A stretch of DNA of 32,000 nucleotides from Desulfocapsa sulfexigens DSM 10523 (lineage in GTDB: Bacteria; Desulfobacterota; Desulfobulbia; Desulfobulbales; Desulfocapsaceae). Each line of letters begins with the position of its first letter. The stretch's first letter is position 1. Below, piece after piece: positions 1-32,000 of this stretch. The notes under the pieces are model-generated. The model saw only the letters and a list, made by a program, of their open reading frames with translations. It was not told the origin of the DNA and made no database searches. The stretch covers positions 3,090,001 to 3,122,000 of the forward strand of contig NC_020304.1 of assembly GCF_000341395.1 (NCBI RefSeq), in the 5' to 3' direction. The translations under genes and the position numbers were made by a program.

Positions 1-2
1 AG

Positions 3-140
3 GTTCATTGTCTGGACAATGTTGACCAAGTGTTGGAAAAATCGCTTGTATTAAAAGATGGTGAAACTCTGTTTAAGGATGTGCCGCATTCCTCTGTATA
101 TAGTGACTTTACACTGTCTTCACATAATAGTCCTCATTGA
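3..140 (+). CDS. C-terminal fragment of a CDS entering from the left edge; possibly a Lon-type protease
   Basis: Frame 3 is open from the window edge to TGA at 138-140 (VHCLDNVDQVLEKSLVLKDGETLFKDVPHSSVYSDFTLSSHNSPH*). The VH-x-L-x-x-V-D-x-VL-x-x-SL stretch resembles the conserved extreme C-terminus of Lon proteases. Only 45 codons are visible. Confidence 0.3.
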   Translation, partial: VHCLDNVDQVLEKSLVLKDGETLFKDVPHSSVYSDFTLSSHNSPH

Positions 141-150
141 TCTTTTTTGC

Positions 151-179
151 TTGACGCCTTTGGGCCTTATTGGTAAATA
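151..179 (+). promoter_or_regulatory. Candidate sigma-70 promoter for the tRNA-Val/tRNA-Asp pair
   Basis: TTGACG (151-156), 17-nt spacer, TAAATA (174-179), about 20 nt upstream of the mature tRNA-Val 5' end. Confidence 0.5.
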
Positions 180-199
180 GATGTGCACGATGATTGAGG

Positions 200-275
200 G
201 GGCGGTTAGCTCAGCTGGGAGAGCATCGGCCTTACAAGCCGAGGGTCACAGGTTCGATCCCTGTACCGCCCACCA
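200..275 (+). tRNA. tRNA-Val (anticodon TAC)
   Basis: Manual cloverleaf. Acceptor GGGCGGT/ACCGCCC, D-arm GCTCAGCTGGGAGAGC, anticodon stem TCGGC/GCCGA with loop CTTACAA, T-arm ACAGG-TTCGATC-CCTGT, discriminator A and encoded CCA. Confidence 0.95.
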
Positions 276-302
276 CTCAATATTGTAGACTATGTCTAAT
301 CT

Positions 303-379
303 GGAGCGGTAGTTCAGTTGGTTAGAATACCGGCCTGTCACGCCGGGGGTCGCGGGTTCGAGCCCCGTCCGCTCCGCCA
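303..379 (+). tRNA. tRNA-Asp (anticodon GTC)
   Basis: Manual cloverleaf. Acceptor GGAGCGG/CCGCTCC, D-arm GTTCAGTTGGTTAGAAT, anticodon stem CCGGC/GCCGG with loop CTGTCAC, T-arm GCGGG-TTCGAGC-CCCGT, discriminator G and encoded CCA. Confidence 0.95.
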
Positions 380-389
380 GATATATTAA

Positions 390-427
390 GGGTTTCAGCC
401 GAATTGGTTGAAACCCTTTTTTTGTTT
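390..427 (+). terminator. Rho-independent terminator after the tRNA pair
   Basis: Hairpin GGGTTTCA...TGAAACCC (390-416) followed by TTTTTTTGTTTT. Confidence 0.8.
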
Positions 428-503
428 TGAGCCTTTTCCTATTCATTTCTTCAAGGAATGCCGGCTATCTCTGATGTCTGGTAGAAAAAACTAGAAAGGT
501 GGT

Positions 504-812
504 TTAGCCGCGGTGGATTGCGTATATTTTTGAATGCGAGAATTCTACTAATTCTCCAATGTCGACAATCAATTCCATTTGACCTGGGGGACCTTTGTAG
601 ACATGGTGGGTTGCCGCACCATGGCAGGTGTTCCCAAAATCCGTACTGGAATGAACTTCTATTGTTAGATATTCTGAAAAATCAGTCTCAACACCAACTA
701 TTTCACCATCATCGGGTAGTCTGGACATATTAACTGTGCCGCTTGCTGAACCTGTGATCATTACACGTGCCTTACGTTCTCTAAGAATTAGATTAATATT
801 TCTGTATGGCAT
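504..812 (-). CDS. Hypothetical 102-aa protein
   Basis: ATG at 812 is preceded by AGGAGA (reverse complement of tctcct at 821-826). No family recognised with confidence. Confidence 0.5.
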   Translation of the reverse strand: MPYRNINLILRERKARVMITGSASGTVNMSRLPDDGEIVGVETDFSEYLTIEVHSSTDFGNTCHGAATHHVYKGPPGQMELIVDIGELVEFSHSKIYAIHRG

Positions 813-1077
813 TCCGGGGTTCTCCTAAGTTAAAAAATTATTTTTTTCATCTTCAAAAAAAAGGCTGCAAGGCGAGATAGCAGAGTACATTGGTACTAGA
901 TACTTACAACACCTATTCTGTTACCATGGCTGCTCCATTATTTGTATAGGCGGAATGCTTATTATGCTTTTTATTATACGTTGTCTTGTGAAAATAATTT
1001 GTTGAAACAGTCCGCTTAAAGTGGAGATAATTTTACTTTTGTTCGGCTGACTGTTTAGTTTGATACAACTAACAGGT

Positions 1078-2046
1078 CTACTCCTTCTCGCTGAACTGCA
1101 GAACAAGATCCTGAAAACTTTCTGGTGATGAGAGGCAGGTCCGTCCTTCACTGCATCTACTGAGGAGAAAGCAAAAATCGAGAAATTCATCAATTAATCG
1201 AGTCTTTGCTTTATTCTTATGCTGAATAACATAGAGTTGTCGCAGCATATCCACTCCATCGAGATGGATTTTCTGGAGCCAGCCACGATTGATTGCCCTG
1301 CATACGGTCAGACTTGAAAGGCAGCCAACCCCTGCACCAGCTTCAACAGCCTTTTTAATAGCCTCAGTATGACCTAACTCCATCACCACGTTGAGGTCTG
1401 TTACATACTTACCAAGTTTGCTTTTGAATATTTGGGCTGTTCCTGATCCCGCTTCACGCATTACCCATTTGAATTTTTTTATGTCGGTTGTGACATCACA
1501 GACTTCTTCTGGTTCTGTGTTTTTGGTACAGCGAGTGATAAGAACAAGTTCGTCTTGAAACCAGGGGGTTACGGCAACCTGTTCGTTGTTCACCTCACCT
1601 TCTACAAAGCCCAGGTCAACTGCACGGTCAATAATTAGTTTTTCTGCTGTTTTGGTATTATAAACCAGCATATTGAAATGAACATCGGGATGCATACTTT
1701 TAAAAGCTGTTATCAGATAGGGTAAGACGTAGTTACCTATAGTAGAACTGGCCACCAGATTCAGAGAACCTGCAAACTGACCATCCTTCTCATTCATCAA
1801 GCTGTCGAGGTCTTCTAATTTGTCGAGTATTTCTCGGCTGAGGGGAAGAAAGTACCGGCCTCTGTCGTTTAGTTCCAGGCTTCTTCCAGAACGATCAAAC
1901 AGTGACCCACCAAGCTGATTTTCCATTTCATTCAAGGCAAGGCTCACAGCCGATTGAGTAATAAAAAGGCTCTGAGCAGCTCTCGTGACTTGACCTGTTT
2001 CAACAACTGCATTGAATATTTCAAGTTGGCGTATTGTTACTGACAT
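1078..2046 (-). CDS. LysR-family transcriptional regulator
   Basis: N-terminal LysR wHTH signature (IRQLEIFNAVVETGQVTRAAQSLFITQSAVSLALNEMENQLGGSLFDR) plus a ~200-aa substrate-binding-type C-terminal domain. AGGAG lies upstream of the ATG. Confidence 0.9.
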   Translation of the reverse strand: MSVTIRQLEIFNAVVETGQVTRAAQSLFITQSAVSLALNEMENQLGGSLFDRSGRSLELNDRGRYFLPLSREILDKLEDLDSLMNEKDGQFAGSLNLVASSTIGNYVLPYLITAFKSMHPDVHFNMLVYNTKTAEKLIIDRAVDLGFVEGEVNNEQVAVTPWFQDELVLITRCTKNTEPEEVCDVTTDIKKFKWVMREAGSGTAQIFKSKLGKYVTDLNVVMELGHTEAIKKAVEAGAGVGCLSSLTVCRAINRGWLQKIHLDGVDMLRQLYVIQHKNKAKTRLIDEFLDFCFLLSRCSEGRTCLSSPESFQDLVLQFSEKE

Positions 2047-2071
2047 AGAAATGCACTCCTGGAGCTGTGGT

Positions 2072-2086
2072 ATTAGTATTCCTAAT
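2072..2086. promoter_or_regulatory. Candidate LysR-type T-N11-A operator (autoregulatory site)
   Basis: Perfect dyad ATTAG-TATTC-CTAAT lies 26-40 nt upstream of the LysR start codon. It fits the generic T-N11-A LysR box architecture. Confidence 0.35.
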
Positions 2087-2306
2087 GTTATGCGCTTCTG
2101 GCATAAAACATATTAACAGGAAAGAGAGAAGTGGCACTATAAAATTGAACAAATCAGCTAGTGAAAAATCTTCAAACACATTTCTTTATAAAAAGACCGA
2201 AACAAGAAGCATTTGATGAAGCCAATTTGATGAACATCTATTTGTGAGGCTACGGTGGTTAAAAATTGATGAGGAAACAGAGAGGGGAATTATAAAAACG
2301 TTTGTT

Positions 2307-2921
2307 TCAAAACTCCTGATTCTCATTTTTCTGAGTGATATTCTTCAGGGCCAAAGGTGATTGGTCATTGTATAGCAGTTGTTGGCAATAATTTAAGTAA
2401 GGATCTTCGTCGATTGAAAAAGAATTGGATAGAAAACATTTGATACATGAACGTGCCTTACGAAGTTCTCCCTGTCCTATGAAGCAATGGGCACGTTCAT
2501 AGATTAATCGTGGAGAAATACCATATCGCTTCTCAATAATGGATAGTTCTTCCAACATTTTCTCATATTCCCCTTTCTCTCTTAGTGAAATGAGATTCAT
2601 GATCTCACTATTCAGTAATTTCTGACTGTGGTCTTCCTGCCTTTTATATCCCAAAAGAATATCAACCAGAGAATCACCTGTCTTGTTTATGGAGAATGTG
2701 ACAATGAGCGCGCACGGTAGACAGATTAGAGCGAGCACTATTACTGCAAAAAAGAAATAAAAAAAATCAGTTCTGTGTGCTAAACAGTATACTGTTAAGA
2801 TAACAAAAAGTGCGGCAAAAATAGACAAATATGCTCTCGCAAACAGCGATCCAGTACCGCTTGTTACTAAACTATAAAAATCCTGCCATAGCGGAATGTG
2901 TCTGCGAGATCTTTTGGTCAT
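2307..2921 (-). CDS. Hypothetical membrane protein (two predicted TM helices plus a helical, TPR-like C-terminal region)
   Basis: Two hydrophobic stretches (LSIFAALFVILTVYCLA and FFFAVIVLALICLPCALIVTF). GGGAG lies upstream of the ATG. No family recognised. Confidence 0.55.
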   Translation of the reverse strand: MTKRSRRHIPLWQDFYSLVTSGTGSLFARAYLSIFAALFVILTVYCLAHRTDFFYFFFAVIVLALICLPCALIVTFSINKTGDSLVDILLGYKRQEDHSQKLLNSEIMNLISLREKGEYEKMLEELSIIEKRYGISPRLIYERAHCFIGQGELRKARSCIKCFLSNSFSIDEDPYLNYCQQLLYNDQSPLALKNITQKNENQEF

Positions 2922-3010
2922 ACACTCCCTGTGATTAACAAACCGTTTCAGTGTTTACCTGTAGAAGATGTGAAATACGGTTAAAAATGTCTAGAAATTA
3001 TGCTTCTCTT

Positions 3011-5437
3011 TTAAACTGCAAAATAATGTGCCTGCGGATGATGGACAACCATGGCAGAGACACTGAGTTCCGGAACCATTTCCATTGAAGAGCTGAGTGT
3101 CACGCCGATATCGTTTGCCTGTAAAAGTTCGAAAAGCGGTTGCTGTAGATCAAGATCCGGACATGCAGAGTAACCAAAGCTGTAGCGTTGCCCTGTTGCC
3201 TCAATTGCAAGTTCCTGACGCATGAGGTTATGAGTGTGCTGAGCTAGAGCTTCAGTGGCTTCCACGCCGTATCCGTGGAGGAGTAGATATTCATGATATT
3301 TGTTTTGGGAATAGAGTTCCTGACAGATTGCATTGAGTTTTTCGCCAAGTGTTACAACAAAAAAGCCGACCAGATCATTTCCCTGCTCTTCTGTTCTGAA
3401 AAAGTCGACGAGACTTTGGTTTGGCTCTCGTCTTTGCCGTGGTAATGAGAAAGAAATTTCTTTATCCTTATGGCTAACTATGAGGCTTTCTCCAAGGCGG
3501 GTGCATGGAAACCAGCCATAGCGGATCTTCGGTTCGAAGAGCTTTTCAGAAATAATTTTATGGTGGATTGCTTCGAATTCCGGAAAAACTGTAGTGTCGA
3601 GTAGTTTTTGATAACCCGTTTCGTCGAGTTTTCCGCGTCTATAGCCCCAGCGACCGCGAAAAAGAATTTGTTTATTTATAAGGGGCAGGAAGTCAGCCGG
3701 ATCGGCGGCAACGGTGTTTATACCAGTAAAAGGTGGGGTTGGAATAGTACCAAGTGTTTCAATAGGGGACTTTTTCTTTCCCTTGGTGTCAGACGTATTG
3801 GGTTGTGTCTCTTCCCAACTGCTTGATTCTAATACACCTTTCTCGTAATCCTGAATGGCTTTTAAACCTGAAAAGGCATCACGACAATAAATGACGGGCG
3901 CATCATAGAGAGGAGCGCAATCCAGGGCAACGAATTTGCGTGTCAGGGCTGCTCCACCAAGAAGTATAGGCTTTTTGAGTCCTGCTGCCCTATACTTGGT
4001 CATGCTCTCCTGCATGATCATGGCGGATTTAACAAGGAGACCGCTGAGGCAGATAATATCAATCGAAGGGTTGTTTTTGACAGTATCAATGATGGTTTCA
4101 GCACTAACCTTGATCCCGATATCAATAACCCGGTAGCCGTTATTAGAGAGAATGATATTGACCAGATTTTTACCAATATCATGGACGTCTCCCTGGACGG
4201 TGGCAAGCAGCACACATGCTGCATCGGATCTATCATTTTTATCCATAAAAGGTTCAAGGATATCAACGGATTTTCGCATCACTTCAGCAGATTGCAGAAC
4301 AAAGGGGAGAAGCATTTCACCTGATCCAAACAGAACACCAACTTCACGCATGGCGGCAACCAGATGCAGATTGACGATTTCCAGTGCGGAGTAGCGATCA
4401 AGGAGCATGCGGAGGATGTCAGGCAGGTCCTGTTGGTTACCGAGCATGATACGTTCTCTTATCATCTCCTCAGGGGTGGCGTCTTTCTTCTCTTCTGTGT
4501 TAGCAGCAATATCATGGTCTTCAAAATATTTGATATAGGCCATGAGTGGTTGATCGTTAGTGTCTGTGCGATCATAGAGAAGATCAAGAGCAAGAACAAC
4601 GGCCTCCTTATCGATTGAATCCAGACTGATGCAGTTTGTGGGGTCAATGATAACAGCATCGAGGCCTGCTGCAACTGCTTCATGAAGGAATACCGCATTT
4701 AAGACTTTCCTTGCGGGAACTGGAAGGCCAAATGAGATATTTGAAAGTCCAAGAATAGTATGACACCCTGGAAGTTCTGCCTTTATGCGTTTGATTGCCT
4801 CAAGAACCTGCACTGCAGCATTTCTCAATTTTTCATCACCGGATCCTACGGTAAAAGTAAGTGGATCAAAAAAAAGAGAATCCGCACTGATGCCGTGTTT
4901 TTCAGTAACAAGTGAATAGATACGTTCTGCAATTTTGAATTTAGTGTCACAATCCATTGCCATCCCATTTTCATCTATGGTGAGGGCTGTCACACAGGCG
5001 CCATATTTTTTGACTGAGTTGCAGATGGTATCAAGATTTTTGCCGCCATCTTCAAGGTTGATGGAGTTTACAATCGCCCTGCCAGGATAGGATGCTAGTC
5101 CCTTTTCTATAACGGCAGGAGATGTGGAATCGATCATGAGTGGTGCTTTCAGCGTCTTACCGTACATCTGAACAAGTGTTACCAGATCTTTTTCTTCGTC
5201 ACGTCCTGCCCAGGCAGCACTGAGGTCTACAACATGGGCACCGAGACGTTCCTGATCAATTCCAACCTGAAGGCAGCCTTCGTAATCATCTGCTATGAGA
5301 AGTTCCCGGAATTTTCTGGATCCAGTAGGGTTGGAGCGTTCGCCTATTATGAGAGGTCTTGGTTGCTGTTGAATGTCAACCGCCTGATAAAGGCTTGCGA
5401 TCTGATTGAGTGTAGTGTTGTTCACCTGTCTTTTCAT
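3011..5437 (-). CDS. metH: Cobalamin-dependent methionine synthase: pterin-binding, B12-cap/B12-binding and AdoMet-activation modules
   Basis: Pterin-binding start (PLIIGERSNPTGSRKFRELL), B12-binding DxHxxG motif (GDVHDIGKNLV) and a C-terminal activation domain (RYSFGYSACPDL...HHPQAHYFAV) colinear with E. coli MetH residues ~350-1227. Confidence 0.9.
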   Translation of the reverse strand: MKRQVNNTTLNQIASLYQAVDIQQQPRPLIIGERSNPTGSRKFRELLIADDYEGCLQVGIDQERLGAHVVDLSAAWAGRDEEKDLVTLVQMYGKTLKAPLMIDSTSPAVIEKGLASYPGRAIVNSINLEDGGKNLDTICNSVKKYGACVTALTIDENGMAMDCDTKFKIAERIYSLVTEKHGISADSLFFDPLTFTVGSGDEKLRNAAVQVLEAIKRIKAELPGCHTILGLSNISFGLPVPARKVLNAVFLHEAVAAGLDAVIIDPTNCISLDSIDKEAVVLALDLLYDRTDTNDQPLMAYIKYFEDHDIAANTEEKKDATPEEMIRERIMLGNQQDLPDILRMLLDRYSALEIVNLHLVAAMREVGVLFGSGEMLLPFVLQSAEVMRKSVDILEPFMDKNDRSDAACVLLATVQGDVHDIGKNLVNIILSNNGYRVIDIGIKVSAETIIDTVKNNPSIDIICLSGLLVKSAMIMQESMTKYRAAGLKKPILLGGAALTRKFVALDCAPLYDAPVIYCRDAFSGLKAIQDYEKGVLESSSWEETQPNTSDTKGKKKSPIETLGTIPTPPFTGINTVAADPADFLPLINKQILFRGRWGYRRGKLDETGYQKLLDTTVFPEFEAIHHKIISEKLFEPKIRYGWFPCTRLGESLIVSHKDKEISFSLPRQRREPNQSLVDFFRTEEQGNDLVGFFVVTLGEKLNAICQELYSQNKYHEYLLLHGYGVEATEALAQHTHNLMRQELAIEATGQRYSFGYSACPDLDLQQPLFELLQANDIGVTLSSSMEMVPELSVSAMVVHHPQAHYFAV

Positions 5438-6372
5438 CTCAACACCTCACTGCGATCAGCAGGAACAGCACCCTGTAAGGCTTTGACTAAGCCTTTGATA
5501 TGGGCAGGAGAAGTCCCGCAACAGCCTCCAACAATAGAGACACCTTTTTTGGTTACAAAATCATACATATGTTTTCCGAATTCTTCAGGTGTTAAAGGAT
5601 AGTGGGTTTTTCCGTTAACAACTTCAGGCATGCCCTGATTTGGAATGCAGGAGATGCGCTCTTTCCAGTTTTTACACAGATAATCGATATGAGGTTCCAT
5701 ATCCGTTGGGCCAGTCGCACAGTTGAGCCCGAGGGAAAAGACAGGGAAGGGGGCTATGGTAGCGCACACTGCACCAATGTCAGTACCAACCAGCATGGTG
5801 CCCTGTTGTTCAAAGGTTACAGATGCCAGGACTGGAAGGTCGACTCCAGTCTTTTCAAGGAGATCAAAACAGGCAATAAGTGAAGTTTTTATCTGAAGGA
5901 GATCCTGGCATGTTTCAACGATCAGGGCATCAACTCCGCAATCAAGCAGGGTGACGACCTGTTCAGTGACTGTCGCTGTTAGAGCTTCTGGAGATATATG
6001 ACCAAGAATGGGGAGTTTGGTCGTGGGGCCGACGGAGCCGACAATATACCTGGGGTGTTCCGGGGTGGAAAATTCCGCTATGGCCCTTTTTGCATTAGCC
6101 ACGGCAGCACGGTTGATTTCCTGGACACGGTTTTCAAGCCCATATTCTGATAAAACTACCGAGGAAGAGCCAAAGGTGTTTGTTTCAATGACCATGGCTC
6201 CTGCCTGAAGAAATTTTCTGTGGAGTTCGACTATGGTATCTGGATCGGAAATATTGAGGTATTCATTGCAGCCTTCAAGGCCATCCCAGGCCTTTGCGTC
6301 AATCTCCATTGTCTGAAGTGTTGTTCCACAGGCGCCATCAAATATTAAAAGGGGTTCTTCTGAAAAAGTCAT
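5434..6372 (-). CDS. Homocysteine S-methyltransferase module (MetH N-terminal Hcy-binding domain encoded as a separate ORF)
   Basis: Hcy-binding barrel with the Zn-ligand motif GGCCGTSPAHI. Its TGA stop overlaps the ATG of the downstream metH ORF (ATGA at 5434-5437). Confidence 0.88.
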   Translation of the reverse strand: MTFSEEPLLIFDGACGTTLQTMEIDAKAWDGLEGCNEYLNISDPDTIVELHRKFLQAGAMVIETNTFGSSSVVLSEYGLENRVQEINRAAVANAKRAIAEFSTPEHPRYIVGSVGPTTKLPILGHISPEALTATVTEQVVTLLDCGVDALIVETCQDLLQIKTSLIACFDLLEKTGVDLPVLASVTFEQQGTMLVGTDIGAVCATIAPFPVFSLGLNCATGPTDMEPHIDYLCKNWKERISCIPNQGMPEVVNGKTHYPLTPEEFGKHMYDFVTKKGVSIVGGCCGTSPAHIKGLVKALQGAVPADRSEVLR

Positions 6373-6820
6373 AATTTATCTATCGGTTGTTTTGCTTGGA
6401 CTTGGATACGGCCATGTTTGTCATTTTCTCTGAATGCTTTTTATTTTCGAGAGAGAAATTTTCAAGTTTCATCCTGATCTTGATTGGAGGAATAGATTTT
6501 CATTTGTCTAAAGGCGAAAACATAATCGAAAAAAGACGAAATACGAGTCCTTTTTATAGCTGATTCAAGATAGAGGTGAGGCTGGAACATTTATCAGGGA
6601 CAAACAGGGGGGGAATCCAGCAGAATTTAACCTGGAAGGAGAGTGATACTGTCATGAATCTTTAGCAAAGTGCAGCTTGTGATTTTGTGGCAATGGACTG
6701 GTGTCAGGGGAAGGCAAGGTCTTGATAAGAACAGAGGGCAATGTTCACCATGTGACTATATGAAAAATAACAGAATTTGGTGAACATTACGCCTTTGCTG
6801 CTGCAATCCGTCGCATGTGT

Positions 6821-7180
6821 TTAACAACCAACAGTTAGTTTTTTCTCGATTTTTACAGCCGTTGGTGTGTCGCTACCAGTGGAATGCCAGATCTTTACCT
6901 TATCCCCTTTCTCAATTTCTTTTGGTGAAGTGTAGCCAACCAGAACAGTGTTCCAGTCAAGAAGAATGGTGCTTTTTTCGCCATTATTCAGTTGCAGGAG
7001 GATGGACTGTTGTTCAGGGTTGAACTGTTTGATTTTTCCCTCAATAAGTTGCACATCAGAACTCTCAGCAACGACGTTACTGTCGTTTCCTGCAGCAACA
7101 ATGGTGGCGGGGATAAGAGAAATAAGAAGGGCAAATACTATAAGATATAACGAAGTGTGTTTGCATATGGAAAGTTTCAT
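6821..7180 (-). CDS. Small exported hypothetical protein (119 aa from the internal ATG)
   Basis: The ATG at 7180 has GGAGAA 6-7 nt upstream. It starts a signal-peptide-like N-terminus (MKLSICKHTSLYLIVFALLISLIPATIVAA). The longer 7216 start lacks an RBS. Confidence 0.55.
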   Translation of the reverse strand: MKLSICKHTSLYLIVFALLISLIPATIVAAGNDSNVVAESSDVQLIEGKIKQFNPEQQSILLQLNNGEKSTILLDWNTVLVGYTSPKEIEKGDKVKIWHSTGSDTPTAVKIEKKLTVGC

Positions 7181-7291
7181 AGGTGTTCTCCTGTAGCTAA
7201 ACTTTTCTAAAGACAACGTATTCAGGTAGTGAAAGATATTCCCTTAAAGCCGTTGTGATAGCTATACTATATGACCTGCTGCCACATTGTG

Positions 7292-7534
7292 CTAGTTGTT
7301 TTGTGGGGGGGAAGTTTTTTTGTCAGGATGATGAAGGCTTTCTTTGAGTAACAGAGCAACTTTCTCTCCGCATCGTTTCGACTTGCAGGAGCCTCCACCA
7401 ATACCTGTTATTTTTGCAATTTCTTCAAAGCTTGTGGCGCCATCCTCGATTGCTTTTAATATTATATGAAGTTTGATTCCTTTACATATACAACCAGGTT
7501 TCATCCGTACGAGTAATTCTTCTTCTGTTATCAT
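7292..7534 (-). CDS. BFD-like (2Fe-2S)-binding domain protein
   Basis: The CxC...C-x4-C pattern (GCICKGIK ... GIGGGSCKSKRCGEK) and ~80-aa size are typical of bacterioferritin-associated-ferredoxin-like domains. Confidence 0.65.
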   Translation of the reverse strand: MITEEELLVRMKPGCICKGIKLHIILKAIEDGATSFEEIAKITGIGGGSCKSKRCGEKVALLLKESLHHPDKKTSPPQNN

Positions 7535-7542
7535 GATACGAT

Positions 7543-9354
7543 TTACTTGTTTTGTGGGTGGAAATGTTGATGTATTACAAATGCTGTCTCCTTCCCTATG
7601 CCCTTAACTTGTGAAAGTTCATCAAGGGATGCCTCTCGAATTCGTTTTACGCTGCCCAATTGTTTGAGAAGTTTCCTTTTCCTGCCAGGGCCAATGCCCG
7701 GGATAGTGTCAAGAACAGATGCAATGGATACCTTGGCGCGTAATTTTCTGTGAAATGTTACTCCAAAACGATGTGATTCATCACGAATGCGCATGATGTA
7801 CAGGAGAACGGGATTATGACTTTTGAGGAGTATCGGATTCTTCCGTCCGGGTTTGTATAACTTTTCTCCCTCTGTGTTTTTTTCTTTGGCAATGCCTATC
7901 CAGTCAAGTTCGTCCCGTATCCCGAGTTCATCGGCCACACGCAGAGCAATTCCAAGTTGTCCACGTCCGCCATCAACTATAAAGAGATCGGGGAGATTGT
8001 TTTCAGCAATGCCACGTTTGAAACGGCGTTGAAGAACTTCTTCCATCATTGCATAATCATCAGGGCCATGGACAGTTTTAATAGCATAATGTCTGAAATG
8101 ATCCTTAGCCGCCTCACCATTTTTGTAACAAACCAATGACCCCACGGCCTGTTTGCCGCTGGTGTTTGAGATATCGAGGCATTCTATATGGTTTGGGATA
8201 TGGTCAAGACGTAAAAGTTTTTCCATTGAAGCTGAAAGGCCCTGCCAGGATCGTTCTTTCTTTTCTTTTTCATCAAAAACATGGGCAGCATTGGTATTGG
8301 CCATTGTGACAAGTCGTACCCGATCACCGCGTTGAGGAATGGTGAGGCCAACGGTTGCACCAATGAGTTCTGAAAATCTTTCTGCAAGGATTACAGAGTC
8401 CTCGATTGGAAAGGGAAGGAGAATCTCTTTTGCAGGTAAAGCTTTTCCATCGTAGAACTGGTTTAGAGCCTGAGAGAGGATGATGGCGTCACTTTCCATA
8501 GGATCATTGAAGAAGAAATTACGACTTCCGGTTATAAGGCCTTCACGAATAAAGAGTATTGCAATGGCGATGGAAGTGCCCTGACGACAGTATCCAAACA
8601 CATCCTGATTTTTAAAGCCCGATGATGCAATAATTTGTTTTTCAAGGGTTCTTGAGAGAGCACTGATCTTGTCCCGAAGTTCTGCTGCAAGTTCAAAGTG
8701 AAGGGTGTCCGATGCTTTCATCATTTCCTGACGAAGTTCATCGATGAGACTCGTATTTTTGCCCTCTAGGACCATAAGTACTTTTTTAACCTGATCCTGA
8801 TACTCTTCCTTATCTGCGATATTGACACAGGGACCGAGACATCTCCCAATCTGCAGATTGAGACAGGGGCGTGTTCTCAGTTTGACAGTGTTGCCCTTGC
8901 ATTTTCGTAAAGGGAACATATCTGCAAGTAACCGCAGGGTGGCCCACATTGAGGAACTTGAAGAATAGGGCCCAAAGTATTTTGCACCATCCTTTTTGCG
9001 TCTGCGAGTCATGTGGACTCTGGGCCAGGTGTCCTGTACCGTAACTTTTATGAGGGGGTAATTTTTGTCATCTCGAAGGAGAATGTTATACTTGGGCTTA
9101 TGCTTTTTAATAAGTGATGCTTCAAGGATTAACGCCTCCTTTTCAGTGGCCGTAAGAAGGGTATCAACTCTGATAACTTTGGAGAGCATTACGGTTGTTT
9201 TGTTATGATCTGCCCCTGTGAAGCGAGTGTATGAAGTCAGCCTGTTTTTGAGATTTTTCGCCTTGCCAACATACAGTACACGCGATTGTTTATCGAGCAT
9301 TCGATAAACGCCTGGTGTTGTGGGCACGGTTTTTAAAAAATTTATCGGAAACAT
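7543..9354 (-). CDS. uvrC: Excinuclease ABC subunit C
   Basis: N-terminal GIY-YIG (GVYRMLDKQSRVLYVGKAKNLKNRLTSY), a UvrB-interacting region, a C-terminal endonuclease domain and (HhH)2 (IPGIGPGRKRKLLKQLGSVKRIREASLDEL). Length 603 aa. Confidence 0.95.
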   Translation of the reverse strand: MFPINFLKTVPTTPGVYRMLDKQSRVLYVGKAKNLKNRLTSYTRFTGADHNKTTVMLSKVIRVDTLLTATEKEALILEASLIKKHKPKYNILLRDDKNYPLIKVTVQDTWPRVHMTRRRKKDGAKYFGPYSSSSSMWATLRLLADMFPLRKCKGNTVKLRTRPCLNLQIGRCLGPCVNIADKEEYQDQVKKVLMVLEGKNTSLIDELRQEMMKASDTLHFELAAELRDKISALSRTLEKQIIASSGFKNQDVFGYCRQGTSIAIAILFIREGLITGSRNFFFNDPMESDAIILSQALNQFYDGKALPAKEILLPFPIEDSVILAERFSELIGATVGLTIPQRGDRVRLVTMANTNAAHVFDEKEKKERSWQGLSASMEKLLRLDHIPNHIECLDISNTSGKQAVGSLVCYKNGEAAKDHFRHYAIKTVHGPDDYAMMEEVLQRRFKRGIAENNLPDLFIVDGGRGQLGIALRVADELGIRDELDWIGIAKEKNTEGEKLYKPGRKNPILLKSHNPVLLYIMRIRDESHRFGVTFHRKLRAKVSIASVLDTIPGIGPGRKRKLLKQLGSVKRIREASLDELSQVKGIGKETAFVIHQHFHPQNK

Positions 9355-9450
9355 AAGTACTTTGCATCGCTGTGGTGAACGCGGATTGTATCAATAAGCA
9401 AAAACACATTAATTACAATAGCCGTCTATTACAAGGACAGGGACTGGAGC

Positions 9451-9479
9451 TTTACAAAAAATACGATTTTGAGTATAAG
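9451..9479 (+). promoter_or_regulatory. Candidate sigma-70 promoter driving the riboswitch-controlled transcript
   Basis: TTTACA (9451-9456), 17-nt spacer, TATAAG (9474-9479), about 20 nt upstream of the riboswitch P1 stem. Confidence 0.45.
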
Positions 9480-9500
9480 AATTGTACAAATACATATTTT

Positions 9501-9662
9501 TTCAGGTGCCGTCTGAGGACGGTGAAAAGGGAATACGGTGTGAATCCGTAACGTTGGGCCAGCGCTGTATGCGGGGACAATGGTCACATAGAAGTCACTG
9601 TCGAAATATTTGACGGGAAGGCGTGGCCGGAGGATGATCCGCAGAGTCAGAAGACCTGCCAG
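9501..9662 (+). promoter_or_regulatory. Cobalamin (B12) riboswitch aptamer
   Basis: Conserved cores read directly: GGTGAAAAGGGAATACGGTGTGAATCCGTA, CGCTGTATGCGG, GTCACTG, GGGAAGGC, and the B12 box AGTCAGAAGACCTGCC (9645-9660). P1 pairs CAGGT (9503-9507) with ACCTG (9654-9658). Confidence 0.85.
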
Positions 9663-9690
9663 GAAAAAAAGGATAACGTCGTCCGTACCA

Positions 9691-9729
9691 AGTCCGTATT
9701 ATGCCATGTGCATAGTACGGACTTTTTTT
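9691..9729 (+). terminator. Riboswitch expression platform: intrinsic terminator (transcriptional OFF switch)
   Basis: Stem AGTCCGTA (9691-9698) / TACGGACT (9716-9723) runs into T7 (9723-9729). The upstream GTCCGTAC (9681-9688) could form an alternative pairing. Confidence 0.7.
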
Positions 9730-9767
9730 ATGCCCAAGCGGAAATATAATACGTAGGAGAAATGTGA

Positions 9768-11081
9768 ATGGAAACACAGATTGAAATGGCTCGCAAGGCA
9801 ATTATTACCCCGCAAATGACTAAGGTTGCAGAACAGGAAGGACTTGATGCTGAGTGGATTCGTGAACGTGTCGCTGAAGGAAGAATAGTCATTCCTGTAA
9901 ATCCGAACCGTCAGCATCAGAATATTGTCGGAATAGGATTTGGTCTCAGGACCAAGGTGAACGCATCCATTGGCACCTCGTCGGATATTGCTGATAGTAA
10001 TCTTGAGATCCGGAAAGCTCAAGTTGCCGAAGAGGAAAAAGCGGATACGCTTATGGAGCTTTCAACAGGAGGGAATCTTGACGAGGTTCGTCGTTTAGTA
10101 CTTGAAAACTGCAGTTTACCCGTTGGGAATGTCCCGCTTTACCAGGCTTTTGCAGAGGCAAGTAGGAAATACCATAACCCTGGGAAACTCGATAGCGAAC
10201 ATCTGTTTGAAATTATAGAAAAACAATTGGCTGATGGTATTTCCTTTATGGCGATTCATTGTGGAATTAATCGCTATTCCATAGAACGACTCAGAAATCA
10301 GGGCTATCGATATGGCGGCCTGGTTTCCAAGGGTGGTACCTTTATGGTTTCGTGGATGGAATATAATAATTGTGAGAATCCACTCTATGAGCAGTTTGAC
10401 CGGGTCTGTGGCCTGATGAAAAAATATGACTCGGTACTTTCACTTGGCAATGGTATACGGGCAGGGGCCATTCATGATAGTCATGATCGTGCCCAGATGG
10501 CTGAGATGGTCATTAATTGTGAACTGGCCGAAATTGGGCGTGATATGGGGTGTCAGATGATGGTCGAAGGACCTGGACATGTACCACTTGATGAGATCGA
10601 AGGGAATATTATGCTGGAAAAAAGAATGAGTGGAGGTGCACCGTATTATGTGTTAGGTCCACTCCCTGCAGATTCCGGAGCTGGGTATGATCACATTACA
10701 GCAGCCATTGGCGCTGCAAACTCTGCGCGCCACGGTGCAGACCTTATTTGCTATATTACACCGGCTGAACATCTGGCATTACCTAATGAAGAAGATGTTC
10801 GCGAGGGAGTCAGGGCAACACGACTTGCAGCACGGATTGGTGATATTGCCAAGTACCCTGAAAGGAGGGAACTTGAAAAGAAGGTCGCACTTTCCCGTCG
10901 TGATACCAAGTGGGATGAGCATTTTCAATTGCTGATGTTTCCTGACAAAGCACAGGAAATACGTAAATCGAGAACACCAGAAAATCAGAAGACTTGTACT
11001 ATGTGTGGCGATTTCTGCGCCATGGCAAGAGGCAAAGAAATTTTCTCAGGAGATATGAGAGGGGATAAAATAGCAGATTGA
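9768..11081 (+). CDS. bzaF: ThiC-family radical-SAM enzyme (short, anaerobe-type, 437 aa); context argues for 5-hydroxybenzimidazole synthase BzaF rather than HMP-P synthase ThiC
   Basis: Full-length similarity to ThiC (TKVNASIGTS, LSTGGNLDEVRR, HCGINR, MVEGPGHVPL, and the C-terminal Cys cluster CTMCGDFC). AGGAGA lies upstream of the ATG. The leader is a cobalamin riboswitch, not a TPP riboswitch. Family assignment is firm; the subfamily call is by context only. Confidence 0.85.
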   Translation: METQIEMARKAIITPQMTKVAEQEGLDAEWIRERVAEGRIVIPVNPNRQHQNIVGIGFGLRTKVNASIGTSSDIADSNLEIRKAQVAEEEKADTLMELSTGGNLDEVRRLVLENCSLPVGNVPLYQAFAEASRKYHNPGKLDSEHLFEIIEKQLADGISFMAIHCGINRYSIERLRNQGYRYGGLVSKGGTFMVSWMEYNNCENPLYEQFDRVCGLMKKYDSVLSLGNGIRAGAIHDSHDRAQMAEMVINCELAEIGRDMGCQMMVEGPGHVPLDEIEGNIMLEKRMSGGAPYYVLGPLPADSGAGYDHITAAIGAANSARHGADLICYITPAEHLALPNEEDVREGVRATRLAARIGDIAKYPERRELEKKVALSRRDTKWDEHFQLLMFPDKAQEIRKSRTPENQKTCTMCGDFCAMARGKEIFSGDMRGDKIAD

Positions 11082-11123
11082 GATAGATACCCCTAAAGGA
11101 ATCTGGGTGGAAGTTGAAACCAT

Positions 11124-11165
11124 AAAAAAAGGCCACGCAACTAGTATTGCAGGCCTTTTTTTTTT
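11124..11165. terminator. Bidirectional terminator between the convergent ThiC-family gene and the Lys-rich gene
   Basis: A7-GGCC ... GGCC-T10 hairpin with an inner GCAA/TTGC extension. It has a U-run on both strands. Confidence 0.6.
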
Positions 11166-11176
11166 GCATCCTGGAA

Positions 11177-11344
11177 TTATTTCTTCTTCTTTGTTTTTTT
11201 CTTGTCAGATTTTTTACTGTCTTTTTTCTTCTTTTTATCTACCTTCGTCTTGCAGGCTGAATCATCACATGACTTCTTGCATGATTTCTTTTTGGAGTCT
11301 TTTTTCTTTGAATCCTTTTTCTTCTCGTCTTTCTTTTTTGCCAT
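11177..11344 (-). CDS. 55-aa extremely lysine-rich small protein
   Basis: The ATG at 11344 has AGGAG 7 nt upstream. Sequence: MAKKKDEKKKDSKKKDSKKKSCKKSCDDSACKTKVDKKKKKDSKKSDKKKTKKKK. It has its own promoter-like element and a downstream terminator. The upstream extension to 11395 has no RBS. Confidence 0.5.
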   Translation of the reverse strand: MAKKKDEKKKDSKKKDSKKKSCKKSCDDSACKTKVDKKKKKDSKKSDKKKTKKKK

Positions 11345-11419
11345 GACAGTGCTCCTGTTTTGAATGAATAGTAAACTTCTTAACTGGGAAAACAATCTAT
11401 CTGGTAATTATCAATACTG

Positions 11420-11448
11420 ATCATATGATTTTTACCAGGTCATTGCAA
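11420..11448 (-). promoter_or_regulatory. Candidate sigma-70 promoter for the Lys-rich gene
   Basis: On the minus strand: TTGCAA (11448-11443), 17-nt spacer, TATGAT (11425-11420). Confidence 0.4.
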
Positions 11449-11466
11449 ATTAAAATTATCGTTTTC

Positions 11467-13149
11467 CTAACGGGTCAGTTGACGATATTTTATTCTGTGT
11501 GGCTGGTCGGCTTTCGATCCCAGTCGAGCTTTACGGTCTTTTTCATAATCAGAGTAATTTCCCTCAAACCAGACAACCTTGGAATCTCCTTCAAAGGCGA
11601 GGATATGGGTTGCTATCCTGTCAAGAAACCATCGATCATGGCTGATAACAACGGCGCAGCCACCAAAGTTTTCGAGGGCCTCTTCGAGCGCTCTCAGGGT
11701 ATTAACGTCCAGGTCATTTGTCGGTTCGTCGAGTAACAACACATTCCCGCCTTCCTTGAGCATCTTGGCAAGGTGAACTCTGTTTCGTTGGCCACCAGAA
11801 AGAAGACCGACCTTTTTCTGTTGATCAGAACCTGAAAAATTGAATTTACCAACATAGGCTCTGGAGTTAACCTCACGTTCTCCAAGAATTACAGTCTCCT
11901 GCCCCTCGGAGATTGCTTCCCAAATCGTTGATTCTGGATCAAGGCTATCTCGATTCTGATCAACATATCCAAGCTTTACGGTTTCTCCAAGGCGAATGGT
12001 ACCTTCGTCTGGCGTGTCTTCGCCGGTGATCATTTTGAAAAGAGTTGATTTACCGGCCCCATTAGGACCAATAATTCCAACAATGCCACCTGCAGGGAGT
12101 TTGAAATTCATATTGTCAACAAGGAGGCGGTCACCGAAGGCTTTACGAACGTGATCAGCTTCGATAACAACTTTGCCGAGGCGAGGCCCGGGTGGAATGA
12201 AAATCTGCAGTTCATTGGAAAGTTTCTCGGTGTCCTGATCCATCATTTTCTCATAGGATGCAATACGAGCTTTTGATTTGCCACGACGTCCTTTAGGGGA
12301 CATTTTGATCCACTCAAGTTCTCTTTTCAAGGTTCGCTGCCGACTGCTTTCTTTTTTCTCTTCATTGGCAAGTCGCTTCTCTTTCTGGTCAAGCCATGAG
12401 GAGTAATTGCCCTTCCACGGTATACCACGTCCTCGGTCAAGTTCCAGAATCCATCCTGCGACATTGTCGAGAAAGTATCTGTCATGAGTAACAGCTATAA
12501 CGGTTCCGGCATATTGCTGGAGGTGATGTTCCAGCCAGGCAACTGATTCGGCGTCAAGGTGATTGGTAGGCTCATCGAGGAGTAGGATGTCAGGCTGTTT
12601 AAGGAGAATACGACAGAGAGCGACACGTCGTTTCTCACCACCTGAGAGATGCTTGCATGTGGAGTCTGATGGTGGGCAGCGCAGAGCATCCATTGCCATC
12701 TCAAGTTTGGAATCAAGGTCCCAGGCATCGAGATTGTCGAGTTTTTCCTGTACTTCTCCCTGACGATCTATGAGGGCCTGCATCTCGTCATCATCCATGG
12801 GTTCAGCGAATTTTTCATTAATCCTGTTAAATTCGTTTAAAAGATCAACGGTTTCCTGCGCACCCTCTTCAACAATTTCCTTGACGGTTTTGGCAGGGTC
12901 AAGCTCAGGTTCCTGAGGGAGATAATCAACGGTGAGACCAGGAGACATCATCGTCTCTCCATTGAACTCCTTGTCTATACCGGCCAGAATGCGAAGCAGG
13001 CTACTTTTTCCAGAGCCGTTCAGCCCAAGAACTCCAATTTTTGCTCCATAAAAGTAGGAGAGGGATATATCCTTGAGGATAACCTGGTCGTTATAGGATT
13101 TACTGACTTTAATCATCGAATAGATGACTTTTTTATCATCAACACTCAT
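11467..13149 (-). CDS. ettA: Energy-dependent translational throttle protein EttA (ABC-F ATPase)
   Basis: Colinear with E. coli EttA/YjjK across 560 aa. Two ABC cassettes (GLNGSGKSSLLR, LSGGEKRRVALCR, LLLDEPTNHLD; GPNGAGKSTLFK, LSGGQRNRVHLAK, LLLDEPTNDLD) and the EttA-specific arm/linker (GIPWKGNYSSWLDQKEKRL). Confidence 0.93.
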   Translation of the reverse strand: MSVDDKKVIYSMIKVSKSYNDQVILKDISLSYFYGAKIGVLGLNGSGKSSLLRILAGIDKEFNGETMMSPGLTVDYLPQEPELDPAKTVKEIVEEGAQETVDLLNEFNRINEKFAEPMDDDEMQALIDRQGEVQEKLDNLDAWDLDSKLEMAMDALRCPPSDSTCKHLSGGEKRRVALCRILLKQPDILLLDEPTNHLDAESVAWLEHHLQQYAGTVIAVTHDRYFLDNVAGWILELDRGRGIPWKGNYSSWLDQKEKRLANEEKKESSRQRTLKRELEWIKMSPKGRRGKSKARIASYEKMMDQDTEKLSNELQIFIPPGPRLGKVVIEADHVRKAFGDRLLVDNMNFKLPAGGIVGIIGPNGAGKSTLFKMITGEDTPDEGTIRLGETVKLGYVDQNRDSLDPESTIWEAISEGQETVILGEREVNSRAYVGKFNFSGSDQQKKVGLLSGGQRNRVHLAKMLKEGGNVLLLDEPTNDLDVNTLRALEEALENFGGCAVVISHDRWFLDRIATHILAFEGDSKVVWFEGNYSDYEKDRKARLGSKADQPHRIKYRQLTR

Positions 13150-13416
13150 GTTTTTGATCCTGTTTGTTTAGAGAGGTTAAAGGCTGTATTTGCCGGAGAG
13201 AGAAAATCTTTTAATAAGGGAAATGAGACATAATAATCGGATTTTGATGAAAAGAAAAGATTGAAAAGTATCCATCCTCCAAAGTTTCATAAATACGCAA
13301 TTTTGACCCTTGTTACTTGATATGTTAAGAAAAACTGGTAGTATCTACTAATGATGCAAATAAATTTGTCAATCCCTTGAAGCACCCGGGGCAAATATCT
13401 GTCAGACTGAGGTTGT

Positions 13417-15744
13417 ATGAAGATACGGAGTATTATTTTTCTGATTGTTATTGCATTAGGTCTTTTTCCTGTACTCTTTCTTGTTGCTCTTAATTTACCC
13501 AAAACCATGGAAAGATTAGAATATGCGGCAGAACTTGAAACTCAGGCCAGATCCCAGGTGGGGTTTACTCAGCTGAATGCCCGTATACTCTGTTTGAAGA
13601 AAAGTCTTATTCGTTCCGCGACACTTCCCTCCGTTTATGCAGCGATTGAAGATTCATCCGGAATACCTACTTTGTCAAATGTTGTGAAGAGATGGTTTGA
13701 GAATGATGAACAGGTAAAAGGTATGATGCTTTTCAATGCTGATGGAGTCGAACTTCTTTCCCTGCATAGAAAAAACAGTCACTTTGCCCCATCTGATTTT
13801 TCAGAAAATCATAAGGACCACCTGTTTTTTAATCAGTCGCTGCAGGTACCCGATGACCAGGTATTGGTCAGGTTGGTCGATCAGGAAACAGATCCCTTTC
13901 ATCGTACCGGTAAAGAAGAATATGAACTGATTATGTCGACTCCAGTTATCCTGGATAGCGCCGTCGGAGCTATCGGTATTATGTTGATGCGTATTGACAT
14001 GTCACATTTTTTAACAAATTTCACAGATTCTTACTGGGTTACAGGTGACGGCAATTATGTCCGTGGTTGTGTGGCTGACAGTGAATCATCGGATAGAGAT
14101 TCTGGTGAGATCAGTGATTCCTGTAATGCTTTTGATGAGTTTCCCGATCTTAACAGAAGCGTATCCAGAGATCCTATTATATTGTCTGGAAATGATAAAC
14201 GAAAAATAGCCTGGGTTCCTTTGGTCTTCAATAAGGAACACCACGTTGTGATGTGGGTTGGAACGCTGATTGATGACAGTGCAATAAAAAAATGGAAGAT
14301 GACACTTACCGTAAATGTTATTGTGCTCATTGTTGTAATGACCATTCTTGTTTTTATTGCCGCAAACTGGATCTCTGCTAAAATTGAAATTCTTCAAAGG
14401 GATCTCCTGACACGGCTCGATGATATTATAAATAAAGAAAAACGGATCGATTTCCATTGGGGCGGACCTCTGGAATTGCAGAATTTATCACGTGATCTTA
14501 CTGCATTCTCTGAACGCTACAGTTTAACCTGTGAGGCTAGAAACCTTGCCGAAGCCTCTCTGAGTGAAAGCGAAGACAAATTTCGAAGTCTTACCGGATC
14601 TGCACTTGACGGTATAATCCTCATGGATAATGAAGGATATATAACCTATTGGAACGAGGCAGCTGCTACAATATTTGGCTATAGTCCTGAGGAAGCCCTT
14701 CAACATCCCATCCATTCGCTGATTAATCCTCGCCGTGAAGGAGAGGATCTGTCAGTGGAACCCCTGGAAACCGGAAAGTCGGCAGAGAGTTTATCACAGA
14801 CCGTTGAGCTTATCGCACGAAATGAAAAAGGAGATGACGTGTATGTGGAACTTTCACTGTCATCAACTACCATCAAAGGAAAGTGGCATGCCATCTGGAT
14901 CGTCAGGGATATCAGTGAACGGAAGAGGAGTGAGGATGAAACAAGAAAACAGCAGCAGCAACTTCTCCATGCAGATAAGATGATTTCTCTTGGACTTCTT
15001 GTGTCAGGGGTTGCCCATGAAATTAATAATCCCAACTCTATTGCTCTTTTGAATACTCCGATACTCTTTCGTGCCTGGGAGAGTGCAAAGCCTATTTTGG
15101 ATGAGTTTTTTGAAGAAAATGGAGACTTTTCCATCGCTGGCCTGGATTACAGGGAGATGCGTCAACAACTTCCTCGCATATTTTTAGAACTCGAAGAAAG
15201 TGCTCAGCGGATCAAGCAGATTGTTATGGATTTGAAAGATTATGCCAGACAGGAGACCAGTGGCCAATTGGTACCCGTTGATATCACAGAGGTCGTTAAA
15301 TCCGGTATTCGCTTAACATCAAATACCATTCATAAGAGTACCAATAAATTTATAACTCATTTTTCTCCAACACCTCTTATGGTTCTTGGTAATAGGCAAC
15401 GTCTAACCCAGGTTGTTATTAACCTTATTCAGAATAGCTGTGAGGCTCTTGAAACAACAGACATGTCCCTTACTATTTCAACCCGTTATAATAAGGAAGT
15501 TGATGGTGTGGAAATTTCTATAAAGGATGAAGGCACAGGAATAGCCCCTGAGAATTTAAAACAGGTAACAGATCCATTCTTTACGACAAAACGGTCAATT
15601 GGCGGGACAGGATTGGGACTTTCTGTCTCAGCTGGAATAGTTAAAGAACATCACGGAGTAATGGATTTTAAATCTGAGTTTGGAAAGGGGACAGAGGTTG
15701 TTATCGTTTTCCCTGCGTGCCCCGCAGAGAGTAAGGAAAATTAA
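13417..15744 (+). CDS. Sensor histidine kinase (TM, large extracytoplasmic domain, TM, PAS, HisKA, HATPase_c)
   Basis: N-terminal TM (IIFLIVIALGLFPVLFLVAL), a ~270-aa putative periplasmic domain, a second TM (VNVIVLIVVMTILVFIAANWI), a PAS domain (GIILMDNEGYITYWNEAAATIFGY), H-box GVAHEINNPNS, N-box LIQNSCEAL, and G-boxes DEGTGI and GGTGLGLS. Confidence 0.9.
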   Translation: MKIRSIIFLIVIALGLFPVLFLVALNLPKTMERLEYAAELETQARSQVGFTQLNARILCLKKSLIRSATLPSVYAAIEDSSGIPTLSNVVKRWFENDEQVKGMMLFNADGVELLSLHRKNSHFAPSDFSENHKDHLFFNQSLQVPDDQVLVRLVDQETDPFHRTGKEEYELIMSTPVILDSAVGAIGIMLMRIDMSHFLTNFTDSYWVTGDGNYVRGCVADSESSDRDSGEISDSCNAFDEFPDLNRSVSRDPIILSGNDKRKIAWVPLVFNKEHHVVMWVGTLIDDSAIKKWKMTLTVNVIVLIVVMTILVFIAANWISAKIEILQRDLLTRLDDIINKEKRIDFHWGGPLELQNLSRDLTAFSERYSLTCEARNLAEASLSESEDKFRSLTGSALDGIILMDNEGYITYWNEAAATIFGYSPEEALQHPIHSLINPRREGEDLSVEPLETGKSAESLSQTVELIARNEKGDDVYVELSLSSTTIKGKWHAIWIVRDISERKRSEDETRKQQQQLLHADKMISLGLLVSGVAHEINNPNSIALLNTPILFRAWESAKPILDEFFEENGDFSIAGLDYREMRQQLPRIFLELEESAQRIKQIVMDLKDYARQETSGQLVPVDITEVVKSGIRLTSNTIHKSTNKFITHFSPTPLMVLGNRQRLTQVVINLIQNSCEALETTDMSLTISTRYNKEVDGVEISIKDEGTGIAPENLKQVTDPFFTTKRSIGGTGLGLSVSAGIVKEHHGVMDFKSEFGKGTEVVIVFPACPAESKEN

Positions 15745-15768
15745 AATAAACTATACGAAATAGAGATC

Positions 15769-17187
15769 ATGGTTAAAACTTTGTACCCAACATTACCGGT
15801 TTTATTGGTGGATGATGAAAATGCCTGGCTGAACAGTTTTGGACTGACTCTTCAGGTTGCCGGCATTAATAATATAGTGACTTGCAACGACTCCAGAAAA
15901 GTTATGGAGTTGTTGCGTGCTCAGGCCATAAGTGTTCTGGTTCTTGATCTTACCATGCCACACCTTGCAGGCGATGAACTGTTGCCTCAGGTGGTTCTTG
16001 ATTTTCCTGAAGTGCCGGTAATCATTATTACTGGTTTGGATCAGGTTGAAACGGCTGTCTCCTGCATGAAACTCGGGGCTTATGATTTTTTCACAAAAGT
16101 TACCGAAGAAGAACGTTTAGTAACCGGAGTTAAACGGGCAATTACTTTTGGTTTGTTGCGTCGTGAAAACAGTTCGTTGAAGGAGCATTTCTTAAAAGAT
16201 GAACTCCATAATCCCGATGCGTTCTCCCATATTATTACTCATAACAAATCTATGCGTTCAATTTTCCAGTATATTGAAGCCATCGCTACAACTGGTGAGC
16301 CGGTTTTAATAACTGGAGAAACAGGATCTGGGAAAGAACTATTTGCCCAGGCAATTCATTCACTTTCTGGGAGAGCCGGCGAGTTTGTCGCTGTGAACAT
16401 AGCAGGACTTGATGGAACAATGCTTGCGGACACACTCTTTGGCCATAAAAAGGGGGCCTTTTCAGGGGCTGATCAAAGCCGCAAGGGCCTGATTGCCACT
16501 GCGACCGATGGCAGTCTTTTTCTCGATGAAATTGGTGATCTTACTGCCCAATCACAGGTTAAACTTTTGCGCCTGATACAGGAACGGGAATATTATGCAC
16601 TTGGCTCTGACATTGCTCTAAGTACTAATGTACGCATGATATTTGCTACTCATCAAAACCTTGATTCATTGCAGGAGTCAGGGGAGTTCCGTAAAGATCT
16701 TTTTTTCAGGCTTCGAACGCACCATGTGCATATTCCACCTCTTCGTGAACGTCTGGATGACCTGCCGTTACTTTTAGATTATTTTCTGGACGAGGCAGCG
16801 AGCCGATTAAATAAGGCAAAACCTGCCTACCCTAACGAGTTACCTATTCTTTTGGGAACGTATAATTACCCTGGGAATGTTCGAGAATTGCAATCAATGG
16901 TTTTTGATGCCCTTTCTAAGCATCGCAGTCGAACACTGTCAATGGATGTTTTTAAAAAGTATATAGAGAGCAGAATGGGAACAGCCAATGATATTGAAGA
17001 AGAGGTGACTGGCGAAACAGTGTTCAGTATACTTGGAACCCTGCCTACCCTGAAAGCATCCGGGCGCTTACTTGTTAAGGAGGCATTGCACAGATCGCAG
17101 GGAAACCAGGCTATTGCAGCCCAAATGTTAGGTATTACAAGGCAGGCTCTTAATTGGCGGCTGAAGCAACAGTCTGAAAAAGACTAA
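15769..17187 (+). CDS. Sigma-54-dependent response regulator (REC, AAA+, Fis-type HTH; NtrC family)
   Basis: REC domain with the phospho-acceptor context VLVLDLTMP. Walker A GETGSGKE, Walker B LFLDEIGD, the sigma-54 contact loop as GAFSGA, and a C-terminal HTH (NQAIAAQMLGITRQALNWRLK). It lies 24 nt after the kinase gene. Confidence 0.92.
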   Translation: MVKTLYPTLPVLLVDDENAWLNSFGLTLQVAGINNIVTCNDSRKVMELLRAQAISVLVLDLTMPHLAGDELLPQVVLDFPEVPVIIITGLDQVETAVSCMKLGAYDFFTKVTEEERLVTGVKRAITFGLLRRENSSLKEHFLKDELHNPDAFSHIITHNKSMRSIFQYIEAIATTGEPVLITGETGSGKELFAQAIHSLSGRAGEFVAVNIAGLDGTMLADTLFGHKKGAFSGADQSRKGLIATATDGSLFLDEIGDLTAQSQVKLLRLIQEREYYALGSDIALSTNVRMIFATHQNLDSLQESGEFRKDLFFRLRTHHVHIPPLRERLDDLPLLLDYFLDEAASRLNKAKPAYPNELPILLGTYNYPGNVRELQSMVFDALSKHRSRTLSMDVFKKYIESRMGTANDIEEEVTGETVFSILGTLPTLKASGRLLVKEALHRSQGNQAIAAQMLGITRQALNWRLKQQSEKD

Positions 17188-17204
17188 AAAACGGGGAGGC
17201 TCTT

Positions 17205-17465
17205 GTGGAAAGAATAGAGTGTCTAATAGAAGGATATATACTGGACTTTGAGCAGGCAAGGGAACTTGGCCGAGTTATAGCAGAAAAAGAAAATGACTTT
17301 GCAACTCTTGTTTCATGGTGTGATCGTGACAAGGGGGTGCATTCACCCTGTTGTCTCAAATGTGAACTGAAAGGGGAGCCGGGATGGGAGGTATATGGGC
17401 GGAATCATGAAGGGCGATTAAGGATCTCCGTAGATAGTGACAGGTTTGTCTTTATCTATTCATAG
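17205..17465 (+). CDS. Hypothetical 86-aa protein (GTG start)
   Basis: GTG at 17205 is preceded by GGGGAGG with a 5-nt spacing, 17 nt after the response-regulator stop. It contains HSPCCLKCE. No family recognised. Confidence 0.4.
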   Translation: MERIECLIEGYILDFEQARELGRVIAEKENDFATLVSWCDRDKGVHSPCCLKCELKGEPGWEVYGRNHEGRLRISVDSDRFVFIYS

Positions 17466-17537
17466 TCTAATCTGGTAAAACCTTATATGGAATAGAACAG
17501 AGTGTGTTGCGCAAATGCGTTGTGCCATTTAGACAAC

Positions 17538-17581
17538 AAAAAAAGGCCTTCAGTATGCAAGCATACCGAAGGCCTTTTTTT
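17538..17581. terminator. Bidirectional terminator between the convergent two-component operon and the oxidoreductase operon
   Basis: A7-GGCCTTC-(GTATGC AA GCATAC)-GAAGGCC-T7: a 13-bp interrupted stem flanked by A- and T-runs. Confidence 0.85.
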
Positions 17582-17608
17582 ACTTCCATTCCGAAAACAG
17601 ACTGTATT

Positions 17609-18418
17609 TTATTTATTGTCCTTGTCTTCAGAAAGTCCTTTTACAAGCATGGCACCGGCAAGTCCAAGTATGCCGATATCTTTAGCTTTTCTCATAGCAG
17701 GTTTCACCATTGAAGCCATCATGGCACGTCTTTTAACGCTACCCATGTCAGCAAGTTTTGGTGTGTAGTCTGCAAAGAGAAGCCCCATATCCTTTTTGTT
17801 GCCATAGTAGCGAGAGTTAGGACCAATGTGGCCATCTTGTACTTCAAGGCCTTTGGCACCTTTCTTCACGTACTGTGAAACGGCGGAATTAGGATCATCA
17901 AGATCACCGAAAATACGAGCATCGGCAATACATGTTTGAACACAGGCAGGTACAAGGCCCTGGTCAACACGAGGTTTACAGTAAGTACATTTGTCGACCT
18001 TTCCCTCGCTGTTATCGTCAGCTTGGGCAGGATTAACATAACGTGCGCCGTAAGGACAGGCGTCGGCACAGGCACCACAACCAAGACAACGATCCTTGTC
18101 GACTTGTACTGATCCATCAAATGGATCTTTCCAGGTGGCTGCTACCTCTAGAGTGGTAGTTTTTCCTGTTTTAACATCTGTGAAAGTCCTTTCAACGACA
18201 TCTGCAGGACATTCCTCCACACAGGGTGGTTTGTCACAGTGATTACAAAGTCCGGGATAGTAGGTTGAGGCCATTCCATCATCGGTCATGGTTGGGCCAA
18301 GACGTTTTACCCAGTTACGCTGGTAAGGAACTGGAACTTCCCACTCTGCCCGACAGGCAATAGTGCAGGCATGACAGCCGACACAGCGTTCCAGATCTAT
18401 GATCATTCCATATTGCAT
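17609..18418 (-). CDS. 4x[4Fe-4S] electron-transfer subunit (PsrB/PhsB/DmsB/NrfC-like) with a C-terminal hydrophobic tail
   Basis: Four ferredoxin-type Cys groups (CVGCHACTIAC; CNHCDKPPCVEEC; CLGCGACADAC; CTYC...ACVQTC). AGGAGG lies upstream of the ATG. The C-terminal extension ends ...KDIGILGLAGAMLVKGLSEDKDNK. Confidence 0.9.
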   Translation of the reverse strand: MQYGMIIDLERCVGCHACTIACRAEWEVPVPYQRNWVKRLGPTMTDDGMASTYYPGLCNHCDKPPCVEECPADVVERTFTDVKTGKTTTLEVAATWKDPFDGSVQVDKDRCLGCGACADACPYGARYVNPAQADDNSEGKVDKCTYCKPRVDQGLVPACVQTCIADARIFGDLDDPNSAVSQYVKKGAKGLEVQDGHIGPNSRYYGNKKDMGLLFADYTPKLADMGSVKRRAMMASMVKPAMRKAKDIGILGLAGAMLVKGLSEDKDNK

Positions 18419-18454
18419 TGAATATATCCTCCTGAAAAGGCTTAAAAGATAAGA

Positions 18455-20695
18455 TTAAGCTGGAATATCCAGAACCTTTCCATTTTTGATCAATTTAACA
18501 AAGTTATTTCTCATTCCGTGACATCCGGTTTCAGGGTCAACAGCCAGTTTGGTGATAAGAGAAGTGTCATCTACACCAGCGCCAACACCTATTGTCATAA
18601 GTGGATTGGCACTACCAAAACCGTGGTACATATAAACACAGTCTTTTCTGATACCGGCAGTGACTTTCACTGTGGTGGTGGTAGCGGATTCAACTCCCTC
18701 ACTGTTTACAAAACCAACAGTATCGCCATCAATGAGACCAATTTTCGCGGCAACCTCATCATTCACCCAAACAGGGTTGTCAGGCATGGCATTGTGGAGC
18801 CATACGTTATTCTGACTTCTGTTGAAGGTATGAACAGGGGCACGTCCGTACAACAGTCTGGCAAATCCCTTTGGATTGTCAGGGACTGGTATATAGGTTG
18901 GTGCTCCCGGATGTCCGGTATCAGCGATATCTTCGTTGAAAAGACGGACTTCAAATTCTTCCGGGATTCCGTATGGGTCTTTGCCTGGCTGAATATGGAT
19001 GCCATCTTCAGCTTTCAGTTTCTCAATTGAGAGATTTACAGTGGCCAGGTTCTTGTCAACCATTTCTTCCATGGTTTTTACAGGAATTTTAGCCTCGTGG
19101 CCCATGCGTTTGGCAATTTCATTGGTGATGTAGATCTGATCCTTACGTTCAAACATAGGTGGAACGAGAGGCATACGGGCAGAAATGTACTGCTGATGCT
19201 CCTTGGAGAGATCCCATTGTGTTCCAGTCTTGATATAATCGTAACGCTCAAGATAACTTGCTTCAGGCAAGAGAATGTCAGCCCACGCAGTTACGTCAGT
19301 TGGCATAACATCAACACACATGACGAAATCCATGGCGTTGAAGAGATCTTTCATCATCTGCTGATTTGGGATGGTCTGCATTGGGTTCTGACCCCACACA
19401 ACACAGCTTTTGATTGGGTAGGGTTTGCCTGAAATAGCACAGTCCCGAATGAGGTCGGTTGGGGTTCCAGGGGGATTGTAAGGATAAACCTTTTCGTCCT
19501 CATGATGATCATAATTGAGATCATACTTATGACCATGATCCTCTTTCTTCCAGCTTACACCGCCTACCTTTGGTCCTTTTGCTGGAACCCAGCCACCTTT
19601 TACATAGTAGGCGCCAAGAATTCCGGTGAGACAGGCAAGTGCACGCTCGCGTTGGAAGTCATTTCCATGCCATGAAACGTGACGGCCTGGATGGATTGCG
19701 ACATTTGGCGCATTGGCTGCAAGCATCTCAGCAACTTCTTTGATCTGAGCAGCTGGAATATCACATTCCTTTGCAGCTTTTTCTAAGGTCCATTCTTTTA
19801 TTGATTCAGCAAACTGCTCAAAGCCATCGGTATGATCTTCAACAAACTCCTTGTCATACTTATCGTTCTGTACCAGGTAATTCATGATGGCAAGCATGTA
19901 GGCAGTGTCTGTGCCAGGTTTGATCTGAACCCAGATGTCAGCCTTTGCAGCAGAAGCTGAAAAACGAGGATCAGCAACAATCAGCTTAGCTCCATTTTGC
20001 AAACCTTGAATGTACTGTTTGATGTGAGAAACATGAATGTTTTCACCAAGATGGTCTCCAATAAAAAAGAGAACTTTGGTGTTTGGCATATCAATTTTTT
20101 CACCGGGGGCTTTGCCAATGGTGGCAACGTATGCGGTGTCACGAATACCGCGACACTGAAAAAAAGAAGCCTCGGAGACATTGTGAGTTCCTACGGCACG
20201 CTCAAAATAGTGCATGGGGTATTTTGCTGAAGCACCATGTGGAAAAACACAGATACCTTGAGCACCATATTGATCAACGGTATTTTTCAGCTTGGAGCCA
20301 CATTCATCAAGTGCCTCTTTCCAGGAAATACGTTTCCACTTCGGGGCACCACGCTTTCCGACGTTTTTCATTGGGTACTTCAAACGGTCCACATCATAAA
20401 GCAGTTTAACACCTGCATTACCACGAGCACATATAGCAGTGCCGTTATCAATGGATTTTGGGTTTCCTTCGAGCTTCATCAGGCGGCCGTCACGAACTTT
20501 ACCGACCAGCTGACAACGCCAGAAACACATTTCGCAGATCCCACCCACAACGGTTTGATCGCCAGCAGTACCCGGTGTGTCGAGTGCTGATTTGGTGACA
20601 CCGGTGCTAGCGGAAACAACCTTCGACAGAGGTACCGAGGCTGCTGCCAGGGTTGCCGTCTGAAGGAATTTACGCCTCGTTAGGTTGAAAGCCAT
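18455..20695 (-). CDS. Tat-exported molybdopterin (Mo/W-bisPGD) oxidoreductase catalytic subunit, Psr/Phs/Arr/Ttr-like clade
   Basis: The ATG at 20695 has AGGAGG 9 nt upstream. Twin-arginine signal MAFNLTRRKFLQTATLAAASVP. N-terminal FS0 motif CEMCFWRC...C(ARG). A candidate Mo-ligand Cys in FFQCRGIRD. ~746 aa. No in-frame TGA. Confidence 0.88.
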   Translation of the reverse strand: MAFNLTRRKFLQTATLAAASVPLSKVVSASTGVTKSALDTPGTAGDQTVVGGICEMCFWRCQLVGKVRDGRLMKLEGNPKSIDNGTAICARGNAGVKLLYDVDRLKYPMKNVGKRGAPKWKRISWKEALDECGSKLKNTVDQYGAQGICVFPHGASAKYPMHYFERAVGTHNVSEASFFQCRGIRDTAYVATIGKAPGEKIDMPNTKVLFFIGDHLGENIHVSHIKQYIQGLQNGAKLIVADPRFSASAAKADIWVQIKPGTDTAYMLAIMNYLVQNDKYDKEFVEDHTDGFEQFAESIKEWTLEKAAKECDIPAAQIKEVAEMLAANAPNVAIHPGRHVSWHGNDFQRERALACLTGILGAYYVKGGWVPAKGPKVGGVSWKKEDHGHKYDLNYDHHEDEKVYPYNPPGTPTDLIRDCAISGKPYPIKSCVVWGQNPMQTIPNQQMMKDLFNAMDFVMCVDVMPTDVTAWADILLPEASYLERYDYIKTGTQWDLSKEHQQYISARMPLVPPMFERKDQIYITNEIAKRMGHEAKIPVKTMEEMVDKNLATVNLSIEKLKAEDGIHIQPGKDPYGIPEEFEVRLFNEDIADTGHPGAPTYIPVPDNPKGFARLLYGRAPVHTFNRSQNNVWLHNAMPDNPVWVNDEVAAKIGLIDGDTVGFVNSEGVESATTTTVKVTAGIRKDCVYMYHGFGSANPLMTIGVGAGVDDTSLITKLAVDPETGCHGMRNNFVKLIKNGKVLDIPA

Positions 20696-21260
20696 CTTTG
20701 TCTTCCTCCTTAGTAAAAAAATCAATTAATTGTACAACCACCCTATAAAATGGATGGTGAGCTCCTTTCGTTACCCTGGGGTGAAACTTTTTGTACCAGG
20801 GGCGAAACAGTTTTTTCAAGAACTCCTCTTCTCCGGAGAAGTCGTTTTCTTCGGCAAGAAGTGACAGGAATTCAAGTTCATGAATTAAATGGTCGGGCAG
20901 ATCAGCGCTTTTATCCATTTCAAAGCCTTTGGTATGGTAAAAGGCGAGAGTGTCGCCGGCAAATGTTCCCTGTAAAGATTGGTCCATGTATACGGATCCG
21001 TAAGGGGGTGCAACGACGTGAGGGACTCCATTGATAAAGAGTCTGGTATATTCGACCTGAAGGTCTTCGATTGCATCATCTGTATTGTCAATTGCTTTTT
21101 TGATGGCGATACCATCTTCAACGGCGTCTAAGGTTCCTAGAAAATTGTAGAGGACATTGAAGAATTCATCATTCATCCATTCTTGATCAGGGTACTGCAT
21201 GCACTGAGCAAGGAAACGGTAGACCCGGGCGATATCATTGGAAGGTTCAGTATCTAACAT
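20670..21260 (-). CDS. TorD/DmsD-family redox-enzyme maturation chaperone
   Basis: Typical features: EYTRLFINGVPHVVAPPYGSVY, LAFYHTKGF, PDHLIHELEFLS, and ~196 aa length. Its 3' end overlaps the catalytic-subunit start by 26 nt. Confidence 0.8.
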   Translation of the reverse strand: MLDTEPSNDIARVYRFLAQCMQYPDQEWMNDEFFNVLYNFLGTLDAVEDGIAIKKAIDNTDDAIEDLQVEYTRLFINGVPHVVAPPYGSVYMDQSLQGTFAGDTLAFYHTKGFEMDKSADLPDHLIHELEFLSLLAEENDFSGEEEFLKKLFRPWYKKFHPRVTKGAHHPFYRVVVQLIDFFTKEEDKDGFQPNEA

Positions 21261-21373
21261 GAGTTGTTATATTAAAAGCAGTAGTGTCAAAATAACCTGG
21301 TCTTGAAGAGTTATGTTGCATTAGAGAAACAGTGGTTTCATTCTTCAACTGTAATTGTCACAAAGTAGTGCCT

Positions 21374-21402
21374 AGCATAGCCACATGGAACTATCTTGTC
21401 AA
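21374..21402 (-). promoter_or_regulatory. Candidate sigma-70 promoter for the chaperone/oxidoreductase operon
   Basis: On the minus strand: TTGACA (21402-21397), 17-nt spacer, TATGCT (21379-21374), about 110 nt upstream of the ATG at 21260. Confidence 0.45.
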
Positions 21403-21657
21403 CGAATTGCTGCCCACTAGGCTTGAAAAAACAGGTAGTTGAGAATGATTTGCAATCCTGTGCCATCTGGTACCCTTAATTTTCTGTAAAAATTCATAAA
21501 AAACCTTCCAGTTACAAAGCCTGAAGTAAAGAACTTTCTAAACCTCAATGAGGAGGTTTGTAAAGTAAAATTGTCATGATTGGCGTATCTTGCCAGACTG
21601 TCAATGTGCGATATTTAAATAAAATCATACTTACAAGGTGATGAGGCCTTCTGGACC

Positions 21658-21699
21658 GGTGCAAAATAAATTGCTATCTGGTGCAAAAAAGTTTGCTAT
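21658..21699. promoter_or_regulatory. Two tandem 20-bp repeats, each with an internal dyad (candidate regulator/enhancer binding sites)
   Basis: GGTGCAAAATAAATTGCTAT (21658-21677) and GGTGCAAAAAAGTTTGCTAT (21680-21699), 17/20 identical with a 22-bp period. Internal dyads are GCAA-N6-TTGC and GCAAA-N4-TTTGC. They lie 100-140 bp upstream of the ATG at 21799. Confidence 0.4.
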
Positions 21700-21798
21700 T
21701 ATTTTTGTCATATGTTAGCAATTACACATAAGGGAATAAATGTAGTACTCAGGGCCTGGCAGGGTGGTTTTTGAAATATTTTGAAAGGGAGATTAAAA

Positions 21799-22161
21799 AT
21801 GAAAGGAAAAACAATTTGTTTTGCACTGGGGCTGATAACAATTTTGATTTCGGCGAATTCATTGATAGCAGAAGTTGTAGTAGATCCCACGTATTCAGAA
21901 ATTGATGGTGTTTATTTTTCTGATCCCTCTGTCAACTGTATTGAACTCAAAAACTCTGAGGCCTGCGAGATGTTTAAGGCTGAGGAAATTTATTCCTCAA
22001 GGGATGGAATTTCCTATTCAGATTGTACCATAGAATGTGAGGATATGCTTGAGAGTGATGCATGTTTCAGTTTTCGTGACACCTATCCATGTCCTGGGGA
22101 TTCAGATTCCCTAGTTGCCTCTTTGAGCTCTTTGGAAGACGAAAATCAAACTACAAATTGA
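21799..22161 (+). CDS. Small Sec-exported, acidic, Cys-rich hypothetical protein (120 aa)
   Basis: The ATG at 21799 has GGGAGA upstream. Signal peptide MKGKTICFALGLITILISANSLIA. The mature ~96 aa has 6 Cys and a large excess of Asp/Glu. No family recognised. Confidence 0.6.
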   Translation: MKGKTICFALGLITILISANSLIAEVVVDPTYSEIDGVYFSDPSVNCIELKNSEACEMFKAEEIYSSRDGISYSDCTIECEDMLESDACFSFRDTYPCPGDSDSLVASLSSLEDENQTTN

Positions 22162-22216
22162 GAACAAGTTTGTCATACTACTGCGACAATGTATAAAAAA
22201 TTCTGGGGAGAATAAA

Positions 22217-22633
22217 ATGACTCGAAAAAACATGTTAGTACTTACAGGGCTAGTGATTTTCACTTTTACAACTTGTCTTGCTTTTGCAGCAGAGGATGAG
22301 TGGAGTGATTATGACCCATGTGGCTGGAATGTTGAGAATGAAGGAGTTGGAACAGAGGATGTCGCAGAACTTCAGTGGACGGATTATGACCCTTGTGGTT
22401 GGAATGTTGAGGAAGCTGTGGATGGTTCTGTAGAAGTTGCTGAGCTTGAATGGACAGATTACGATCCATGTGGTTGGAATGTTGAGAATGAAGGAGTTGG
22501 AACAGAGGTTGTCGCAGAACTTCAGTGGACAGATTATGACCCCTGTGGCTGGAATGTTGAAGATGATACCATGAAGTCTGAGGTTGTCGAGGTGTTTGCT
22601 GCTGATACTATGGTAACGGGCTATATGAACTGA
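22217..22633 (+). CDS. Sec-exported acidic tandem-repeat protein (4 x W-[ST]-DYDPCGWNVE)
   Basis: GGGGAG lies upstream of the ATG. Signal peptide with an AFA|A cleavage site. Four 25-aa repeats follow. Synonymous codon differences inside the invariant core support real coding. No family recognised. Confidence 0.75.
   Translation: MTRKNMLVLTGLVIFTFTTCLAFAAEDEWSDYDPCGWNVENEGVGTEDVAELQWTDYDPCGWNVEEAVDGSVEVAELEWTDYDPCGWNVENEGVGTEVVAELQWTDYDPCGWNVEDDTMKSEVVEVFAADTMVTGYMN
22301..22561 (+). repeat. Intragenic 75-nt tandem repeat array (3 full units plus a 36-nt fourth core); units 1 and 3 form a 150-nt higher-order duplication
   Basis: Units start at 22301, 22376, 22451 and 22526, each with TGG. 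Unit 1 and unit 3 are 69/75 nt identical by my count. Confidence 0.9.
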
Positions 22634-22667
22634 TCACCTGTATTTATTATTGACCCTGTTCACATTC

Positions 22668-22740
22668 GGGATATCTGTTTTGTGCGTAGCTCCAGCCCTA
22701 AGTAACGGAGCTGGTCTCAAGAACAGTATCCCGTTTTTTT
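22668..22740 (+). terminator. Probable Rho-independent terminator after the two secreted-protein genes
   Basis: Long composite hairpin GGGATA(T)CTGTT ... AACAGTATCCC (22668-22732) enclosing an inner AGCTCC/GGAGCT stem, followed by GTTTTTTT (22733-22740). Confidence 0.55.
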
Positions 22741-22819
22741 ATGGCATGCTGGTGAGTAGTGCAACTGTGCTTGTTTGAGTAAGAGGAAATGTGGTTTTAT
22801 GTATGCTTCAGCCATGGTT

Positions 22820-24214
22820 TTAGTATGCTGATTTGTCAATAGTAATATTATGTTTTTTAAGGTGCTTCCAAAGAGTAACTCTGGAAATACCGAGAATCCT
22901 GGCGGCCTCTGATTTGTTTCCATTGGCAGCTTTAATGGCTTGCAGCAATTGTTCCCGTCGATTTTGGGATGTGCTGATTTGTGGGGTTCCAAAATGTCCC
23001 GCAGGTTGATTGTCTTTCTGAAATTGCTGAGGAAGGTGTTTAGGGGTAATTTCATCCTCGGGGCATATTACAAAAGTATATTCTATAACATTAATCAGTT
23101 CACGAATGTTTCCTGGCCAGTGATAGTCTACTAAAAGATCAAGGGCATCTTTTCGGATAGTAGTTATATCTTTTTCTATTTTAAGGTTGGCATTGTCGAT
23201 GAATGTTTTAACCAGAAGAGGAATGTCTTCCGGATGGTTTCTCAGTGGGGGGATAGTTATTGGGATAACGCCAATCCTGTAAAAGAGATCTTCCCTGAAT
23301 TTATGCTCAAGCATGAGAGTGTTCAGGTTTTTGTTGGTTGCTGAAATCACACGAACATCTATGGAAATTGGTTGATGGTCTCCAACACGTTCAACTTCCT
23401 GTTCCTGAAGAACTCGCAGGAGTTTGGTTTGCATGCTAAGAGGGAGATCACCGATTTCATCAAGAAAAATTGAACCTTTGTTCGCTGCCTCAAACCGTCC
23501 AGTTCTATCCCTGTCTGCACCCGTAAAGGCCCCTTTAGTATGGCCAAAAAGCTCACTTTCAAGAATGTTTTCGTTTAATGCGGCGCAGTTCACCTTGATA
23601 AAAGGAGATTTTGCGCGTCTGCTCAGCTTGTGGATTGCGCTGGCAACCAACTCTTTTCCTGTGCCACTTTCTCCATAAATAATAATTGGAGCATTGGACA
23701 AAGCTGCACTTTTAATGAGTTCGTACACCTGCTGCATGGTGGAACTGTTTCCAATAAGACCATGAAAGCTGTTACCACGATTAAGTTCTCTGCGGAGATC
23801 ACAGATCTCCTTTTCTTTGTCGATAACTGCAGTGAGGTCAGTGAGGGTCTCGACACCGGCTACGGTAACGCCACTTTTGTCAGTCAGAACCGTTGCATTT
23901 TTCAGGACTTCAACACGGGTACCATTCTTTTGCTTGAAAGAGCAGTGCAGGTCACTCACGTCTCCCTTTCTGAAGAGACTGCATCGTCTTTCCTTGTCCA
24001 CGACATCATGGCCGAAGCAATTGTCGCACTCCAGTATATCACAGGGTTGTCCAAGAAGTTCTTCTCTGCTGTAGTGGAGAAGATCTTCCAGTGCCCTGTT
24101 GACATACAGAATATTTCCCTGAACATCAACGAGCATGAGTCCTTCCTTCATTTTATCTACAACGTCTTTCCAGTTATCACAGAAGTAATCTTTAATCTTT
24201 TCTTTCTGTATCAT
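22820..24214 (-). CDS. Sigma-54-dependent transcriptional activator (PAS, AAA+, Fis-type HTH; no receiver domain)
   Basis: N-terminal PAS (GLMLVDVQGNILYVNRALEDLLHYSREELLG). Walker A GESGTGKE, canonical GAFTGA, Walker B IFLDEIGD, and a C-terminal HTH (KSEAARILGISRVTLWKHLKK). Confidence 0.92.
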   Translation of the reverse strand: MIQKEKIKDYFCDNWKDVVDKMKEGLMLVDVQGNILYVNRALEDLLHYSREELLGQPCDILECDNCFGHDVVDKERRCSLFRKGDVSDLHCSFKQKNGTRVEVLKNATVLTDKSGVTVAGVETLTDLTAVIDKEKEICDLRRELNRGNSFHGLIGNSSTMQQVYELIKSAALSNAPIIIYGESGTGKELVASAIHKLSRRAKSPFIKVNCAALNENILESELFGHTKGAFTGADRDRTGRFEAANKGSIFLDEIGDLPLSMQTKLLRVLQEQEVERVGDHQPISIDVRVISATNKNLNTLMLEHKFREDLFYRIGVIPITIPPLRNHPEDIPLLVKTFIDNANLKIEKDITTIRKDALDLLVDYHWPGNIRELINVIEYTFVICPEDEITPKHLPQQFQKDNQPAGHFGTPQISTSQNRREQLLQAIKAANGNKSEAARILGISRVTLWKHLKKHNITIDKSAY

Positions 24215-24460
24215 AGGGCGATGGTAAGCTCTTTTGGAGTGTTAAAATTCTGTTAAGTTGTTAAGGGAGGTTAACAGAAAAAAAATATTATAGCCATTGA
24301 TAAGTGTTGTTTGTCGTATTGTCGTTCAGCTTGTTCTGTTCTAAATAATAGGGTGTCTCTGTTTGCCTGGAGTTTTCCTTCGTTTCCAGATAAATGAATA
24401 AATGCTTAACAAGGTGCTGCTGTAAAAAAAAAGTTTCTATTTGCCAGGTAGTATGAAAAA

Positions 24461-25396
24461 TCAATCACTTGACAGTGATTCGATATAATCCTGCAAGGCT
24501 GTATAGCTGTTGCAACTATGAATTGATTTTCTGATTTGTGAACTTCCTGAAAATTCAGAGAAGTAGCGTCCAGTGTGGTTTCGTATATAGGCAAGAGCCT
24601 TGTTGGTATCAAGATATTCCGCCATGAGCTCCAGGTGTCTTTTAACCGTTGGGATGATAGCATCCAAAAAACTGGGTCTGCCATCAATTTGAAACACCCA
24701 TGGATTACCAAGTGCAGCACGTCCAATCATGATCCCGTCACAACCTGTTTCGTCCATTCTTAAAAGACCTTCCTTATAGCTATGAACATCTCCATTTCCG
24801 ATCACAGGAATGGAAACGGTGTCCTTTACTTGGCGAATAATGTTCCAGTCGGCGCTACCTGAAAACGCCTGGGCCCATGTCCGCCCATGAACAGTAATGG
24901 CTGCAACACCCGAGCTTTCACACATCTTTGCAAAATCGATGGCCGTTATGTGACCATTGTCAATACCAGCCCTTGTTTTTACCGTTACAGGTACCGTCGA
25001 ATGGGCTATCACCGCCTGAATAATTTTTTCTGCAAGGGGAATGTCTTTCATAAGTGCTGAACCAGCCCCTTTTTTTGTGACTTTGCGAACGGGGCATCCC
25101 ATATTTATATCTATAAACGATGGTGAGTGTTCACATAGCAAGGCAGCGGCCTTTCCCATAATAACAGGGTCGGAACCGAAGAGTTGAAAGGATACTGGTC
25201 GCTCGGCAACAGAGGATGCAAGCATTTGGAAGGTTTTTTTTTGGCCGTAAATCAATCCATGACAACTTATCATCTCAGAGACGACTAAGCCAGCTCCATA
25301 TTCACGACAGAGCAGCCTGAATGGCAGGTCTGAATAGCCGGCAAGTGGGGCCAGGATGAAAGGGGAATTTAAAGTGGTTTTTCCAATGCGTAACAT
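24461..25396 (-). CDS. dusB: tRNA-dihydrouridine synthase (DusB-like)
   Basis: Dus-family TIM barrel: LAPLAGYSDLPFRLLCREYGAGLVVSEMIS, DINMGCPVRKVTKKGAGSALM, ITVHGRT, IPVIGNGDV. Length 311 aa. Confidence 0.88.
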   Translation of the reverse strand: MLRIGKTTLNSPFILAPLAGYSDLPFRLLCREYGAGLVVSEMISCHGLIYGQKKTFQMLASSVAERPVSFQLFGSDPVIMGKAAALLCEHSPSFIDINMGCPVRKVTKKGAGSALMKDIPLAEKIIQAVIAHSTVPVTVKTRAGIDNGHITAIDFAKMCESSGVAAITVHGRTWAQAFSGSADWNIIRQVKDTVSIPVIGNGDVHSYKEGLLRMDETGCDGIMIGRAALGNPWVFQIDGRPSFLDAIIPTVKRHLELMAEYLDTNKALAYIRNHTGRYFSEFSGSSQIRKSIHSCNSYTALQDYIESLSSD

Positions 25397-25457
25397 TTTT
25401 TTTACAGCTGATTTTTTTTTGTAAACGAGTTAGTATTGCGGGGTTTTATGATTCATT

Positions 25458-25486
25458 TTGTAACATTTTGATATCGTTATTATAAT
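25458..25486 (+). promoter_or_regulatory. Candidate sigma-70 promoter for transketolase
   Basis: TTGTAA (25458-25463), 17-nt spacer, consensus TATAAT (25481-25486), about 55 nt upstream of the ATG. Confidence 0.45.
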
Positions 25487-25539
25487 AAGTGTTTGTATTT
25501 ATTCCTGTCATTCGAATTGGCAGATTACCCTAATATTTC

Positions 25540-27486
25540 ATGGAGACTCAAATGACCTTACAACTTACTATGCAATCCAGTGAATTGTCCAGTGAGGAGT
25601 TAAGCACACTGAAGGCGATGCGTCAGCGCTGTGCGAAAAATATTCTTTTATCTACCAGTCTGGCAGGATCTGGACATCCCGGTGGCTCGCTCTCAACACT
25701 CGACAATCTACTGGTGACTTATGGTTGTATAAAACACGATTCTAAACAGCCTGAGCTGGAGGAACGTGACCGGGTTATTATGAGTATTGGACATGTATCC
25801 CCTGGAGTATACTCAACTCTTGCTGAATATGGGTATTTCACCGAAGAAGATTTCCTTACAGGATTCCGTCGAACTGGATCTGGATTTCCAGGTCATGTGG
25901 AGCGTATTGTTCCCGGTGTCGAATGGGATACTGGGAACCTTGGTCAGGGACTTTCCACAGCCGTTGGATTGGCCCATGGATTTAAAATCCAGAAAAAGAA
26001 CAACCAGGTTATCGTTTTCATGGGGGATGGAGAGCACCAGAAGGGGCAGATTGTTGAAGCAATCCGTTACGCCTCTAAATATAAGCTCGATAATTTAATT
26101 GTCGTTGTTGATAGAAACCATCTTCAGATATGCGGTACCACCGAAGAAGTTATGCCTCAGTCGATTCGTTCTCTCTATTCTACCAATAACTGGGACGTAC
26201 ACTATCTTGAGGATGGTCATGATTGTAACGCCTACTTTCAAACATTTTCACGGGCATATCAGAAGCAGGATGGAGTTCCAACAGTAATTGTGTCACGCAC
26301 CACCATGAGTAAAGGTATCTCTTTTATGGAAAATATCCCTAAATATCATGGCTCACCGCTTGATCGAGAATCTCTTGCAAAGGCAATGGCGGAGCTTGGT
26401 TTTGAAGATGAATTTGACAAGTGGAGTACATTACGTAGGAATCCTGTAGGAACAAAGACGATTCAGCAATACAGGGCGCCTGTTGTATCAGTGAATAAAG
26501 GAGAGCCAATACTCTATGAAGCTGGGACCATGCTTGACAACCGTTCTGCATATGGAAATGCTCTCCTTGGTTTGGCTGAAGCGAATAACAGCGACAATAA
26601 AATGGTTGTTGCCGGTATTTCCTGTGATCTTGAAGGATCTGTAAAAATGGGAGGATTCCACAAACATTCTCCACAAGCCTACATGGAGGCTGGAATTCAG
26701 GAACACCATGCGGCAACCATGGCCGGAGGGCTTTCCAGCCTTGGTCTTGTGACTTTTTTCAGTACTTTTGGAGTGTTTGCGGTATCCGAGGTTTACAACC
26801 AAAATCGACTCAATGATTTCAATCACGCCAGTGTGAAAGTCGTTGCTACCCATGTTGGACTTGATGTTGGTGAGGATGGGCCGACTCATCAGTGTGTTGA
26901 TTATCTAGGATTGTTTCGCAACTATTTCAGATCATCAGTTTTTATGCCTGCTGACCCTAATCAGACAGATCGCATTATTAGATTTATTGCCAAGGAACCT
27001 GGAAATGTGTTTGTTGGTATGGGGCGCTCCAAGACTCCTGTCATAACAAAAGAAGACGGAACGCCGTTTTTTGATACTTCCTATGAATTCCAGGCAGGTA
27101 AGGGTGATTGGATACGTAAAGGAAGCGATGCGACGATTATCACCTATGGTGCTGTGGTACCTGCGGTTATGGAAGCATGGGAAATACTACGTCAGAAGGG
27201 ACATTCCGTTGCAGTTTTAAATATGGGATCTCTGCTTCCAGTTGATAGAGAGGCAGTTCTAACAGCTGCTGACACAGGAGTTGTTTTAACTGTTGAGGAT
27301 CACCATGTTGAGACAGGGCTCGGCAGTATTGTCGGAACTATCCTTGCGGAAGCAGGAATGGGAATACGATTTCAGAGATCCGGTGTCGTTCAGTATGGCG
27401 GATCAGGAAAGCCTGCAGAACTCTATGCCAGTCAGGGACTTGACGGAAAATCAATTGCAACTAAAGTTGAAGGAATGCTTGCCTGA
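25540..27486 (+). CDS. tkt: Transketolase (single polypeptide joining the N-terminal TPP-binding and C-terminal Pyr/TKC modules of the short, split-type family)
   Basis: SGHPGGSLS, GNLGQGLSTAVGLA, and the TPP motif GDGEHQKGQ...DRN. The C-terminal half has HVGLDVGEDGPTHQ and EDHHVETGLGS. Confidence 0.88.
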   Translation: METQMTLQLTMQSSELSSEELSTLKAMRQRCAKNILLSTSLAGSGHPGGSLSTLDNLLVTYGCIKHDSKQPELEERDRVIMSIGHVSPGVYSTLAEYGYFTEEDFLTGFRRTGSGFPGHVERIVPGVEWDTGNLGQGLSTAVGLAHGFKIQKKNNQVIVFMGDGEHQKGQIVEAIRYASKYKLDNLIVVVDRNHLQICGTTEEVMPQSIRSLYSTNNWDVHYLEDGHDCNAYFQTFSRAYQKQDGVPTVIVSRTTMSKGISFMENIPKYHGSPLDRESLAKAMAELGFEDEFDKWSTLRRNPVGTKTIQQYRAPVVSVNKGEPILYEAGTMLDNRSAYGNALLGLAEANNSDNKMVVAGISCDLEGSVKMGGFHKHSPQAYMEAGIQEHHAATMAGGLSSLGLVTFFSTFGVFAVSEVYNQNRLNDFNHASVKVVATHVGLDVGEDGPTHQCVDYLGLFRNYFRSSVFMPADPNQTDRIIRFIAKEPGNVFVGMGRSKTPVITKEDGTPFFDTSYEFQAGKGDWIRKGSDATIITYGAVVPAVMEAWEILRQKGHSVAVLNMGSLLPVDREAVLTAADTGVVLTVEDHHVETGLGSIVGTILAEAGMGIRFQRSGVVQYGGSGKPAELYASQGLDGKSIATKVEGMLA

Positions 27487-27516
27487 AAATAGCAATTGTA
27501 GAAAGTTTAAAATAAC

Positions 27517-27552
27517 AAAAAAAGGCCGTTCCAGATGGAACGGCCTTTTTTG
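27517..27552. terminator. Bidirectional Rho-independent terminator after transketolase
   Basis: A7-GGCCGTTCC-AGAT-GGAACGGCC-T6 (stem 27524-27532 / 27537-27545). Confidence 0.85.
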
Positions 27553-27708
27553 TTACGACGATTGAAAAGATTTCTTGATTACCATCGAAGCTCAGCTTTG
27601 CAACCCGGAGTTGTTCCGTGTCGACTTTATGGGACGCCATAAATCCATCCCTGGGGGCTCTGCTGCGGCCGTCCAGGCCGCAGATGCCCATATAATCAAC
27701 ACGAAACA

Positions 27709-27740
27709 CCCCCTCCTCAGGCGGTAGGCTGAGGAGGGGG
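27709..27740 (-). terminator. Probable terminator of the leuS-lptE transcript
   Basis: 12-bp GC-rich stem CCCCCTCCTCAG / CTGAGGAGGGGG with an 8-nt loop, 24 nt after the lptE stop. On the minus strand it is followed by TGTTTCGTGTT. Confidence 0.55.
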
Positions 27741-27763
27741 GGTAAGCAGGAAAAATTTTCTTT

Positions 27764-28294
27764 TTAGTTTGTCTCTTTGGAGAGAATACTCAAGGATTTG
27801 ATATAAATCTTCTCAGAAAGGTCTTCAATGATGGTATCAAGTGCTGCTCGTTCATTGTCTGCGTTACTGGAAGAGTTGGAGCTAACCGGATACTCTTCAC
27901 TCCACACTTCATTTCCAACTTCCATAAGAACTTTACCACTCTCTATATCTTTAAGTATATAGCGTACCGTCAGGAGCACCCTTACTTCGGTAGCATTATT
28001 ACCGATGCCGTATGTAAGACTTGGCAGATCAATGGAGACTATTTCACCGGCCAGAATAAGCTGCGCCCCTTCTTTCTGTTTGGTGACTTGTATACTTCCA
28101 GATTTCTGATACCAGCGGGTAAGAGACTGATAAATTTTGGCATCAAGCAAAAGATCATTTGTGCGATTGTGCCAGTTGGTGATATAGAGATTTCGTTCAG
28201 GCCCGGAATATACGTAGGGGTTGTGGTATCCGCAGGAAGCCAGAATCATACCTGCAACAAGAATAAAGGGGATAAGAAGCTTTTTGATTTTCAA
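27764..28294 (-). CDS. lptE: LPS-assembly lipoprotein LptE (RlpB)
   Basis: Lipoprotein signal with lipobox ILASC (MKIKKLLIPFILVAGMILASCGY), ~176 aa, in the conserved position immediately downstream of leuS. Confidence 0.75.
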   Translation of the reverse strand: MKIKKLLIPFILVAGMILASCGYHNPYVYSGPERNLYITNWHNRTNDLLLDAKIYQSLTRWYQKSGSIQVTKQKEGAQLILAGEIVSIDLPSLTYGIGNNATEVRVLLTVRYILKDIESGKVLMEVGNEVWSEEYPVSSNSSSNADNERAALDTIIEDLSEKIYIKSLSILSKETN

Positions 28295-28367
28295 TTTTAT
28301 GCTCCATGAAATGTAAATATTTATAAATATAAATGAGATAAGAGGATATTAATAGCAGATGGTATCC

Positions 28368-30872
28368 TCAAATGACAATATTAACAAGTTTCTTCTTTAC
28401 GACAATAACTTTTTTGATTGCCTTGCCATCTATAAATTTCAGGGCGTTCTCATCTTTTAATGCCATTTCTTCTAAGGTCGCATCGTCAATATCAGGTGAA
28501 ACCTGAAGGCGTGACCGAACTTTTCCCATCACCTGGATTACAATAGTAAGTTCTTCTTCCTTAGCGGCGTCTTCATCCCAGGATGGCCATTGTTCATCAT
28601 CAATGAACCTGTCGTTGTGAATAGTGCTCCAGAGTTCTGCACAGAAATGTGGGACCATTGGGCAGAGAAGAATAAGCATACTGTCAACCGCCTCACGGAT
28701 GACAGAACTACCAAGAGCATCCTTCTGCTGGTCACTGCTCAGGGATGACAATGTGTTAAAGAGTTCCATTATTGCGCTTATGGCTGTATTGAAGTGAAAA
28801 TTGTTTTCAATATTACCTGTAACACGTTTGATAGTTTGGTGGGTCTTGCGATGGAGTTCACGTTCTGTGTCGTTGAGATCATTACTTGTAATGACCTCGC
28901 CATTTTTGATCGTATCAAGATGGGCCTGGACAAAGCGAAAGATTCTGTTAAGAAATCGAAAACAGCCTTCAACTCCCTTGGCATTCCATTCAAGATCTTT
29001 TTCGGGAGGAGCAGCGAAAAGGGAAAATAGTCTGGTTGTGTCGGCACCATATTCACTGATTAGATCACTGGGATCAACCACATTGCCTTTGGATTTTGAC
29101 ATCTTTGAACCATCTTTAATTACCATGCCCTGGGTGAGCAAATTGGTAAAGGGCTCATCAATGTTGAGATATCCTAGATCCCGAAGCACCTTTGTAAAGA
29201 AACGTGAGTAAAGAAGATGGAGAATGGCATGCTCAACACCTCCAATGTATTGGTCAACAGGTAACCAATGCGAGGCCTCTGAACTGTTCAGTGGCGATTC
29301 GGTGAATCGTGGACTGGTATAGCGAGCAAAGTACCATGAGGATTCCACAAAAGTATCCATGGTATCTGTTGTTCTTTTGGCCTTGCCATTACATTTTGGA
29401 CAGTTTGTTTCGTAAAAAGCCGGTCTTTGGTGAAGTGGTGCACAATCGTTTTGCTGTGCTCCTCTGTCTTCAGGAAGAGTAACCGGGAGTTCTGCAACGG
29501 GAACAGGCTGAGTACCGCAGATGTCACACTCTACCATGGGGATGGGTGCGCCCCAATAGCGTTGTCTGGAAATACCCCAGTCGCGCAGACGATAGGTAAC
29601 TTTAGCATCCCCTATATTTTCTGATTTTGCAAAATCAATGATTGCCTGTTTGGCCTGTTCAGAGTCACTACCAGTAAAAGATCCGGAATTGGCAAGGACA
29701 CCGCGTCCCGTTATTGCCTCTTCCATCTCCTTTTCTTGGACCAGTGTATCCTCTGGAATGACCACGGGTTTAATGGGAAGGTTGTATTTTTTTGCGAACT
29801 CAAAATCGCGTTGATCGTGGGCTGGGACAGCCATAACAGCACCAGTTCCATAGGCCATAAGAACAAAATTGGCTACAAATATTGGAATCTTGTCACCGTT
29901 AAAGGGATTAATACAGAAACATCCGGTGTCAATTCCTTCCTTTTCAGTGAAATCCTGATTTGATTGCTGCTGTTTTTCTTTAATTATACGTCGTACGAAG
30001 TCGCGCACTTCACCCTCACGGGGATTGTCTTTCAGCAGGGTATCAAGCAAAGGGTGTTCGGGAGCAATGGACATAAAAGTGACGCCGAATATAGTGTCGG
30101 GTCGTGTGGTGAAGATGGAGAGTGTCTCTTTGTTAGCAAATCCATCGACTGGAAAGTCGCACTGGAGTCCAGTAGATTTTCCTATCCAGTTACGCTGCAT
30201 GGTGACAACTTTATCAGGCCAGCCACCGAGTTGATTAAGGCTCTCGAGAAGTTCTTCGGCGTAGTCGGTAATTTTAAAAAACCAGCCATTCATCTCTCTG
30301 GCATCGACCATTTCATCACATCGCCAGCATGCTCCCTCGATGACCTGCTCATTGGCGAGAACGGTATGACAAGATTCGCACCAATTAACGGTGGTGTTTT
30401 TCTGGTAAACCAGTCCTTTTTCGTACATTTCGAGGAAAATCTGCTGTTCCCATTTATAGTACTTGGGATTGCAGGTTGCTATTTCTCGGTCCCAGTCGTA
30501 AGAGAGACCAAGCTGACGCAATTGGTTACGCATATAATCAATATTGTCGTATGTCCAGCGAGCAGGGTGGGTGGCATTTTTTATGGCAGCATTTTCAGCG
30601 GGGAGTCCAAAGGAATCCCATCCCATGGGATGGAGAACATTAAATCCACGAAAGCGTTTATAGCGTGCCACAACATCGCCTATAGAATAGTTGCGTACGT
30701 GGCCCATATGGATGCGACCGGAGGGGTATGGGAACATTTCAAGGACATAGTATTTTTCCCTGTTACTCTCCATGCTCACTCTGTAGGTAGCGTTGTTGAG
30801 CCAGTTATCCTGCCATTTTTTCTCAATGGCTTTGAAATTGTAGGTTATATCCTGGGGTTCTGTTGAAGACAT
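28368..30872 (-). CDS. leuS: Leucine--tRNA ligase
   Basis: Class I signatures HMGHVRNY (HIGH) and KMSKSKGN (KMSKS), CP1 editing domain, Zn-finger-like CxxC pairs. 834 aa and colinear with bacterial LeuRS. Confidence 0.97.
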   Translation of the reverse strand: MSSTEPQDITYNFKAIEKKWQDNWLNNATYRVSMESNREKYYVLEMFPYPSGRIHMGHVRNYSIGDVVARYKRFRGFNVLHPMGWDSFGLPAENAAIKNATHPARWTYDNIDYMRNQLRQLGLSYDWDREIATCNPKYYKWEQQIFLEMYEKGLVYQKNTTVNWCESCHTVLANEQVIEGACWRCDEMVDAREMNGWFFKITDYAEELLESLNQLGGWPDKVVTMQRNWIGKSTGLQCDFPVDGFANKETLSIFTTRPDTIFGVTFMSIAPEHPLLDTLLKDNPREGEVRDFVRRIIKEKQQQSNQDFTEKEGIDTGCFCINPFNGDKIPIFVANFVLMAYGTGAVMAVPAHDQRDFEFAKKYNLPIKPVVIPEDTLVQEKEMEEAITGRGVLANSGSFTGSDSEQAKQAIIDFAKSENIGDAKVTYRLRDWGISRQRYWGAPIPMVECDICGTQPVPVAELPVTLPEDRGAQQNDCAPLHQRPAFYETNCPKCNGKAKRTTDTMDTFVESSWYFARYTSPRFTESPLNSSEASHWLPVDQYIGGVEHAILHLLYSRFFTKVLRDLGYLNIDEPFTNLLTQGMVIKDGSKMSKSKGNVVDPSDLISEYGADTTRLFSLFAAPPEKDLEWNAKGVEGCFRFLNRIFRFVQAHLDTIKNGEVITSNDLNDTERELHRKTHQTIKRVTGNIENNFHFNTAISAIMELFNTLSSLSSDQQKDALGSSVIREAVDSMLILLCPMVPHFCAELWSTIHNDRFIDDEQWPSWDEDAAKEEELTIVIQVMGKVRSRLQVSPDIDDATLEEMALKDENALKFIDGKAIKKVIVVKKKLVNIVI

Positions 30873-30919
30873 ATGAGGGCGGCCTCTTACCGCTAAAAAA
30901 AATACGGTTTTTACAAATA

Positions 30920-31999
30920 TTATTCTGATTGGAATGCGTCGGGTTCATCAAAGGGACTGAGGTTTTCAAACATAGTGTGCTCTTTAATGAATGTCAATTT
31001 GACAGTCCCAGTAGGGCCGTTTCTCTGTTTACCGATGATAATTTCAGCAATACCCTTGTTGGGATTATCCTCTCCTTTGTTGTATACTTCATCCCGATAG
31101 ATAAAGCAGATGACGTCAGCATCCTGTTCAATGGCCCCAGATTCACGAAGGTCAGACATCATGGGACGTTTGTCAGGACGACTTTCCAGGCTACGATTTA
31201 ACTGGGAGAGAGCAATAACCGGCACCTTCAGTTCTTTGGCCATGGCTTTGAGCGACCTTGAGATTTCACTGATTTCCTGGGTGCGGTTTTCGCTTGAGTT
31301 TCTGCCTCGCATTAACTGGAGGTAATCAACTATGATCAGGCCGAGTGGATACTGGGCAGCAAGACGTCGTACTTTTGCCCGCATCTCAAGAACGGAGATG
31401 GCTGGGGTGTCATCTATGTAAATGGGTGCTTCTGTGAGCATACCGACCGCACGGGTCAGTTTTGGCCAGTCTTCATTTTGCAGCCTTCCCGTACGGACGC
31501 GCTGGGAATCAACAGGACCTGTTGAACAGAGAAGGCGCATGGTAAGTTGTTCTTTTGACATTTCAAGGCTGAATACTGCGGTACCTATTTTCTGGAAGAT
31601 GGCTGCATTTTGAGCAATATTCATGGCGAAGGCAGTTTTGCCCATGGAAGGCCGGCCAGCCAGGATAATTAGATCAGATGGTTGTAGGCCGGCGGTCATC
31701 CTGTCAAGGTCAGGAAAGCCGGTGGGGACGCCAGTGATCTGTTCTTTCCTGCTGTAAAGCAATTCTACAGTCTTAAAGGCTTCTGGAACGATGTTTTTCA
31801 GGGGAGTAAAACTTTTGTCTGATTTACTCCTGGCAATCTCGAAAATAGCCTGTTCCGCCTCGTCAACAAGAGTATCTATATCACCCTGTTCCTCATAACA
31901 GCGACTGGCAATGTCGGTATTTACAGAGATCAGGTTCCTGAGGACTGCTTTTTGACGAATAATTTTTGCGTAGTAAAGAAGATTTGCCGTAACTGGCAC
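30920..31999 (-). CDS. dnaB: Replicative DNA helicase DnaB (C-terminal ~360 aa; N-terminus lies beyond the right edge)
   Basis: Linker plus RecA-like domain: Walker A GRPSMGKTAF, Walker B LIIVDYLQLM, SRSLKAMAKELKVPVIALSQLNR, IIGKQRNGPTG. The apparent start at the window edge is an artefact of truncation. Confidence 0.95.
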   Translation of the reverse strand: MPVTANLLYYAKIIRQKAVLRNLISVNTDIASRCYEEQGDIDTLVDEAEQAIFEIARSKSDKSFTPLKNIVPEAFKTVELLYSRKEQITGVPTGFPDLDRMTAGLQPSDLIILAGRPSMGKTAFAMNIAQNAAIFQKIGTAVFSLEMSKEQLTMRLLCSTGPVDSQRVRTGRLQNEDWPKLTRAVGMLTEAPIYIDDTPAISVLEMRAKVRRLAAQYPLGLIIVDYLQLMRGRNSSENRTQEISEISRSLKAMAKELKVPVIALSQLNRSLESRPDKRPMMSDLRESGAIEQDADVICFIYRDEVYNKGEDNPNKGIAEIIIGKQRNGPTGTVKLTFIKEHTMFENLSPFDEPDAFQSE

Positions 32000-32000
32000 A

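Follow-up and report, generated by a model that had tools for sequence, protein, structure and literature searches.

The nine-gene block UWK_02787-02795 of the Desulfocapsa sulfexigens DSM 10523 chromosome probably consists of a MOLY core transcribed from its own promoter and a separate, optional cysA-repB unit, with a role in sulfur metabolism and with regulators that act elsewhere. By sequence comparison the core molyCAB is the MOLY cluster already known from the literature, and CysA and RepB are new and optional additions under separate control, not partners that it requires. The window (the whole stretch of 32,000 nucleotides that was analysed) encodes proteins identical to AGF79318-26. 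The genes of the block are as follows.

13417-15744, plus strand: sensor histidine kinase AGF79318, with an N-terminal TM helix, a periplasmic dCache_3-like domain, PAS, HisKA and HATPase (Pfam, NCBIfam).
15769-17187, plus strand: NtrC/AtoC-type response regulator AGF79319, with receiver, sigma-54 AAA+ and HTH_8 domains.
17205-17465, plus strand: 86-aa protein of the DUF5619 / AF1514 family, UWK_02789 (PF18505, E=6.5e-29).
17609-18418, minus strand: MolyB, four-[4Fe-4S] electron-transfer subunit, WP_015405007.1 (Fer4_11).
18455-20695, minus strand: MolyA, predicted Tat-exported Mo/W-bisPGD catalytic subunit of the Psr/Phs type, WP_015405008.1.
20670-21260, minus strand: MolyC, TorD/DmsD-family redox-enzyme maturation chaperone, WP_015405009.1 (Nitrate_red_del PF02613, E=5e-19).
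21799-22161, plus strand: cysA, UWK_02793, WP_015405010.1, encoding a Sec signal and an acidic protein of 96 aa when mature, in which 6 Cys are conserved.
22217-22633, plus strand: repB, encoding a Sec signal and 4 repeats of (D/E)EW(S/T)DYDPCGWNVE, orphan family.
22820-24214, minus strand: PAS / sigma-54 AAA+ / HTH_8 activator AGF79326 (Sigma54_activat E=1.8e-72, PAS_9).

All nine genes of the original prediction were found in the order, on the strands and at the coordinates claimed, and the proposed flanking genes were both confirmed by profile scores: EttA with 965 bits (cut-off 599) and DusB with 338 bits (cut-off 293). With the cysA start at ATG 21799, the 538-bp divergent control region it had described spans 21261-21798. 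The comparative set comprised 80 moly-related genome loci, and the only universal part among them is molyCAB (molyC in 78/80).

MolyA is identical to the MolyA seed WP_015405008.1 at 746/746 residues, which places it in the MolyA group and outside those of PhsA and TtrA, and MolyB and MolyC are identical to the HMM seeds WP_015405007.1 and WP_015405009.1. The originally defining MolyA proteins of T. dismutans (Thermosulfurimonas) and D. thermophilus (Dissulfuribacter) show 42-44% identity to that of the window. The MolyA start was placed at ATG 20695, with the twin-arginine motif MAFNLTRRKFLQ; TTG 20725 was rejected in favour of this codon. Along its entire length MolyA matches T. thermophilus PsrA (2VPW_A, E=4e-140), and it falls below the NCBIfam equivalog cut-off for PhsA (443 vs 694 bits). 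It shares the Mo-ligand Cys and the active-site His and Arg with PsrABC (T. thermophilus 2VPW-2VPZ; Wolinella succinogenes) and PhsABC, the equivalents of PsrA Cys173, His145 and Arg332 being kept in the alignment with 2VPW_A. MolyB contains 16 Cys grouped in four cluster motifs and aligns with PsrB (2VPW_B, E=1.7e-33 over residues 1-193).

Unlike PsrABC and PhsABC, which have an NrfD-type quinol-oxidising PsrC/PhsC, the moly locus lacks this subunit, and it adds a TorD-type chaperone gene and a conserved 75-aa C-terminal extension on MolyB. Neither an NrfD/PsrC-type gene nor a cytochrome gene was found in the 32-kb window, and no membrane-protein, NrfD/PsrC-type or cytochrome cluster recurs next to the molyCAB trio in the 80 loci; multihaem cytochrome genes adjoin molyB in L080. 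The prediction of an anchorless, periplasmic Psr/Phs-type enzyme is thus supported. The MolyB extension is kept in most of about 75 orthologues and contains a short hydrophobic segment, IGILGLAGAMLV, which is missing from a few. The tail is weakly hydrophobic and may be a true membrane anchor.

The MOLY cluster (MolyA/MolyB/MolyC) was described in sulfur-disproportionating Desulfobacterota by Allioux et al. 2022 (PMC9676032) and Novak et al. 2026 (PMC12998232). It has the same Tat Mo-bisPGD subunit, four-cluster subunit and TorD-type chaperone, and the absence of a membrane anchor is part of its definition. The cluster is a proposed, unproven marker of S0 disproportionation, and the case for its role in that process comes from comparative genomics only (PMC9676032, PMC12998232). 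The host D. sulfexigens carries out S0 disproportionation (PMC3739170). In the D. thermophilus proteome MolyA was up under H2/sulfite and not under thiosulfate disproportionation.

CysA and RepB are, judging by substitution patterns, real genes of tiny orphan families, because they are under purifying selection (dN/dS 0.14-0.28; against orthologues, 0.14-0.22 for cysA and 0.14-0.28 for repB). CysA has no Pfam or NCBIfam match, and its family amounts to 3 clusters among 5.8 billion proteins. A search of 1.84 billion representatives gave RepB 9 true relatives, each carrying 1-3 repeats; across the loci the repeat number ranges from 1 to 5 and reaches 5 in L018 and L101. The 75-bp DNA repeats of the window's repB span 22299-22560. 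Mature CysA has a net charge of -19 and 6 Cys. Mature RepB has 4 Cys, with an invariant Cys in every repeat, and a net charge of -31, which disfavours binding of anionic polysulfide. The sequences of their relatives also carry predicted Sec-type signal peptides and invariant Cys. AF2 models of both proteins are of low confidence, and for RepB (pLDDT 51.5) disorder is predicted.

CysA is not mentioned in PMC9676032, PMC13490349 or PMC12998232 and its first 200 supplementary files. In PMC9676032, PMC12998232 and PMC13490349 no description was found of the kinase-regulator-DUF5619 flank, the secreted Cys proteins, the PAS activator, the rhodanese selenoprotein nearby or the architecture of the promoters, and the window's locus tags are cited by no indexed paper. 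The original prediction had stated that no described Psr/Phs/Ttr/Arr locus with such partners was known. This holds for CysA and RepB themselves, which are undescribed, but not for the concept of a partner protein, which has precedents in Sud with Psr and the rhodanese SbdP with sulfur reductase (PMC6378623). In Sud-Psr (W. succinogenes) and SbdP (Aquifex aeolicus) the parallel lies in a Cys-dependent carrier in the periplasm, from which a Psr-type enzyme receives sulfane sulfur. CysA and RepB differ from these carriers in being strongly acidic and optional and in lacking a rhodanese domain (Pfam, NCBIfam), and they have no detectable fold. The Sud site is basic.

The arrangement of the control elements suggests two transcription units. 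One would be molyCAB, which has a conserved sigma-70-type promoter to itself and an upstream operator specific to moly; the other would be cysA-repB, bounded by a terminator and preceded by a tandem operator of its own, which accompanies these genes wherever they occur. The elements are as follows.

21374-21402, minus strand: sigma-70-type molyCAB promoter TTGACA-17-TATGCT, with the molyC ATG about 115 nt downstream (consensus scan).
21430-21455, minus strand: operator-like block TTGCAAATCATTCTCAACTACCTGTT upstream of the moly promoter (phylogenetic footprint).
21659-21696, plus strand: tandem palindromic cysA-repB operator, GTGCAA-N6-TTGC twice, 22 bp centre to centre.
21739-21748, plus strand: conserved box AATGTAGTAC, putative promoter element (alignment, spacing).
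22667-22740, plus strand: long terminator-like hairpin with U7 where repB and the PAS activator gene converge (RNA fold -29.5 kcal/mol, z = -3.0).

The TTGACA and TATGCT hexamers are kept in most of 25 aligned Desulfocapsa-clade loci, whatever lies upstream. The TTGCAAATCATTCTCAACTACCTGTT block is common to loci without CysA, RepB or both (for example L009, L011, L012, L014, L024, L027 and L039). TGGCAC-N4-TTGC at 21465 on the minus strand, overlapping this block, was rejected as a sigma-54 promoter: the spacing is wrong and the TGGCAC half is not conserved. The tandem pair represents the only exact matches to GTGCAA-N6-TTGC in the window. Among the loci the tandem palindromes are found exclusively upstream of cysA or repB, and in a metagenome scan 5/5 tandem-site matches precede one of these genes. 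The AATGTAGTAC box begins 42 nt past the end of the second palindrome (41-42 nt across loci) and does not fit the sigma-54 -24/-12 consensus.

A -24/-12 promoter (GG-N10-GC) was found upstream of molyC in none of the loci; upstream of cysA/repB none is conserved among loci, and none precedes cysA in the window. Since molyCAB has its own sigma-70-type promoter and GG-N10-GC is absent before molyC and cysA, the proposed control of expression by two sigma-54 inputs is unsupported. With their 16-bp length, tandem order and TGCA-type half-site, the palindromes are similar to the sites of AtoC, NtrC and LuxO. Owing to this likeness to enhancer-binding-protein sites, cysA-repB may nonetheless answer to one of the two activators encoded in the block.

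It is possible, though doubtful, that CysA and RepB are unrelated to the reductase and are lineage-specific secreted polyanions, acting on cations or minerals (Fe(II), FeS, ferrihydrite surfaces) or in the envelope and encoded at a recombination-prone site. The composition (32 Asp/Glu vs 1 Lys/Arg), the predicted disorder and the variable repeat count are consistent with such a role, as are the operator and terminator private to cysA-repB and the presence of repB at unrelated loci. The dusB-molyC gap takes at least 6 different states among the loci, one of them an IS insertion (L012), and dusB directly abuts molyC in 8/23 species-level loci (MolyA identity at least 86%). However, the invariant PCGW Cys indicates thiol chemistry over simple charge, and the adjacency to molyC recurs in relatives whose CysA/RepB share no more than 50-70% identity with the window's. 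RepB adjoins molyC in 8/12 known contexts (the window/L118, L086, L001, L002, L003, L004/5, L018 and L089), which could reflect function rather than shared ancestry.

The originally proposed organisation joins all genes of the block in a single integrated periplasmic redox system, has MolyAB act on or be fed by a species bound to the Cys proteins, and puts expression under joint control of two sigma-54 regulators; it is unlikely. In its favour, the genes diverge around a shared control region, RepB recurs beside molyC with a Cys in every repeat, and the tandem palindromes resemble enhancer-binding-protein sites. Genes of periplasmic rhodanese lipoproteins also neighbour molyCAB in 9 sister loci, which fits the Sud-Psr precedent. 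However, either small protein was found in only 4 of the 23 close species-level loci (CysA in 3, RepB in 1, both in 0), and the more distant moly loci have neither. In L087, L090 and L101 repB, with the same operator, has no moly cluster nearby, and neither does a more divergent repB in L088. L009 and L039 have the PAS activator but not the small proteins, and L018 and L089 have RepB but not the PAS activator. The moly promoter, conserved irrespective of its neighbours, and the absence of a -24/-12 promoter count further against it. The expected conservation of gene neighbourhood was therefore seen only in part: the kinase, response regulator and DUF5619 gene are syntenic with molyCAB, but most MOLY genomes lack CysA and RepB, so the small proteins are not generally syntenic with the core. 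Overall, the single unit of the original prediction finds partial support.

The sensor kinase is an exact match to D. sulfexigens AGF79318 and is syntenic in at least 12 loci. The response regulator has clear domain matches (Sigma54_activat E=3.8e-55, Response_reg E=6.6e-21), and its top NCBIfam match is AtoC, with 300 bits, below the cut-off. Together with the DUF5619 gene this pair accompanies molyCAB in one Desulfocapsaceae clade (about 20 loci); the DUF5619 gene stays convergent to molyB without the pair in L015, L021, L025, L062 and L063. Its product has a CC-x2-C motif, no signal peptide and a match to PDB 3C0F (AF_1514) with E=1e-3, and the gene has a dN/dS of 0.065. In its PAS domain the PAS activator carries the pattern C(58)-x4-C-x2-C-x11-C-x12-C, in which 4 Cys are invariant and the fifth nearly so. 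Its distribution is patchy (about 12 of the loci), and in L009, L039, L011, L028 and L029 its gene immediately precedes molyC in the same orientation, and the small-protein genes are absent from the interval.

The locus shares with AtoSC/NtrBC-type systems a histidine kinase and a receiver/AAA+/HTH_8 regulator. It differs from such systems with sigma-54 enhancer-binding proteins in that there is no downstream -24/-12 promoter match in this window. In sister clades canonical -24/-12 promoters lie not before moly but before an adjacent gene for a selenocysteine-type rhodanese lipoprotein and before one for an octahaem cytochrome. The sigma-54 promoter before the rhodanese gene is found exactly in the loci with a divergent kinase-regulator pair (L028, L029, L031, L032), plus L087. 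Most likely, the kinase-regulator pair and the PAS activator drive sigma-54 promoters elsewhere.

That the small ORFs are not genes, having arisen by chance or from repeats decaying between genes, is very improbable: they are short and domain-less, with very few homologues and low-confidence structure models, but the idea is contradicted by the substitution pattern (dS about 0.9-1.5 at the dN/dS given above), by conserved signal peptides, Cys positions and a C-terminal Y-x-N motif, by Shine-Dalgarno sequences and the conserved operator, and by the annotation of CysA as UWK_02793.

In the preferred reading, a MOLY core beside an optional cysA-repB unit, MolyA would be exported by Tat together with the four-cluster ferredoxin-like MolyB, and MolyC would serve as a cytoplasmic TorD-type chaperone. 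MolyAB would reduce or reversibly oxidise a periplasmic sulfane-type sulfur compound, candidates being polysulfide or S0-derived sulfur, thiosulfate and sulfite. MolyB would pass electrons to or from periplasmic cytochromes, or a membrane partner docked by its C-terminal tail, and quinol would not be a direct partner. CysA and RepB, presumably Sec-exported polyanionic thiol proteins, would be a movable accessory within the variable dusB-molyC region. A tentative best guess gives them a Sud-like auxiliary role as buffers or carriers of reactive sulfur; binding of cations or FeS minerals is about as likely as a sulfur role. A bolder proposal, for which the odds appear rather long, is that CysA and RepB are unrecognised Sec-exported, repeat-built thiol carriers whose PCGW Cys open S8/polysulfide and feed protein-bound sulfane sulfur to MolyAB. 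If so, they would account for the 'sulfur activation' step that is missing from Desulfocapsa S0 disproportionation, and the selenocysteine rhodanese lipoprotein of the sister clades would do the same job under control of the kinase-regulator pair and sigma-54.

The core of the block is the known MOLY cluster. Its Mo subunit is identical over 746/746 residues to WP_015405008.1, one of the seeds of the MolyA HMM (Novak et al., ISME J 2026, supplement 11; PMC12998232); the MolyB and MolyC models have WP_015405007.1 and WP_015405009.1, respectively, among their seeds. Because MolyA, MolyB and MolyC are published MOLY seeds, the anchorless Mo-oxidoreductase of the original prediction, while real, has already been described, and from the same strain. 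[quoted passage not shown] The name comes from comparative genomics of sulfur disproportionators (Allioux et al. 2022; PMC9676032). MOLY was found in 90% of S0 disproportionators, was rated among the two best candidate markers, and is told apart from PhsA by phylogeny, chaperone and the missing membrane anchor (Novak et al. 2026; PMC12998232). In Dissulfuribacter thermophilus MolyA abundance is higher under H2/sulfite. A role of MOLY in S0 disproportionation is proposed from comparative genomics. The main text of the indexed papers does not mention UWK_0279x or WP_015405008/10.

The gene list was checked with an ORF map and with Pfam and NCBIfam scans, and its content, order and strands were reproduced as predicted.

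Genes of the block (ORF map with Pfam/NCBIfam; CysA and RepB from the ORF map)
13417-15744, plus strand, sensor kinase (HK)
15769-17187, plus strand, response regulator with sigma-54 AAA+ and HTH_8 domains (RR54)
17205-17465, plus strand, 86-aa DUF5619 protein
17609-18418, minus strand, four-cluster Fe-S subunit (MolyB)
18455-20695, minus strand, Mo-bisPGD subunit with twin-arginine signal (MolyA)
20670-21260, minus strand, TorD-like chaperone (MolyC)
gap of 538 bp between molyC and cysA
21799-22161, plus strand, acidic Cys protein with signal peptide (CysA)
22217-22633, plus strand, acidic Cys protein with signal peptide (RepB)
22820-24214, minus strand, PAS plus sigma-54 activator

The MolyA start was corrected to the ATG at 20695. 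The predicted bounding by housekeeping genes also held, as EttA and DusB both score above the curated cut-offs, and the remaining genes of the window are housekeeping as well (MetH, UvrC, a ThiC-like gene, transketolase, LeuS). Neither an NrfD/PsrC-type gene nor a cytochrome gene lies within the 32-kb window. By exact look-up, 8/9 block proteins belong to Desulfocapsa sulfexigens DSM 10523 in the run AGF79318-AGF79326 (CysA is UWK_02793). The exact RepB sequence was not found in the protein collection; presumably it is AGF79325 annotated with another start. Elsewhere in the window, two tRNA genes stand at the start (200-272 and 303-376), and methionine synthase is split over two adjacent ORFs (5434-6372, the homocysteine-methyltransferase part, and 3011-5437, the remainder). 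A cobalamin riboswitch (9487-9677, 100 bits) lies immediately 5' of the ThiC-family gene at 9768-11081. On the BzaB (B12 lower-ligand) model this gene reaches 508 bits, and it is probably a benzimidazole-synthase-type ThiC paralogue, not thiamine ThiC.

The closest solved structure to MolyA is Thermus thermophilus PsrA (2VPW; E=4e-140, full length). MolyA positions aligned to PsrA Cys173, the Mo ligand, and to the active-site residues His145 and Arg332 are conserved. MolyB, with 16 Cys, aligns to PsrB across residues 1-193. Because of these alignments and the conserved active-site positions, MolyA and MolyB are predicted to operate like the Psr/Phs catalytic module. However, the defining PsrC subunit is absent from MOLY, and on the PhsA model MolyA reaches 443 bits, under the 694-bit NCBIfam cut-off. 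MolyA identity is 42-44% to the founding Thermosulfurimonas and Dissulfuribacter proteins and 71% to that of Desulfobulbus propionicus. MolyB carries a conserved C-terminal extension of 75 aa with a short hydrophobic stretch (window 17609-17840; ...GPNSRYYG-KKD-LLF...KRRAMMASMVKPAMRKAKDIGILGLAGAMLVKGL), which is kept in most orthologues; the hydrophobic stretch is missing in L062, L063, L065, L084 and L085 (L numbers denote compared loci from other genomes). The extension could serve as a tail anchor, or as the helix on which an electron partner docks.

A scan of species-representative genomes gave 80 loci with MolyA identity of 94-60%, nearly all in Desulfobulbales; neighbours were scored by tblastn and ORF clustering, with loci as the unit of counting. 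The order molyC-molyA-molyB is found at 75-83 loci, and no recurrent membrane subunit lies beside molyCAB among the 80. HK, RR54 and DUF5619 occur at 12-14 loci, only where MolyA identity is at least about 78%, and the PAS activator at about 12. Among these MolyA-seeded loci, CysA is present in L006, L007 and L008, and RepB only in L018. Of the 23 loci whose MolyA is 86% or more identical, 8 have dusB directly abutting molyC with nothing between. At 5 loci, 3 of them in this 23-locus group, the PAS activator is immediately 5' of molyC without the small proteins. One locus has a transposase in the dusB-molyC gap: at L012:7927-8565 a transposase-like ORF with a zinc-ribbon N-terminus is inserted between PAS activator and molyC, which fits a variable region there. 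RepB- or CysA-seeded loci (L001-L005, L086, L089, L118) show the window arrangement in full or in part, and RepB family members also occur at unrelated sites (L087, L090, L101, with a divergent one in L088). On account of this survey and of the unrelated sites, CysA and RepB are accessories of patchy occurrence, placed in a variable region, and no constant companion of the enzyme. Thus, of the predicted single functional unit, synteny upheld the linkage of HK-RR54-DUF5619 within one clade, while the PAS activator, CysA and RepB proved variable.

The 86-aa protein, of the DUF5619/AF1514 family (motif SPCCLKCE, dN/dS 0.065), is the most persistent non-core MOLY neighbour, and is still found beside and convergent to molyB at five loci where HK and RR54 are missing (L015, L021, L025, L062, L063). 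Literature searches on DUF5619 and AF1514 found nothing relevant. In Geopsychrobacteraceae/Geobacteraceae loci (L080:7602-9105, L083:7055-9348) the genes for a phosphate-selective-type porin and for a small secreted protein with the C-terminus ...QGC lie ahead of molyCAB; multihaem cytochromes c come after molyCAB in L080 (13305-16377).

In an alignment of the 230 nt 5' of molyC from 25 Desulfocapsa-clade loci, the hexamers TTGACA-17-TATG(C/T)T (window 21402..21374, minus strand) and a second block upstream of them (21430-21455) are conserved regardless of the genes further upstream. The hexamers are a predicted conserved sigma-70 promoter, accompanied by a putative operator. Searches by consensus with mismatches, by weighted scan and by strict patterns across all loci found no credible sigma-54 site before molyC or cysA, and a canonical site precedes molyC at 0 of the loci scanned. 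The candidate TGGCACAGGATTGCA at 21465(-), which overlaps the 21430-21455 block, was rejected for its GG-N9-GC spacing and a -24 half that is not conserved. Rfam detected no Moco or other riboswitch within the control region.

The cysA-repB unit has its own control region. Two palindromes GTGCAA-N6-TTGC (21659-21674 and 21681-21696) lie 5' of cysA, or of repB where that gene is first, and a box AATGTAG(T/C)AC (AATGTAGTAC) begins at a near-constant distance, 41-42 nt past the end of the second palindrome (42 in the window). The same architecture precedes repB at non-moly sites. A metagenome-wide pattern scan for operator and box gave 28 matches; all 5/5 with the tandem site lie upstream of cysA or repB, and the other 23/28, without the tandem site or a related gene, were treated as chance. 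The putative operator resembles enhancer-binding-protein sites, with no -24/-12 element downstream of it; TGGCAGGGTGGTTTTT at 21757 was dismissed as a sigma-54 promoter because it lacks the -12 GC and is not conserved. The unit ends in a long hairpin with U7 (22667-22740, -29.5 kcal/mol, z = -3.0). At L089:7595-7990, 5' of repB, lies a short and divergent reading frame resembling cysA (DFCSDCSVECGDVCEAETCLNHRDIYLG), a cysA that has either decayed or strongly diverged; the tandem operator was not found there. The proposal that two sigma-54 inputs join the block was therefore not borne out: no sigma-54 promoter links molyCAB with cysA-repB, and the two control regions are separate and differently conserved.

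In relatives, sigma-54 promoters are found before other genes. At 9 loci the gene for a triple-rhodanese lipoprotein of roughly 445 aa has ettA on one side and, on the other, either the moly cluster or the HK-RR54-DUF5619 operon; the gene is absent from the window.

Rhodanese lipoprotein genes
L028:18173-19501
L029:17865-19193
L031:17864-19192
L032:9984-11312
L036:13523-14848
L025:12721-14034
L062:13605-14897
L063:3738-5060
L065:13508-14830

A canonical GG-N10-GC promoter lies about 110-120 nt (-109 to -121) 5' of this gene in L028, L029, L031 and L032, exactly the loci with HK-RR54 divergent from it (examples TGGCACGACCTTTGCT and TGGCACATGAAATGCA; L028 site at 18060 (+)). L087 too has a sigma-54 promoter, at -91 from the rhodanese start (about 14961). 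HK-RR54 probably controls the rhodanese gene rather than moly. The six rhodanese loci translated share an in-frame TGA within the motif CGG(P/V)T-TGA-GM(S/A) and, about 20 nt after it, a hairpin CGCC-GGTC(A/T)-GGCG; the protein is probably a selenocysteine rhodanese beside MOLY. In L028, a 491-aa secreted octahaem cytochrome c (5853-7328 (-), 8 CxxCH) is divergent from the PAS activator orthologue and has a sigma-54 promoter TGGTATGGAAATTGCT at 7500 (-); this gene may be the ancestral target of the PAS activator. Because sigma-54 promoters precede both genes in relatives, we suggest that the rhodanese lipoprotein and octahaem cytochrome genes, both missing from the window, are the activators' targets. 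In the PAS domain of the window's sigma-54 activator (residues 58-91), four Cys are invariant (C-x2-C-x11-C-x12-C) and follow a C-x4 that is mostly conserved; the arrangement recalls PAS domains of the Fe-S or redox-sensing kind, for example that of NreB.

Mature CysA has 96 aa, a charge of -19 and six Cys in a fixed pattern. Mature RepB (114 aa, charge -31, 8 Trp) consists of four copies of (D/E)EW(S/T)DYDPCGWNVE with a conserved C-terminal Y-x-N; repeat number ranges from 1 to 5 across relatives, and the four in the window reflect DNA duplication of a two-repeat unit. The families are small: 3 (CysA) and 5 (RepB) clusters in 5.8 billion proteins, and 9 true RepB relatives by profile search among 1.84 billion representatives (the repeat proteins P0069, P0071 and P0072 among the matches are unrelated). 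The dN/dS values of 0.14-0.28 show that cysA and repB, judged by their sequence evolution, are real genes. Pfam and NCBIfam gave spurious sub-threshold matches only and no domain. AlphaFold2 models are of low confidence (mean pLDDT 51.5 for RepB and 38.8 for CysA), and the low-confidence RepB model has no predicted secondary structure besides the signal-peptide helix. The reading of RepB as a RiPP precursor or a CTQ-type protein precursor was rejected, as no modifying enzyme gene is nearby. A lipoprotein was rejected too, because RepB lacks a lipobox and the Cys in its signal peptide is not conserved. The invariant Cys and the nearness to a Psr-like enzyme argue for thiol/sulfur chemistry; the extreme acidity argues as well for cation or mineral binding. 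The small proteins should not be read as obligatory partners of the MOLY enzyme.

The integrated-unit reading is thus partly supported: gene content and the HK-RR54-DUF5619 linkage stand, while inclusion of the small proteins and common sigma-54 control are not supported. The analysis adds no new enzyme. What is new is the account of two orphan families of secreted Cys proteins that have their own operator, and of MOLY's regulatory and rhodanese context; these are leads for an open problem and no demonstrated new system. The mechanism of S0 disproportionation is a long-standing open question, with MOLY among its two best candidate markers. The results offer testable handles in a model organism: the predicted conserved sigma-70 promoter of molyCAB and its putative operator, a PAS activator rich in Cys and a two-component system, which in relatives neighbour the sigma-54 promoters of the rhodanese lipoprotein and octahaem cytochrome genes, a persistently linked DUF5619 protein, and the orphan secreted thiol proteins CysA and RepB under their private operator.

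Follow-up and report, generated by a model that had tools for sequence, protein, structure and literature searches.

Desulfocapsa sulfexigens is a cultured model bacterium that lives by elemental-sulfur disproportionation. The activation of insoluble S8 by disproportionators is recognised as unsolved, and its first step is described as unknown (PMC8780430, PMC9676032, PMC12998232). In the 32,000-nucleotide stretch of the D. sulfexigens DSM 10523 genome analyzed here (the window), genes for two exported Cys proteins, with a conserved putative operator of their own, lie divergent from the MOLY cluster, and one of the two proteins is made of short tandem repeats. What does this repeat protein do, and could it serve the molybdoenzyme encoded next to it? 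We treat it as a testable candidate helper for the S8 activation step beside MOLY.

The repeat-protein gene and its product

The open reading frame at 22217..22633 (+ strand) encodes a protein of 138 aa, as given by the ORF call and its translation and matched by homologues, and it is a real gene with a ribosome-binding site, a signal peptide, repeats, and a terminator hairpin. Given that the flanking genes are AGF79324 and AGF79326, accession numbering would make it AGF79325 (UWK_02794) of D. sulfexigens. A Shine-Dalgarno-like GGGGAG read from the sequence (22205..22210, +) sits 6 nt 5' of the ATG, and downstream a long stem-loop followed by U7 (22667..22740, +; MFE -29.5 kcal/mol, z-score -2.0) is likely the intrinsic terminator of the operon. 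An Rfam scan of 20500-23500 returned nothing real, and an antisense ORF at 22266..22469 is an artefact of the repeat.

A first-pass annotation of this DNA had described a signal peptide followed by four 25-residue units, and the ORF, Tandem Repeats Finder, and four exact pattern matches place these features where it had put them. The Sec-type signal peptide MTRKNMLVLTGLVIFTFTTCLAFA (22217..22288, +) has, by inspection, its cleavage site after AFA. It has neither a lipobox nor a twin-arginine motif by the same inspection. In the window protein and in every homologue a basic n-region precedes a hydrophobic stretch of at least 12 residues and a small-x-small cleavage site of the form A-x-A, and an AlphaFold2 (AF2) model places a helix at residues 3-20, within the signal peptide (pLDDT about 78). 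These features suggest that the protein is exported. A lipoprotein reading is ruled out by the absent lipobox and by a signal-peptide Cys that varies among homologues.

The core W-[ST]-D-Y-D-P-C-G-W-N-V-E is common to all four units. Unit 1 (22301..22375, +; WSDYDPCGWNVE followed by an acidic spacer) and unit 2 (22376..22450, +) were delimited by Tandem Repeats Finder and pattern match, unit 3 lies at 22451..22525 (+), and the pattern match for unit 4 gives a core followed by a C-terminal tail ending G-Y-M-N (22526..22630, +); about 11 homologues likewise end in Y-x-N. In Tandem Repeats Finder the repeat spans 22299-22560, with a period of 75 nt and 3.5 copies, and the degenerate pattern W-x-D-Y-D-P-C-G-W matches exactly four times (at 22301, 22376, 22451, and 22526) and never in 100 shuffles. 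The earlier proposal that a two-unit block was duplicated is partly supported: units 1 and 3 are identical at 69 of 75 nt, as had been stated, but units 2 and 4 agree at 49 of 75 and the two 150-nt blocks at 118 of 150. Recounting the mature protein (after AFA|AEDE; residues 25-138) reproduced the reported composition: 114 aa with 4 Cys and 8 Trp (one Cys and two Trp per repeat), 1 Lys, and no Arg or His, giving 12.8 kDa, a calculated pI of about 4, and a net charge of about -31. The AF2 model has a pLDDT of 51 and a pTM of 0.19, and with a 6-sequence alignment the mature part reaches pLDDT 40-55, values too low to inform on ordered structure or to serve for a fold search. We take the mature protein to be probably unstructured.

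To measure constraint on the core we compared 46 distinct units from about 15 related loci. Trp, Cys, and Gly are present in all 46, each of the two Asp and the Pro in 45, and Tyr in 42. Glu is never seen at either core Asp position, and an acidic residue occupies loop position 12 in 41 of the 46 units. Across the same units the core uses four Pro codons, four Gly codons, and two codons each for Cys, Asp, and Tyr. Since the amino acids remain constant while all synonymous codons are used, the alignments indicate that the peptide of the core is under purifying selection, as had been argued from the four units of the window alone. The same codon-level evidence rules out a non-coding repeat or CRISPR-like array. 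The residues preceding each core, for instance EDE, ELQ, EVE, EDK, and DEP, vary.

The protein had been said to belong to no recognisable family, and wider searches agree. Neither Pfam and NCBIfam profiles (no significant match) nor a PDB sequence search (no match) relates it to anything described, and an exhaustive profile search of 1.84e9 representative proteins recovered only about 10 small homologues, with one to five repeats per protein. The named genomes that encode them are all Desulfocapsa MAGs, and the same search found none beyond Desulfocapsa-labelled genomes. A three-core consensus query in a word-index search found two small family members and no larger motif-bearing protein. The profile search also returned P0012, P0014, and P0015, which we judge unrelated: their scores build up from weak matches to repeats of another kind, present in many copies (P0014, for one, is astacin-like and has beta-propeller-type repeats). 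Weak Pfam matches such as Phage_TAC_7 and FBP_C fall below cutoff and differ between members. By these searches the repeat protein represents a true orphan family. Our literature search found no paper mentioning DYDPCGW, the locus tags, or the accessions, and no D. sulfexigens omics study.

Neighboring operon, regulatory elements, and genomic contexts

The first-pass annotation had pointed to an adjacent Psr-like reductase, and this description can be sharpened: by sequence identity, the divergent neighbor operon is the MOLY cluster (MolyC/A/B) of D. sulfexigens DSM 10523. Its three proteins, MolyC (WP_015405009; 20670..21260, -), MolyA (WP_015405008; 18455..20695, -), and MolyB (WP_015405007; 17609..18418, -), are all contained in the MOLY seed files of PMC12998232 (molyc_new.fas, molya_new.fas, and molyb_new.fas). 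MolyC is a TorD/DmsD-type chaperone, its gene running divergently from the operon of the repeat gene. MolyA (746 aa from its ATG) has the Tat motif TRRKFL and the Molybdop_Fe4S4, Molybdopterin, and Molydop_binding domains expected of a Tat-exported Psr/Phs-like molybdopterin catalytic subunit; its best NCBIfam match is PhsA (443 bits, below that model's cutoff) and its best PDB match is 2VPW, the Thermus polysulfide/thiosulfate reductase PsrA (E 4e-140). MolyB is a four-cluster FeS subunit with a hydrophobic C-terminal helix, and profile matches in the operon include Fer4_11 and Nitrate_red_del domains. No gene for an NrfD/PsrC anchor follows MolyB or occurs anywhere in the window, and the operon is bounded by a DUF5619 gene on the opposite strand. 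The repeat protein shares its locus with an anchorless Psr-like MolyAB. MOLY is a candidate marker of elemental-sulfur disproportionation from comparative genomics, with a proposed role in processing extracytoplasmic elemental sulfur, and the repeat protein is not among the three genes of its published definition (Allioux 2022, Novak 2026; PMC9676032, PMC12998232).

Upstream of the repeat gene lies a companion, UWK_02793 (21799..22161, +), whose product is an acidic exported protein of 120 aa in which six Cys are invariant; the two genes are probably co-transcribed. The companion is likewise an orphan, with no match in Pfam or NCBIfam, and has an AF2 pLDDT of 39, again too low for a fold search. 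Homology between the two proteins is ruled out, as their alignment covers the signal peptides only. Two tandem GGTGCAA-N6-TTGC palindromes 22 bp apart (21658..21699, +; a 22-bp repeat in Tandem Repeats Finder) may be where an activator of the companion/repeat operon binds. Two or three copies, 22-23 bp apart, precede the repeat gene in most contexts, and single or variant copies are found in L001, L002, L017, and L018; L016, L007, and L009 also have the element. Across 213 kb the motif occurs only upstream of the gene, with the exception of four lone matches on the opposite strand. This tandem GTGCAA-N6-TTGC module travels with the repeat gene, even away from MOLY. A conserved box, GGGAATAAATGTAGTAC (21732..21748, +; consensus GGAAAWAATGT[AG]GTAC), lies 40-60 nt before the first start codon and represents a promoter-proximal element.

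Two sets of regulators flank these operons. A sensor kinase (dCache/PAS) with a periplasmic dCache-like domain, a sigma-54 response regulator (15769-17187), and an AF1514/DUF5619 protein are encoded at 13417..17465 (+), and a convergent PAS/sigma-54 enhancer-binding protein, AGF79326, at 22820..24214 (-); an enhancer-binding protein of the latter type is present in many, not all, repeat-gene loci. No canonical sigma-54 promoter is conserved on either side of the intergenic region. The sole sigma-54-like site, TGGCAC-N4-TTGCA (21450-21465, -), has a spacing one base short and is not kept even in a 96%-identical relative. We infer that the repeat protein probably belongs to the same regulon as MolyAB.

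The contexts of related genes show how far this association extends. The repeat gene adjoins MolyC divergently in 10 loci. It occurs together with the kinase-regulator-DUF5619 trio in the window, L001, L006, L010, L017, and L018, and gene and trio are both missing from L019-L021, where MOLY is retained. Linkage to MOLY is thus not universal. Given that these close relatives have kept MOLY and lost both the gene and the adjacent two-component system, the repeat gene is accessory; their MolyA is at least 90% identical, so MOLY works without the repeat protein. Conversely, L016 has the repeat gene and the palindromes far from any MOLY operon and with no two-component system nearby. As the homologues recovered all come from Desulfocapsa-labelled genomes, other disproportionators that carry MOLY appear to have no repeat gene. 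The synteny itself is weak independent evidence of functional coupling, since the genomes are closely related and Dus-Tkt-LptE-LeuS are likewise syntenic across the compared loci. None of about 15 contexts shows a conserved gene for a maturase, radical-SAM enzyme, protease, cyclase, or transporter beside the repeat gene, in keeping with the earlier remark, upheld by ORF and profile inspection, that the window holds no maturase. Genes for metal transporters or metal resistance are likewise missing from every context inspected.

Candidate functions of the repeat core

Our best guess, still less likely than not, is that the repeat protein serves MolyAB in the periplasm as a thiol carrier that would transport or buffer zero-valent sulfur. 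In this mechanism the highly acidic, Sec-exported chain would display one invariant Cys thiol per 12-residue motif (four here, one to five in relatives); each thiol, placed between Trp, Tyr, and Trp, would attack S8 or polysulfide, and the zero-valent sulfur would then be held as a persulfide or polysulfane. The acidic spacers would keep the loaded protein soluble, and the sulfur could be given to MolyAB, taken from MolyAB, or sent to inner-membrane importers. For a carrier we count the Cys found in 46 of 46 units, the Psr-like neighbor, adjacency to MOLY in the 10 loci, the joint loss in L019-L021, and the combination of variable copy number with a constant core, which fits a multivalent carrier. 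In Desulfurivibrio dismutans, a secreted sulfurtransferase with three rhodanese domains is encoded in the Psr operon, whose expression is strongly upregulated in S0 disproportionation (PMC12142623). A single Cys is required in Sud of Wolinella, according to the passage of PMC6378623 that cites Klimmek 1999, and soluble polysulfanes generated by thiols are a proposed route of S0 mobilisation (PMC6378623). Against a carrier we count the charge of -31 and the acidic surroundings of the Cys, which are expected to keep HS- and Sn2- away and to increase the pKa of the thiol; the Asp-never-Glu rule at two positions, which looks more like a need for a ligand or turn than for solubility; the lack of the gene in relatives whose MolyA is at least 90% identical; and the position of L016 away from MOLY, a synteny drawn from close kin, and the recovery of homologues from Desulfocapsa-labelled genomes only. 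In Sud and in rhodanese, sulfur is held in cationic pockets of folded domains.

Nearly as likely as the thiol carrier, and like it compatible with the data, is that the repeat protein binds a thiophilic or divalent metal cation at several sites. Each 12-residue segment (D-Y-D-P-C-G-W-N-V-E-Q-E) would form an EF-hand-like loop, with D1, D3, C5, G6, the backbone oxygen of W7, and E12 as its key positions, and the protein would fold on binding. Such a protein could buffer periplasmic Fe(II), Zn, Cd, or similar ions, or could cap FeS as it forms from sulfide released by MolyAB when cultures depend on ferrihydrite. The near-invariant Asp at loop positions 1 and 3, the invariant G6, the mostly acidic position 12, the net charge of the mature protein, and an apo chain that has no confident predicted fold all agree with this role. 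The layout is also lanmodulin-like (24-29-aa period, four sites, about 12 kDa), and the Trp after Gly resembles engineered lanthanide-binding tags. The resemblance to a DxDxDG calcium-binding loop reported in the first-pass annotation stands at the level of the pattern, but EF-hand, Excalibur, TSP3, and dockerin HMMs gave no match to three family members even at E<=10, and a PDB sequence search gave no relative. Furthermore, Cys takes loop position 5, position 8 lacks a hydrophobic residue, E12 falls within a generally acidic stretch and is hence weak evidence, an EF loop leaves the invariant W0 and the near-invariant Tyr and Pro unexplained, and the contexts inspected are devoid of transporter or resistance genes. 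Another reading is a surface-active or mineral-binding coat, in which aromatic-thiol stickers and acidic spacers would wet or disperse hydrophobic S8 particles, or keep FeS off the cell, with no defined hand-over to an enzyme. Strict conservation of Asp-x-Asp-Pro-Cys-Gly points instead to a specific site and away from a merely amphiphilic chain. As the only export signal evident is Sec and nothing shows departure from the periplasm, we give the coat a slim chance, despite its sticker-and-spacer composition, extreme acidity, lack of predicted structure, and the S0 disproportionation without direct cell-sulfur contact reported in other species (PMC9676032, PMC6378623).

The joint presence and absence with the kinase-regulator-DUF5619 trio, while MOLY stays, would also be expected of a periplasmic partner of the adjacent sigma-54 two-component system, one that binds or reacts with the inducer and modulates the kinase by the logic of ZraP-ZraSR or CpxP-CpxA. 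The NtrC-like palindromic operator (TGCA half-sites), conserved 5' of the gene in most contexts, and the periplasmic domain of the kinase agree with such a role. We consider it unlikely, given that L016 has gene and operator with no such system near, that no canonical sigma-54 promoter is conserved upstream, that one to five motifs would be an unusual valency for a sensor partner, and that the protein has no sequence relation to ZraP, CpxP, or Spy. A multi-core precursor, whose cores would be excised after export and possibly cross-linked through Cys, Trp, or Asp into a signal, chelator, or cofactor peptide, had been offered in the first-pass annotation and is weakened by our survey. It retains the signal peptide, the variable number of near-identical cores, and the variable spacers, but with no maturase conserved nearby, no radical-SAM enzyme, protease, cyclase, or transporter kept in any context, and no conserved cleavage site among the varying pre-core residues, we judge it very improbable. 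Maturation of the QhpC type, moreover, takes place in the cytoplasm and depends on a leader peptide instead of a Sec signal.

Returning to the thiol carrier, a broader and more doubtful version is that disordered aromatic-Asp-Pro-Cys-Gly chains form a new class of periplasmic sulfur shuttle, perhaps organised by divalent cations, which would bring S8 into solution as polysulfane attached to the protein and supply it to MolyAB as well as to the oxidative branch. If true, such a shuttle would supply the missing first step of S0 disproportionation in Desulfocapsa. Only a few Desulfocapsa lineages have the family, close relatives do without it, and at best it would explain a lineage-specific accessory, not a universal mechanism of disproportionation.

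Comparison with known systems

Among known systems, the multi-core RiPP precursors (dikaritin, cyanobactin, and QhpC-type) have a common layout with the repeat protein, namely an N-terminal targeting peptide, a variable number of conserved cores (one to five here), and variable spacers; the QhpC type is compared for its Cys/Trp/Asp palette. Fungal dikaritin precursors, for instance, combine a signal peptide, repeated cores, and spacers. The repeat protein differs in having a Sec signal rather than a leader peptide, no conserved cleavage site, and no conserved maturase, protease, or exporter gene. In ZraP-ZraSR and CpxP-CpxAR, a gene for a small exported protein likewise lies beside a co-inherited two-component system, here of the sigma-54 type; the repeat protein has no sequence or predicted structural likeness to ZraP or CpxP, is repeat-based, and is separated from the system by a redox operon. 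Lanmodulin is an exported acidic protein of about 12 kDa with four sites about 25 residues apart, and the spacing D-x-D-x-X-G-x-x-x-x-x-E is common to EF-hands and the repeat motif. An EF-hand loop has an oxygen ligand (D/N/S) at positions 1, 3, and 5, Gly at 6, and an acidic residue at 12; positions 1, 3, 6, and 12 of the repeat motif fit, whereas position 5 is an invariant Cys, and the repeat protein has no predicted helix-loop-helix and no metal-related genomic context.

The closest functional parallels are with periplasmic sulfur carriers. SoxY, a periplasmic protein, carries sulfur intermediates in covalent linkage to an exposed, Gly-adjacent Cys. SoxYZ, however, has a single C-terminal GGCGG arm, a folded beta-sandwich, and a partner SoxZ, whereas the repeat protein has one to five DPCG motifs, all internal, and is not homologous to SoxYZ, and Sox genes are absent here. 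Compared with Sud of Wolinella succinogenes and the triple-rhodanese RS06465 of D. dismutans, the repeat protein has neither PF00581 nor a CRxGx[RT] loop, and in place of folded domains it has 12-residue motifs with no confidently predicted structure. Asp, Pro, Gly, and Trp surround its Cys in an acidic setting, while the rhodanese Cys lies in a cationic loop, and its partner MolyAB has no PsrC anchor, unlike the partner enzyme of Sud and RS06465. Nevertheless, Sud and RS06465 are likewise exported proteins whose genes accompany those of a Psr-type molybdoenzyme, rely on a single essential Cys in each unit (the D. dismutans protein being multivalent, with three domains), and are proposed carriers of zero-valent sulfur to the reductase; the repeat protein would be a non-rhodanese functional analogue of these secreted sulfurtransferases of Psr operons.

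Repeat protein, companion and their orphan families

The repeat gene (22217..22633, + strand) encodes 138 residues, with the N-terminus MTRKNMLVLTGLVIFTFTTCLAFA followed by the predicted cleavage site and a mature protein that begins AEDE. In the translation the four repeat units begin at nt 22301, 22376, 22451 and 22526, and Tandem Repeats Finder detects 3.5 copies with a period of 75 nt. A degenerate DNA pattern for W-x-D-Y-D-P-C-G-W has exactly 4 matches in the 32 kb and none in 100 shuffles. The mature protein contains 114 residues with 4 Cys, 8 Trp, 1 Lys and no Arg or His, exactly as described in the first-pass annotation, and has a net charge of about -31. The same annotation proposed the duplication of a 150-nt, two-unit block. 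Units 1 and 3 do share 69/75 nt, as it claimed, but identity between units 2 and 4 is just 49/75 nt, and the block duplication is therefore only half supported. The sequence GGGGAG lies 6 nt 5' of the ATG on the same strand, and a long hairpin followed by U7 (22667-22740, + strand) lies 3' of the stop; an Rfam scan of the region returned nothing real. Using a six-sequence alignment, AlphaFold2 models only the signal-peptide helix confidently and leaves the mature protein at pLDDT 40-55 without secondary structure, a model that is compatible with disorder but, given so shallow an alignment, no proof of it.

Neither Pfam nor NCBIfam gave a match above noise, and a profile search of PDB sequences gave none. 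A word-indexed search of 5.8e9 proteins recovered five small homologues, and searching 1.84e9 representatives exhaustively with an HMMER profile recovered nine to ten true members of 51-126 aa, each with a signal peptide and 1-3 motifs; three further profile hits were discarded as unrelated repeat proteins. Loci L006-L015 came from scanning genomes and metagenomes, with all four genome hits being MAGs labelled Desulfocapsa sp. Motif copies per protein range from 1 (L008/L014) to 5 (L006, L009). The earlier view that the protein has no recognisable family stands after these searches, and a literature search found no publication naming the core motif, locus tags or accessions.

Across 46 distinct units, core residues W0, C6 and G7 never vary; D2, D4 and P5 each occur in 45 units, Y3 in 42 (His otherwise) and W8 in 40. 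All synonymous codons of Pro, Gly, Cys, Asp and Tyr are found in the core, and its two Asp are never replaced by Glu, whereas Asp and Glu swap freely in the flanks. Invariant residues with full synonymous codon use extend to the family the purifying selection first suggested by the four copies in this gene; selection works at the peptide level, and the gene is real. The single-repeat variant of L008 (401-592) and L014 (477-668) has Leu for the core Pro (DYDLCGW) and adjoins a companion-gene remnant broken by a stop; from its sequence, this locus looks as if it is in decay. The C-terminal residues are Y-[MLVA]-N-COOH in about 11 members, including the window protein (22619-22630), L001, L002, L007-L010, L016-L018 and the database member P0013, while the others differ at this end. 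The shared ending might act as a tag for sorting or recognition.

The companion gene (21799..22161, + strand; AGF79324, UWK_02793) precedes the repeat gene across a 55-nt gap and encodes a 120-aa exported acidic protein with no homology to the repeat protein. It has six invariant Cys (C47, C56, C76, C80, C89, C98) and is also an orphan, with 3 database homologues and copies in L003 and L004. The repeat gene persists where the companion is missing (L001, L002, L006, L016), a pseudogene fragment (L008/L014) or a remnant (L017).

Genomic context and control region

Exact sequence matches place the window in Desulfocapsa sulfexigens DSM 10523. Divergent from the repeat gene, the opposite strand encodes a TorD-like chaperone (MolyC), a Tat-exported Psr/Phs-like molybdopterin subunit (MolyA; AGF79322, WP_015405008) with Thermus PsrA 2VPW as its closest solved relative (E 4e-140), and a four-cluster FeS subunit (MolyB; AGF79321, WP_015405007). 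This is the architecture of the MOLY cluster, which comparative genomics has put forward as a candidate for elemental-sulfur disproportionation, with enzymes predicted to be extracytoplasmic (PMC9676032, PMC12998232). WP_015405007-9 are themselves among the seed sequences behind the MolyA/B/C profiles, and by sequence the operon belongs to this cluster as one of its defining members. The mechanical MolyA ORF (18455-20725, - strand) opens with a TTG at 20725; in the deposited protein and every homologue the start is the ATG at 20695, giving 746 aa and a 26-nt overlap with the end of MolyC. No NrfD/PsrC anchor gene accompanies the operon in the window, and MolyB (17609-18418, - strand) carries a C-terminal hydrophobic helix, DIGILGLAGAMLVKGL, preceded by a basic stretch. 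MolyB alone may tether the MolyAB enzyme.

Three further genes past MOLY encode a sensor kinase with dCache/PAS domains, a response regulator of the sigma-54 type and an 86-aa AF1514/DUF5619 protein (UWK_02789; 17205-17465, + strand) with a weak match to PDB 3C0F; the gene for the latter is always found between the response regulator and MolyB (window, L001, L006, L010, L017, L018). From accession numbering the repeat protein should be AGF79325 (UWK_02794). Downstream of it, a PAS/sigma-54 activator (AGF79326; 22820-24214, - strand) has an unusually Cys-rich PAS domain (CDILECDNCFGH...RRCSLF...LHCSF), a hint that its input may be redox or metal/FeS sensing. Elsewhere in the window, a small protein without a Pfam match (6821-7216, - strand) has an N-terminal hydrophobic segment and the C-terminus ...KKLTVGC-COOH; a C-terminal Gly-Cys brings to mind the arms on which DsrC and SoxY, for example, carry sulfur.

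Two conserved GGTGCAA-N6-TTGC(AC) palindromes (21658-21699) lie upstream of whichever gene is first, in two or three copies at 22-23 bp spacing among related loci, and a conserved box, GGAAAWAATGT[AG]GTAC (21732-21748), lies 40-60 nt 5' of the start codon. Equivalents of this module occur in L003, L004, L006, L007, L009, L010, L013, L016, L017 and L018, and the palindrome motif is almost exclusive to this position in 213 kb of collected loci. The module is kept in L007 and L009 despite different downstream neighbours, and in L016, where the repeat gene is remote from any MOLY operon and has genes for polysaccharides and DNA repair around it, which argues that the repeat gene has its own conserved, putative operator. 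The TGCA half-sites are of the kind bound by NtrC-family regulators. We found no conserved canonical sigma-54 promoter for the repeat-gene/MOLY locus; about 190 nt 5' of MolyC, TGGCACAGGATTGCA (21450-21465, - strand) resembles a sigma-54 promoter with spacing one base short, and even L010, a 96%-identical relative, does not preserve this exact site.

The repeat gene adjoins MolyC divergently in ten loci (window, L001-L004, L006, L010, L013, L017, L018). This adjacency is weak evidence alone because these close relatives are also syntenic for Dus, transketolase, LptE and LeuRS (AGF79330 in the window). Moreover, two independent contexts (L019; L020/L021) retain MOLY, with MolyA at least 90% identical, without the repeat gene, the operator or the kinase-regulator-DUF5619 trio; degenerate copies of the promoter-proximal box in L020 are the sole remainder. 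The repeat gene is thus an accessory, gained and lost jointly with the two-component system and dispensable for MOLY. In L016, the sole locus not beside MOLY, two rhodanese-domain genes (15639-16961) lie ~5 kb downstream of the repeat gene, which may be a coincidence.

Proposed function and comparison with known systems

The analysis shows a small exported protein with 1-5 exposed W-[ST]-D-Y-D-P-C-G motifs under selection, whose gene has its own conserved operator and is genetically associated both with a sigma-54 two-component system and with the Psr-like MolyAB. We tentatively propose, as the likeliest reading though well short of an even chance, that the protein's thiols carry or buffer zero-valent sulfur in the periplasm. 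The motif Cys, with Trp/Tyr/Trp around it, would open S8 or polysulfide and then hold sulfur in persulfide or polysulfane form, with the acidic spacers maintaining the adduct in solution, and the protein would pass sulfur to or from MolyAB or towards import. There are documented precedents. In Desulfurivibrio dismutans, the Psr operon encodes a secreted triple-rhodanese sulfurtransferase and its expression is strongly upregulated in S0 disproportionation (PMC12142623). Wolinella Sud relies on its single Cys, and thiols are proposed as generators of soluble polysulfanes (both via PMC6378623). The main chemical objection to a sulfur carrier is the strongly acidic Cys site, the opposite of known polysulfide-binding pockets. 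Because of this objection, the Asp-specific conservation of the core and the D1-x-D3-x-C5-G6-...-E12 spacing, an EF-hand-like soft-metal site is nearly as plausible, if itself rather unlikely; however, the calcium-loop family models yield no match even at E<=10, and no metal-handling gene is nearby. The carrier and metal readings could be combined, with a bound cation organising the loop and activating the thiolate.

Other explanations rank lower. Co-loss of the repeat gene with the kinase-regulator pair would fit a ZraP/CpxP-like sensor accessory, which we consider improbable, and a role as a sulfur or mineral dispersant is less probable again. Least likely of all, and very doubtful, is a multi-core peptide precursor, since a maturase, protease or exporter is conserved in no context and the spacer ends vary.

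The repeat gene adjoins the leading candidate enzyme for one unsolved step in sulfur disproportionation, in a culturable model strain where its role is easily tested; its narrow distribution and dispensability in close relatives cap what the putative function can explain. Those membership tests that could be run place the protein outside the rhodanese, SoxY, EF-hand and RiPP precursor families, and it belongs to no described family. By analogy, its working may resemble that of a Sud-type carrier or a lanmodulin-type binder. What appears new is the unprecedented scaffold; what is known is the principle of a carrier or binder that works through Cys in the periplasm and is attached to a Psr-type system, of which the repeat protein is a putative example.
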